Part shown: positions 1-64,000 of the stretch, piece by piece
How positions within the stretch are numbered: position 1 is the first letter of the stretch
How the letters are laid out: each line of letters begins with the position of its first letter
From: Glaucostegus cemiculus
Taxonomy: Eukaryota
DNA length: 64,000 bases
Assembly (NCBI GenBank): GCA_976551045.1
Contig: CDPCPM010000418.1
Location: forward strand, 744,001-808,000
Reading direction: 5' to 3'
Made by a program: the position numbers and the translations under genes
The notes under the pieces: generated by a model
Database searches by the model: none
What the model saw: only the letters and a program-made list of their open reading frames with translations
What the model was told of the DNA's origin: nothing

Positions 1-1299
1 AGTGGGGAGAGAGTGGATCTCAGACCGCAGGCAGAGCACCAAACCTTGATCTGAAGCATTTACCTGCAGATTTAGTCCTTTCAATTAGAGTTTTAAACTT
101 ATTTCCCCATTTCCTTCAATCTTGGCATCAGAAGCAAGGATGAACAGTTAGTACATATCCCGTGGGTCTAAATGATAGATTATAAAGTAACACATGTATT
201 GTAAATTAAATTTTGTTAAATGTTTCCAAAAATGGTTTAATCTGGAATATAGCACTCATTATATAAATATGCCATACATCCTCATGGTCACAATTAAATA
301 TGATTAGCAAAGGCTTAAAGCTATGAATCCAGCTTGGACTGGATACATGAAGACACATTATTTGTTCCATACAACTTACTTCATAAAACATACAGATGAT
401 AACAGAACTGGAACACAAATCAGACTTTCATATATCACTTTGTCAGCATTTGGAGTGCGTTATCAATCTTTCAACACAGAAACAAGGTAAATCCAGTGCA
501 AGAATCCACTGAGAGTCTCAAACACTCGAGGGTTAAATACTTGTGTTAGCTCTTTGAGTGAACTGTCCAATTAGCTTCATTTCCTAATTGCTCAATGCCC
601 ATACTTATTTCTCTCATGTAACTGGCATTAAGTTGCCAATTTCATTTAGAGACCTCTGTGTGATAAAGAAAAGATAACTAGAGAATAATCTCTTGGGTCA
701 GAGCTAACACAGATTACTGGGACAGAGTAAAAGGTATTTCACAATTTAGCGCATTCTGTTACTCTTGATCTGGGATTGGCTCAGTCACACTGAGTGAAGG
801 GGGGGGGCAGTGTTTGCCAAATCCTTTTTTAACACTTTTTTCTACAGAGATTTATTATATAAGGTCTGCTTTAAATGCCGGCTTTTTACAGTAAAGTGTT
901 TACACAAATTGAAACAAAACTCACAGAGCTGTAAACCCACTGCTGGGAGTAGCTACACCACATGGACTGCAGCTGTTCAAGAAGGTGGTTCATCAGCACC
1001 ATCTCATGTATAATGAGGGATGGTTAATTAGTACTCCCCTTGCCAGTAATGCTATCGTCCTATCAATAGATTTTTTTAAAACCCGATGGACATACTAAGT
1101 ATCGTTATTCACTGTTAAACTTTTGTCAGATTCCTTATTGTTTATTTCTAATATGTAGCTCCTTGAAATAAAGGGTTTTTTTAATAACAAAAGTCTGTTA
1201 GCAAATTCACGAAAACTACCAAACAGTGGATATCCTCCCAACTTCACTTCTGATATCTCCACTCCTGATAGTCAGAGGAATTCTTCTCAGAAACATAAT

Positions 1300-1776
1300 T
1301 CGGCCTGCGGGGCTGGAGGTCGTCGGACTGCGGAGCCGGAATTCGGGGCTGGAGGTCGTCAGACTGCGGAGCCGGAATTCGGGGCTGGAGGTCGTCGGAC
1401 TGCAGAGCCGGAGGTCGTCGGCCTGAGAGGCCGGAGGTCGTCGGACTGCGAGGCCGGAGGCGAAGGAGCTGGAGGTGGTCGGACTGAGAGGCCGGAGGCG
1501 AAGGAGCTGGAGGTGGTCGTGGTCGGACTGCGGGGCCGGAGGTGGTCGGATGGTCGGACTGCGGGCCGGAGGTTGTTGATGGACTGTGGGCCCTGAGGTT
1601 GTGGGACTGCGGGGGTTGGAGGTGGTTGTCGGTGCGGGGTGAGGCTGGGGGCTGTTAATGTTTTGATGTTTGTTGTCTTTGATGTCTTTTGCACATTGGC
1701 CTGTAGAGAAATGATATCTCACCTTCATGTATACGTGAAAGTGACAATAAATTGATTCTGATTCTGATTCTGAATT
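1300..1776 (+). repeat. CpG-rich minisatellite (36-bp and about 21-23-bp units) joined to a LINE-type 3' tail
   Basis: CGGGGCTGGAGGTCGTCGGACTGCGGAGCCGGAATT starts at 1308, 1344 and 1380, then decays into GGAGGT(C/G)GTCGGACTG subunits. It ends in gtgacaataaa plus (ATTCTG)n. Confidence 0.75.
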
Positions 1777-2221
1777 TTCTTGCCTTCAGGTCCTGGGTTG
1801 CAAAGGGCAATATTCAAATATTGAGTCACTTCATCCCTACCCACAGCAACTGCATTCATTAGCAGTTCTTACACCCAGGCTACAGTTGTATCTTCTTCAA
1901 CCATTTCCTTGGCAATTTCTTCCTCCCTTGTTGTGAAGTCAGAGAAGGTGGGCTCCTGCAGTGGTCTGTAAAATGATACACCATGGAAGAATGGCATTGA
2001 CCCAACCTGGCCAGATCTCTGAAACAGCCAACACCCTCTCCTCCACCGGCTCACCTATTGCTAGTACCCTACAGCTCTACAATTTCTTCCACTAAGATTT
2101 TACCTATTCCTCTAAAAAAAAGTTACAGAATTTATTTCCAAGGCACAACATTGTAGCAAATTCCAGTTGATAACTCACTGGTTATCTTTTTCCTGCGTAT
2201 TGCATCTAACCTTTCTCTCAG

Positions 2222-2341
2222 TCATCAGTAGGGTAAAACTAATCTATCTCACAACGGTCCAAACCCAGCTCACGTTCCCTATTAGTGGGTGAACAATCCA
2301 ACGCTTGGTGAATTCTGCTTCACAATGATAGGAAGAGCCGA
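2222..2341 (-). pseudogene. Dispersed 28S (LSU) rRNA fragment, domain V / peptidyl-transferase region
   Basis: The reverse complement reads TCGGCTCTTCCTATCATTGTGAAGCAGAATTCACCAAGCGTTGGATTGTTCACCCACTAATAGGGAACGTGAGCTGGGTTT...TTTTACCCTACTGATGA, the conserved eukaryotic LSU sequence with about 4 substitutions. The flanks are not rDNA. Confidence 0.92.
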
Positions 2342-2928
2342 TGGTTCAATCAGGTCAAATCTGGTCCGGTTTTATAGACTGTTCACTATGACTTCTGGCA
2401 GATTACATGATTATATCTGTGAACTGTAGATTGCAAGCAGCACCCATATTTCATCACTATGGACTGAAACCAATCATTTCACCTTACACCTCAAACGTGT
2501 ATCATTAGTTGTCATGTGCTTCAGTGTGTTCTGCCATCCTGAAGTGCCTACAGGAAAGGTCAGTGACTAGGATCTTCTGGTCTTTCTACCAGTCACTTTA
2601 GTCTTTAACACTGGGACAAATATTGTTAAGTTAATTTTTTGAGTCATGTAGAAAACTAGAAGTAAAATCAAGTGGTTGCCTAGCAGTAGCTACGTTTGTA
2701 TGGAATGTGTCTGCAACATGATATTTGGAAACAAGTTTTACCAGCTGAGTAACTCTCGTGATTGCTCTGTAAAAACAAAACCCATCCTGTATTATAATGC
2801 TGATATCATTATCTCTCTGGATGACACAGGACTAGACACTTAGCTCATAATCGCAAACCAAAATACATTCGGAAACTTCCACACAAGAACCACTGACAGT
2901 CATGAATTGCGTGTACTGAAAGCCTTCA

Positions 2929-2934
2929 ATGATG
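2929..2934 (+). CDS. TMPRSS5: TMPRSS5 putative coding exon 1 (ATGATG only)
   Basis: ATGATG|GTAAGC is a strong phase-0 donor that matches the phase-0 acceptor at 6905. There is an in-frame stop upstream at 2917-2919. Confidence 0.55.
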
Positions 2935-5900
2935 GTAAGCATCTAAAATAAGAAAACTAACTGGTGTATTACCGCAATGTTAATTACAATATTTCACAAA
3001 AATACTTTCCTTTGTAGTGGTTTAAATTAAAATGCAGGATTTGCAGAATAGTTCCTGAAATGGACCAGAAAAGCTGTCCTTTCATTCAGTTACTCTCCTC
3101 TGTTTTGAATGATGTTTTTACACGGTGTTAACCTTCTCTGTTGAGTCCCTGTCAATCTATTTTGTACTTTCAGTATTGTAGGGTGATCCTACTTCAAGTC
3201 AAAGTGAGTAGATTTCTTCCTTAAAGTCAGAAAGTTGTGGGTTCAAGCCCTCTGTCCCCCTCCACAGTGTTAAGGGCAAAATCTAAATGGATGGTTTTCA
3301 TGCAGTGCTGTGTGAATCATTCTGATAAGATGTTAAACAGAGCCTCCTTTTGCACTGTAAATGTAAATGTCCTTAAGTTATCCCATTTGAAAAAGTGTCT
3401 TGGCCAACATGCCTTCCACAACCTCTACCACTAAATTAGATTATCTGGGTTTCTCTGTGTATAGTTCATGTCCTACATTGCAACCCATCACTATGGAAGT
3501 ATTTAATTGGCATTAAAACAATTTGAGGCATACTGATATCATGAAAGGTACTCTTGTTTACAATGGTATCTCTTGTTTACAATACACATCAATGTATTGG
3601 TTTTACCGTACATGATTTTATAAAAGTTTGACATTGTATGAGCAGAAGGTGGCTCAAGACTCAGCCCCGTTGAATCTTGTCTGTATTTTCCATGTACTCC
3701 CAAGGCATCAACATCCAATGGATTTATTTGGATACAATCCAAATATGTTTAAATAATTTGCATTTTAGAATGTGGATCTAATATTTTCAAATATAACTTT
3801 GATGTATCTTCTGAAATATTGCAATTGTCAGTTGACATTAACCCTGCTATTATGTGGGATTTGCGGTTAAAGCTCACTAGAAGTAACTCAGGGAAAAGCA
3901 CAGATGCATTTAATGGGAAGCTAGACAAGACATGAGACGTTGAATTGCTGGAGTGTAATGAGGGAAGGTGTGGCAGCAGGACTATGTGAACCTTTAACAC
4001 CAGTATCGATCGACAGGGCAGAATGCCCTGTTGTAAAGAATTGTAGATAAGCCTGTGTAGTTTGAATGTCATGGATAGTGCAACAAGTAACTTGGGATGT
4101 TTCACAGCATTGAGGATACTAAATAAATAAAGACTGCTGTTGTGGAGTATGAGCATCACATATGGATAAAGGTATTTAGAACTCCAGGATTTTTTTAATG
4201 TTCAAGATTTCCAATGTTGTATAATGTACAGCAACAAGGAAAATATTAACTTGACTAACAGGCACTCCCTATTTGCAAATTATCAATGCCCAGCCACTTG
4301 CCTGAAGCAAAGGATCCAATCTATTCCATTCTAATGTGCCAGATGTTGCTACAGCCAGCTGCAGAAACCAGAGAATGAATGAAACTAGAGCAGGCACACA
4401 GTAAATGGGATTGCAGAGTGAATGTGTGTGGTTGGAAATGATTGGGAAGTGTGACCCACCAGAATGAGGGGATGATGAATGAGTGGAGGTCTGTGAATAT
4501 AGATTCAGAGAGGAAATTAACAAAATTACTTGTGAATATTTAGCACACACAATGATAAATAATTTCATTCTGAATTAGAACATAAGGTAAGATTTCTTTA
4601 TTAGTCACATGTACATCGAAATAGACAGTGAAATGCATCTTTTGCATTGAGTGTTCTGGAGGCAAACCACAAGTGTCGCCACACTTCCGGCACCAACATA
4701 GCATGCCCACAACTTCCTAACCCGTACGTCTTTGAAATGTGGGAGGAAACCAGAGCACCTCGAGGAAACCAACACAGACTTCTTACAGACAGCGGCCGGA
4801 TTTGAACCTGGGTCTCTGGCGCTGTAATAGCATTACGCTAACCGCTACACTACCGTGCCTGTGCCCTGTGTGCAATTCCAGTCACCGAGCTATAGGAAGG
4901 ATGTCATTAAGCTGGAGAGGGCACAGAAGAGAGTGTTGTTTCCAGGACTGGAGGGCTTGAGTTATGAAGAGAGACTGGAGGGACTGGGACTGTTTTTACT
5001 CGAGCATAGAAGACGGGTGACGTTACAAAGGTTTATGAAATCATGAGGGTGTAAATAAGATTATTGGTCGCAATCTATTTCCCAGGCTAAAGGAGTATAA
5101 AAGTAGAGATCATAGGTTTAAAGTGAGAGTGGAAAGATTTAAAGGAGATGCAAGGGGCAAGTTTTTCATACAGAAGATGGTGGTTATGTGGAACGAGCTG
5201 CCAGAGTAAGTGATAGAGCCATGAAGAATTACAACGTTTGAAAGACATTTGTACAGATACATGGACAAGAAAGGGTTAGATGGATCTGAGCCAAACTCAG
5301 GCAAATGGAATGGTTCACCTTGGTCTGCGCGGACGAGTTGGTGCAAGGGGTCTGTTTCCATCCTGTACACTTTATGGTTCTATAGTAGAAGTGTCCAATG
5401 TGGTCTCCAGCTTTTTTGATTCCCCTGATATCTCTCCAACATTCCTTTGTTCTTCCTCCTCTCTCCATCTGTTCTCAGCCATGTTACTTCACTTGTCCAC
5501 CTCCTGCCCATATTTCCCTCTCCCATTTGGTCCTCTCCCATTCACCCTCAATAGTCCCTCATTCACCCACCACTGTTGTCCCTCACTCCCAACCCTTCTC
5601 TTCCCCCATGCAAGTCCTCCTCTCTCCATCCCTTCCAGCTGCCCCTTTCTCACCCCAAACTTATTACCCTGCCTCTTCTTCCACCTCTATTGCCTTACTG
5701 ATCCAGACATCACCCTTACTTAAGACCTTATATTTTGCTGATTTACCCTATTTGAATTCAAGGGTTGTCAAGTTTGGGAGAATTAATATAGGGAGGTAAA
5801 ATAATTTGAATCATTAATGTGTGTCAACAGTTTGATTAAGAGATTTAAATTTCATTAAGTGTCCTCTGGCCTCTGTGTATGCATCCTGCAGTCTAGGTCA

Positions 5901-8900
5901 ATTAAAGATCATGGAGTGGCTATGTTAACATAAAGGATAAATTATTCTTGTACATTTGCATTAAGGTGTGTTCAGGCAATAGTTACCGAGTATTAATAAT
6001 TGACTTTAGTGGCCTGGAATGGAGGTAAGCAAACAAGTTAAGATTGTCAAAGAAAAGCAAAAAAAAAACAGATAGCAGAAAACTGAAATAAGAACAGAAA
6101 CTGCAGTGTTTCCTCAGCAGGTCAGGCCGAATCTATGGGAAGTTAACTGGTTCAAATTTTCATCTTAGTTCTGATAAAATATTATGAACCCAAAATGTTA
6201 ATTCAGTTTCTCTCTCCCAGATGCTGCCTGAGCTGCTGAGTATTTCCAGTATTTTCTATTTTTATTTAGGATTGCCATTGCTGTTCGCAATAGTTAAAGC
6301 TGCTTCCAGTGGGCAGCAGTGGACATTTGTGCTAAATAATTTTGTATATATCTATTGATTTCCCATTCAATGTCCTCCACTCCAAACCCAATCCGTCCAG
6401 TCTCTCCTCATAACTGAAACGTTTCATCCCAGGCATCATTCCGGTGAATCTCCTCTGCACCCTCTCCAGTGTAAGAGGTTTAGAGGGGATCAGAGGAAAA
6501 TGTTTTTTCACCAGATGGTAGCTAGAATTTGGAACACACTGCCCGAAGAGATGGTGGAGGGAAATACTCTCTCAACATTTCATAAGTATCTTGATGAGTT
6601 CTTGAATCACCAAGGCATAGAAGGCAACAGACCAAGTGTTGGTAAGTGGGATAAGTATACATGGGTACTTGATCATCAGCATGGACTTGGGGGCTGATGA
6701 TCATCTACTCATCTACACTTATCCTATTTATGCTGTATAACGCTATGACTGTTTGTCTGTTATCACTGTTCTGAAAAGCCTTGGAATATTTTGCTATTTT
6801 ACAGATTTTTTAATGCGAGATGTTGAAGTATTTCTCAAAATATATATTCAGAAAGTCTACAATACTTAGTTGCTCATTTCTAAAATTCTGATTCATCGCT
6901 GCAGGATTTGAACCTTGAGTCCTCAGGAACATCAGGACCTCTGGAAACACAGCAAGAGGATGTACCTTTATTGGAGCTGACGAAAACTGATGCACAGTCT
7001 TCAGAAGACCCCAGCCGGGGTTCTGAAACAACATTGTCCGATTCAAAGGATGATTCTTCCCACACCGCCAAACCCACTGAGTTGGGACTGCCTACATTAG
7101 AAGGGACAAGGTTGGAAGAACCCCCCAAAACTTGCTCAGTAAACACCACCCAGGATTCTGAATCAATATTGTCAGGTTCAAAGAACGATGTTGTCTGTAC
7201 CATCAAATCTCCTGAGCTCAAGGAGGTGGACGTGCCATTGTTAGAGGCAACGACATCTGAAGCGTCACCTGTAGTACCATCGGAGCTTCCCACAGAAGCA
7301 GTCCGGCGCAGACGCTGGCGCCATCGATTCAGTAAGTAGAGTAAGACTAATCCTCCATTTGTAATGCACACACCAGCTGATGAGACACAGGTTTCCTCCA
7401 GTCCCTTATTCTAGGCTGGTAATTCTACAACAGGTTCCAACCCTGAAGGGCATAGTTTCTACATTATACTTTGTCCAATTTCTTCATTAAGACTAATAAA
7501 CAGAACAAAATGTCCCCATGTTCTATGGAATGGGTAAGAAAACACTGGACAAGAGAAAAGCCCATCGAAAACATAATCCATCCTAGCAGCCTTTTAACAT
7601 AACAATAGTGGAATCTACACAGACTCAGACAGAAGATAGAGGAATATGAAAGAGTGGAGTGCTTTGGGAACCAAATCCAAAATTACAACTACACCTACCA
7701 TCTATCATGTCTTCTTAATTGCTCTAGTATTGGTGTCCATATCTTCAGCCCAAGACCCTGAGTGCTTCAATTTCACTCAAAACCCCTGACCTACCTCCTT
7801 TAACACACTCCATAAATTCTACCTTTTTGAACAAGTGTTTGGTCACATCCTACCCCCAGACTTAAGGACAGCTTCTACCCCACTGTGATAAGATTATTGA
7901 ATGGTTCCCTTATACAATGAGATGGACTATGCCTTCATGATCTACCTTGTTGTGACCTTGCACCTTATTGCACTGCACTTTCTCTGTAGCTGTGACACTT
8001 TACTCTGTACTGTTATTGTTTTTACCTGTACTACCTCAGTGCACTCTGTACTAACTCAATGTAACTGCACTGTGTAATGAATTGACCTGTATGATTAGTC
8101 TGCAAGACAAGTTCTTCACTGTACCTCAGTACAAATGACAATAATTAACCAATACCAATGTGGACTGGTGCATAATTTAGTCTGATAATGCTCACAGAGC
8201 CATGAGCCATTTTACTACCACAAGGCACTATGTAAATACAGCCTTTGTTGAATTGACCAAGAATTATTGGTAGAGGAAAGACATCAGTAAATCGACTTGA
8301 GCTTCTGTTCTACAGGACCCCGCAGGCGGCCACCACGTGCGACCAAGAGGATCCTGGCACTCCTGTGTGCAGTGACCATCCTTTCTATGATCATAGTTGG
8401 AATTTATTTTATCGGTAAGACAACTAAAAGATTTCTCTGAAGAACGTTGCATAAACGTGGAATTTTTTGAAGGGTTCATCTCTAATTTTAATCCAATGAC
8501 TGATAACTTGTGAATTCTTACATCTTTTCACAATGGGCATTGCTTCCTCCTGTATTGGACCTCCAAGTAACTGAGTGCCTACTGCATCACTCACTCCACA
8601 GCAGCTCTGTGTAATTTCACAAAGCAGAAGTGAATGCATTTGCGGGAGGAGCCACAGTTCTGTGAAACATTACAGAATAGACTCAGTAAACAAATGCAGT
8701 CATCTCCTACGTCACACATCAATATCGTTGCTAAAACATCAGTCAAAAGCATACAGAAAGATTACTCTTAACTCCTCAATATAAAGGAAAAAGAGAATTC
8801 TTGAAAACATTTTACTCCTCTCTTGAAGTGGTGGCTTACAGCTCCCATAAATGGCCTGTGTTCTTCAGTGTTGTTCCTCTATAACTATAAGGAGATATAG

Positions 8901-11900
8901 TTAAACAGTGCCTGCAGACAGATGCTGAATTTACTTGCCTTCCCTACACCAGACTACAATGAAAGCCAGTTGCAGTGTGTCTTCAATCTATCCATCCCAC
9001 CACTGTTGTCAACAGGACTGGGGTCACTTAGCTCTGTGGAGACTGGGGACCAATTTGGGAACTTACTATTCAATGGAAAGCCTTTGCAGCACCTGCTCGG
9101 TTTGACAGAAATAGAGGTCTGCACGGAAATACTGTCTCATTCTTTCAGCAACACAGCAGCAAGTGACTGCAGTTACTGGAAATCTGAAATGAGGGTACTT
9201 AACAAGTCAAAGGGCATCTGTGGAGAGCAAAACAACATTAACATGGCAGATTGTTTTAGATATAACAGCTTGTAATCCAGGAAAAGTGGTGTTGGGATGG
9301 AAGGAGAGAGGGAATAATGACCTTAGGACACTGGTGCAAGTCAAAGGTGGTTGGTAACATGACAAGAAATAAAAGCTGGGTTGAAGGAGAAGGAGTAACA
9401 AACTGCCTATTATCAGCACTTACAATGCAGAAGATATGAGTGGGGATTATATCTGAAATTGCTGAATTCAATATCAAATCTAGAACACAAATATATTGAT
9501 TTTATTTGGAGACATAAGAGACTGCAGATGCTGGAATCTTGATTTTATTTGGGTTGGGTTCTAATTTTGTTGTTCTTCCCACATAATTGATGACATTATT
9601 CACTGGATTCAGCCTGAGCAAATGAAAGGTGAAGCAAACACTTAAATATTCTCATTGCATTCAATTCTCCCAGAACCACCCCAAGGGCAAGAGTTAACAC
9701 ATCAGTCAATGTTTACACACCCTACATGGTGTTGCAGCAACACTCTCTTGTTCACAAACATCTGCCTAACTGGGTAACTACTTCCACATTTGGATCTGAG
9801 TTGGCTATATATTTGATGCAGAGCGCAGGAGCAAATCATTGACCTCAACAGATCTACTCCTCACACAGGCCCCCAAGGAACCTTATCTTACCCTCATTCA
9901 CTTAACCCCATCAGCACATCCTACTGTTCCTTATCCAGCTTCCCCATAAAAACATCAAACCATTTGGCTTAGCCGCACACCACCCCGCCCCCCCCACAGT
10001 ACATTCCAGCCACTATCTGGTAGAGAGGATCCTCCTGAATTTGTTATTCAGTGTACTATTGCCCTTCTTAGTGTGGACTTGATGGAGTGAAGGGCCTGTT
10101 TCTCGGCTGCATTTCTCTGTGACTCTAGTTCAAGTTTATTGTCATAACATATACGGGTATAAATGCCATGAAAGTTAACTTTCCGCGGCAGCAGCACAGT
10201 TTCTTACAAACATGTTACATTAAAAATTTACATAAATTATACATAACTCACATGACAAAATAAACATAACCGACATTAGTGCAAGCTGAGGGAAAGAAAA
10301 TAAAATATAGTCCAATGAAGTGTCAGAGAATTTTAGGCTACACTACGTAAGGAGAGTAGATATCCTTTCCTATATCTGGCAGATTTAATGACATCTTTTT
10401 ACTTATATTGGAATGGAGATACTGGATTGTTTGCCTTGGACCAAAGAGGTTGAGAGGAAATTTGGTGCAACTGTGCTACGTAGGCTAGCTGGAGGGAAGC
10501 TGTTCCCATGGGACAGAAATTTAACTTAGGGCTCACCATGTAGTAAGAATCTGGATTTCATTACCTTTAAAAACATAAGAAATAAAGGCAAAAGTCGGCT
10601 ATTCAGCCACTTACAATTGTTCCTTCTTTCAATATCACGGCTGATCATTTATCGCAGTGCAGCTTCCCTCACTAACCTCTTATCCCTTGATTCTCTCAAT
10701 ATTCAAATACCTATCGATGTCCGTATTGAATATATGCAGTCTCTGCACCTCCACAGTCTTCTTTGGGGAAGAGGATTCCAAAGATTCACTGCCCTCTGGG
10801 TGAAGAAACTTTTCCTCATCTCAGTTCTGAGTGGCTGATCCATTATTCTGAGACTGTGACCACTGGTTTGGACAGCCCGTCAGGGGAAATATCGTCCCCA
10901 CATGGCCCGCTCAAGCTTCTTAAGAACTTTATGCATTTCCATGGGACGGAATGGAAACAGAATCAATCTATTCTTCAAAATGGAATTAGGTATGTACATG
11001 AGAGAGAACAATCCCCAAGATCTGACAGGATTACTCCACCAAGAACCAATATGGACTCAATCATCCCCAACAATTTATTTATTAACTGAATTTGGTTTAC
11101 TGCTGCTGTGTTGGAATTCAGACTTGTCCCCAGGTCAATTGTCCCGACCTTTGGATACTGGTCTAGAACCACTAAGCAACATAAAAAGCAGGAATAAGGT
11201 TTCCCTCACATCTGTGTCTTGTTTTGTCTTTAATGGTCAGAAATCAATTATACATATGATCACTGGTAGGTACTTGAGCCTGTTCACTCACTGATATCCT
11301 GACTTTCACACCAATACCCATACCCAGAGAACGAATTTTGAAAAAGGGCAATAAAGCTGTTGACTTAATACTGAAAGGGTTAAGTTTTGGAAGGGTGGCT
11401 CATGTTAATCAGACCACAGATCAGTCCTCGGAGTATTATAGATTGAGGTGCTGCCCAAGAGAAAAAAAGAACTGTCAATAATTATACTGACTCATGTGGG
11501 AGAGAAGCATTTCACGGTGGAAGGGGACCAGAAGATAAACCTGCTGTTCGGAACCACTCCTTAGTTTCTGCAAGAGAACTAATAAAATCAATTTAAATTC
11601 TGTAGGTGGGAGCATGAAAAAAAAACCCCAATATTTTTAGTGCCATTCACAACCTCAAGATATCCCAATGTACTTTACAGCCGACGGAATAATTTATTAT
11701 ATTTATTCAGGCACAAGGGGCCATTCAGCCCATGAAATTTATGCTGGCTCCTGGTAGAACAATCCTGTCAGCCTCATTCCCCTGTTCTTTTAGAAGCACG
11801 GTGAGTAAAGAAGGGAAGCACTTAAAAACAGCCCACAAATTTAGAAAAAAGTCCAAAGCCTTCAAAGATCAAGCTTAGGTGACCCCACCTATAAACTTGA

Positions 11901-14900
11901 TCACAAATGCCCATTTTACGCCTAATAAAAACGTGCATTGGACACTAATTTCTTCTTCCTTTTGTTTCCATGGTGACTAACCATGAATAATTCCAAGTTA
12001 TTTATTAACCGTATGATCACGTTGGTGTTTGATGCTGCTCCTGATACTGGCCATAGTTATGCTATTTCTCATTACAAGGTAAAGTTAGGAAAGAAGCTTG
12101 GAAAGAAAGGAATATTGAATTGCTTTGACAGTCACTTGTGAAATATTAAACTGGGGGGACAATCTTGAATTAGATAATTGAAGGGTCTTGCAGAATGATT
12201 TTTTTTTACTTGAATGGATATTACTTAAGCTCAGTATGGCCTAAGACTAGACTTAAAATGATTTCATTCTGATGTGAGTAATTCTAACAACTACACTCAT
12301 TCCAAGTGTCCAACTTAGGACTTTAAATAGAAGGAACAATTGTTAACATATGTGCAGGTAGAAAAGGAATTTACTCCATTCTGACTAATGTGTTGCACCT
12401 GCAAATAAAATTTATCATAATTATAAACTGGTTAAACCAGTTTTCAGATATCAAGCTATGAAAGTTATTACATTATTTTTACAAATTTCCCAAGTCCCAA
12501 GGAGAAAAGTTATGTTGCAGATTTCAAATAATAAACAGATCTTAATTATTGATTGATTGATTGTTTTGGGGTTTCAAAGCATTGACAAGAAATTTAGAAG
12601 CAAAAGATAACTAAAAGAAGTTCTTAAGCTACTTAAGACAGCCCTCAACTATCTCAAAGCAGTTCAACTACATTAATTAATCGAAATTTCAATGACCATT
12701 ACTAGCCAGATAAGCACAGCAGTCAATTTGTACAAATCATGAGGTGAATGGCTAGTTAATGGGGCCGATCTTCACTTTGTACATTTACTGTGTGAGAGAT
12801 TAAAAAACATGGCATGTCTCATTTGCAAGAGATGTAAACTAGGCTGTTTGTTTCCTGTTGCCTATTTTTATGTTGCCAACTAGAGCAAAATCTGTATAGT
12901 TAGCAGAAAAGACTACAAGTAGGTTTGAACATTAGAAAGTACTTGGCCTCTTGAATTAGAGACAGGAAATAGACCTCAGACCAACTTAGACCTCAGTTTA
13001 ACATCTCACCCAATGGGCCAAAACTCTAAAAGCCAGCAGTTGCTCTGAATAATGAACCAGGGCATGAACCCATAACTTATGAAAGTAGTGATGTACAACA
13101 AAGTGAAGTCTAGGTATGAGATGAAAAAGATAGATGGAAAACCATTCCAAGCACTACTGGCAAAAAGATGGATCATTCAAGCCAATAAATGTCTTTACTT
13201 CCAAAAGAAATGTTACCCAGAACATAGTTGTTAGAATTACTCACATCAGAATGAAATTGTTTCAAGTGTAGTCTTAGGTCACAGTGAGTTTAAGTAATAT
13301 CCATTCAAGTAAGAAATATCATTCAGCAAAAACCTTCAATTATCTAATTCAAGACTGCCCAAGTTTAATATTTCACAAGTGACTGACAAAGCAATCCAAT
13401 ATTCACCCTTTAGTAAAGCAACCAAAATACTAACAGTGGAATTCTAGTTGTCACGTCACTTTTCATGAGATGAGTAGAATGGGTAAAAATAGTAATTGTG
13501 TCATAGTCTATCTCAAACACAACTATACAGTTACATTGGGTTATTTAATTTTGGACATTCTAGTCTTGTAGGTATCATTGGAAAGGACAGCAGTTATTGT
13601 CTGACTTCAATTGCCCTTAACAAAATAGAGAGAAGCCACTTTCTTGAACTACAGTTGTGGGGAATGTTTATGTGTGGAGTTTAAGGAGATAGAGAGCCTA
13701 ATGACATGGTGTCATGACAATAACCTTTCCCTCAACATCAGCAAAAATGAAAGAGCTGGTCATTGACTTCAGGAAGTGGGGTGGGGCATTACACACAGTT
13801 CTGTTTACATCAACAATGCTGAGGTCGAGAGGGTTGAGAGCTTCAAGTTTCTAGGAGTCCAACCATGTAAACACCACGGCCAAGAAAGCTCACCGGTGCC
13901 TCTACTTCCTCAGGAGACTAAAGAAATTTGGCATGTCCCCTTTGACTCTCACCAATTTTTATTGATGCACCATAAAAAGCATCCTACCCAGATGCATCAC
14001 AGCTTGGCATGGCAACTGCTTTGCCCGTGACCACAAGAAACTGAAGAGAGTTGTGGACACAGCTCAGTGCATCATGAAAACCAGCCTCCCTCCATGGGTT
14101 CTAGCTATACTTCTCACTGCCTTGGTAAAGCAGCCAGCATAATCAAAGACCCCACACACTTCAGACATTCTCTCTTCTCCCCCCTCCCATCAGGCAGAAG
14201 ATGCAAATGCCTTAAAGCACATACCACCAGGCTCAAGCACAGCTTCCATCCTGCTATTATAAGATTATTGAATGGTCCCTTAGTACGATAAGATGGACCC
14301 ATGACCTTACAATCTACCTCATTATGGTCTTGCACCTCATTGTCTGTCTGCACTGCACTTTCTCTGCAACTGTAACACTTTATTCTGCACTCTGTTATTG
14401 TTTTCCGTCATACTACCTCAATGCACTGTTGTAATAAAATGATCTGTATGAACAACATGCAAAGTAAGTTTCTCATTGTACTTCGGTACATGTGACAATA
14501 ATAAACCAATTTACCAAGATTTTCAACCCAATGACTATAAAAAAAAAGCTTTAAATTCATAACTTAGGACATTGTGCAACTTCAAAGGGAACTTGGAGGT
14601 AATGGTCTTCCCAAGTGCCTGTTGCTCCTGACATGGATGATATATAGGTTGGGGAAGTATTATTGAGCAAGGCTTGTTAAGTTCCTGCAGTGAATTTAGT
14701 TGATAGAATTTACAGCTACTGTGCGGTGTTGGCAGGACTGAATGCATTCGGCTGATGGAAGGGATTCCAATCAAGCAAGATGCTTTATCCTGGACCTCCC
14801 AGTGGGCACCATCCAAGAATCAGCCCTCCTGGATGAATCATTCTGACCCAACAGCTAAATGTACACTTTCCAGAAGGAGATTATCAAAGATATCTGCTTG

Positions 14901-17900
14901 ATATTTTATTCCCCTATATTTATCCAGAAGCATTAAGGGCAATCATTATGATTCATAAGCAGCCAGAGTAGAGCTGTCAAGTGGCCATAATCTCAGACCC
15001 AAGGCCCCAGTTGTTTTCTCAGGTGGACGTCAAGAATCCTCTGGTACTACTTAAGAGAAAAGTAACAGGGTCCTTAGTGTCTTGGCCATTATTTATATCT
15101 CAGCAAACATCACCAATGTGGATTTAGTTGCAAGTTCATCCCCTATAATTTGGGTTAAACATACTTTACTATCAATAGTGAATTTCACTCTGCATCTGAA
15201 ATTCTTTTCACTAAGGAGTGAATTTCAAAGACAGTGTAGAATGTAAAGATGTTATTTTATATCATGTTTAGTGTTACCAATGGGGGCTGAATTTCTAGCC
15301 AATTATCTGGTTCTGCATTCTTATTTGTGGGAACTTGCTAAATGCAAATGGCTTTTGGATTTCTTATATTTTAACAGTCACCAATAGTTCATAAATTCTT
15401 TATTGATTATGAAACATTTAAAACTTCCTGAGGTTTTGAACAGCGCTATATAAATGCAAATTCTTTCTTTAATCTAAATGGCTCAGTGTATATGGGATTT
15501 ATAGTCTATAGACGGTGGATCTCTTGTATCAGGCAATAACATTTGTGTTAAACACACAGAATACATGGATTCAATTCTTGGAAGTGTAAATGGAAATGCT
15601 GTGGTCACATTCCCCTAGACTGATAGATGTTCCTACATCTGGAGGCAACCACTGCTAGATTACATACCCTTCCATTCTTTCTTGTCCTGTTACTCTTGCA
15701 AAAATTGGATATTGGTATCACGGGATTGGTCCAAACCCATCATGTTATATCATTCTAAATTAGTATTATATTTCATCCTGTGTTTAGTTAACTTCAAAAT
15801 TGGATCTGTAGTCTGGATTTGGGAAATATAGTATTGTCAGGGTTAAGGTTGCGGCCTGAGGTAATTAAGCTCTGGAATTTTTGGGTTGGGATAATTTTGT
15901 GTTCTGGTTATGCTTTGGGGTTAGGGTCCGAATCCAGCTTAAAGTCTGGTGTAGTTTAGATCACTGTGAAGGTTCAGGTTGGGTGTGGGCAACCCAAAAT
16001 ACCTCCATGCAATTCTCAATATATACACAAACTATTATATGTATATCTCCCTTGAAACTCCATTCAGGTTGTGATTTCTCTGTTGTAATTCCAGTGGGAG
16101 ATCAGTAGACCCCAGATTGGTAACTTTTCCAAGAGAATAACTGCAGAGATATGATCAGTATTCAGGAACACCCTCAAGGAAGTATGAGGAGAGACATGGA
16201 GATCCCAGCCTGGTGAGTCGTCAAATAAAAGCCTCTTTCACTTTAACTGTTTTTTTTTCCTTTAGTGAGGCATTTGGAGAGGCCCATTGAAGACAAAAAC
16301 TCGATACCAACTGGAGGCAATGCACCCACAACTGACTGCAATGCAACTGATGAAAACGTCAGCAGCACAGCTCCAGTCACAGGTTGGTGATATATTCTAC
16401 AGCTGTTTGAAAAGACCAGTTGAATTGGCAAATGCATAGTCAAGGCACTATTTGACCAATACTTGATCTATAGTGATCTCAAGAGGGCCTAAGGTAAGAG
16501 TTTGTCTGCTCCTGGAATTAGATGACTCTTGGTGTAAATTGTATCCTAGACTCAATCAGCTCCTGGAGTTAACCATTTCTGTTTTTAGTCATTCCTGTTG
16601 TCATTTTATTCAAGAGTCAGACTTCAACCATGGTCCACATCCAGATTTAATTTGCACCTGGTATTAGTTTGCGTATAGAGTCGGTCTTCAGCCAGAGATA
16701 GTCTGGTCCTAAAGAATAATCTCCTGGTATTTATCTGTTCCTGCAGTTACATTACTTGTGTAAATCTGCTTCTGGAGTTCATCTGTAATTCTAGTTTGTA
16801 CTCAGAGTTACTCTTCCCTTATAGTCAGTTTACTCTTGGGATTATAGATCTGGTATTAACCTGTGGTAGCCTGCACCTGGAGTTAATGTGTTCTGAGAAT
16901 GTTCCTTCAATGCCCCATTTGAGGAAAGTGATGAAATGGAGCAATTTGCACCCTAACTCAGAAGGTGATGTGATGTCTTCTTGGTTTGTAAATATTTTAC
17001 ATTCAGTTTCTTTCAGAATTAATTCTGGGAACTCGCTATTGGAGATACATAACCAATCGTGGCAAGGCTGGCTTCCTGCATGTGACACCAAGTGGAACTC
17101 CTCGCTGGGTAAACTGATGTGCAGATACATGGGACATATCAAGTATGCTGTACATTCCACACTCAATGCTCACTGAGAACTTTTAATTGTCTTGACAGGG
17201 AGTTAAATCTTTTAACAAAATATCTCAGTATCAATTCATTGGAAAATTACAAGGAAATTGCAGCACGGAAGGTAGTCTTTTGGTCCAGCTGTTCTGTGTC
17301 AGTGTTTTTATCCACAAAATTACCTTCTTTCCAGTCCTGCTTCCCTACATCATTTTTTGTTCATTCAAGGATATAGGCATCAGACATCCCAAAACACGTT
17401 TGAACTAAATGGTTTATGAGGCCATTTCAGAGGCCACTTAAGAGTATCACTACCCTGTTAAAATCCTACCTAGTTATAGAGCCTCGAGTTGCCTTTGCAA
17501 CTTGAATTGCTGTTTTCAGTGGTTAAGCTGGATGGTTATTTTGGTGTGAACTCTGATCTCACTATTCATTTACATTGCAATTGTAAAAAGTGATATTCTT
17601 CGCATGATTTCTGAGTCTGTATCCCTAGATCCCTTTGATCCTCGGCACTATATTTAGACCATTATTGTTTTCATGCTGCAGACAGGATCTCAAAATCCAA
17701 ACAATTGTACTGCTATGATCTGGCCACTTCCAACTTCCGCTGCCAGTTGCCCCATTCATGGGGTTTGGGGAAAGCTCTGCAGTTGAGTGCAAATGAAGTG
17801 TAGACATGCTGCCAGGGACATAATTGGACCTATTGGCATTAGTGGCAGCTTAGGAAGTCTGAGGAAAGGTGCTATCCTAGGGGTAGAAGTGAAGTATCTG

Positions 17901-20900
17901 GCTCAGGGTCATGCTATTCCCTACATAGAATTCGCTCCACCATCACCAAAATAACTAAGCTCGTATCTCTTCATCCTTCTTGTAAGAACAGTTTGTAATC
18001 TTTTTAAATATTGTTATGCTTCTCCTTGGAGCTGATTACATACCCAACCCTGCACTCTGTCCACTTACAGTTGATCCCCATACCCCAATGGTGCGTTTGG
18101 AGCAAGAACTGACCTAACCAGGCAAACCTCCACCAACAACCCCCTGAAGAGTGATCCTTCACCTTGCACTGGGACAGTATGGCAATGATCTCATAAAGAT
18201 CAAGCAGAGGCTAAACAAAGTTGTCTTCAGCCAGAACGCAGGATCAGTTCATCCCAAAGGAGAAGCAGCATTCTGAAGGGAGGATGAAGCAACCGTGGCT
18301 GACGAGGAGAAGTCAAGGACACATAAGAGCAAAAGAGAGGGCATACAACATTGCAAAAATTAGTGGGAAGCTAAAGGATTGGGAAGCTTTTAAAAACCAA
18401 CAGAAGGCAACTGAAAGAGCAATAAGGGGAGAAAAGATGAACTATGAAGGTTAGCTAGCTAATAATATAAAAGAGAATACCAAAAGTTTTTTCAGATATG
18501 GAGAGAGTAAAAGAGAGGCAAGAGACATCAGACTGCTGGACAATGACACTGGAGAAGTAATAATGGGGAACAAAGAAATGGCAGATGGACAGAATAAGTA
18601 TTTCACGTCAGTTCTCTGTGGAGGACACCAGCAACACACCAGAGATTAGAAAGTCGGTGGGCAGAAGCGAATGTAGTCGCCATTACTAAGGAGAAGGTTC
18701 TTGGGAAAGTAAAAGGTCTGAAAGTAAATGAGTCATCTGAACAATATGGACCACACCCAGGGTTGTGAAAGAGGTAACTGAAGAGATTGTGGAGGCATTA
18801 GTAGTGAACTTTCAAGAATCTCTAGATTCATGAATGGTTCTGGAGCACTGGGAAATCACAAATGTCACTCCACGCTTTAAGAAGGGAGGGAGGGAGGCAA
18901 AAGACAGGAAATTATAGGCCAGTTAGCCTGACTTCACTGGTTGGTAAGATGCCAGAGTCCATTATTATGGATGAGGCTTAAGGGTACTTGGAAGCACATG
19001 ATAAAATAGGCTGAAGTCAGCATGGTTTCCTTAAGGGGAAATCTTTGAGGAAGTAACAGGCAGGATAGACAAAGGAGAGTCAGTGGATGTTGTTTACTTG
19101 GATTTTTAGGAAGTCTTTGACAAGATGCCGCACATGAGGCTAATAAACAAGATAGGAGCCCATGGTATTACAAGAAAGGTACTGGCATCAATTGAAGATT
19201 GGCTGACTGGCAGAAAGCAAAGAGTTGGAATAAAGGGGGCCTTTTCTGGTTGGCTGCCGGTAACTAGTGGTGTTCTGCAGGGGTCAGTGTTGGGTCCACT
19301 ACTTTTCACGTTATATGTTAATGATCTGGGTGACAGAATTGAGGACCTTGTGGCCAAGTTTGCAGATGATACGGAGATAGATGGAGGGGCAGGTGGTGTT
19401 GAGGAAGCAGGAGTCTGCAGAAGGACTTGGACAGGTTGGGAGAATGGGCAAAGAAGTGGCAGATTGGTATTGGTTTATTATTGTCACTTGTACCGAGGTA
19501 CAGTGAAAAGCTTGCCTTACAAACCAATCGTACAGGTCAATTCGTTACACAGTGCAGTTACATAGTTAGTACAAAGTACATTGAAGTAGTACAGTAAAAA
19601 CAGTAGCAGTACAGAATAAAGTGTCACAACTACAGAGAAAGTGCAGTGCAATAAGGTGCAAGGTCGCATAAGGTAGAATGTGAGGTTACAGACCATCTCT
19701 ATGACGGAATACAGCATAGGGAAGCGTACAGGAAGGAATAAAGACATAGACTATTTTCTAAATGGGGAGCAAATTCAGAAATCAGAGGTGCAAAGGGACT
19801 TAGGAGTCCTAGTGCAGGATTCCCTAAAGGTTAACTTGCAGGTTGAGTCTGTAGTAAGGAAGGCAAATGCAACATTAGCATTTATTTCAAGAGGACTGGA
19901 ATATAAAAGCAAGGATGTAATTCTGAGGCTTTATAAGGCATTGGTCAGAGCACATTTGGAGTGTTGTGAGCAGTTTTGGGGTCCATATCGAAGGAAGGAT
20001 GTGCTGGCATTGGAGAGGGTCCAGAGGAGCTTTACTAGAATGATCCCAGAAATGAAAGGGTTAATGTATGAGAAGCATTTGATGGCTCTGGGCCTGTACT
20101 CACTGGAGTTTAGAAGGATGAGGGGGATCTCATTGAAACCTACCAAATATTGAAAGGCCTGGATAGAGTGGAGTGGAGAGGATGCTTCCAGTCGTGGAAG
20201 AGTCTAGGATCCGAGGGCACAACCTCAGAAATAGAAGGGCGTCCCTTTAGAACAGAGATGAGAGGAATTTCTTTAGCCAGAGGGTCGTGAATCTGTGGAA
20301 TTCATTGCCACAGACGGCTGTGGAGGCCACGTCATTGTGCATATTTAAAGAAGAGGTTGATAGGTCCTTGATTGGTAAGGGTGTCAAAGTTTACGGGGAG
20401 AAGGCAGGAGAATGGTGGTGAGAGGGAAAAATAAATCATCCATGATCGAGTTGGAAAGGGTCCATAGGAGGTTTACAAGAATGATCACAGGAATGAAAGG
20501 GTTAACATATGAGCAGATTCGATGAGCCAAATGGCCTAATTCTGCTCCTACGTCTTACGGTATTATAGAACTCAATCCATCTATGTACCAGTTATGAGAT
20601 AATCTAAGCAGCCGTGTATCTGGCAATTCTAATAACACAGCTGTGGCATGAAGAAAACTACACAAAATGCAGTAGTTTTATAGGATACCGTTCAGTTACA
20701 GAGTGTTATAAAAAGGGTAATTAATAGTTTGTTGTATGCTACATGCAGAACAGTGTGCATTGTATGGTTTTATATTCAGGAATAAACAGGCAGCTTCACC
20801 TTAGACAGAAAATGTCCAATAGAAGAATAAGTTATCGGATAATGAATAGTCTATAAGGTGCATATACATGATAATGCACAGCCTTTTATATTCAGTATAC

Positions 20901-23900
20901 AGATCAACACACAGCATGATGCATGTCATATAGCTACAAAGTTTCACAGAAATTGCAAACGTATTGATTTAGAAGAGAGAAAAATGTTTAGAGGCAGCCT
21001 AAAATACTTCCACTTTTCCAAAAGAATGCAGCCCCAACAACACTTAAGAAGTGGACACCATTGATGAGGTAGCAAACTGACATCACATTCACCAATTTAA
21101 ACATTTTCTCCCCCCCCCCCCCCAAGAACACTGTGGTTGCACTGTGTACTATCTACAAGAAACACTACACTACCTCACCAAAGCTTCTTCAACAGTACTT
21201 CCCAAACCAGTGACCACTGTGACACCTGGAAGACAAGGACAAAGGATGCATGAAGATGCTTCCATCAGTAGTTTCTCATCCAAATAACATCCCATCCTGA
21301 CCTAGAAATATATCACCATCCTTTCTTCATCCTGAAACCTGACTATGGGAGTCCCTTCACTATAAATAATTGCAATTGATAAAGGTGATTCACCACCATC
21401 TTGTTGAGGGCAGTTAAATATTGACCTTGCCAGTGGTGCCCAAATAATTAACTGTACAAAATGTGAATTTATTCAGCTGGCTGTTGTACATCAGTCTCTG
21501 AGTCTTACAGCAGACATTTCAAATGTTCACTGGGAGAGCTTCAAACAACTTCAGTTTCCAGGGATCAAACAGTAATAATCTGTTGAATGCAAAAGCAAAG
21601 CTGATTTTCATCCAGTGGTGCACACTAAACAGAACAGGAGAAGTAGTAGTTATGGCTGCAGCTACTGGTTATAGCCTGACAAAGCACAGCCAGAGAAATT
21701 TGAATTTTATCATTTGCATTTTATTCCACAGATACCTGAGTTCCGATGTAATTAGTGTGAGTGAGATTGAACGCAATTACACACAGGGATTCGCTGAAAT
21801 TACTAATGCGCAAGACAGCAATTTAGAAAACATCTGGGGCTACAGGTTTGCTATATTTCCTCTGACTTATGCAGCTCTATAATCGCGTGTGTTTCTGCAG
21901 AAAGAAGGAATTGTAAGATATGTTCAGAAAGATAATGTGTTGGACTTGACCTTTTAAGACAGGCTGTCTTGTTGGGCCTTTTCCTAAAAATTCTAGTCTT
22001 CCGTTTTGACTGCCAGCACTAAGGTTCATCTCAATCACCAGTACTTTAAACACAGTGATACATGATACTGTTGGTACGGGAACAGCACAGATTGCTATGA
22101 GGTCCCATAATAAAGAAACAAAACAGAAGATCTCAACCAGAATTCTCAACTGAAGTCAAAATAAAAGATTGACACTTATCTAACATAGAACAGCCCAGGA
22201 ACAGGCCCTTCAGCCCACAATGTTGCACCGAACTAATTAAACTGATCAGAAGCCTACTGAACTAATCTCTTCTGCCCAATATCTACATCCCTCCATTCTT
22301 TGCACATCCATGTGCCTATCTAAGAGCCTCTTAACCACTTCTATCATATCTGCCTCCACCACCACCCCTGGCAGCACATTCCAGGCACCCACCGCTCTGT
22401 GTAAAAAAGCTTCCCCCCACATATCTCCTTTGAACTTACTCACTCTCACCTTAAATTCATATTAGTCATTCACATATTCAGTAAGCACTATATTTTATCC
22501 TATTTATGAAAAACGATATAATGTCAGAACGGCTACGGCCAACTTATTTGACTCCTTCAACTAACAGCATAAAAAGAGTCTGCAACAGGAGTCTGGAACA
22601 GTCACCATAGAAGTTCATCTTTGATGCCTCAAGCTAAACCTGGCTCTATGGAAGTGCCTGTCAATTGTACTCCTCAGCCAATGTGTCAGATCCATTGAAG
22701 TCGATCAGTGCTCTACTAAGGGAAACTGCATTGTTATTTGAATAGGCTGCTAGACTGAGGTTCATCTGCTTTCTCAGATAGAGATAATCCATGCAATTGA
22801 ATGTGACAAGAGCAGTAACGTTCTTTCCCATACCCTGTCCAATACTTATTCCCTAAACATCATCACTAAAACAGATCATCAGGTTATTAACACACCACTG
22901 TGCTTGTGCTGTCACGTTGCCTTCTTTGCAACTGAGACTATCCATCAAAAGTGTCTAACTGTCAAGCAGTTTGGGAAGGGACAGATCTGTAGAAGTGCTT
23001 CAGAAACATTCTTTCTTCTCAAGAAACTTTCTTTGTCCAAAATCACCAGAACAAGAAGATATAAAATACTTTCACCGTCAACTTACTCATTAGTTGTTTT
23101 TGGTGCAAGATATTTCTGCTCCTCATGACATCTTTGTGAAAATAGTTCCTTGTTTTTTTTTGCCAGGGCTAGCTGTACATCTGGAAAAGTAATAAAACTG
23201 AAATGCTCTGGTAAGTGCATCTGCTCAAAATAGAACATTTTCTAATCACTGCTTCCATTCAGTAATCTTAAACTAAGAAACAGGTTTATAGTGCAGGCAA
23301 AGATAATGTTTCAGTTGTTGAACTATCATCTACCAATGCAGACACCCAACACACTGAAGTGACCCTACATTGTAACCCCCCTATCACGATTCTGCATCCA
23401 TTAATTTGATTCACAAGAGGGAGAGCCAGCTTTCAAGCAGTCTCATTAAGAGCCCCATATCACCGTGAACTGGTCAAAGCCCTTGCAAACTCAGAAGAGA
23501 ATTACTGATCATTAAACAATGGGATTTAATAGAAGAGGTCCTTAGCTACATAACACCAACGGTGTCCACATCAGTTAATTTCTGCAGATCCTGGACCTGT
23601 TGTGAGAATTTCCTCAGTTAGAAAAGTCGACTCAGAAAATAGATACATGGATGGAATAAGGCAAAATTTTCTGTACAGGCAACTGTTCAAGCCTACTGTT
23701 AATGCTCCACACAATTCCAATGAATGCCATTCCCATTGTGTTATACTGAGCCTCTCCACATGGTGGCGGAGTGAGTCTGCACACAAACCAATGGTGACGG
23801 CAACACCCAGTATATTTTTGAAAACGAAATCAAGAATTAAAATCATGTTGTGATTTTGCAAACCATTCTTTCTGGGGGGTGCATGTGAAGCTGGAACATC

Positions 23901-26900
23901 TGGGATTGTTCTTAGCCCTGAGAAAGTTAAGGGGAGGCTTAATTCGATTTTTCCAAGCATTTGATAGGATCAGTGAACAAATTTAAAATTGGTCAGAGAG
24001 CAAATTAAAAGAATTATGGAGCCTCCTAAAAATTGGCTGCCCACAAAAAACTGTTATGTCTCATTTTATACTGCGACGTGATGTCATGCAGGTCAACATC
24101 TGAACCAACAGACCCACAACATACCCAATCTCAGTGCAGACTGACTGTACTGAGCAAGACTGCATTACTGCCCCAATAGTTTTCTAAATCTTTCATCACT
24201 TAATGCTCTGTCTCAACTCCAATAAGCTTCCCACTGGTGTAGGGCAAATGCAGGAGAAGTGGGAAACTCTTCAACCAGTGTCACCTCTGTTTTAGAACCA
24301 GTGAAAGAAAATGTCAAGGATGGCTTGGAGCTTGGCTTCTATTCTTCTTCAAGCTTGTCTCCTGGTTTAATGATGCAGGTATTCTTGCATATAAGCACAT
24401 TCAGAGACCAAGCTCCAACTCATCATTCACATTTTTACTGAAGACTCACAACTGGTGTTCTCTACAAACCTGTCTTTACCGTCCAATGGAAAATGTGGAC
24501 CACTTGCCATCAAAAGGCACCTGTCAGAGAAATTCACCATCATTTTCAGTGCTCCAGCATAGCCTTTGGCTTGATGTGCAAAAGGCCAAGACCTCAGAAC
24601 CAGCACTAACCTCGTAGACTGCTGGGCGGCTGTGATCTCCATCTACCTGTATGCTCCTGAGGCATGGATTACCTTCAACAAACCCCAGATCCTCCAATGT
24701 CGTTGATGGGATAAGCAAACCTTCAGCTTCCCCACCCAAGCCAACAACCCCCATTAACATCTCTCAGGCCAACATCCTTGGCAATGAGGCCCTAACTTTA
24801 CTCAATGGACTACCACATCAGTTGCACACACACGATATGCATGAAACAGCCAATCTCCATCAAGACAAGAGAATAACCCAGTGGCCAGAAGAAATAATTC
24901 AAGGATGTTCTCAAAGCTTCATGAAAAATTATGGCATCCCAGTGACTCATGGGAATCTTCACCAGTGACCATCCAAAATGGAGAAGGAACATTCAGGATG
25001 CCTTTGAGAACCTTGTCCACTCATCAGTTCACAATGCAAATGGTGGAAGGAGCAAACCAGATGGTCCCAATGTCTCCTCCCACCGCTCTCATCCAGCACT
25101 TCCTGCCCAGCTGTGACAGAGTCGGCAGGCCCCACGTTTGCCTTATCGTCCCTCCGCAGATCTGGGGTCAAAGTAAAGCATCCTTGACCCTGAAGGATTG
25201 ACTAAGAAGAAGGAGGAAAACTTTCCAAAGCAAATTTAGATAAATATTTGAGGAGGAAAAATTACATAATGTGGAGGAGATTCGTTGGAAAGGCCTTTCG
25301 AGAAACCAACATGGACACAGCGGCCTCCTTCTGTGCATTCTCCAGGCTCTGATGATTCATCATCTAATTTCCCCCTCACTCGAAAGGAAGTAATGAGTTT
25401 CCCCCTCATTGCTCCCCACACCCAGATCCCCTCCCCATTCTGCCTCCCCAGTCAAGAGCATTGTTCCCATGGTCTCCATCATGAACAATCAGCACCCAAA
25501 GCACTTGCCTCACTTCACATCCACCCGCAGTTTAAGTGAAACCTATTGTAACCTATCATTCAATCCCTAACTTTTACTTTACTGTCTTTCTCAATGTGAA
25601 GCGTGTGGGGAGAAGCATGACTTTTCCATGATTGTTGGAGGACAGGAGGCCTCACAGGGGAGCTGGCCCTGGCAGGTCACCCTGTACTATAACTACAAGC
25701 ACACGTGTGGAGGGTCCATCCTTGATCAGTACTGGCTCATTACTGCAGCACACTGCGTACACAGGTAAGTCGACCTTTGATCCACGAGACTGAAGTTCTC
25801 TGAGTAAGCATGTTTCTTCTTATGTATTCTAGAGCAAAGATATTTTAATGATTTAACAGCTGACCCTACAAAATGGCAACCGAAATGAAAATGATTACTG
25901 GAGACCATACCATTGTTAGTGACTGGGGATTGACTTCAGGCACAAATTGTAACCTGTAACTATCCTATAATCTTCATTTTTCTGGTAAAATTATTTTACT
26001 TTTACCTAATTTGAGTCAAGACTCCTGTATATTGTGATTCATTGGATCTCCTTTTTAATGGGACTCTGTTTGCTGTAGTGTCCTGTTTACCGAGTTAGCA
26101 GGCATTATTTGTTGTCAAAAAAGATTGCTCGCTATGAATTCAGTTCTCACTTTGGACACATCAGCTGACATTGTGGTATCAATGGACTATGCAATAGATG
26201 TTGACACAAGAGATTCTGCAGATGCTGGAGGAACTCAGCAGGACAGGCGGCATCTATCGAGAGAAATAAACCATCAACATTTTGGTTTGAGACCCTTCAT
26301 CAGGTTCAATACAGAGATAAGGAGGAATTTCTTTAGCCAGAGGGTGGTGAACCTGTGGAACTCCTTACCACAGAAAGCAGTGGAAGCCAGATCATTGGGG
26401 ATATTCAAGAAGGAAATAGATAGATATCTAATTGATCAAGGGATATGGAGATAAGGCAGGGATTTGGACTTAGAATAGGGTTTTTTTTTCTCTCTTATCC
26501 TCTTTTTCCCCACCCTCCCTTCCCTTTGGAGCAGACTCAATGGGCCGACTGGCCTGCTTCTGCTCCATTATCTTGTGATCTTGTGATCAGGACTCAAAGA
26601 GAAAAATCCACCAAACTACAACAGCACCACCCTAGTCCACAGGTTTGAGAGTATGATTGGGATTAGTGCAGAGAGAGTGGTGGGCAGTGTGTTCAGAGGC
26701 GGTGAGGTTGGAATAGGTAATGGGAGTGGTGAAGTTGAGATGGTTAATATCCCGTTGGCATTTCGGGATGATGAAGAGTATCGACCTAAAACGTCGACTG
26801 TTTATTTCTCTCCATAGATGCTGCCTGACCTGCTGAGTCCCTCCAGCATTTTTGTGTGTGTTGCATGGGATAGTTGTTTGTCTTTGGTCGCTGGTGGTAA

Positions 26901-29900
26901 CCAGGATCTACAGCATAGGTTTGCATTCCATTGGCCTTCCATTATATATTCAGTTCTATTGGTTTTAACGGACCAACTATCAAGGGTGGCAGATTGGTAG
27001 GGAGGTGTAATGGGGTGGTGCGGTGAAAGCCAATACTATACAGCCCTGCTAGAACAAGCAACCAAAGTCAAATATCTACCCTACATATTTTTATTGACAT
27101 TACTTACTGGCTCTTATGTTTATTTTTTCTCTCTCTTCAATGAAAGATGCCTGAGCATTGAGAAAAAAACTCTCTCAGTCATTCAGCCTCAGTACCAACT
27201 CTCTTCGGCTGTAGCACAGCCTAATAGTTGGGTGAGCTTCTCAGTTACTTCAACAACGTACCTTAACTCTAGTGTCAAAATATTATTTCCTACACAAATT
27301 CACATTTCAATATTATACACTCAGGCATCCTGTTCTAATGGAAGGTATCTAAGCCAGAAAAAAGCTTTCTCCAAAGACATAGCCAGACCCAAGAGAATTA
27401 TCTTTTCTTTTATATTAGTTTAACCTTATTAAGAAGTATGGTTTAGAAATATTATGACTCACACCCATAAGAAGATAAAAGAGTGATGTATGTGTAAAAT
27501 ATATGCACAGATATGTAGAATACTTGGAGAGAGAAGATATACCAAGTATCTTGCAATATAGTGTGTCACATGACCCTTAGTGACCCATTATCTTCCTGAC
27601 ACTACATACAGCTGGAATAAGAACCCGTTCACAGGTAACAATAGGTATTTTTAGATTCACCAGACTCTTAACTCCTCCACACTGAAGTTTAGAAAAATAA
27701 AAGTGTTTTTTCCTCATAAGATTCTGAAAATGATTTGCAGAGTGGATGGCTCTCCCAACTGGAGAGTCAAGAACCAGGGGCATGGTCTCAAGATAGGGGT
27801 CAATCATTTACTACGGATACACAAGAGATTCTGCAAATGCTGGAATCTGGAGCAACACACGCAAACTACTGGAGGAACTCAGCGGGTCAGGTAGCATCTA
27901 TGGAGGGAAATGAACAATCGACGTTTCGGCTCGAGAGCCTTCGTCAGGACTGGAAGGGAAGTTGAGGCTAGATGCAGGTTGGAGGAATGAAACCTCATAT
28001 TCTACCTTGGTAGTCTCCAACCTGAATCAGAATCAGTTTTTATTGTCACAACCATATACATACATAGTATGCATAGGAGCGAGATACCGTCCTCCTCAGG
28101 TGCTCGTCCCATTAAATAACAAACAGCAGAGACACACAGACACACTGAACAAAAAAAACATTAAAAACTACCGAAGTTTAAATTAAATTAAATACGGCAG
28201 GTAATTGAATAAATAGTTATTAAAGTGAACGAGCTAGTGGCGGGCATTTAAAGTGCTGGTGCATTCCTGTGCACCTAGCATCCCTTAGTGTTAACAAGGA
28301 AGATGGAGGAATGAGAGAGTTCGCATTCTGATGGACTCAACATTGATTTCTCTAACTTCCGGTAACCCCTCCACTTCCCCCCCGCTTTGTTTTCCCTCAT
28401 ACCTGTGGCCCCCTCACCCCTTCTTTTCCCCTCCCCTGCCCTCATGACCTGCCCATCTATTCCCCACCTCCTTCCCTTTATTCCATGGTCTGCTGTCCTC
28501 TCCTACCAGATTCCTTCTTCTTCAGCCCTTTGTCTCTTCTACCTATCCCCTCTCAGCTTCTTACATCACTCCCTTTCATCCCCCCTCCCCCACCCACCTA
28601 CCATCCCCTCTCACCTGAACTCACCTGCCAGCTGCCTGCATATGCTCGTCCCCCCCAACTCCACCACTCCCCCCCCACCTTCTTATTCTGGCTTCTGCCC
28701 TCTTCCTTACCAGTCCTGATGAACGGTCTCGGCCTGAAACATCAACTGTTTATTTCCCTCCATAGATGCTGCCTGACCTGCTGAGTTCCTCCAGCATCGT
28801 GTGCGTGTCAATTTAGTACAGATATTTTTATGGACAGAGTTACGAAGCTCGCGATTTCTCTACCAATGATGGTATGGGTGCTCAGTCACCGTGCATCTTC
28901 AAGACTGAAGATTTAGAGAATCAGTGGATTTGGAGGTGGGAAGGTGTGGGGTCGAGAGGGCAATATACAGGATCAACCGTAATCTTATTGAACAGTGGGT
29001 CAGCTCAATGAGCTGTGAATCCTGCTTCTGATTCTATTTGTTCTGTTGCTAACGTACTCTTTCCATTGTAGGTTATCAAATGCTCGCAACTGGCGAGTGT
29101 ACGCTGGGATTGTGGACAGACAGCTCATTTTATTCACCAGCCTTCCCACCTACGTGGTCGAGAGAATTATCTACCGCAGCGACTATAACCACGACACTCA
29201 TGACTATGACATTGCCCTCATGAAACTGAGAAAACCAATTACATTTTCAAGTATGAACTTTAGTTTGAACAAATGCTAGAAGTGTACAGGTCCTCCCCTG
29301 GTTAGCACAGGGTTCAGTTCCTGAGAACTGTTTGTAACCGGAACAGGTTGCACGTCAGAAATGTGGCCACCCGACGATACATTTAAGCAAACACATAGGC
29401 CAACCAATGGCAATGTGTGGTTAAACCAGGACGTCTAACTCATCCATTCAGATTTCTCTTCAAAATGTAATGATATCACCACGAACCAAGTTCCCACACG
29501 GCAGAAGACGCCTGCAGCCCCAGAGTAGCCGGCAAATCCATTCGGCCCATCTCCCAAGTGCTCATTCATATGTACGAGCTGTGCATAAGTCAGGCATTTG
29601 TAGCCTGGGGAGGACCTGTAATATAGTAGCTGCTGTGGTTTACATATAATGGAACTCACTTTCAGAAGTGAAGTACAATGCATGTGCATTCAGGATGTTA
29701 TAATGAGAATGAATTTCTATCCCATGGGTTCTTCCTCCCTCTGTACCATGGATTCTGAGCAGGAGATGGATCTCCAAATGAAAAACTCCCTTTTGTTCTT
29801 TCTATCTTTCCTTTACTTGCCCCATCCCCCACACTTCTGATAGGTTCAGACTCTTGCTGTGGTATGGGGCTTTCTATCTTGACCAATGTTCCTCTGTTAT

Positions 29901-32900
29901 CCAGACGGACAGATCAGCATGGACTTAATAGCTCAGCATAGACTAAGATGGTGACCAACAACTATTCAACTGTGTTGGTATCATCGAGTTGTTTAATAAG
30001 AGAACACACAATAAAAGTGCTTGAGCCAGTTCATCCTCGGAAAACATAGTTGCATAGTTTCTGGAATTAATTATCTGATGCTTGATTTTTACTTTTCCAT
30101 AAATGTGTGAACCAATTCTATTGCCCCTCTGCCCTCACAGGTCAAACAATGGTCTTTCCAATGATGACTTCCTGCAACCCCACCAGAAGTGAGGGACCCT
30201 CATTGATACTTAAATCTTCCAAAATCCTTTTATGAATATTCACTCAACAAATTGTGAGGAAACTTTCTAGTTCGGTACAGCAACTAGAAATGAAAACTAA
30301 CAGTGTAGAAGGAATGGCATAGTTGATTGTCAAAGACCAGTGTTTGGGAGTTGGTGGGACTGGATACAATAACCATGTCCTCACTCATGTACCCTATTGA
30401 AGATCAGGGGAATCACCTGACCAAGGTGTTTAAATTGTTAATGGATTTAATAGGGTAGATACTTAGAAATCATTCAATCTATCCCAGAGGTTTATGATTT
30501 TAACATTAGACGTCAGTTATTCAAAACCACATTAAGAACTTTCACATGAGTGCAGTAGAAATTTGGATCTCATACTCCCCTTTGGGGAGTTCATTAAACT
30601 TTTCTAACTGAGGTTGTTGTAATTTCATCGTGCAAGAATTCTGGACGGTGTGGAAGGGTTGAAGCAACAAGAGTTGAGATGCACAGAGCAAAAAGCTGCA
30701 GATGCTAGCCTACCGAAACAAAAACAGGAAAAGCTGGAAGCACTCAGCAGGTCAAGCAGCATCACTGGAGGGAAACAGAGTTAACATTTTATGGCAAGGT
30801 GCTAAATAGCCATGATCAAGTTAATTGGCAGAACGTGCTGGAGGGCTCAATATCCTTACGTTCCTCTTTGCAGTTTACTTTTGAACTACATCCATCCTGT
30901 CCTTCACACAAAAGCAGCATTGCCAGGACAACGTGCTTTCCTCAACCAATTTCATAAATATGGACCAAATGTTCAGTCAATGAAACAATTAATTTGGGCG
31001 CAAAATGACCACTCAATTGGCCAACACAACAACTGAGTGCACATCAATATATTTTTTTGAGACAAGTTGTGTGGAAGTATAAAGCTTCACTTCAGTGCAA
31101 ACGTTTCTTTCATAAGAACAGCAAATGATAAGAGTACACAGGAGAGCTGTCTGCACCCTTTAAGAAAAGTCACTGTTCCAGTTCCACTGACATTGACCTG
31201 CCTTTTTCTTCACTGATGGTAACAGATTGCTGTCTGTTTCTTTCTTCCCTTTATTTCACATTCCCAGCACCTATAAGTATCTTCATGCCATTGCTTCTGT
31301 TACAGATACAGTGAGGGCAATCTGTCTGCCAAGATACAATCAGCAGATCGTACCGGGTAAGAAGTGCTGGATATCAGGCTGGGGACAAGCAAGCGCAGAT
31401 GCCTGTAAGTATCAGACACTAAGGGATAAAGGGAGTTTATGCAGCAGATGAATGCATGGATGTGCTTCATTCAGGCTTTGCTTCTTTCAGATGATACAGA
31501 AAATATTTTAAAGGAAGCTTCCGTCCCTCTCATCAGCACCGAGAGATGTAACAGCAGCTGCATGTACAATGGTGCCATAACTCCCAGAATGCTGTGCGCT
31601 GGATACAAGGAGGGCAAAGTTGATGCATGCCAGGTGAGGTCAGATCAAAGCAAAGGAACATGGATCTAATATGTGAACTGCGGAGAGTTTGATGAAGATA
31701 TCCTGGTGCACAGGAGACTGTGTGACAACTGTGGATATACATTGCAGGGTGACAGTGGTGGCCCTTTGGTATGTGAGGACATCAGTGCCTGGCATTTGAC
31801 CGGGGTGGTGAGTTGGGGAATCGGCTGCGCTGAAGCTAATCACCCAGGCATTTATACAAAGGTTTTGGAGTTCCGAGAATGGATATACAGTGTTATTGAG
31901 GTAAGGAGACCATTCCTACAGAATTAATGAACGGTAACATAAATTGTATCCTTCATTTATAAGGGGATGAATTTAGTTATACTTAATAATACTCTATCTT
32001 TCCACGTGAGCAACATCAGCCTTCTAATGCAGCCTCCACTAGTTAAAAGATCCACACATCTAGGGATATATTCACTGGACTGGCCAAAAATTGGTACTAA
32101 CTATAATTTCTCAACTTCAAAACTTCCAGTAATAGTGTGTTCATCACTGTTAATTCAGAATGAATAGCTGTGCTTACTTGTGACTTCACACTTCACTGAG
32201 GCAAACCAGATCCAAGGAAAGTACATGTAAATAACAGCAACTTTTATTTGTATAACACCTTTAACATTGGAAAACATCCCAAAGCATCTCACAGAAGTGT
32301 AAGCAGACCTTGAACTATATAAAGTCAAAGTTGAGTTTATTGTCATATGCACAAGTACATGTATATACAGGTGCAATGGAAAACTTACTTGCAAGTAGCA
32401 TCACAGGCACATAGCATCATATTATCAGCATTCACAAGAAAAACATTAATTATACACAATTTTTACAAGAAAGAACACAATTAAAACAAAAAAAAGTCAA
32501 TTTTAGTGCAAAGTGTTCAAAGTGCTCATAATGTTGCTAAACTCTAGTGATTAGGGTTGTGCTGGTTGGTTCAAGAACCATATAAGGAAGTATTAAGGCA
32601 AATAGTCAAAAGTACAGACAAAAAAGTAGATTCTAATGAGGACAGAGAGGCAGGGGGTACAGAGAATGAATCCCAGAGTGTAGGGCTCTTCATTTTGTAT
32701 ATCTAAACCCATCTAATCATCTCTAGTTAACTTGCTTAAAATAAAAGCAGGTTGCATTGCAGACAGGTCTTGTTTGGTTTATATTCAATGGGAATCTATG
32801 ACAACTATTATTGTATTAACACTACAAATTATACTAAACACTGCTCATTGAGGGAACATCAAATTTACACAATAATACTGATTAATATGGAAGTGATTAC

Positions 32901-35900
32901 AGTGTTATTATGTTATATAATTAGTATTTTCATGCAATATGTAACACAAACTGTCCAACTATACCACCACTAATTAAACCATAACTATTAACTCTTTAAT
33001 GATATTGTACACAGAACTCTACAACTCCAATCTTGCTGATGGTACAAAAGCAATGGAAAAGTAAGTTGTGAGAAAGACACAGGTCTGCAGAGGGATAAGT
33101 GAAAGGGCACAAAGCTGGCAAAAGTGGTATAGTGAGGTAAAGTGTAATCCACTTTCATAGAAAAATTAGAAAAGCATATTATTTATCTGGTATGAGTCTA
33201 TTAAATATTGTTCAGAGAGACATGGGTGTCCTCGTCCAAAAGAGTTAGCATTCAGGCACAGCATCTAATTAGGAAGGGACATAAGATGTTGGCCTTCTTT
33301 GCTGCACACCACAATGATTCACATACACTGCAGGAAGCCCCCAGACTGATACGCATTACATTTTTAGTAGACCAATGCCATTTTCAACAATGATTCAGCT
33401 ATTTACGTGACTCTTGTTATTCTGAGCTCAGTTGCTAATGATATGTGTGATGTGGGAACCAGGGAAACAGAGGGTAGCCCTTACTCCCAACGATACATCA
33501 AGCATTGCTGATCATTGAAAATGTCTGATTGTGATATCCCTGAGGTTAAATGCATCATGTGCGCTTCCCGGAAACAAAGCATTCGTCATCAAGAATAGCT
33601 TAAATAATTCACACTTGCCGTAACAATGAGGAGTGAAAATCTTCTCCATTGATAATCACAGTAATACAACATGGAAACAGGCCCTTTGGCCCAACTCATC
33701 CATGCCAACCATGGTGCCCACCAAGCTAGACCCATTTGCCTGTGTATGGCCTACAACCCTCAAAACCTGACCTATCCATGTACCTGTTCAAATGTCTTTT
33801 AAATATGAGAAAGGACCCAGGTTATTAATAGGAGCCCTTTTGGGTAGATGAGTCCCTGTACCAATGGAAAGCCAGCGATGTTAACAGATCCCAGTGCTGA
33901 TGGTGTCTTCTGTTTAACATTGAAATCAAAGCAGGTGAAATCATTTTTCTGTGCATAAAGTGCTTCTCTGATGCAGTAGGCGAGCCACAGCTCAGGAAAG
34001 ATGGCAGTGATCTGCCACAGATGCTTAGACATTTCCTGCAGCAAAAGGTTAGGTATCAATGTGATGTGGGTCCCCATGGAGATAGCAGTCCAGACACGAG
34101 AGTGCAGATGAAGATCTGCAGATCAGGAGCTGGGATGTTATGTTGAAGTTGTACAAGACGTTGGTGAGGCCAAGTTTGGAGTATTATGTGCATTTCTAGT
34201 CACCTACCTACAGGAAAGATGTCAATAAGCTTGAAAGAGGGCAGAGAAAATTTACACAGATGTTGCTGGGACTTGAGGACCCAAGTTATAGGCAGAGGTC
34301 AAATAGGTTAGGACTTTATTCCCTTGAGTGCAGGAGAATGAGGTAAGATCTTATAGAGTATACAAAATTATGAGGGGTATAGATAGGGGTGTAACTGTAT
34401 ACAGGCTTTTTGCCCTAAGGTTGGGTGAGACTAGAACTAGAGGACATAGGTTTAGGGTGACAGGTGAAATATACAAGGAGAATCTGAGGGGGATCTTCTT
34501 CACTCAGAGGGTGGTGCGAGTGTGGAATGAGCTGCCAGCGAAAGTGGTGGACATGGGTTCAATTGTAACCATTAAGAGAGGTTTGGATAGGTACGTGGAT
34601 GGGAGGAGTTTGGAGGGCTATGGTTTGGGTGCAGGTAGATGGGACTAGAGAGGAGATAAGGTCAGCATGGAATAGATGGGCCAAAGGGCCTGTTTTTGTG
34701 CTGTAGTGCTCTATGACTCTCCTGCAGCATTCAGCAGATCTCAGATGACATTGTATCCAAAACTCTACATCTTGCTAATGGTACAAAAACAAGTAGAAAA
34801 GTAAGTTAGGAGGATATAAGGAGTCTGCAAAGGGTTAAATGGGGTACAAAGCTGTGGAAAACCTGTGCCTCTGAATACATTGCTCACAAGAGAGGTCCAG
34901 TAGTATGTGGTCTCTGTGAATAGGTGCTTCATTGATGGGTTTTTCTGTGCCTCCTTCCCCAATACACCTAACCCACTTTGAGTGCCCAGGTATTGCCATA
35001 GCAACACCTCTGGTCATTTACTGCTGCCAGAGGTGTCACATCCACAGCAGCCCTTGAATATTTCAGCAGTCAAGTACTGGAGGAAACAGTCAGAGCCAGT
35101 TACAGTAACCCCTTTGGAATTTGGAAGGTGTTCTTGATCCACTCTGAAGGTACAATAATATTTGTCTTTGAGTTGGAGCAGCAGAAGTTCATTTTGCTTG
35201 ATTTGTGGAATTTGAAGATTGTCCCTTGAGAAGAGGAGAAGCAAACTGAGGCTACTGAATCCAATAAACTGAGAGGTCACAGAGAGATACAGCATGGAAA
35301 CAGGTCCTTCAGCCCACTGAGTCCGTGCTAACAATCAATCACCTTATTACACTAAACACACATGAATCCCATTTTTAATAGTCCTTTTATGCTCATGAAC
35401 TCACCCAAGATTCTAGCACTTACTAATACACCAGGGACAATTTACTGTACCCAGTTAACCTACCAAACATCACGTCTTTGGAATGTGGGATGAAACCAGA
35501 GCATCCGAAGGAAACCCAGGCAGTCACAGGGAGAACATACAGACTCCATGCAGACAGCACCCAAACTCAGGATTAAACCTAGGTCTCTGGCACTTTGAGA
35601 CATAGCCTTTACTTGCTGCACCACTCTTCATTGATTTCATGCCTGTGATGCTGCTGCAAGTGCGTCATTGTACCTGTACCTCACCATACTTGTGCATATG
35701 GCAATAAACTCGAGTTTAGTGAGATACTGGAGCAGCAGGTAGATGCTGTGCGGAATTTCCTTTGCTATGGGGGAACTAGAAACGGGAGGCATAGTTTTAA
35801 AATAAGAGGTTAGACATTTAAGATTAAGGTTAGAAAGAATTTATTTTCTCAGAAGGTTGCAAGGGTTGTGATTTAACTTACTCAAGGCTCAGACATAAAT

Positions 35901-36123
35901 TTTTAGACTGTAGGATAATCAACGGTTGTGGCACCATACAGGAAAGTGGAATAGTCAGAGATAAAAGAAGCCATAAACTTGCTTAATGTCTGAGTAAGTA
36001 CAAGCTTAAAGCCCATTCCTGCTCCTAATTCCCATAAGAAGCAGCTAAGAACCTACATGTGTTCCCTTGTGCTTAAAAGACTATTAATTTGATTCTGTAA
36101 CGTTTCCTCTTTCTTAGGGATAG
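2929..36123 (+). CDS. TMPRSS5: Transmembrane serine protease 5 (spinesin), whole gene; join(2929-2934,6905-7331,8316-8414,16266-16382,17007-17142,21732-21845,23167-23210,25602-25764,29072-29250,31306-31404,31491-31633,31748-31900,36118-36123), about 561 aa
   Basis: All exons have AG/GT boundaries with compatible phases (total 1686 nt). Domain order is cytoplasmic tail, TM, SRCR, trypsin domain. Motifs [38 protein letters not shown] and GDSGGP closely match recalled TMPRSS5. No LDLa exon was found (TMPRSS2/3 have one). The first and last exons are less certain. Confidence 0.9.
4583..4859 (-). mobile_element. tRNA-derived V-SINE (HE1-like)
   Basis: On the - strand: GGCACGGTAGTGTAGCGGTTAGC A-box head, GGTTCAAATCC B box, GGTTTCCTCCCACATT V-domain core and AATAAA tail. 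Confidence 0.8.
4860..5385 (+). mobile_element. CR1 LINE 3' fragment
   Basis: Encodes [14 protein letters not shown]...LSYEERL..LGLF.LE (CR1 RT C-terminus) and ends in the CR1 3' UTR. Confidence 0.8.
6905..7331 (+). CDS. TMPRSS5: TMPRSS5 exon 2, long acidic Ser/Thr/Pro-rich cytoplasmic tail
   Basis: Acceptor gctgcag|GAT, open 142-codon frame (ORF 6908-7339), donor TTCA|gtaagt in phase 1, which fits the TM exon. Confidence 0.8.
7850..8160 (+). mobile_element. Rex1/Babar-like LINE 3' tail
   Basis: Shares its tail with the RT-bearing copy at 13690-14515 (cagcttc...ataagattattgaatgg...tgacaataat.aaccaat). Confidence 0.7.
8316..8414 (+). CDS. TMPRSS5: TMPRSS5 exon 3, signal-anchor transmembrane helix
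   Basis: ttctacag|GA...ATCG|gtaaga. Encodes [32 protein letters not shown]: a basic stretch followed by a hydrophobic helix, i.e. type II topology. Confidence 0.88.
13690..14515 (+). mobile_element. Rex1/Babar-like LINE, 5'-truncated, degenerate RT C-terminus
   Basis: Encodes [10 protein letters not shown]...KELVIDFRK...[11 protein letters not shown] and [19 protein letters not shown], with frameshifts. Confidence 0.8.
14995..15465 (+). mobile_element. Deu-domain SINE (SacSINE1/AmnSINE1-like), interrupted
   Basis: Matches recalled Deu-domain motifs: ctcaggtggacgt.aaga..cc, gtcttggcca.tatttat, tgtgggaacttgct, cgctatataaatgcaa. Confidence 0.55.
16266..16382 (+). CDS. TMPRSS5: TMPRSS5 exon 4, stem region
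   Basis: Poly-T tract cctttag|TG...ACAG|gttggt, phase 1-1. Encodes [38 protein letters not shown]. Confidence 0.8.
17007..17142 (+). CDS. TMPRSS5: TMPRSS5 exon 5, SRCR domain start
   Basis: Encodes [46 protein letters not shown]; boundaries attcag| and AA|gtatgc. Confidence 0.9.
18235..20550 (+). mobile_element. CR1 LINE ORF2 (RT) relic, about 2.3 kb, with an antisense Rex/Babar-like tail inserted at about 19463-19710
   Basis: Encodes [11 protein letters not shown]...[20 protein letters not shown]...KFADDT and RDLGVLV...LYKALVR.HLE, with stops and frameshifts, and ends in the CR1 3' UTR. Confidence 0.9.
21732..21845 (+). CDS. TMPRSS5: TMPRSS5 exon 6, SRCR domain
   Basis: ccacag|A...TACAG|gtttgc, phase 2-2. 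Encodes [38 protein letters not shown]. Confidence 0.85.
22185..22460 (-). mobile_element. CR1 LINE 3' fragment
   Basis: ORF 22246-22449 ([20 protein letters not shown]...KRLLDRHM) is the CR1 C-terminus. Confidence 0.75.
22700..23015 (+). mobile_element. Deu-domain SINE, degenerate
   Basis: Contains ctgtccaatacttattccct.aacatcatcactaaaacagatcatcaggttatt, which resembles the Deu core. Confidence 0.5.
23167..23210 (+). CDS. TMPRSS5: TMPRSS5 exon 7, SRCR end (44 nt)
   Basis: Poly-T gccag|G...TCTG|gtaagt. Encodes [14 protein letters not shown], the typical TTSP C..G.V..L.C motif. Confidence 0.9.
24440..25215 (+). mobile_element. RTE-clade LINE 3' relic
   Basis: Degenerate remnants of an ASAAFGRL...TKL.VY.A.V...LLY..E.W-like segment and a short aagaag tail. 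Confidence 0.55.
25602..25764 (+). CDS. TMPRSS5: TMPRSS5 exon 8, activation site and catalytic His
   Basis: Encodes [53 protein letters not shown]; donor AG|gtaagt. Confidence 0.95.
26204..26865. mobile_element. Penelope-like inverted-terminus element interrupted by a CR1 3' fragment (26305-26585)
   Basis: Inverted ends gctggaggaactcagcagg / cctgctgagtccctccagc. The inner CR1 piece is flanked by ATCAGG at 26299 and 26586. Confidence 0.65.
27915..27952 (-). ncRNA. Minimal type I hammerhead ribozyme motif (Penelope-associated)
   Basis: The - strand reads CAGUC-CUGACGA-A-GGCU(CUCG)AGCC-GAAA-CG-UC|GAUUG. The core is intact, and stem I (5 bp, one G-U) and stem II pair. Confidence 0.7.
28711..28748 (+). 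ncRNA. Degenerate hammerhead ribozyme motif
   Basis: Reads CAGUC-CUGAUGA-ACGGUCUCGGCCU-GAAA-CA-UC-AACUG, with CpG-type decay in stems I and III. Confidence 0.45.
29072..29250 (+). CDS. TMPRSS5: TMPRSS5 exon 9, catalytic Asp
   Basis: Encodes [12 protein letters not shown]...[17 protein letters not shown]; boundaries ttgtag| and A|gtatga. Confidence 0.95.
29287..29618. mobile_element. Tc1/mariner (Tigger/pogo-like) MITE
   Basis: Perfect 12-bp TIRs CAGGTCCTCCCC...GGGGAGGACCTG, with TA on both sides (29285-86 and 29619-20). Confidence 0.85.
31306..31404 (+). CDS. TMPRSS5: TMPRSS5 exon 10
   Basis: Encodes [27 protein letters not shown]; boundaries ttacag| and T|gtaagt. Confidence 0.95.
31491..31633 (+). 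CDS. TMPRSS5: TMPRSS5 exon 11
   Basis: Encodes [43 protein letters not shown], with the S1-pocket Asp present. It follows an 86-nt intron. Confidence 0.95.
31748..31900 (+). CDS. TMPRSS5: TMPRSS5 exon 12, catalytic Ser
   Basis: Encodes [51 protein letters not shown]; donor GAG|gtaagg. Confidence 0.95.
34125..34720 (+). mobile_element. CR1 LINE 3' fragment
   Basis: Encodes [10 protein letters not shown]...[10 protein letters not shown]...[14 protein letters not shown] and has the ctctatgactct tail. Confidence 0.85.
35400..35625 (-). mobile_element. Degenerate V-SINE
   Basis: V-domain on the - strand (plus-strand text tttggaatgtggga.gaaaccagagca.cc). Confidence 0.6.
36118..36123 (+). CDS. 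TMPRSS5: TMPRSS5 putative terminal coding exon (G-stop; an alternative acceptor gives DNSVF-stop, 36124-36141)
   Basis: Strong pyrimidine tract tttcctctttcttag|GGATAG, followed by UTR-like sequence and AATAAA at 36686. Confidence 0.45.
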   Translation, partial: G

Positions 36124-36685
36124 GACAACTCTGTGTTTTAGAAAACACTCTGGAATCTATGAAACAAGAAGAAGAATGCTCTGCACAGAAGCAGAAAGGA
36201 GCAGATCTGATGGTTTTGTATGTCTCTGGGCATTAGACTTTGAGAACCTGTGTGGAATATTCCATCAGTGCAAAGAAAGTTGTTGTATCAGAGTCACTGA
36301 GTGAGAATCATCATGTGTGTTTTTTTCCTCCAGAAAATGCTCAGTGATTTGTGAACTTTTTTGCAGCCTGTGTGAAATTTGTGTCAGAAAGGGTTTTCCC
36401 CTTATTAAATCATATCAACAAGCTGCTTGATATTTTACAGCTGTTTGGGTCTGAGTATACCAACATGGACCTCATTTTTGTTTTACACATTTCACCAATC
36501 CTGGTGAACATCTGGTTGGCATGGACAATTTGGGCTGAATAGCCTGTTTCCAAGCTGTAAAAACTCCCTGACTCTATGACTCAATCCACTGTTTGAGGAC
36601 CTGCCCTGGCTTTGAGTCAAATGTGTAAAATGAGTGGTTCTCAGACTACTTTGGCCATAATTGTTCAAATCCACATTGAAGACAC

Positions 36686-36691
36686 AATAAA
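36686..36691 (+). terminator. Candidate polyadenylation signal for TMPRSS5
   Basis: AATAAA followed by T/GT-rich sequence, about 560 nt after the putative stop. Confidence 0.4.
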
Positions 36692-38049
36692 ATTTATCTT
36701 TTTAACTTGTGTTTCACTTCAATTTTGAGTGCTGCAGTGGTAGCTCTTGCTGCAAAGATGCAATAGCTTCCAAATTAAACTTTGTCTTTCAAACTGCCTT
36801 GTTCATGAGAGACAGGCTCAACCTAGGGTCATTAGCTGCAGTTGAGCACATATCTGGGAGGTTTTATCAGCCTTGTCAATCCATGGAACTTTTTTTTATC
36901 TTCCAAGTTTCTTTATTACTTATAAAGACTGAAGTGTTGGGAAAAAAATGAGAAACAAACATACCATTTTTTGATAGCCATACAACTTTGCTCCCTTTGT
37001 TTGCAGATGATGGAGTCTTGTAAATTAATCTATAGTTCTTTGGAACAATTCTAGATGGTTGACACCAAGACTCAGCTGAAGTTTATCTGTGACTCTTTAA
37101 ATCATACTTTGAGTAAAAAGATAAATTTCATATTGTTGAATGATTTTGGGTTAATTCCTGCTCTGAAGGCACAGAGGAATTTTGTAAAAACTTACTAAAT
37201 GATAAAATGGGAAATGATTGGTTTTATACTTTAGTGCAATTTTTTATTCAAATGAGGAAGGATTTGCATGAATTTGATGGTAGGTGGTTACCTTTTGTAG
37301 TTTGGGTAACTTTTTAACCATCTCAAATCTAAAGACAAATAGTAAAAAGGGAAGATTTCATGAAGTTTAATGGCTTGCAGAATGTCTTAATATTTTAAAG
37401 GAAGTACTTGGTTTAGACTGGGCCAGGCAAATCCAAAGTATTGATTGCCCGGTCCAGCCATACAAGGAAATTCTGGGCCAAATCACAGATGCAAGGTATA
37501 TGTTGGAAAACACTCAGTCTCCCATTACCACTTTGGATCCAGTTCTGTGCACGCCCCAACTTGTATTACTCTTCAACTGGTGGCTTCAAATTCAGCTGCT
37601 AAGGCCCTCAGCCCTGGAATTCATTCTCTAACTCTTTACATCACTAACTCTTCCTTGTATAACAATCCTTAAAAGCTATGATATCTCCTTATGAGACTCA
37701 GTGTCAAACTCTGTGAATACTGTGGAATGCTATATTACCGTAAAGGCACTAAATGTTGTAAGAAAAACAAGAAGAAAGGGTTTGTTATCAAAATGGCAAA
37801 AAAATTGCTAGATACTAATGAAATGCACTGTTGAGCTCTTCATGAAATGCAAGGATACGCAAGTAAAGTTTGCAAGTGATATTTCTGCCACAAAACAGTA
37901 GATGTGTCACAACAGGGATCATGATGCATAATTAAGGTAGGTACAACCTCTGAGGAGATTCAGCTTTATTAAATTCCTCCTTCCATCCCTCCATGCCACC
38001 CAAGTGGTATCTAATTAATTGAAATTGTTTTAAGAAGAGATGGTTCTTT

Positions 38050-40200
38050 ACACTGTGCATTCTTATCCTTATCTACAGCTATCTTAAAACTTAAGGAGTT
38101 GTGGTCACTGTTCCATTAACTGTTCTCCCACTGAGAGATCAGTCACCTGGCCAGGCTTGTTACCCAGCACCAGGTCCAGTACTGCCCCTCCTCTTGTCAG
38201 ACTATCTACATATTGATTAGGTGCAACCCTCCTGGATGCACCTGGATTCTGCCCTGTCTAAACCTCTTACACTAAGGAGATCCCAGTTTACATTAGGGAA
38301 GTTGCAGTCCCCCACAACAACAACCCTATTAGTTTTACACCTTTCCATAATCTGCATATCTATTTCAGTGACTATTGGGGGGCCTGTAGTATAAAGATTG
38401 CATCTTTCTTATTTTTGAGTTCTACTCATATAGATTCAGTGGACGAGCCCTTCACTGTGTCCCTCTGAGTGCAGCTGTGATATTCTCCCTGGGGTGGTGG
38501 TGGAGGCTGTTACATTGGTCAAGTTCAAGAGATTCTTAGATAAGCATATAGAGGAATTTAAAATAGAGGGATACGTAGGAGGAAGGGGTTAGATAGTCTT
38601 AGGTGTGGTTAGAAGATTAGCACAACATGGTGGGCCGAAGGGCCTGTATTGTTCTATAGTTTTGGGAGTTGCACTACTTCCATTCTTTTACGTCCCTCTC
38701 CATCTTTTCAAAAAGATCAAAACCCGGGAACATTAAGCACCCATTCCTGTTCCTCTCTCAACCAAGTCTCTATTATGTCACAACATCATAGTTCCATGTA
38801 CTGATGCAGGCTCTAAGTTCATTCATCACCCTTACCCATAATACTCCCAGCATTCAAATACACACTCTTCAAACTGTCCATCCCATCGTGTCTACTACTT
38901 TGCTCTGCCTGTTTTTACTGGGCCTGACATCTACCTTCCTCTCAATCCCTCCACTTTCTGACCCTGTGCTCTGGTTCCCATCCCCCTACAAACTAATTTA
39001 AACCCTCCTGAGTAGCACTAGTGAACCTTCCAGCCAGGATTTTGGTTCCCCTCCAGTTGAGGTGCAACCCATCCTTGTTGTACAGGTCACCCCTACCCCT
39101 GAAGAGGTTCCAATGATCCAAGAACTTGAAACTTTGTCCCCTGCATCAGTTCCTCATTCATCTGTTCTATCATCCTATTCCTACCCTGCCTAGCACATGT
39201 CACCGGGAGTAAGCCAGAGGTCCTTGGAGGTCCTGCTCGCCAGCCTCTTTCCTAACTCCCTATACTCACTGCACAGGACCTCTTCCCCTTTCTACCTACA
39301 TCATTGGTGTCAACATGCACCACAACCTCTGGCTGCTCACCCTCTCCCTTGAGAATATTCTGCAGCCACTCAGACATCCTCAACCCTCACACCTGGGGAA
39401 TGGGGGGGTGGGGGATGGTGCAAACACACCATCCTGGTGTCTCTTTCGTGGCCACATAATCTCCTGTCTGTCCCCATAACCGTCAAGTCTTCTATCACTA
39501 TTGCTCTGCCTGACTTTACCCTTCCCTGTTGAGCCACAGAGTCAGCCACAGTGCCAAAGACATGGCTGCTGCTGTGCTCTGATAGCTCACCAAAGGGGCA
39601 TACTTGTTGCCGAGGGGTATGACCACAGTGAACCCTGCACTGACTGCTTATTCCCCCTACTTCTCCTGGTGGTCACCCATTTATCTGAAGCCTGTACCCT
39701 GGGTGTAACTACCCCAGTAAAAGTCTCATCTGTGAGGTTTTCAGCTTCCCAGATGGCCTTGAGTACATCCAACTCCAGTTCCAGTTCCTTGACCTGGTCA
39801 GTCAACAACTGGGTGCACTTCTGGCAGGTATAGTCACCAGGGAGACTGAGGTTCCCTGACATCCCACATCTTACAGGAGGAGCATTCCACTGCTCTAACT
39901 ACCATCCTGCCTACATTGAATCAAAGACTAAGGATTTACAGACAACAAAATAAAGACCTTACCTGTTCTTACCTATGCCTTCTTACTGAGACCCTTTGTC
40001 AAAAGAGCTGCTCAACTCCCCTCACTTAGGTCACTTACTGAGCCTCTTCTCACTGAACCCACTTGAGCCAAATCCTCAATCCTTCTCCCTCTAACACTGA
40101 GCTACTCCAATAATAGCCACTCCATTTAATCCTAGCTTGTTTTTATTGGCCACTGCTAATTAGCCAATTATTACTAACAATATGCAAGTGTGCCTCTTTA
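38050..40200 (-). mobile_element. CR1 LINE 5' half (ORF1 plus APE endonuclease), with a + strand CR1 3' piece inserted at about 38490-38660
   Basis: ORF1-like YTCQKCTQLLTDQVKELELELD (Zn knuckle and coiled coil). APE remnants read WNYDVV...WL, VVVGDCNFPNVNW and VLDLVLGN. Confidence 0.75.
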
Positions 40201-40435
40201 AGAGTCCTGCTCACTGAAAATGAACACCAAGCACAGAGACTCACCTGAATGTTGCACAGCTCCAGTGAACCCAGTTTGATTCTGACAGTCCATGTGGAGT
40301 TTGTATTGGTTTCCCCCCAGTGCTCCAGTCTCCTCCCACCTCCAAAAGGTGCGCTGGCTTGCAGATTAATTGGCCACTGTAAGTTATCCTCAGTGTGAAA
40401 GGGTGGCAGAAGAATCAGGGGATGGAGGTAGTGAA

Positions 40436-40693
40436 TGGTATTGGGTTATTATTGTCACTTGTACCGAGGTACAGTGAAAAGCTTATCTTACAAACTGATT
40501 GTACAGGTCAATTCATTACACAGTGCAGTTACGTAGTTAGTACAAAGTGCATTGATGATGTACAGTAAAAACAGTGAAAGTGCAGTGCAATAAGGTGCAA
40601 GGTCACACAAGGTAGAACGTGATGTCATAGACCATCTCATTGTATAAGGGAACCGTTCAATAGTCTCACCACAGTGGGGTAAAAGCTGTTCAT
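40436..40693 (-). mobile_element. Rex/Babar-like LINE 3' tail
   Basis: Nearly identical to the tail inserted at 19463-19710. Confidence 0.7.
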
Positions 40694-40945
40694 GTGAGGA
40701 GGAGGGAACTGCGTAATAAGTGGGGGAATGGGACTAAAGGGATTGCCATGAAAGCTGGAATGGATGTGATGGGCCAAAAGGTAAATACTTTGACAATCAC
40801 TCTGAGTAAAATTTTAAATTATGAACATGATAATAGATTGCCACATGCACTGAAAATGGTGATAAGGTCCAAACAGTAGGTACTCCAGCATTATGACAAA
40901 GCTTACATTTAGTATTCTGGACTCAAGCCAAGATTCTGGACATGG

Positions 40946-41250
40946 AAGATAAGATAATATATTTATTTATTAGTCACATGTACATCGAAACACACAGTGA
41001 AATAAGTCTTTTTGCATTGCTAAGAGTGTGCTGGGGGCAGCCCTCAAGTGTCACCACTCTTCCAGCACCAACACAGCATGCCCGCAGCTCCTAACCTGTA
41101 CATCTTTGGGATGTGGGAGGAAACCGGAGCACCCGGAGGAAACCCACGCAGACACAGGGAGAACATACAAATTCCTTACAGGCAGTGGCAGGAATTGAAC
41201 CCAGGTCGCTGGCGCAGTAAAGTATTATGCTAACTGCTATTCTACTGTGC
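40946..41250 (-). mobile_element. V-SINE (HE1-like) just downstream of the ANKK1 stop
   Basis: Same head, core and tail as the copy at 4583-4859. Confidence 0.8.
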
Positions 41251-41331
41251 TCCAATAGATTTAATATCCCCAACATCTTGTTTACTAACTTTGAAGTTTT
41301 TCTGAGTTTGAAAGACACATAACAAAGTAAG

Positions 41332-42626
41332 TTATGAATTAGCTTTTGACGATTCTTCGGCTGTGAGTACACTGACCACACTGTGTTTCCGATGTTTCAC
41401 AGCTAACTGAAGGGGAGTGTTCTGATTCTCATCCCTAGCCTTCAAGTCAGCACCGTATGTAATCAGCGTCTTTACAATGGTTACACCACCACTCAGAGCT
41501 GCCAAATGCAGCGATGTCCACCCAAGTCGACTGACGGCATTAACATTGGCTTTGTGATCAAGCAACTTCATAAGACAGTGGAGTCTGCCTCTGTGGGCAG
41601 CAATGTGCAGTGCTGTCCATCCTGATGCTTCAGTAGCATCAGGATTGGCACCTCTTTCTAGGAGCTCAGAGACAACTTCCTCTTGGTTGTAGCAGGTTGC
41701 CAGATGTAAAGGAGTCCATTCACTGTCTCCACTGACATTAAGGTCAGATAAACTATCAATCAGAAGTCGTACTGTTGTTATTTGACCTTTCAAAGCAGCA
41801 AGATGCAGGGGTGTCCAGTTTTGCAAGGACTTTTGATTGACATTAGCTCCGTGCTTCAGGAGGTGCCTGCAGATACCTGTGTGGCCATTCAGTGCTGACA
41901 AATGCAGAGGGGTGTAATGAGAGCGGTCTAGACAATTGATATCAGCTCCACTGTTCACCAGCAGCCTTGTGACCCTGAAGAAACCCCGCTCAACCGCTAC
42001 ATGGAGGGGAGTCTTCAGGCCAATCTGTGCTTCATTGAGATCAGCTCCTTGACCAATCAGTAGCTTCATGATGTTGTAGTGACCATAATAAGCGGCGAGA
42101 TGAAGAGATGTGCGACGATCTGTCTCCTGTAAATTGACATTGGCCTGTCGAGCGAAGAGCACCCGGATTATGTTCTCATGGCCGTTCTGAGATGCCAGGT
42201 GGAGAGGTGTCCACCCGTCATGCTCCTTTACATTGATGTGGGCATCCTTGTCCAAAAGCAGCCGGGCAATGCGCTCATCCCCATTTTGAGAAGCAAAATG
42301 TAGAGGTGTCCATTTGTCTTCATCCACTAGATCCACTTGAGCTCCCTCCTGGATTAATAACATGCACAGATCCACAAGACTTTTCTGTACGGCTAGTATC
42401 AGAGGCGTGACCCCTCTGGATGTTTGAGCATTTACAGAGCCTCCGTATTTCAGTACAAGCTGAACAAACTCCATATCTCCAGTGAGAACAGCCAAGTGCA
42501 TCAAAGTGTAGTCTTCAACAAAGCTCAGGGTAACATGTTCTTTTTTGAATATTCTCTTCAAATTACTGATGTCTCTTTCCAGTAGAGATTGTAACAGCTC
42601 CCTTCTAGAATCAATGGAGACTTCAC
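41332..42626 (-). CDS. ANKK1: ANKK1 last exon, about 12 ankyrin repeats
   Basis: Lies within ORF 41332-42702 with TPLHLA-type motifs at 33-aa spacing; acceptor ttattgtag|GT GAA. Confidence 0.95.
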
Positions 42627-45600
42627 CTACAATAAGTAGATAAGAATGTAAGAAATAGAAGCAGCGATCAGCCAATGCAATACCTGGAGCCCTCTCTGTC
42701 ATTCAATATGATCCATAACAAAAACAGAAAATGCTGGGGACAGTCAGATGGTTAGACAGCATCTGTGGAGAGGGAAACAGAATCAATGTTTCAGGTCAAT
42801 GACACTCCCTGAGACAACAGTCACTGACCTGAATTTGGTACATTAATCCACAACACATTTTGTGCTTGCCAGCGAAACAAGTGAAGCACAATGAAGCAGG
42901 AACAAGTTTTACCGAAAGATGTTTACAGCAAAGAACTGTATGAAAAGAGTGGCCTAAGTTTTTATCCATGTAGGTTTGGAGTTAGTACTTTGACAACTAC
43001 ATTTTGAGAATGAAATTTCACTCCTGTGAACAAACTGTGAGGAACACTGACCATACTGCAAGGAAGAAGGACAACAGGAGACTATTCAACCAGATCAGGG
43101 TTTATTTGCATCTTAATTCTGTTGAGTAGCCTTGGTCCTGAAGCCCTCAGTATCTCTACCCAACACTAATGTATCAATTACAGTTGTAAACTCTGGCTTC
43201 AAGCTTCAATAGTTTGAAGGGAAACTGCTCGGTGTGAAGGAGGGCTGTTTGACTTATAAGGAGTGGATCTAATATTATAGATTGCAGCTTCTTACATAAG
43301 CCTCCCTCCTTCCCACATAGCAGAAGGTATTGCTTTTCCATATCTATCCTTTCAATCTTAAAGCATGCATAAGTGTCCTGTAATTAAAAACGGTGAATGC
43401 TAGATATACTTAGCAGGTCAAGCAGCATCTGTAAAGAGAGAAACAGTTAATACTTCCAGTCATTGATCTTCCATCAATGCTGCCTGACCTGCTGAGTATT
43501 GACAGCATTTTCTGCTGCATTTAATCTTTCCAACATACACGGTTTCTGTCAGCCAAATCAGCCAAGAGCACCCAGATAAATTGTCATTCAGCCACTGACT
43601 TGCAGACTGTTCTCTGTGATGGTCCCAGGCCTAATTTCTGAACCCTACCTCATCATAAATTCTTACATGTAGAAGGCAATTTTGATCCAATTAGCAGTTA
43701 GAAGCCAGCAACAGGGCTGTTGAAATGCACTTGTGACTTAGCCACTACCTCCCTCACCTTAATTTCTCCCCAGCGTAGTCCTGATTTTAACTAGCACTTT
43801 TGCAGAATTAGCAAAGCACCCAGTTTGTATATCAGGGTTGATGAAGTCATTGAAACCTGACTACAGTCTTTGTCATTGGAAGCTGACTGCAATCTTTGTC
43901 ATTGGAAGCTGACTGCAATCTTAAACCCAGTCTGAGCCGGGGGAGACCGTTCTTAGATTTGTGTCAGATCAAGACAGTCAGGGGCGATTTCATGTAGAGT
44001 TCATTTTCCTCAATTTGCTTCACAGAGACGGAAAGAACAGGAGTTTTGTTTGATAAATTGCATAGTTTATGGCTTTAAATTTAAATGAGATGGGATGCCT
44101 CAGACTGCGACAACTCCACAGATATAATCTATACAGCACTTCAAGACAATGAAAAATTAGCCTGGGATTTGGTCAACATCCAGCTTAACCTCTGGTCTTT
44201 CCCAAATGGCCTAATTTAACACTTAAATTGAAACTGAGTCTAGGAAGTTGACAGTCTTTGCAAGCAGAAAAGCTTTCAATTCAGGCACTGTGAAGATAAA
44301 GAATTCTTCAGAATAATAAAAAGCCACCCAGGAGAGTAAAGTTAGCCTAGAATGTTAACCATTAACAAGAATGTGAACGGCAAATTGAAACCATATTTTT
44401 ATAATTTGCTTTCAGGCAGAGCTTAACCGTACTGTTGATGGAACGGAGGGCAGACGTGGAAACTTTCTCTTTGCTTCTCTCTCCACAATGTGCCTGAGGT
44501 GTTGAGCAACCTCTGTATTTACTTCAGATTTCTAGCACCTGCACTTTTCTTTTGCTTTTCAATTGATTTATAATTATATTTTTGCCAAAATTATTGTAGT
44601 TAATTACTAGATTGACCCGCAGGGATGTATAGAAAACCTTAAAGAAAGGAAACGGACAGAGCAAGAGTACATGGAGCAGGAGTTGGCTTTGCAGAAGTTT
44701 CTCCTGCATGCTCCACCACTCAATAATGTAATTCACCAGTCCTTTACCTTATCTGTTTTCCTGCCTGAGCTCAAGAATTTCTTTATCACCTTAGTGTTAA
44801 AAAACATATTGTCCTCAACCTTAAGTGAACTGAACAACTCAGTATGCACAGTCCTCTGAAATGCAAAATTCCAACGGTTTATAACTCTCAGAATTTGCTC
44901 CTCTACTCATTCCTATATAGTGATCCCTTATCCCATGTCCCCTCATTCTACTCTCTCCAGCCTGAGGAAACAGTACCTATCCTGATAAACCCACTCAAAA
45001 TCTTCTATCCTTTATTAAGATTACCTTGAATGCTTCTAACCACTACTGTATAATAACTGGTCTTACTTTACCTCTCCTCATAGAGCAATGCCTTCAACCC
45101 AGAAGTGTTGCTTCTGTACAAATATTTAACTGAGTGTGTTTGGATGTCTTGTCAAAAGGAGGTATCTCAGCCTGCCATTAGACCTTACAGTGGATTCACA
45201 TTGCCAATGTGTACAAATGCAACCACACACAATTAGATAAATACACGCATCAGGATATGAATTAATATTAGTTTCCAGTCTACCTTCCACCTAACTCCTC
45301 ACTGAAATGACTACCTTTAACGTGTAAACAAAGTCATTAAATGTCAGCAAGCTGTCTGGTCATTTGAGTAGAGGAGGGGTGGAGAGGGGTTTAATTAAGA
45401 TCAAATCCATTTCTGTGTTCATCTAGATATGAACAGCTTACACTCAAGGTCATAAAGTCAGGACAATATACATGTGAACAAGGAATGCACATATCCTGTT
45501 ACTAGGATTGGAAAGGCATACAGTTGAAGAGGTATGATAGTTCTATAGTTACTATAATGGACTAACATCTCAAGTGATGCCAACTCCAATCCCATCATTA

Positions 45601-48600
45601 TACCATCAGATATTGTTTACAAAGCCACTTCTCTAATATCATTCAATCTGAAGAACCTGCTACCCCATACTTGAGCATAGCCCACGGTATATGGTTGACT
45701 CTTCATGTCTTTTGAATTAATATAACACATTGCATTTGTTTTTAGAAACTTGAGCAGTACTACCATAGGCAAACTGACCTACCAGCACTCCCCTCAGTCA
45801 GAGAAGAAATAAACAAGAAATTCATACCAATTTAGAGCACTGTATCTGTTAAATTCTAAACCTCGTGATTACAGAGATTATGTTAGGATGCAGAGTTTGG
45901 AGAATGTTCCAGGTTTGCCTATGTTAACCATGTTGAAGCATCATCATTAAGGACTGGTCAAAATCGCCCATCAATTACAAATGACCATTCAAGACAGCCA
46001 TTTTATGGTGATGACATTTCTTCCAGTCATTTTTCCTCAATTTCCTTAATATGTAATGTCACAATTTTATTTATTTTATAAATGTTTTACTATTCTTCAT
46101 CTTTTATTGGTTAATATTTTCTCTCCTGCTTTCAACAGCTCTACTCCACCTAAGCACAGCCACAATGTATAATTACAATGTTTCAATGTATAATTACATT
46201 GGATCTTGTGATCCAAGATCTTGGACACCAAGAGGTACCTTGGTGCAAACCATACATTTCCACTCACCTGGCCGTGGACCTTTGGCATCAGATGACAACC
46301 ACTCAGTCTCTGGAGAATGTATACATACTCACCTATGCTATCAGTCCCCGACAACAGACTCAACTTCAGCAATTCATAATTTGCAATCTCTGCAATTATT
46401 GTTCCATTCTATGGAAAATGAGAAAAGGAAGGTTGATTAACTGCTAGGAAATTCTACACCTTAATTCATTCAAGAACTATTTAGTAAGTCCCATATCATC
46501 TTGTAAGTGCCAAGTGTTTGCCAACTAAATTACACTTCATAGTAACAATGTCAATATTGAGGTATGCAGCCACCTAATTCACCCAGTCCACTGTCTGCAC
46601 TCTCTACGTGATCAATTCTCCCATAACTAGAACAAAACTACAAGCTTGGTCTTAGTGTAGCAACAAGTAAACCATCAGAAACAATGGTTTCATCTAAATT
46701 CCTGAAATTCATATGGGTGAAACTATGGCATAGATTTGGACAGAATAGGACAGGCCATGCAATCCTACTTGTAGGATTTTTAGCTGGCTCTGACTACTGG
46801 AACGCTCTACTAACCAGAGGAGTACCTTCATCAGAAGGGTTGCAACAGTTGAAGAAGGGTGGCTTGTCACCACCTTCTCAAGGGCGGTTAGGGATGGTCA
46901 ACAGATCCTTACCATTCCAGGGGCACACATATTCTAAAAATTAATAGATAAATTAGCTATCCTTTCTCACCTTATTTCGTCTCACTGACAGCATATCCTA
47001 ACTGGTAGAAGCAAAAATATTCAATCCCTGCCTTAGTTGTGGTATAGTGGCTAGCACTCTAGCTTCTGAATCGGATAACTGTGGATTCTGTCCTGCTCCA
47101 CACACCTAAGCTTTAATTTATCCCAAATTTAACATTTAAAAGAAAGACTATCCCAATTATATCTGTGGGATCATACTATGTACAAATTACGTGCCCAATT
47201 TCATCCATTACAACATTTGCCGTGAAACACTGGGGCTCAATCTAAGCTGTTTAAGGGTTTCTATTAATACTAGTTCATTTTTTCTTTCTCAACACAAATT
47301 CTTAAGAAGAAGCTATTATTAAGGTAAACAACGTCATTGAAGATCAGCATACGTGAAAGCTGCTTTGTGGTGACCGAGGAGTCATCTTTGATTTCTCAGT
47401 TGTCTTATTGGCTTGAATGTCTGGGTATTGTAAAAGGCCACACAATATTTCAGTTTCCACAATGATTTCTAGAAAGGAAATGTTTAAAAATTAACTATCT
47501 ATCTATTAATAAATTAAAAGCAAGAAAACTGGAAATACTTAGTAGGCCAGACAGCACTTTAGGAGGGAGGTACAAAGTTAAGATTTTAGGTTGGTGATCT
47601 TTCATCAGGGTGCACCGATGATAGGTCATTAACCTGAAACATTAACTCAGTTCGTCTCTCCACATTCTGCCTGATGTGTTCATCATTTCCAGCATTTTCT
47701 GTTTTTACTTAAGGTTTCCTGCATTTGCAGTTTTTTGGTTTTCAATATTAATTTGAATTTCCTGAAAATGATCAGCTCATAATTGACATGAATGTGAATC
47801 TAAGGCATATTTCTCTCCAAGCAATTTTCAGGATATGTGGTTTACACAAGTTTTATACTGAAACATGCTCCACATGAATGCCTTCAACAGTTTCTGCTTC
47901 TGCAAGTTATGTCCCCACGAATCTCATTAATACATCTCTGCTTCCACACAAAGTCGAAAAATGTCCCCAAATCTCTCTTTCTGCTATAAAATGGCAAATT
48001 ATTTTGCAACATTTTTAAAAACTATTTTTCATCACTAAGATCTAGACTGTATTTTGCTTTGAACACTTCTTTTAATGAATGTCTATAAAATCTTTAACAT
48101 AAAACTATTAAAAACACACACCCTTATCTAAACCTGCTGCATTTGATGTACATAAATCCTGAACTTAAGGTAGAGACACAATGTATGTTCAGTGTTTTCC
48201 TTGTGTCTTTGCTTGTTTTATTTCTGGGAAATATTGACATAGAATGCTATTTGCAAAAATGCCAATGATATTGCAGTTTGATTCCAGAGTTCATCAGGAC
48301 AAGGAAGTGCTGACCTTTACAAACTTGTTTAGGCGATAATAATGTATCATGAATTTTTTCCCCTCCCACTTTCTTTGCTCCACCATCAGTGGCCATGACT
48401 TCAGTCCTCTAGAGCATAACCTCCGAGACTCACTCCCCAAACCTCCACGGCTATTTGTTGGTCAGGATCTTGGTCATCTGTTATATTACCTCCTTCTCTC
48501 GCTCTGCATCAACTCATTTCATCTCACTAGGGTCTGTGAAGCATCCCTCTTGGCTCCTACTAAAGACATTATATCAGAGAGTCATTGAGTCATACAGCAC

Positions 48601-51600
48601 AGAAGCAGGCCCTTCAGTCCAACTGGTTCATGCTGACCAAGATTCCTACTTCGCCGTGTTTGGCCCAAATCTCTAGAAATTCTTCCTATCCATATACCTG
48701 TTGAAGTGCCTTTTGAATGTTGTTAATGTACCTGCCTCATCCACTTCTTCTGGCAGCTTGTTACATATACTGACCACTTGCTGGGTGAAAAAATGTAAGA
48801 TTATTACTATTGACACCAAGAACAAGCAATTCAGAGCCAATAACACAATGTCACATACAGAAAAATCCACAATGAGTCACAATTACATACATTTCAATTA
48901 TAAGCATGAACCCTCTGGATGGTTGCTGGTCATAAATCAAGAGCCAGTGAGAGATAACCAGGCAACTGATAGAGGCCATTGCTTAATGTTGTTATCAGAA
49001 TATTGCTTGGTAATAGGTATCAGGTTCTTGATTTGAATCCAAAAATATATTGGTTTATTATAGAGGATTAAATAATCACACAATGTGCAAAGAGTTTCCT
49101 TGCACATCTTGATGTGTTAAATCCAAATACTTTTCTCCAACACCTAGTTCAAAACCATCTGTAAACAAAGTCCACAATTCAATACATGTTTGTTGCCCCA
49201 TCAATAAGAAACATGCCTGAGAATGCAGGCCGTCTTTTTGGTTCCTGATCCCAACATCTTTGCATCAATTCAACCACCTGTGCACATCCTGGTGGACCAT
49301 TTTCTGGAATTATGTTGAGGCATGGTCTCTCTCCCACTACCACCTTCACAAATACAGCCATTATGTTTGTCCCTGAAATGTAGAAAAGCAGACAGAAGCG
49401 CTGAGGTACTCAGAAGTATCAGCTCTTTATCAACACTGAGTGTATGATCTAAGATGGTGTACCATAGCTTAAGTATGCAAATATAACATTATAACATCAC
49501 CAAGGTACAAATACTTTTCTCCAACACCTAGTTCAAAACCATCTGTAAACAAAGTCCACTATGTTTGTCCCTGAAATGTAGAAAAGCAGACAGAAGCGCT
49601 GAGGTACTCAGAAGTATCAGCTCTTTATCAACACTGAGTGTATGATCTAAGATGGTGTACCATAGCTTAAGTATGCAAATATAACATTATAACATCNNNN
49701 NNNNNNNNNNNNNNNNNNNNNNNNNNNNNNNNNNNNNNNNNNNNNNNNNNNNNNNNNNNNNNNNNNNNNNNNNNNNNNNNNNNNNNNNNNNNNNNNNNNN
49801 NNNNNNNNNNNNNNNNNNNNNNNNNNNNNNNNNNNNNNNNNCAGGAGGAATATATTTAGCTTACCTCTACCCTTATAGACTGTGAGCTCTAGATCATCAC
49901 CACAATGTTAAAACAATTCCCCTTGCGACCCTACCCACCTTTTTTTTTCACCCTTCATTTCAAATCTGTTTCCCTTGGTCCTTGACTCATCTACTATTGG
50001 GAACAACTTCACTCTATTTACCCTATCTCAGCACATCATCACTTCAACCACCTGTACCAAATCTCCATGGGCAAAGACAAAATTAATTTGAAATGCATGG
50101 ATTCTTCTCAGTGATTTGAAGAAATGAAAAGGAAGAAGCAACTGTTGACGTCAACTGGAATCCAAGAATCGTTGAGAACATATTAATAAATTTATTTTAG
50201 CTTCTAGTTTTATATGAAGAAGGTATCATTCTTGGCTACCATTTTCATCAACATATTTCTTTTGCATAGTTTTAATATACAGCTGCAAACCTACTCATCC
50301 TAAACAGGTTAATAAACAGGTTACCCAATGCACTCCTAGAGTAAATGAAATTTTCTGATGTTATGGTGAATCATATAAACCATTAAATTATTTTCTGAGG
50401 AGCAATAATGCAGGATCTCTCCATGGATCACTAAGTACCACAGAAATGATTTTGCAAAGCAAGCAGACAAATTAATTGTATTCAAACCCATCCATCTTCA
50501 TTGACCACAAAACTCTCCAGCAAAATTAATGTTAGTGATCATAATTAATAGCTGTAATAACAATGAATACATCCATCATAGTAAGATCATACTCGTAGAT
50601 GGGCCTTCTATGAGTAACTCAGTAAATCTCATTCACAAAGTTTTCTGTAAAGGCAATAGCAGTGGCCAGGATTACTGTAGTGATGTGCTTGCAGGAAGAA
50701 TTAGTAATGGTGTTACCAGCATAGGGCTTCTGCTGAGTCAGGACCTCCCACACAACAATGGAGAAGCTGGAAAAATAAAAGTTCACAGTAAGTTTCTTCA
50801 TGACAGGACAGCTAGCCAGAGTAAATCAAGTGCAAGTATTTTATAACTGGATGAAGAAATGATGTTTCAATATAAATCAATTAAACTACTAACTTTCAAT
50901 TCTGCTGTACCTTTATCATATAATGAATAATGATAGAAAATATCCGTGAAGGGCAGGAGGCTGAGGGGTGGCCTTAGAGAGTCAGGTAAAATCTTGAGGG
51001 ACATAGATAGGGTGGATTGTCATGGTCTTTTTCCCAGTGCAGGGGAGTCAAAAACTGAGGACATGAATTTAAGGTGAGAGTGGAAAGAAATAAAAGGGAC
51101 CTGAGAGGATTTTTTTTCACACAGTGGGCAGTGGGTACATGTAAACAAGCTGCCAGAGGAAGCTGCAGAGGTGGGTACAATTACGGTGTCTAAAAGACAT
51201 TTAGACAGGCACATGGATAGAAGAGGGACATGGGCCAAACGCAGGCAAATGGGACTAGCTTGGACAGACATCTTGGTCAGCATGGACCAGTTGGGCTGAA
51301 GGGCCTGTTTCCATGCTGTATAACACTTTGACTCTATCCCAAATTACTTTACAGGAGTGTTATCAAACAAAATTTAACATTAAACCACATGAGATTTTAG
51401 AAGAGCTTCAAAATCTTGGTTAGGGAGGCAGGCTTTAAGGAACAACTTAAAGGAGGAAAGAGGAGAGAAGAGATGGTTTAATGGAATTCCAAAGCTTTGT
51501 ACTTAGGGGGCTGAAAGAACAACAACTAATGGTAAATCAGCCAAAGTTGAGAGCAGCAGTGTTCTCAGAGGCTTGAGATTATAGAGATAAAAAAGTGAGG

Positions 51601-54600
51601 CCAAGGAAGAATTTGAGAAGAAAATCAGAATTTCAAAGTCAAACAGTTGTCAAGCTGGTAAGTAATCTAGGTGGATGAGTAGAGAGATGCTGGATAAACA
51701 AGTCCAAATGCAAGTTTCATACCTTTGTATTACATCAAACGTTTACAAGGTACTGAAATAACAAATTCCATAATAACCACTTAAATCCTCAATGACAAAT
51801 GATACAGTTGCTCTAATTCACCGGTAGAATGGGAAGATGATTCTATGAATATTAGTGACAGAATTTATTTGCTGGTGGGCTTTTAAATTTTGTTTCTCCT
51901 AAATAATGATATTATGTAAATTAGGGTTGATATGACAAATTATCACTCCCAGCATGGAGGATGGCAAACATGGAGTTCAGAAGAGGATGACATTTACCCC
52001 CAATCCCACTGGCTCCTATCCATCAGCATGAGAGTAGGTTGTTACCAGTTGCAATAACTGAATTCTTACAAGGGGCAGTGTAGTGGTTAGTGTAACTCTA
52101 TGACAGTGCCAGTGACCTGGGTTCAATTCTGGCTACTATCTGTAAGGAGTTTGTATGTTCTCCCCGTGTCTGCTTGGGTTTCCTCCGGGTGCTCTGGTTT
52201 CCTCCCACATTCCAAAGACATACAGGTTAGGAAGTTGTGGGCATGCTATGTTGGCACCGGAAGTGGCGACTCTTGTGGGCTGCCCCCAGAAAACTACACA
52301 AAAAGATGTACTTCACTGTGTGTTTCGATGTACGCGTGACTAATAAAGGTATCTTATCTTACGTTCAGCAGATGTGCAAACCTCCTTTCTGGGATCACTG
52401 ACATATCGCGGCACGGTAGCGTAGCGGTTAGCACGACGCTGTTACAACGCCAGCGATTGGGGTTCAATTCCCGTTGCTGTCTGTAAGAAGTTTGTACGTT
52501 CTCCCGTGTCTGCGTGGGTTTCCGCCGGGTGCTCCGGTTTACTCCCACATTCTAAAAGGCGCACGGGTAGGTAAATTTGGGGGTTTAAAATGGGCGGCGC
52601 GGACTCGTTGGGCTGAAAGGGCCTGTTACCAAGTTGTAGATATAATTTAAAATTTAAAAAATTTAAATTTAAACTCTACCAAAATAGCCTAGAAATTCAT
52701 TGATGCCTTAGAGCTACATTAATCTGTCATTGTGCTGCTAATGGCTTTGATCTTGGGGGAAGGTGCAACATGTCACTGAAATGACCTCACAGTTGGGAAA
52801 GCAGGTATATCTAGTGCCAATGCCAGATCTAGATGGTTGTGGGGGAGAGAGGTCACGGGATGGAGCAGGGGTGGAGGAAGGGTTAGGGATCAATTGTAAG
52901 TTAGAACTACTGATCACTGCCAGTCATGGCCAGGAGATTGCTTTTGAAAGTTAGTTGGTGGGTCAGAGAATTCGGGGCGGATTGCTCGTCAATGAATGGT
53001 GGGAGGATAACAAGTTGGTTGGTGAACCTTGGGTGTGGGGTGAGGAAGCTCCTTAAACAAGAGGTGAGTTATAGCCTCCAATCAATAGTCAGGGATCAGT
53101 TCTTAAGACCAGTGCCCAGAGTTTGGGAGACTGGGATCCAGAGATCTAAAGACCTGAGATGAATTTCCAGCCCACGGCAGGATTGGCTCAAAGAAGCCCC
53201 ATTTAATTCATCCAACCTGCAGAGCTGAAAGTGCCTACAACAGCTGCAGTCTAAATTCTTCTGGAAACATGGGGAACAACATGTTTACATTTGTAGCTAG
53301 TGCAGAATATACATAATTATGCAAGTGTAATTTCCGAAAGGAAGCACCCCATCAAATTTCTGGCATGATTCTACTAGGAAACCAGTGTTCCATCCCAGAA
53401 AAATTGTAAAAGTCAGCCTTATGTGACCAAATGTCTAAGCAACACATCATACAACACTTTTTCAATCTTTTTTATTGATAACAAATCAATACAGGTTAAG
53501 ATATATAACAACAATGTTTACACATGTATTATAGAAATGTCAAGTAACAATCGTAGGTAATCATAAAAAAAGCAATAAAGTATGATATATATATAAAAGA
53601 AATAGTTCCAACGATCTCTTGGTTCATAAGTGTAATGTAAAAGATAGAAAAGAAAAAGATTTGTTATATAATTAGAAAAAAAACAAAAAAAACAAATCAA
53701 TAAAAAAATCATAATAATATAGAGTAAATTAAACCAAAAATAAATTTTAAAAAAAGAAAAAAAAAACAAAACAAGGAGAAAAAAACTGGGCTAAAATTTT
53801 CAATAGAAATAGAACAATATGATGTCGTCAGCTCCGCTTCTCTGAATTAAAAAAAGAGTTATAGAAGGGGAGACTACATCATGTGAAAGTATTGAATAAA
53901 TGGACTCCAAATATCTTCAAATTTAAGCGAAGAATCAACAGTACCACTCCTAATTTTTTCCAAATTAAGACATGATATAGTTTGAGAGAACCATTGAAAG
54001 GTGGTAGGGGGTATTGGATCCTTCCATTTAAGCAGAATGGCTCGTTTGGCCATCACATCATACAACACTGTGCTCCATATTAATCTCCAAGAAAGGAATA
54101 GAAGATTAATAAAGTTAGCATAAGGCAAGAGTTATTAATATTTTCTTCTACTCTTTTCTTCTTTATGTATTTCTACCTCTCCCTCAAGTATCAATCCATT
54201 CCTTGTTATCTTGTCTGTGAGTAGCTCTCTTACCTCTGTGTTAAAAGACACAGATATCCAGAGACCTGTGCACATATCAGGCCTGGAACTCCAATACAGT
54301 ACTTGGGGCATTCTGTAATGTTGAAGGTACTTTCTTTCAAATGAGCTGCTATATCAAAATGCTAACTCACCTCAAAGGCTGACTTAAAAGATCACTACCT
54401 TGAAGAACAGAGGAATTTCTCCTGATGTCCAAAAGGGTTGACTTAAAAGATCACTACTTTGAAGAACAGAGGAATTTCTCCTGATGTCCAAAAGGGTTGA
54501 CTTAAAAGATCACTACTTTGAAGAACAGAGGAATTTCTCCTGATGTCCAAAAGGGTTGACTTAAAAGATCACTACTTTGAAGGACAAGGAATTCCTCCTG

Positions 54601-57600
54601 ATGTCCAAGCCAGTACTTATCCCTCAAACAACACAACTAAAAAGATTACCTGATCTTTGTTCTATCACTGTAGGATCTTGCTGCCTGCAAATTGCCTGCC
54701 ATAATAGCTATGTGGCTGAACTCCATAAATACTTCATCAGGAGATACCATGACATTATTCCTTTTTCCTTGTTGTATTGTGCCAAAAAATTATGAATTTA
54801 TGCCCTAACATTTTTGTCTCTCCAACGAGTTTTCTGTACACATTCCCCATCAAAGCCTCACAGGTGCCGAGACAACTATATTTTTTCCGCTCAGGATAAG
54901 CTTCAAAGTAAGTGGAATGAATGTCCACTCAGGAACTACGTAGAAGGTTAAAGGCTGAGACACACAATTTCTCTAAGATTCAATATGAAATCTCTCCTGT
55001 GGTTAGTAATGGGAAAGATGTTATTGGCTGAAGGACTGCTGGGCCAATTGCAGATTCCCTACTTTCATTTGAATGTAAACAATGACGCTAAGGTCAAATA
55101 TTCAATCATCTCCATCACAAATCATTTTCAATGTAATAATAGTATTTAGATATAAAACAAGATAAAGCATCTCAAAGACATGGGTTGAATTGGTGAACAG
55201 GTCAGGAGACATAATACGTAAAACTACTAAGCTGTGGGAAGTAAGTTTGTTTTCTGTGTGGGATGATCAAGAAGGCTGGCACTATTAGAACTTAGAGATG
55301 ACTAGGCACATTATCATATCAGGTTACCAGTTTGGATAAGTATCAGGAAAGGTGGTTGGACTTTCAAGATAGATTGGGTGCTGAAGTATTCCCAAGACTG
55401 GGTTCATAGAGGAGTTACACGACTAAAGCAAGGGCCCAACCAAGTAGCATAGAGCAAGCATCCACAAACTCCAGAATTGGTAGAAAATAGAAAGAGAAAA
55501 AGAGAGAGAAAGAGAAAGAGAGAGAGAGAGAGAGAGGAAGAGAAAAAGAGAGAAAGTGAGAAAGAAAGGCAAATATACATTCATATATTAAATGAAAATC
55601 ATTAAATAATGCAGATGCTGCAAATCTGAAACAAAACAGAAAATGCTAGAAACTCTCAGGTCAGGCACCATCGAAGAAAGAGAAACAGATTCAATGTTAC
55701 AGGTTGCTGAAGCTTCATCAGAACATGCAGAAAGCAACTTTCACAACCCCAGTATATCCAGAAGCAATTTATCATCAGTGAAGCTCTTTTGAATTAGAAA
55801 TCATAGCAAGTAATTTACACACAGCAACCTCCAACAAAGAACAATGTGACCCTGAGTAGGTAATCTGATCTGGTGATGTTGATGGGGATGTTGGTCAATA
55901 CACTATACCTCCTTCACATTGTCAGAACCCTATAATCATTATATTATAGATGGAGGGTGCTCAGCCCACTGCACAGGTGACAGTGAGCTATTGATTACTT
56001 ACAGTGAGAGGACAGGTGGAACCTCATTTAACTTCTCGTCTAAGTGACAGCAATTCTAACTATGCTGTAGTAGCACACACAAAATGCTGGAGGAACTCAG
56101 CAGGTCAAGCAGTATCTATGGGGGGAAGTGAACAGTCAACGTTTCAGGTCGAGACCTTACATCAGGACCGTCCTGATGAAGGGTCTTGGCCCGAAACTTC
56201 AACTAGTCATTTCCCTCCACAGGTGCTGCCTGACCTGCTGAGTTCCTCCAGCATTTTGTGTGTGTTACTCCAGATCTCCAGCATCTGCAGTCTCTTGTGT
56301 CTAACTCTGCTGTACTCTATCAATCCCGTACTGGAGCATCAGCCTAACTTTGTGCTAAATTGTCTTTAGAATGAAACTTAAAGACATAACTGAATCCCGT
56401 AACCCAATGAGTCTAACCTGTAAATATCATGCTCGACTCCAGAAGGTGCGCTTGATAATTCTGGTGGCATATAGATGATGGTTCCTCTCTTTGCAGACCT
56501 TTCAATTTGTTCCATATTGCTCAAGGTATCTTCCCATTTTGATAATCCAAAATCTGCGATCTATATAATACAAAAATAACATGCTTGTTACTGAGCACAA
56601 ACCTTTCCTTTCGTTTACATGCCTCTTTGTTGAATAAAGCTTATTATTATTTTGTTACATTGCATGCATTGGTTTGACAACTAGGAGATGTATGAAGGCA
56701 GATGTGCTGCACAAACCTCTGAACAAGCAATTATTCTCAACACCATTTAATGAGATGGCCTGTCACTTTAATTCTGTCTCACTTCCACTTTGATCATTCT
56801 GTCTTTAGCCTATTATTATACCGGTCCAATGAAATTCAACACAAGCTTAAAGACTACCCCGTAGACCGAGGAATCCTATTGTGCTTAGAAATGTATGCTA
56901 AAGTGGTATAATAGCCCCCAGAACACTATGCAAAAGATGCATTTCACTGCATGTTTTGATGTACATGTGACCAATAAAGATATTTATTTACCTATCTAGT
57001 AATGGACCTGAGCTAGTTTTTGCCAGGGCAGTGGGGAAGAGATATTCCTACATGATAGACACACAAAGAATTGTACATTTAAGCAGTGGCATTTTCTGAC
57101 CTTCAATACATTTATGCATGCAATTTCAAATGCCATGCTGGAAGGAAAATTCACAAGTGCACCCTTGCTACTTGACAAGAGCTCCTGAGGTAGAAATCCT
57201 CAACAGAACTCATTGCTTCAAACCATGAAGCCTGATCAGATTACCTTCCAGTGGGTTGGTAGGATGGAAGCAGGAATTAGCCCTATTTCTCTGAAAGATG
57301 ATTGGACATCATTGTGTTGTAGGTCAATGTCTAGAACATTGGAATGGTCAGGCCACTACCCACCCCCCCAACAATGGCAGCTCACTTTCACTGCCTGTCT
57401 AACCTGCACTGTAGGAGAAGATTCCAGGGTTGCCCTCAGCAGCAGACACTCTGAAGGTGGTGCCACTAAGAATTATAACTTACATTAGGCAAGACTTCTT
57501 CTTCCTGCTGAGGCTTGTCTTTCCACTTGTTTCATGCATATTTGCGCTTAAATATTGCAACAGTGATAGGTATCTATTGCACAAGGAGTAACTATTGTTG

Positions 57601-60600
57601 CATGCACAATGGCCTTCATGGTACATCACACACACACACAAATGAATTTCACAGTGTCCATCATGTTCACACCAGCTGCTTTTCACAATCAATCTTCTAC
57701 TTTGAATATATTGAGCAGTATATAAAAAGTGCTACACAACAGAAATCTATCTCCATACTTTCTACTGGGCACATTGCACCTAACTTCAAAACTTTGAGAT
57801 AACGATCTTGTTAATCTCATTTCTATCTCTTCTAAACCCTATTTACTTGTTTCACTGTCTTTCTCTTTTGCCTCACATGATCATCCAAATGACTTGTTTC
57901 ACTTAATCTCATCTGCCTTCCTCTGTAAACATCGTTCCCATTATCCTTTCCCTCTGTCCTTACCTTCTCTACATTTGAACACTTATTTTGTCTCTTTTTC
58001 CTGCTCTTATATAAGGTCAGTGACATGAAACTTTAACTTTGTTTCTGTCTCCACAGACGCTGCCTGATCTGTTGTGTGTTTCCATGCTTTAATTGCGAAG
58101 GTGACTTCACATTGGCCACTCCGATACTGGCGTAACAAATGAACTTTCACCACTTGCCAGAATTTGTGCCCTCAACTGATGACTTTAATACAGTGCTGTA
58201 CTGCAATGTCTATTGTATAGCTTATTTCTTATCATACTGCTTTCATCTGTAATGCAATCTGCCTTTCAGACTTAAAGGTAAAGGAAAGCGGAGTTTTGCT
58301 TTAAATTTTATATGACAGTGCAGAAATTCCTCAATACTCCACTGTGGCGTCAGTCAGCATTATATGCTAAAATGGGACTTCAACCTACAACCATCCAATG
58401 CCAAGATGAAAGAGCTAACACTAAGCCAAAGCTGGCAGCTAGTTGCTTTCACATCAACTGTCTTAAAAGTGTCAGATATAATAACTTCCAGTCAGACAAT
58501 CAACACAGCAACCTTGACGTGGAGGTTTTCATCCAAGAGTATGTTTCCAGGTTTCAGCTCCAGGTGAAGTAGAGGTGGATTCATACTATGCAAGAAATTC
58601 ATTCCCAAAGCCATCTCATGAATAATCCGGAATTTCATTGGCCAAGGTAACGTATCCCTGACAAGCAGCTTATCCAGCGAGCCATTTTCCAAATATTCCA
58701 TTACAATTCCGGCTGGTTGTGTACAAATCCCATATATTGGCAAAATATGCTTAAACCTCACTCTTGACATCTTTGCTGCCTCCTCCATCAAATGCTTCAT
58801 GTTCCTGTAATAAGTTCAAGAAGAAAGATAATTTCCCAAGGCATATTTCTATAACATCCTTTTGCAGAATTTGATTCATTGTTTTTTTTACCAGATTTCC
58901 ATTTCTCCTACAATATTCAGGCCTCAAAAACCTACATCAACTGTGACTAAATACTAAGTTAGTTACCCTGAGCTAGAAATCTGATGTTGGCATAAAATAA
59001 GTGATATTGAATTGGCCACTGATTATTAGCTGTTACTTATCCTGATATAATTTCAGCCACTGTACTCAACGTGATAAAAGCAAGTTGCGTTCAGAATTAT
59101 TTCTCCAGTCAAACAAAACTGTGAATGCCATTAGTCAGTTTAAATTCCATAAAGGCAGCTTGAAGGAGGAGCCAAACCATACAAATAAAGCACCACCGCA
59201 ATTTGTTCAGGCATGTTTGGCAAGTCTTTTTAAGTTGAATTGACATAGATTTAATTGGAGAAAAGTTTGCCATTTGGACTTTTAATTAATCTCAACAGTT
59301 CAAATCAGGGGAAGCCACCCTATATCTGTATATTATCTCCTAAAGTTAAAGGGATATCTGCACTTTAACAAAAGTTAAGGATAATATTGTTCATTAACAA
59401 AGAAATTGTAAACTGATTCTTACTTTTCCTATTCAAGGAGCTGGCACAGTCTATCATAAATATTCACTGGTTTCCTCATTTATTCTTTTATCCATTCACA
59501 TTTGCAGCATTAAATAGATTAATTGGCCAACAGGTGTTAAGGAGTTTCCTCTCCACTGGACCACCTAATTGTATCCATTTTTATCTTTTTCCTCTTACAT
59601 GTCTGTTTAGCTTTTCCTTAAGTGCATCAGTGCTAGGCAATTCAATTACATGTTGCGGTGGTGAGTTCCAGATTCAGGCTATTCTCTGAGTAAAGAATCT
59701 TCTCCCGAATTCAGCACTGGATTTATTTAGTGGCATCTGGTATTTATGTTCCCTAGTTCTGGCCTCACTTACATACAAATATCTTCCGTATGAACGCCCT
59801 CTCTAACCCTTGAACGCCTGTGTCAGGTCACTTCTCAAGTTCCTTTCTTGCAAAGGTAAGAACCTGAGTTTATTCAGATTATTCTGATAGGTCACCCTTA
59901 CCTGACCATTCAGGCTCTTTGAAGACACACGAATGTAAGAAATAGACTCAGGAGTAAACTCCAAAGCTCCTTGTATTCTCCACTTTTCAATAAGATCAGC
60001 TTAATGTTAACATCACTCTTTGCTCTGTCCTATATCTCCTGATCGCCTTTGTACCCAAGAATCTATTGACTTCAGATTTAAAAGTACTCAGTGAATGAGC
60101 ATCCACAGCTCTGTGGAATAGAGAAATCCAAAGATTCACTACCCTCTGATTGCAGAAAATTCTCCATATCTCAGTCTGAAACTACCAATCCCTTCTCCTG
60201 AGACTATGACCCCTACTTCTACAACCTCCAGACAGGGATAGATGATAGCAGTCTGATTCCACAGATCCATAAATTCATAAATAGGGAAAAGCTTAAATGG
60301 TTCTAATGCCTTCAGTTGTATTCCTCGTAATACAGACACAGTCACTTCACTTAGATCCCATGATCTATTGAAGGCAATTAAAATTAAAAATAACATTGAA
60401 AATAACATTGAGTAAAATGCTGAAAATTTCATTCCTTTCCCTCTCATTCAATTGAATCCACCCAGATCAGATTGGCTTTGGTTTGTCTAAACAAACGAGT
60501 TAATCCCCTCCCTAGCCAGGAACAGCCTTGGAATACCATCTAAGTTTAGCTCCTGTTAATTGATTACAACATCTTAAATTACCAGTTTAAATTTCTTTGA

Positions 60601-60849
60601 AAAGTGAATGCATCTCTAACTGTAAATTATAATCTCTGGCACTCACCTTTCGAATGAAGATGATTCTTCACATAATAAATGGTAACACTTTAAGGCCAAG
60701 TTCACCCGCCACAATTTGTGTTTTATTTTGAAGACACTTGCAAAACTTCCTGATGTAATCTTGTTGAAAGACACAAAGTCATCCTCTGTAAACTCGTTGG
60801 GAGTGATGCCTGACTGCTGAAGGACAGAGTCCTTCTGTTCATCTGCCAT
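41332..60849 (-). CDS. ANKK1: Ankyrin repeat and protein kinase domain-containing protein 1 (RIPK family), whole gene; complement(join(41332-42626,46333-46408,47353-47468,49217-49372,50717-50766,56418-56560,58513-58804,60647-60849)), 776 aa
   Basis: Phases are consistent (2331 nt). Kinase motifs are [21 protein letters not shown] and MPPE. LKPGN, GLSKW...IERSA.RG and IIVETEIL match recalled ANKK1 rather than RIPK4 (LKPAN, GLAKC). It has C-terminal ankyrin repeats and neighbours TMPRSS5. Confidence 0.88.
43867..43922. repeat. 26-bp tandem duplication
   Basis: TCTTTGTCATTGGAAGCTGACTGCAA twice, exact. Confidence 0.9.
46333..46408 (-). CDS. ANKK1: ANKK1 exon 7, linker
   Basis: ttttccatag|AAT...ATAG|gtgagt. 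Encodes [25 protein letters not shown]; phase 0-1 fits the last exon. Confidence 0.8.
46971..46997 (-). CDS. ANKK1: Possible ANKK1 27-nt micro-exon (DMLSVRRNK)
   Basis: tttttgcttctaccagttag|GAT...AAG|gtgaga; phase 0-0, so it preserves the frame between exons 6 and 7. Confidence 0.4.
47353..47468 (-). CDS. ANKK1: ANKK1 exon 6, linker
   Basis: ttcctttctag|AA...CAC|gtatgc. Encodes [19 protein letters not shown]..., which resembles recalled ANKK1 DITIETDILLSLLQ. Confidence 0.85.
47515..47735. mobile_element. Old Penelope-derived palindromic element
   Basis: Inverted arms gaaaactggaaatact...ctttcatcagg / ccgatgataggtc...cctgaaacatt...tttccagcattttc. Confidence 0.55.
49217..49372 (-). CDS. ANKK1: ANKK1 exon 5, kinase C-lobe end, with GC donor
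   Basis: Encodes [16 protein letters not shown]...[17 protein letters not shown]; acceptor catttcag|, donor CAG|gcatgt. Confidence 0.88.
49508..49696. repeat. Exact local duplicate of 49124-49175 plus 49362-49498
   Basis: Identical 52-bp and 137-bp blocks joined with the intervening 186 bp missing; abuts the N gap. Confidence 0.9.
49697..49841. other. Assembly gap (145 N)
   Basis: Run of N. Confidence 1.
50717..50766 (-). CDS. ANKK1: ANKK1 exon 4 (50 nt)
   Basis: Encodes [17 protein letters not shown]; boundaries tttttccag| and G|gtaaca. Confidence 0.93.
50950..51337 (+). mobile_element. CR1 LINE 3' fragment
   Basis: aggaggctgaggggtg.cctta.agag...gggctgaagggcctgtttccatgctgta...gactcta. 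Confidence 0.8.
52072..52361 (+). mobile_element. V-SINE with tail type A (gactaataaa-(tctta)n)
   Basis: B box GGTTCAATTCT and V-domain; tail as in the copies at 4583 and 40946. Confidence 0.8.
52408..52672 (+). mobile_element. V-SINE with CR1-type tail
   Basis: A box TAGCGTAGCGG, B box GGTTCAATTCC, V-domain, then gactcgttgggctgaaagggcctgtt (CR1 3' end) and (tttaaa)n. Confidence 0.8.
53459..54053 (-). mobile_element. 5'-truncated L1-clade LINE with perfect 16-bp TSD
   Basis: ORF2 C-terminus [18 protein letters not shown]...LNLEKIR...[14 protein letters not shown]-rich 3' UTR, AATAAA and A-rich tail. TSD CACATCATACAACACT at 53443-53458 and 54054-54069. Confidence 0.85.
54381..54608. repeat. 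59-bp minisatellite (about 3.9 copies) inside a Deu-domain SINE (about 54290-54745)
   Basis: GACTTAAAAGATCACTACTTTGAAGAACAGAGGAATTTCTCCTGATGTCCAAAAGGGTT starts at 54381, 54440, 54499 and 54558. Confidence 0.9.
55488..55570. repeat. GA-rich microsatellite
   Basis: (GA)n/(GAAA)n tract. Confidence 0.9.
56072..56300. mobile_element. Penelope-derived hairpin element with head-to-head hammerhead-like motifs
   Basis: About 95-bp inverted arms centred near 56169 (catcaggac-c-gtcctgatg). TSD-like ctaactatgctgtagt (56056) and ctaactctgctgtact (56301). Confidence 0.75.
56418..56560 (-). CDS. ANKK1: ANKK1 exon 3, DFG and activation segment (absent from ORF track)
   Basis: Encodes [48 protein letters not shown]; boundaries tatatag| and AG|gttaga. 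Confidence 0.93.
58513..58804 (-). CDS. ANKK1: ANKK1 exon 2, alphaC helix to catalytic loop
   Basis: Encodes [12 protein letters not shown]...[31 protein letters not shown]; boundaries ttacag| and AAG|gttgct. Confidence 0.95.
60647..60849 (-). CDS. ANKK1: ANKK1 exon 1, kinase N-lobe
   Basis: Kozak GCCATGG; encodes MADEQK...[28 protein letters not shown]; donor AG|gtgagt. Confidence 0.9.
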
Positions 60850-60888
60850 GGCAAGAGAGCAGCTTTAGGGGAAAGAACAATTCACTGC

Positions 60889-60945
60889 CACCTGAACTTC
60901 CTGCTCAAATACATGGGCGGAGAATCAAGTGTAAATTGAAACTGC
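60889..60945 (-). promoter_or_regulatory. Candidate ANKK1 proximal promoter motifs
   Basis: Within 100 nt of the ATG there is an ETS-like CAGGAAGT (60896-60903, - strand), a GC box GGGCGG (60915-60920) and an E-box CACCTG (60889). These are motif matches only. Confidence 0.3.
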
Positions 60946-61901
60946 ACACTTTCAAAACAGGAACACTGTAACTCAAAACAATGACTACAATGGATGTCCT
61001 ATATGTTATAGTGTCATTAATAACATGTCCTATTTTAAAAAGAAATCAGAGTATCTTAGCTGCTCCTATACTGAATTTTCAATTTCAAGTCTGGTATGCT
61101 TCAATTGTTTCATATTTGTAATTACAGTTAACTTTCCTGTCTTTGTAGAAATTGGAATGAGGGTGGAAGTTTTGTGGTTTAGAGAGAATCATGATTCTCA
61201 TGATTCATGACATGATAAAGTCATGATAGAGACAATAATAAATTGGCTGCCCATTTTGCACCCTTCCTGAGTTGATATGCCTTTGGTGGCATTGTGCAGT
61301 GGGTACAATGCTAGCACACAGTTTGCGAGACTGTTGAAGAACAATTTCACTCCCGCTGACTTACTTCTGGAATACGGTTTGCTAGGTCATAGATGGGTGA
61401 CAAAGAATCACGATTAACATTGACAAGGGCTCTGGAGACACCTTCACTATCCTTTATCAAATAGTGCCATGGAATCTGTTATGTCCACCCGAAGGCAGAG
61501 TTTCAATGCTCCAACAGAAAGATGTACTGGAAGCATCAACATAGAGTTGGTGCTCAGATCTCTGGAGGGAACTTATACACATGGTCTGCCAAAGTGAGGG
61601 TTACACTACACACAGACACACACACACACACAAAAACACACCTGAAAAAAGGGGACTCCAAGACAAGAAATGAAAGTTTTTTTTTTCCTGTTAGCTTATT
61701 TTTAATACAGTTACAGTGGTTTTGAATTCACACCACACAACTCTCCACAAAACAAAGAAGAAAGTTGAGTAGCTTTTCGGAAATTTTTTTGTTTCCATGC
61801 AGAGGGTGGTGCATGTGTGAAATGAGCTGCCAGAGAAACTAGTTGAGGCAGGTACAAAAATGACACTTAAAAGACATTTGGATAAGTTTTTGGATAGGAA
61901 A

Positions 61902-62915
61902 ACCAGTGAAACAACCTGACTTGCTTTTCTCCTTAGCCTAGAAGACTTGAGGCCATGTACAATCCTCTTAGCTTTTGTCCTGGCAGATTGCATTGGTTCT
62001 TGACAACCCATTGCTTCAACCAGGGACACACGCCAGATATGTGGAGTACATGTACTTGCTCAGGAACATTAGGCATTCTTGGAGTATTCAACCACGTTCT
62101 ATCTTGTAAGACAATTATGCCTTTTTACTCCTTTCAGTGCCCAAGAGAGATTACGTAGGGATACGGGCCAAACGCAGGCAAATGGGACTAACTTAGCTGG
62201 GCACCTCGGTCGGCATGGACAATTTGGGCTCAAGGGCCTGTTTCTGTGCTGTATTACTCTATGACTTTCTAGTATTTCACTCAGCTTGGTTTATTGTGTG
62301 ACCCATTGTGACAATGAAGAGGCAGCTTGCACTTAATTAGCTACAATTTTCATTATTTCTGATAGTCAGAGAGACTTGAACCCATAGCCTTCTAACTCGA
62401 GATGAGAGCAAAGCTGGAAGTAGCAACAAGAACAGTAGATTCAGAATATCTTCTGCCTTATAAAATTATGTCCTACAGTAGCACCTCCTGCATATAATTG
62501 TCAAGATGTAAGATGAAATTCTGCAGGCCTCAGGCCACATACTCTAATGTGAAATTGTGGAATGCATGGCAATAAGATTTCATGAGCTGAACGTGCTGTA
62601 AAATCTGCAAGTCAAGCATCTGAATTTTACAATCCACAGGAGTTCAGTGATGTGTAATCTCTCCTGGGTACTGAAAGGAGCAGAAGGACGTAATTGTCTT
62701 ACAGGATAAAATGTGGTTGAATATTCCAAGAACATAGTGAATGCATAACAGTTCTGAGCAAATACCTGAGCAAATATCTACTGTATGTCCCTGGTTGAAG
62801 TACTGGGTTGCCAAAAACCAATACCCTTCGCCAGGACCAAAGTTAAGGGAATTGCATGTAGCCTCAGGTCTCCTAGGCTAAGGAGGAAAGCAAATCAGGT
62901 TGTTCCACTCCTGGT
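61902..62915. repeat. Inverted duplication, arms 61902-62154 and 62654-62915
   Basis: The reverse complement of the right arm aligns to the left arm by eye at roughly 75-80% identity. Confidence 0.85.
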
Positions 62916-63404
62916 CACTGTCGTGTGAAGCTTGGGTTAGAACATGAGATGAAGTCAGGCTTAGTTCCCTTGAGCTTCATATTGAATCAGCAACAATGGC
63001 CATGGCTCATACATTAATTATCCACTTGCCCGAGGTCCAAGCAGGTGACCTTCTACTTGAAACCACATTGCAACACGTTGGTGGCTACAGGAGAATTGAA
63101 AAAGCTAAGAAATTGGGGTTTTGAAAGTACTCATTTACTCTGAGCTCTTCAGGTTAATAGTCGTGTTTGCCTCCATCCGATTGAGGCCAGAGGGTCAAGG
63201 CACAAAAGTTTTACAATTTTTTTTTCCCCAGCCCTTCAAGGAATGTGAACATGACTTGTAGGACAGGCATTTATTGACCATCCTGAATTGCCCTAAACTA
63301 AAGAGGAAGTTAAGAACATTGGCAGACCTGGTGGCACATATGAAACGGGGTAAGGATGGCAGAATTCCTTCCTTCAGGAACATTAGTAAAACAAATGGAT
63401 TTTC

Positions 63405-63870
63405 AGATTCAGAATCAGATTTATTATCACTGACTTAGATGATGTGAAATTTGTTGTTTTGCAGCAACAGTACAGTGCAAGGACATAAAATTACTGTAAA
63501 GTACTAAATAAATAAATAGTGCAAAAAAAGGAATAGTGAGGTAGTGTTCGTGGGTTCATGGACCATTCAGAAATCTGATGGCGGAGGGTAAGAAGCTGTT
63601 TCTGAAACGCTGAGCCTTCAGGCTCCTGTACCTTCTCTCTGACGGTAGTAACGAGATGATGTCCCGGATGGTGAAGGTCCGTAGTGATGGATGCCACCTT
63701 CTTGAGGCACTGGCTCTTGAAGATGTCCTCGATGGTGGGGAGAGTTGTGCCTGTGATGGAGCTGGCTGAGTCTACAACCCTCTGCAGTCTCTTGTGATCT
63801 TGTGGATTGAAACCTCCATACCAGGCTGTGAAGCAACCAGTCAGAATACTCTCCACTGTACATCCATAGG
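63405..63870 (-). mobile_element. Rex1/Babar-like LINE 3' fragment
   Basis: Encodes ESILTGCFTAWYG...KRLQRVVDSASSITG..LPTIEDIF and has an aataaat-(ctgatt) tail. Confidence 0.85.
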
Positions 63871-64000
63871 AATTTGCAAATCTAACAATTCAGTAGTTTC
63901 ATGGCAATGATACTGATACTAGCTTTTTAATCCAGTTTTAGTCAATTAAAATTCCTCAATTACCCTGGTGAGCATCAATGGTCAGGTAATATTCTTGCAA

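Follow-up and report, generated by a model that had tools for sequence, protein, structure and literature searches.

A conserved methionine at the zymogen activation site of TMPRSS5 in cartilaginous fishes

TTSPs are described as being activated by cleavage at an (Arg/Lys)-(Ile/Val) bond, and the matter of which protease activates which TTSP is described in the same source as open (PMC12065894). The consequence of the cut has been set out for TMPRSS2, in which Ile16, once released by cleavage, pairs with Asp194, and the uncut zymogen is held by a triad of Asp194, His40 and Ser32; this triad is considered to mark true zymogens, and tPA, which does not have it, is active uncut (bioRxiv 10.1101/2024.02.21.581378). 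Several proteases have been described in which the residue before the activation bond (P1) is not basic. The P1 residue of protein C is Trp in 116 of 116 ray-finned species and Tyr in lobe-finned fishes, with no known activator according to the account that reports this, and the human R169W variant loses activation by thrombin and is processed by chymotrypsin instead (PMC9669250). KLK4 has Gln at P1, and MMP20, thermolysin or cathepsin C can activate it in vitro (PMC4082239).

The window, by which we mean the whole 64,000-nucleotide stretch of Glaucostegus cemiculus DNA that was analysed, carries a gene for TMPRSS5 (spinesin), a member of the hepsin/TMPRSS subfamily whose human form is mainly neural (PMC7834812). 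In all cartilaginous fish records found, the P1 residue of this protease is Met and not the basic residue of the canonical TTSP rule. Judged from sequence, the Met activation site in cartilaginous-fish TMPRSS5 is real, old and conserved, and what is new here is a lineage-wide non-basic activation site in a TTSP. No published account of it was found in a search of the open-access literature, and TMPRSS5 is not mentioned in PMC13578396.

By analogy, cartilaginous-fish TMPRSS5 would work most like KLK4 and bony-fish protein C. Protein C of bony fishes shows a similar lineage-wide swap from a basic to a hydrophobic P1 in a vertebrate trypsin-like zymogen, but the enzyme concerned is soluble and acts in coagulation, its P1 is aromatic and the lineage is a different one; cartilaginous-fish protein C has Arg (PMC9669250). 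KLK4 offers a parallel as an enzyme that prefers Arg, has a non-basic P1 and is unable to activate itself (PMC4082239), but it is secreted and single-domain with a short free propeptide, whereas the TMPRSS5 loop remains tied to a membrane anchor. The Drosophila proteases Persephone and Hayan resemble TMPRSS5 in having a non-basic site, which is opened by cathepsin, microbial proteases or Grass (PMC10732536), but these are insect enzymes, soluble and of the clip-domain type, whose P1 is His. Zymogen-locked matriptase is a TTSP that works without activation cleavage (PMC5452369), but there the lock was engineered into an enzyme whose natural P1 is Arg. The principle is already familiar from KLK4 and fish protein C, so that the surprise is limited.

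The gene is intact and lies on the + strand, with 12 exons, of which 11 were found by homologue-guided exon finding and one is a likely first exon. The 11 exons span 6905-31900, have AG/GT borders throughout and comprise 558 codons with no stops; the final short exon, with the last few codons and the stop, was not located in the window by this procedure. The features are as follows.

2929..2934, + strand: likely end of the first coding exon (ATG ATG, then gtaag), with a Met-Met start as in the sawfish protein P0001
6905..7331, + strand: exon encoding the cytoplasmic tail, which is long and acidic; an acidic dileucine-type motif, EDVPLL, lies at 6956-6973 and a second PLL at 7229-7243
8316..8414, + strand: exon for a basic juxtamembrane stretch and the transmembrane anchor (8351-8413), a helix in the stingray orthologue model
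16266..16382, + strand: stem exon, homologue-guided
17007..23210, + strand: three SRCR-domain exons (17007-17142, 21732-21845 and 23167-23210), from Pfam SRCR_2 on the sawfish orthologue
25602..25764, + strand: activation-loop exon, encoding Cys-Gly-Glu-Lys-His-Asp-Phe-Ser-Met, Ile16-Val-Gly-Gly, Thr32, His40 and His57, joined to the preceding exon in the X11 contig
25622..25624, + strand: P3 Phe codon of the activation loop
25628..25630, + strand: P1 codon ATG (Met15), the zymogen activation site, from the sequence and its relatives
29072..29250, + strand: protease exon with catalytic Asp102 (29208-29210)
31306..31404, + strand: protease exon with Cys122, the probable partner of the loop Cys, and Trp141-Gly142
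31491..31633, + strand: protease exon with Lys156 (31511) and the S1 Asp189 (31622)
31748..31900, + strand: protease exon with Gly193-Asp194-Ser195, Gly216 and Gly226
41335..60864, - strand: kinase-ankyrin gene of RIPK4/ANKK1 type (the two names are not told apart), convergent with TMPRSS5

The initial annotation had named the gene TMPRSS5, and both the domain layout and the tree discussed below bear this out. Pfam places SRCR_2 and Trypsin on the sawfish orthologue, and the cytoplasmic tail, single anchor, SRCR domain and C-terminal S1 protease domain of trypsin type, with its triad and Asp189, are the layout shared with TMPRSS5; the window ectodomain is 95% identical to a sawfish TMPRSS5-like record over 332 columns. 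The triad and the S1 Asp are intact, as had been claimed: His57 (25751), Asp102 (29208), Ser195 (31754), Asp189 (31622), Asp194, Gly216 and Gly226 are all preserved in the window, and the triad, Gly193, Asp194, Asp189, Gly216 and Gly226 are present there and in 15/15 elasmobranch rows, so that by its residues the enzyme is a catalytically complete trypsin-like S1A protease. The modelled protease domain of the stingray orthologue superimposes on the TMPRSS2 catalytic chain with a TM score of 0.95 and an rmsd of 1.6 (Foldseek). Because loop residues 320-329 of that AlphaFold model have pLDDT below 50, and because Foldseek fits it equally to zymogen and active TMPRSS2, the model cannot tell cut from uncut TMPRSS5.

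Some other features of the locus may be recorded here. The X2 database isoforms P0001 (sawfish) and P0006 (electric ray) do not have 16 residues that include Trp141-Gly142, although longer X1 isoforms exist, and the missing segment is encoded in the window by exon 31306-31404. The intron after the activation exon contains several interspersed repeat copies of 80-107 bases each (26221-28808), and a GC-rich tandem-like repeat lies upstream of the gene at 1159-1785. TMPRSS5 and the ANKK1-like gene converge with about 9.4 kb between them (31900-41335), an interval in which no receptor-like open frame of at least 55 residues was seen. In humans ANKK1, DRD2 and TMPRSS13 lie on the chromosome of TMPRSS5, with DRD2 between TMPRSS5 and ANKK1, and the name ANKK1 for the neighbour would rest on this order. 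Records of TMPRSS5 and TMPRSS13 type lie on equal-sized contigs in four sharks. The neighbouring kinase reads HLELKPGN, with Glu (GAG, 58558-58560, - strand) at the position of the RIPK2 catalytic-loop Asp, and may be a pseudokinase or a private variant; a 145-base assembly gap (49697-49841) falls within the gene.

The ATG codon at 25628-25630, followed by ATT for Ile16 at 25631-25633, stands within an open-frame exon whose borders are ag/CG at the 5' end and CAG/gtaag at the 3' end, which confirms the Met-Ile site first noticed in the initial annotation. Four sequencing runs were compared with the window over 23100-26200. A DNA contig from run X1 covers 25431-25645 with 0 differences, although X1 is possibly the source sample and is hence not independent. 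A spliced contig from run X11, which comes from another organism and is RNA by our guess, connects 23210 directly with 25602; within the activation exon its one mismatch is at 25652, and the ATG codon is retained. An X7 contig spans the P1 codon with 6 differences from the window, of which the position is known for one only, and in RNA run X18, about 18% of which was read, 0 reads fell on the activation exon, a count that says nothing about expression.

A comparison of P1 across shark, ray and chimaera orthologues, which had been proposed at the outset, gives Met in all records found. The activation-exon search yielded 18 proteins from 64 candidates, of which 15 are elasmobranch TMPRSS5-like proteins and 3 are unrelated multidomain proteases; with further cluster members added, Met occupies P1 in 53/53 elasmobranch records (15/15 exon matches and 38/38 cluster members), representing 22 named species of sharks, rays and skates. 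The chimaera evidence is one 72-residue fragment from Callorhinchus milii, found by a profile search with the SRCR-plus-loop stretch, which reads CGEKHVFSM/IVGG. Since this fragment has Met, the trait spans both chimaeras and elasmobranchs, which diverged about 420 million years ago (PMC6238376). Among bony vertebrates, for which the best 120 of 1682 matches, minus 15 elasmobranch and 29 multidomain rows, left a mostly teleost set of 76, P1 is Arg in 75 and Lys in 1.

These records belong to one gene. Maximum-likelihood analysis of 36 ectodomains unites the 15 elasmobranch rows in one clade (100/99) that is sister to bony TMPRSS5 (99/97), and the two together make a 28-row clade (100/99) apart from TMPRSS2, 3, 4, 13 and hepsin, a placement which implies that the window gene is a TMPRSS5 orthologue. 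The tree took 36 of 41 intended rows, five having been dropped because the anchor motif was unmatched, among them shark TMPRSS13 and TMPRSS3, and the chimaera fragment was left out. The stingray ectodomain is 50-56% identical to most bony-vertebrate TMPRSS5 rows among the matches listed. No second, Arg-type TMPRSS5 copy was seen among the 18 proteins, the best 120 of 1682 matches and the 15 matches listed, all from word-based searches that are incomplete. As no TMPRSS5 of jawless fishes, lungfishes or coelacanth was identified among the matches listed, the direction of the change from Arg to Met rests on the paralogues, and because these have Arg, Met at P1 is most simply explained as a single change in the cartilaginous-fish stem. 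The shark TMPRSS13 and TMPRSS3 records retain Arg at P1, and a urea-related cause of the change was dropped for this reason. Across the representative matches, a non-basic P1 occurs in 15 of the 114 protease domains parsed, mostly in large, unnamed modular proteins. P0139, P0201, P0244, P0254, P0261, P0262, P0266 and P0270 are unnamed proteases, mostly large and modular, whose activation site has Tyr, Phe or Thr at P1, and the goby polyprotease P0154, with Met before IVGG in 1/4 domains, is a separate case of Arg-to-Met change.

The change is not confined to P1. From P7 to P1 the loop reads E-K-H-D-F-S/F-M in cartilaginous fishes and T-R-A-K-L-P-R in the commonest bony residues, so that an acidic and aromatic loop stands against a basic one. 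P4 is Asp in 14/15 elasmobranch rows versus Lys in 72/76 bony rows, P3 is Phe in 15/15 elasmobranch rows and in the chimaera while the commonest bony residue is Leu (57/76), and P6 is basic throughout, with Lys in 13/15 elasmobranch rows and in the chimaera, Arg in the other two elasmobranch rows and Arg in 76/76 bony rows, all of these bony counts being drawn from the best 120 of 1682 matches. Of 344 ectodomain columns, 18 hold one residue throughout the elasmobranchs that is rare among bony vertebrates, and 4 of the 18 fall within P7-P1, an enrichment with Fisher p of 1.7e-4, or 0.0019 leaving out P1, under a test that assumes independent columns, which these are not. Invariant columns among the 15 elasmobranch rows number 5/113 in the tail, 40/98 in the SRCR domain, 6/9 in the loop and 109/236 in the protease domain; bony fishes conserve the loop well too, which makes conservation by itself a TMPRSS5 trait.

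The elements that respond to cleavage have been retained. Ile16, Gly18, Gly19, His40, Gly193, Asp194 and Ser195 are invariant in 15/15 elasmobranch rows, and residue 32 has changed from Ser to Thr in all cartilaginous fish rows, giving a zymogen triad of Asp-His-Thr; this substitution could loosen the zymogen state. The absence of the triad that characterizes tPA is thus not what is found here. Nor have the catalytic residues or the insertion sequence, whose loss would mark a pseudoprotease, been lost, unlike in lizard TMPRSS5, in which Ile16 is present in 0/7 rows and Asp194 in 1/7, with variants that include GDNGG and GESGG. The lizard rows come from skink, wall lizard, tegu, two geckos, monitor and anole; in the records P0134, P0135, P0136, P0138, P0144, P0147, P0157 and P0272 IVGG is gone and GDSGG mostly gone, which suggests a lizard-wide pseudoprotease or a decaying gene, some of the models being truncated.

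The reading that we consider probable, though with clear reservations, is that cartilaginous-fish TMPRSS5 is a true trypsin-like zymogen which is opened at Met15-Ile16 by a non-trypsin protease. A change from Arg to Met, made once in the cartilaginous-fish stem, would have abolished both self-activation and activation by trypsin-like neighbours. The retention of the insertion sequence and of a nearly intact triad suggests that the protein is still a zymogen opened at this bond; its own S1 pocket, of the type that accepts Arg or Lys, makes it most likely that the cut is made by another class of protease, and the disappearance of the basic P4 together with the basic P1 suggests that something else now recognizes the loop. 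Met15-Ile16 would be cut by a protease with no requirement for a basic residue; Ile16 would then be free to pair with Asp194, the arrangement described for TMPRSS2, and the activated enzyme would cleave after Arg or Lys. Three candidate routes may be considered: a serine protease of chymotrypsin or elastase-2 type could cut directly after Met; an endosomal endopeptidase could cut after the P3 Phe, leaving a Ser-Met dipeptide that cathepsin C would strip in register; or a metalloprotease that reads the Ile past the bond could act. The non-trypsin activator proposed in the initial annotation is also the leading reading here, but granzyme M and neutrophil elastase have little to recommend them: genes of the met-ase and chymase loci are reported as not found in sharks, though an elephant shark enzyme of granzyme A/K type may be a chymase (PMC4646688).

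The second of these routes can be related to the cytoplasmic tail, which is longer in cartilaginous fishes than in bony vertebrates (median length 157 residues versus 63) and carries an acidic dileucine-type motif. A [DE]xxxL[LI] motif, of a type known as an endocytic signal (PMC2882754), occurs in 18/23 cartilaginous-fish rows, where 5.4 are expected from shuffles, and in 1/55 bony rows with a usable tail, where 4.7 are expected; the difference amounts to one evolutionary event and is for that reason suggestive only. The PLL motifs at 6956-6973 (the acidic dileucine type) and 7229-7243 are kept in a tail that is otherwise fast-changing and internally repeated. On a speculative and rather unlikely extension of the preferred reading, TMPRSS5 has left the cell-surface trypsin-like cascade, the dileucine signals of its newly lengthened tail taking it to endosomes, where it would be activated either by a cut after the invariant P3 Phe, with cathepsin C then stripping the Ser-Met or Phe-Met dipeptide, or by a direct cathepsin cut. 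If this were true, the endosomal route would make TMPRSS5 a TTSP switched on by lysosomal proteases, as granule proteases are.

Lys156 is the basis of single-chain activity in tPA, and its presence in 15/15 elasmobranch rows, together with the Thr at residue 32 in all cartilaginous fish rows, is what might be expected if Met locked TMPRSS5 as a single chain that functions uncut, through low intrinsic activity or as a scaffold or cofactor. Zymogen-locked matriptase gives a precedent, since it supports mouse development with about 1/30 of the peptide activity (PMC5452369), and the conserved IVGG could instead reflect packing constraints in an uncut chain. We consider this alternative unlikely, though the strongest of those weighed here. 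Lys156 is ancestral, being found in 73/76 bony rows (from the best 120 of 1682 matches) in which P1 is basic, and was rejected as a compensating change; His40 and Asp194 are retained and residue 32 still has a hydroxyl; and Ile16, Gly18 and Gly19 are invariant over elasmobranchs and the chimaera but decayed in lizard TMPRSS5. The term zymogen-locked, used in the initial annotation for mutants with a non-basic P1, is not equivalent to inactive, as matriptase illustrates (PMC5452369).

Alternatively, a trypsin-like protease, or TMPRSS5 itself, held by a cofactor or exosite, might cut after Met15, with Met making activation slow and conditional. Horseshoe crab factor C activates itself at a Phe-Ile bond (not confirmed by the literature search), trypsin-like Grass cuts natural substrates after His, and an alpha1-protease inhibitor with Met at P1 inhibits trypsin (PMC10732536 for the last two). 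This is improbable given that the S1 pocket is of the ordinary Asp189/Ala190/Gly216/Gly226 type, identical to that of bony fishes, and that the basic P4 has been lost as well. A cut by a trypsin-like enzyme after the Lys or Arg that is always present at P6, after which exopeptidases would trim away His-Asp-Phe-Ser-Met as far as Ile16, is very improbable: the invariant Arg of the bony rows makes a basic P6 an old feature of the loop, and cathepsin C removes dipeptides, so that with an odd number of residues, five, left to trim, dipeptide removal alone would overshoot Ile16.

It had also been speculated that the ATG, being in frame and immediately before IVGG, starts a protease-only isoform, but this can be rejected as highly improbable, for the start context (TTTTCC-ATG-A) has neither a purine at -3 nor a G at +4, the X11 contig splices the exon to the upstream SRCR exon, and the product would have no secretory signal, when disulfides form in the secretory pathway and an initiator Met normally stays before Ile. 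ATG is a single base from AGG, but the chance that Met comes from an assembly error or marks a loss-of-function allele in this one animal, both raised initially, is negligible: orthologues from 23 named species of cartilaginous fish have Met and refute it, no stop interrupts the frame, the splice sites are canonical, and the relative's spliced X11 contig keeps the ATG.

A whole vertebrate class has a catalytically complete TMPRSS5 without a basic P1, against the rule described for TTSPs (PMC12065894). This constitutes a natural experiment on whether TMPRSS5, a poorly understood neural protease, requires cleavage at all, and on the rewiring of an activation cascade via one loop. With the lizards, in which the gene has apparently decayed, there are three states of one gene to compare.

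Follow-up and report, generated by a model that had tools for sequence, protein, structure and literature searches.

The question raised by this locus is whether an ANKK1 (RIPK5) gene with glutamate in place of the catalytic aspartate reflects a genuine state of the gene, and whether the protein that it encodes would still act as a kinase. In the window (the whole stretch of 64,000 nucleotides analysed here), the minus strand at 58566-58543 reads CAC CTG GAG CTG AAA CCT GGA AAC, that is, H L E L K P G N, and the sequence-only reading that had drawn attention to the GAG at 58560-58558 was correct on this point. Exons were placed by tblastn with four chondrichthyan ANKK1 proteins and then joined at splice sites. 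The eight exons spliced together give 2331 nt and 776 aa with 0 internal stops (Table 1), in agreement with the earlier description of an otherwise intact frame of that length. Intron 5 is of the GC-AG type, its GC donor (CAG/GCATGT, at 49217-49216) being needed for the frame; the other six introns are GT-AG. The protein retains Lys54, αC Glu76, His148, Lys152, Asn155, DFG168-170, the GT of the P+1 loop (Thr192) and PPE. Thus, among the residues expected of a canonical active kinase, the β3 Lys, αC Glu, catalytic Asn and DFG Asp are all present, as had been claimed, and only the HxD Asp is replaced (Glu150).

Table 1. Coordinates of the exons and kinase motifs of ANKK1 in the window.
Feature	Position	Strand	Remarks
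Exon 1	60647..60849	-	ATG at 60849
Gly-loop T32-A37	60756-60739	-	exon 1
β3 Lys54	60690-60688	-	exon 1
Exon 2	58513..58804	-	catalytic loop HLELKPGN; Pfam PK_Tyr_Ser-Thr, E 3.6e-17
αC Glu76	58782-58780	-	exon 2
GAG codon, Glu150	58558..58560	-	exon 2; replaces HxD catalytic Asp
Catalytic Asn155	58545-58543	-	exon 2
Exon 3	56418..56560	-	DFG168-170 at 56554-56546; P+1 loop GT; PPE
Exon 4	50717..50766	-	
Exon 5	49217..49372	-	GC donor after exon (GC-AG intron)
Exon 6	47353..47468	-	kinase domain end, linker
Exon 7	46333..46408	-	
Exon 8	41332..42626	-	ankyrin-repeat region and stop codon; Pfam Ank_2, E 2.6e-96

A search with exon 2 returned 49 proteins at E ≤ 1e-30 among 103 candidates, and every gene-named one was ANKK1. 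The best match was Narcine ANKK1 (86% identity), and identities ranged from 72 to 86% for 10 chondrichthyan ANKK1 matches vs. 64% for bamboo-shark RIPK4 (row P0278). Over the two regions of the protein, identity to Narcine ANKK1 was 84% (kinase) and 81% (ankyrin), and no closer orthologue was found in protein searches with exon 2 and an ankyrin-only query. A quick tree of the ankyrin region alone (57 rows, without the catalytic site and without a RIPK4 row) grouped the window with Narcine and skates (SH-aLRT 99). The Pfam architecture, with a RIP-type kinase domain ahead of ankyrin repeats in one 776-aa frame, is that of ANKK1. By homology, then, the gene is an intact batoid ANKK1. The loop between PPE and the αF Asp is shorter in chondrichthyan ANKK1 (window 56418-56560, P0001-P0010) than in the dolphin and sablefish orthologues.

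About 9.4 kb (31925-41331) lie between the ANKK1 stop codon and the final exon of a convergent plus-strand gene for a trypsin-family protease, in which Pfam Trypsin was detected in four frames at 29019-31924 and for which an Atlas look-up gave only "trypsin domain"; by human synteny this neighbour may be TMPRSS5. No GPCR family was found in 62 plus-strand frames of at least 42 aa at 31950-41330, and DRD2 does not appear directly behind ANKK1 in the window; synteny was compared on this downstream side, the upstream neighbour of ANKK1 lying beyond the window. The NCAM1-TTC12-ANKK1-DRD2 cluster has been described as conserved (PMC7177674, available text), and we found no paper on the absence of DRD2 directly behind ANKK1. 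Intron 4 contains a 145-base N gap (49697-49841); the stretch after the gap (49696-49362) recurs 198 bases on, with 137/137 compared bases identical and the exon 5 acceptor included, and this repeat probably arose as an assembly artefact where scaffolds were joined.

The reads at 58558, whose inspection had been proposed in order to recognise a base-call error or a rare allele, were compared as assembled contigs from four of 13 listed runs (X1, X2, X8, and X11), and no change was listed at the codon in any of the four. Run X1 (the window's organism, depth about 4) displayed 0 differences over 58380-58960 (581 bases). Over the same interval, the runs of organism B (X2, at a depth of 13.6) and organism C (X8, at 15.9) each yielded one contig with 23 differing letters, of which 22 and 21, respectively, were itemised and none was listed at 58558-58560; both organisms diverge by ~4% from the window there. 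Run X11 (organism D, depth 2.9) spans the GAG codon without a listed change, 1/4 of its contig differences being itemised. X1 may still be heterozygous, since contigs drop rare variants; it is also shallow and perhaps the source of the assembly itself, and these are the points that favour an error or a rare allele. Against them stand the codon without listed change in organisms B, C, and D and the presence of Glu at the same site in Amblyraja, Leucoraja, Rhinoraja, and three further skate-cluster proteins (Narcine has Lys), a shared state that already refuted this explanation, with Asp in none of the eight batoid rows. An error or rare allele is therefore extremely improbable, and Glu150 is, as far as the alignments and contigs tell, a clade-wide batoid state.

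The catalytic site was surveyed in a 253-row alignment, from which the ankyrin-only proteins P0050 and P0104 were dropped before counting and in which a few rows were assigned to clades by similarity. The alignment of the motif across chondrichthyan ANKK1 separated batoids, with Glu in 7/8 rows, Lys in 1/8 (Narcine) and Asp in 0/8 (five taxa plus three skate-cluster proteins), from sharks, with Asp in 10/11 rows and Asn in the remaining one (Heterodontus, the horn shark). All neopterygian rows (gar, bowfin, and teleosts) carried Asn (126/126; P0048, P0052, P0062, P0087, P0089, P0095-P0097, P0137-P0254), and bichir and sturgeon rows carried Asp (5/5). Squamates were divided, with Asn in 4/8 rows (two geckos, Elgaria, and Lacerta; P0057, P0059, P0061, P0107) and Asp in 4/8; Asp was found in Podarcis, Zootoca, skinks, and a cordylid (P0058, P0416-P0420, P0079, P0081, P0105). 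The other lobe-finned and tetrapod rows had Asp without exception (95/95). As 118 of the neopterygian rows came from an Asn-bearing query (best 120 of 410 matches), a bias toward Asn is possible in that set; the seven rows obtained through the ankyrin-only query (gar, bowfin, eel, and four salmonid rows) and the one found with the exon 2 query were all Asn as well. Further cluster members agreed: another bowfin and another species of eel have Asn, and Zootoca and further Podarcis have Asp, which leaves the Asn of Lacerta agilis as either a recent change of its own or an error in one genome. The Lys of Narcine and the Asn of Heterodontus and of Lacerta come from one genome apiece.

These counts overturn the premise that HLDLKP(G/A)N is general for ANKK1. 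Since ANKK1 is not always HLD, Glu150 is better described as a recurrent, clade-wide state than as an oddity of one species. Zebrafish or other otophysan ANKK1 was not among the named proteins in the best 120 of 410 matches; bracketed by eel, salmonids, pike, neoteleosts, gar, and bowfin, zebrafish ankk1 is predicted to carry Asn. In a parsimony analysis of 56 taxa, run on an assumed species tree, the catalytic site took 7 steps vs. a median of 6 over 266 kinase columns; Lys54, His148, Asn155, Glu199, Asp210, and Arg277 took 0 steps each, and Lys152 and DFG Asp168 1 step each. On the alignments and tree used, the catalytic Asp is independently lost four to six times, the number depending on the direction of the squamate change. 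In neopterygians the invariance of Asn indicates that the site is constrained there, not free. In RIPK4-type control sequences, Asp143 was invariant (21/21); six of these are named RIPK4 (five carpet sharks and puma), the rest were assigned by similarity, and none is known to come from a batoid.

Other kinase motifs varied to different extents. The αC Glu is Val in skates (6/8 batoid rows; P0004, P0006, P0129), and Rhinoraja has DVG for DFG. Bamboo sharks have NFG for DFG in 3/3 rows with HLD kept (P0010, P0135, P0136), and Hemiscyllium has in addition Asn for the catalytic-loop Lys (HLDLN), so that motif variants (DVG, DIG, NFG, HLDLN) are scattered over chondrichthyan ANKK1. The P+1 Thr is replaced by Asn or Ser in neopterygians (126/126) and in all Asn-bearing squamates; Ser occurs there also in Podarcis, which has the catalytic Asp. 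The central Gly of the glycine-rich loop is kept in 22/126 neopterygian rows and is gone from most teleosts. Lys152, Asn155, and Asp168, in turn, are invariant in 126/126 neopterygians and 8/8 batoid rows. The glycine-rich loop of the window does have a single Gly (TSGSFASV), as the sequence-only reading pointed out, but this is uninformative: Asp-bearing sharks share the single-Gly loop, the third Gly position being Ala or Thr in 11/11 shark rows and the first being Ala in 88/95 other sarcopterygian rows, and we dropped it as evidence of lost catalysis.

The suggested estimate of dN/dS for the kinase domain was made on exon 2. Against organism B there were 4 non-synonymous and 6 synonymous changes (pN/pS 0.18), and against organism C 4 and 7 (pN/pS 0.15); the counts are small and without transition correction, and the two organisms share most changes. 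Run X11 was not used for this purpose (partial cover; 1 non-synonymous and 4 synonymous changes). The window retains 78/86 near-invariant positions, defined by conservation of 98% or more among bony vertebrates that have the Asp, as compared to 71-78 in Asp-bearing sharks and 73-74 in skates; P0044, P0127, and P0054, with aberrant kinase halves, and three near-duplicates were left out of this count. The ratio of kinase to ankyrin branch length was 0.76 in crown batoids, 0.82 in neopterygians, and 1.17 in geckos, vs. 0.59-1.23 in Asp clades. On the stems where Asp was lost the ratio was 1.28-1.56; two Asp-keeping stems reached 1.32 and 1.34, and stem acceleration was accordingly discarded as a signal of Asp loss. 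Three 726-aa HLE proteins of the skate cluster lie on contigs of only 2.3-2.6 kb, as against the 19.5 kb spanned by the window gene, and are thus likely to represent spliced transcripts in skates.

Relaxed selection on ANKK1 or on its kinase half, with the gene heading for loss, could account for the motif damage scattered over chondrichthyans (DVG, DIG, NFG, HLDLN). An open 776-aa frame, the low pN/pS of exon 2, a kinase rate not above that of the ankyrin region, the 78/86 conserved sites retained and the persistence of the Asp-less state, with frames intact, in gar, bowfin, and teleosts all argue in the opposite direction, and make such decay very unlikely. In these comparisons the kinase domain displays no sign of decay.

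The interpretation that we favour, with a probability of about 0.7, is that ANKK1 here is a folded pseudokinase, likely Mg-ATP-binding, which would scaffold partners without phosphorylating them. By the sequence definition of a pseudokinase, a protein lacking at least one of the VAIK Lys, HRD Asp, and DFG Asp (PMC4718504), it belongs to this class, the HRD Asp being absent. A single Asp-to-Glu change on the batoid stem would have been followed by a change to Lys in Narcine. With the HxD Asp, the catalytic base, gone, phosphotransfer would be crippled, whereas nucleotide and metal binding would persist, as suggested by Lys54, Asn155, and Asp168 staying fixed while the catalytic Asp changes; a lost base together with fixed Lys, Asn, and DFG Asp would show the pattern of a nucleotide-bound, non-catalytic domain. 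Selection may then maintain a non-catalytic role, for which the Wnt/PCP RhoGEF scaffolding that has been proposed for human ANKK1 is a plausible candidate. The comparative evidence thus backs the pseudokinase and scaffold branch of the original proposal of an ATP-binding but catalytically impaired scaffold, of which we infer inactivity and ATP binding.

Structural and published data are consistent with this interpretation. The predicted kinase model of a skate ANKK1, taken as a stand-in for the window (83-84% kinase identity), had a pLDDT of 84.7 and superposed on RIPK4 D143N structures with TM values of 0.88-0.90 on target (0.88 for mouse RIPK4 D143N with ATP, 5WNI), so that the kinase fold is retained in the model. 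An Asp-to-Glu change greatly lowers the activity of Csk, and Asp-to-Asn changes in several kinases lower activity severely without abolishing it, a trace remaining (PMC3223231, available text). In RIPK2, the D146N form is reported to be a staurosporine-bound dimer in the active state (PMC5436651). A Wnt/PCP scaffold role with binding of FARP1 and WGEF has been proposed for human ANKK1; FARP1 was pulled down by the kinase domain on its own, and the K51R mutant left the wound-closure effect unchanged, in work on human cell lines that relied partly on overexpression (PMC11477271, available text). Some features of the window protein weigh on the other side: Glu keeps a carboxylate, and Glu76, Lys152, and the P+1 Thr192 are kept. 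Judged by its residues, this ANKK1 is the least degraded among the Asp-less forms.

The same features invite the idea of a slow but real kinase, in which Glu (and Asn elsewhere) permits low yet biologically relevant autophosphorylation, as proposed for HER3 and JAK2 JH2. Every other catalytic residue is retained in the window, the Lys152, Asn155, and Asp168 invariance extends over neopterygians and batoids, and the HER3 and JAK2 JH2 pseudokinases are reported to autophosphorylate weakly (PMC4718504). This idea has difficulty, however, with Lys at the site in Narcine, with the loss of the αC Glu in skates, with NFG in bamboo sharks, and with neopterygians, which have lost the P+1 Thr and, for the most part, the central loop Gly. 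Damage by several independent routes is more easily reconciled with catalysis that is dispensable than with catalysis that is tuned, and we consider a slow kinase unlikely. As a sub-case of the scaffold interpretation, a dead ANKK1 kinase might pair side-to-side with RIPK4 or with itself and so tune RIPK4, the allosteric model being KSR with RAF. In RIPK2, activation and side-by-side dimerisation are coupled, and the D146N form is still an active-state dimer (PMC5436651).

When skate ANKK1 15-297 was modelled together with bamboo-shark RIPK4 10-292 (a cross-species pair, alignments unused), the predicted complex scored 0.55 vs. 0.06 for the best of three controls, which lends the pairing slight support; runs agreed in at least 93% of contacts and partner pLDDT was at least 81. 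The mark applied to this score was passed by 51/78 solved complexes and 2/108 mismatched pairs, and among eukaryotes by 39/65 solved pairs without a like complex and 2/126 unrelated pairs, close partner relatives being uncalibrated. Scores of 0.60 or less comprised only 5/78 solved complexes and all four passing mismatches (of 180). Solved RIPK2 kinase dimers exist, so the pass may reflect likeness, and the binding family member is not discriminated. The low score range and the solved like dimers meant that the prediction shifted the odds little. At the equivalent of RIPK2 Arg74, aligned by eye, the window has Arg, skates have Lys, and Narcine has Asn, so the position is not fixed, and an ANKK1-RIPK4 interaction was not found reported in the literature seen; we regard this pairing as improbable.

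Extended to jawed vertebrates, the pseudokinase interpretation becomes more tentative. ANKK1 would be a kinase-to-pseudokinase switch thrown at least four to six times, in batoids, horn shark, neopterygians, geckos, Elgaria, and Lacerta, with an NFG route in bamboo sharks, and its conserved function, in humans included, would be nucleotide-bound scaffolding rather than catalysis; we place this somewhat short of even odds. If true, zebrafish ankk1 would be a naturally occurring D145N-type pseudokinase, with a knockout phenotype that does not depend on kinase activity; loss of zebrafish ankk1 alters dopaminergic traits (PMC8861280, available text). ANKK1 carries the much-studied TaqIA variant, and zebrafish ankk1 serves as a model of this human addiction-linked gene, so a caution applies: the orthologue in fish models is likely to be catalytically impaired. 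ANKK1 has been called a protein without known function or interactors (PMC12119088); natural loss of the base with fixed ATP- and metal-binding residues offers direct tests of its need for kinase activity. Ray and shark, gar and sturgeon, and Lacerta and Podarcis would provide matched natural pairs for studying pseudokinase origin.

No report of ANKK1 losing the catalytic Asp was found in the literature searched, most subscription journals lying outside the search. Natural Asp loss in ANKK1 is not mentioned in the available text of PMC12119088, nor by term search in 12 of its 31 supplementary files, although RIPK5 gene losses are reported there, and it is likewise absent from the available parts of PMC9573974, PMC10492769, PMC8861280, and PMC7177674. 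Pseudokinases and lineage-limited catalytic loss are already known kinds, and we provisionally regard the recurrent natural loss of Asp in ANKK1 as new.

Comparison with known systems places the locus among these. Human ANKK1/RIPK5/SgK288 shares with the window a RIP-type kinase at the N terminus and ankyrin repeats at the C terminus; it has Asp145 where the window has Glu150, Asp being kept by tetrapods except some squamates, and its D145N form has been used as a kinase mutant (PMC12119088). RIPK4 is the closest solved kinase domain (E 2e-81), and its D143N change (PDB 5WNI-5WNM) is engineered, whereas ANKK1 lost the Asp in nature, and the loss is fixed in entire clades. Asp is kept in natural RIPK4-type sequences, unlike batoid ANKK1. 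HER3 and JAK JH2 carry Asn for the catalytic Asp. They keep the β3 Lys, the catalytic Asn and, in HER3, the DFG Asp, and their ATP is bound together with a single cation (PMC4718504); they share these retained residues with ANKK1, which may likewise bind ATP, but belong to other kinase groups. Unlike either, ANKK1 has both Asp-bearing and Asp-less states among its orthologues, with several switches. Feline RIPK3, in which a catalytic residue is mutated (PMC12119088), resembles ANKK1 as a lineage-restricted catalytic loss in a RIP kinase with a non-catalytic function kept; the feline loss concerns one mammalian family, whereas the losses in ANKK1 are several, independent, and partly very old.
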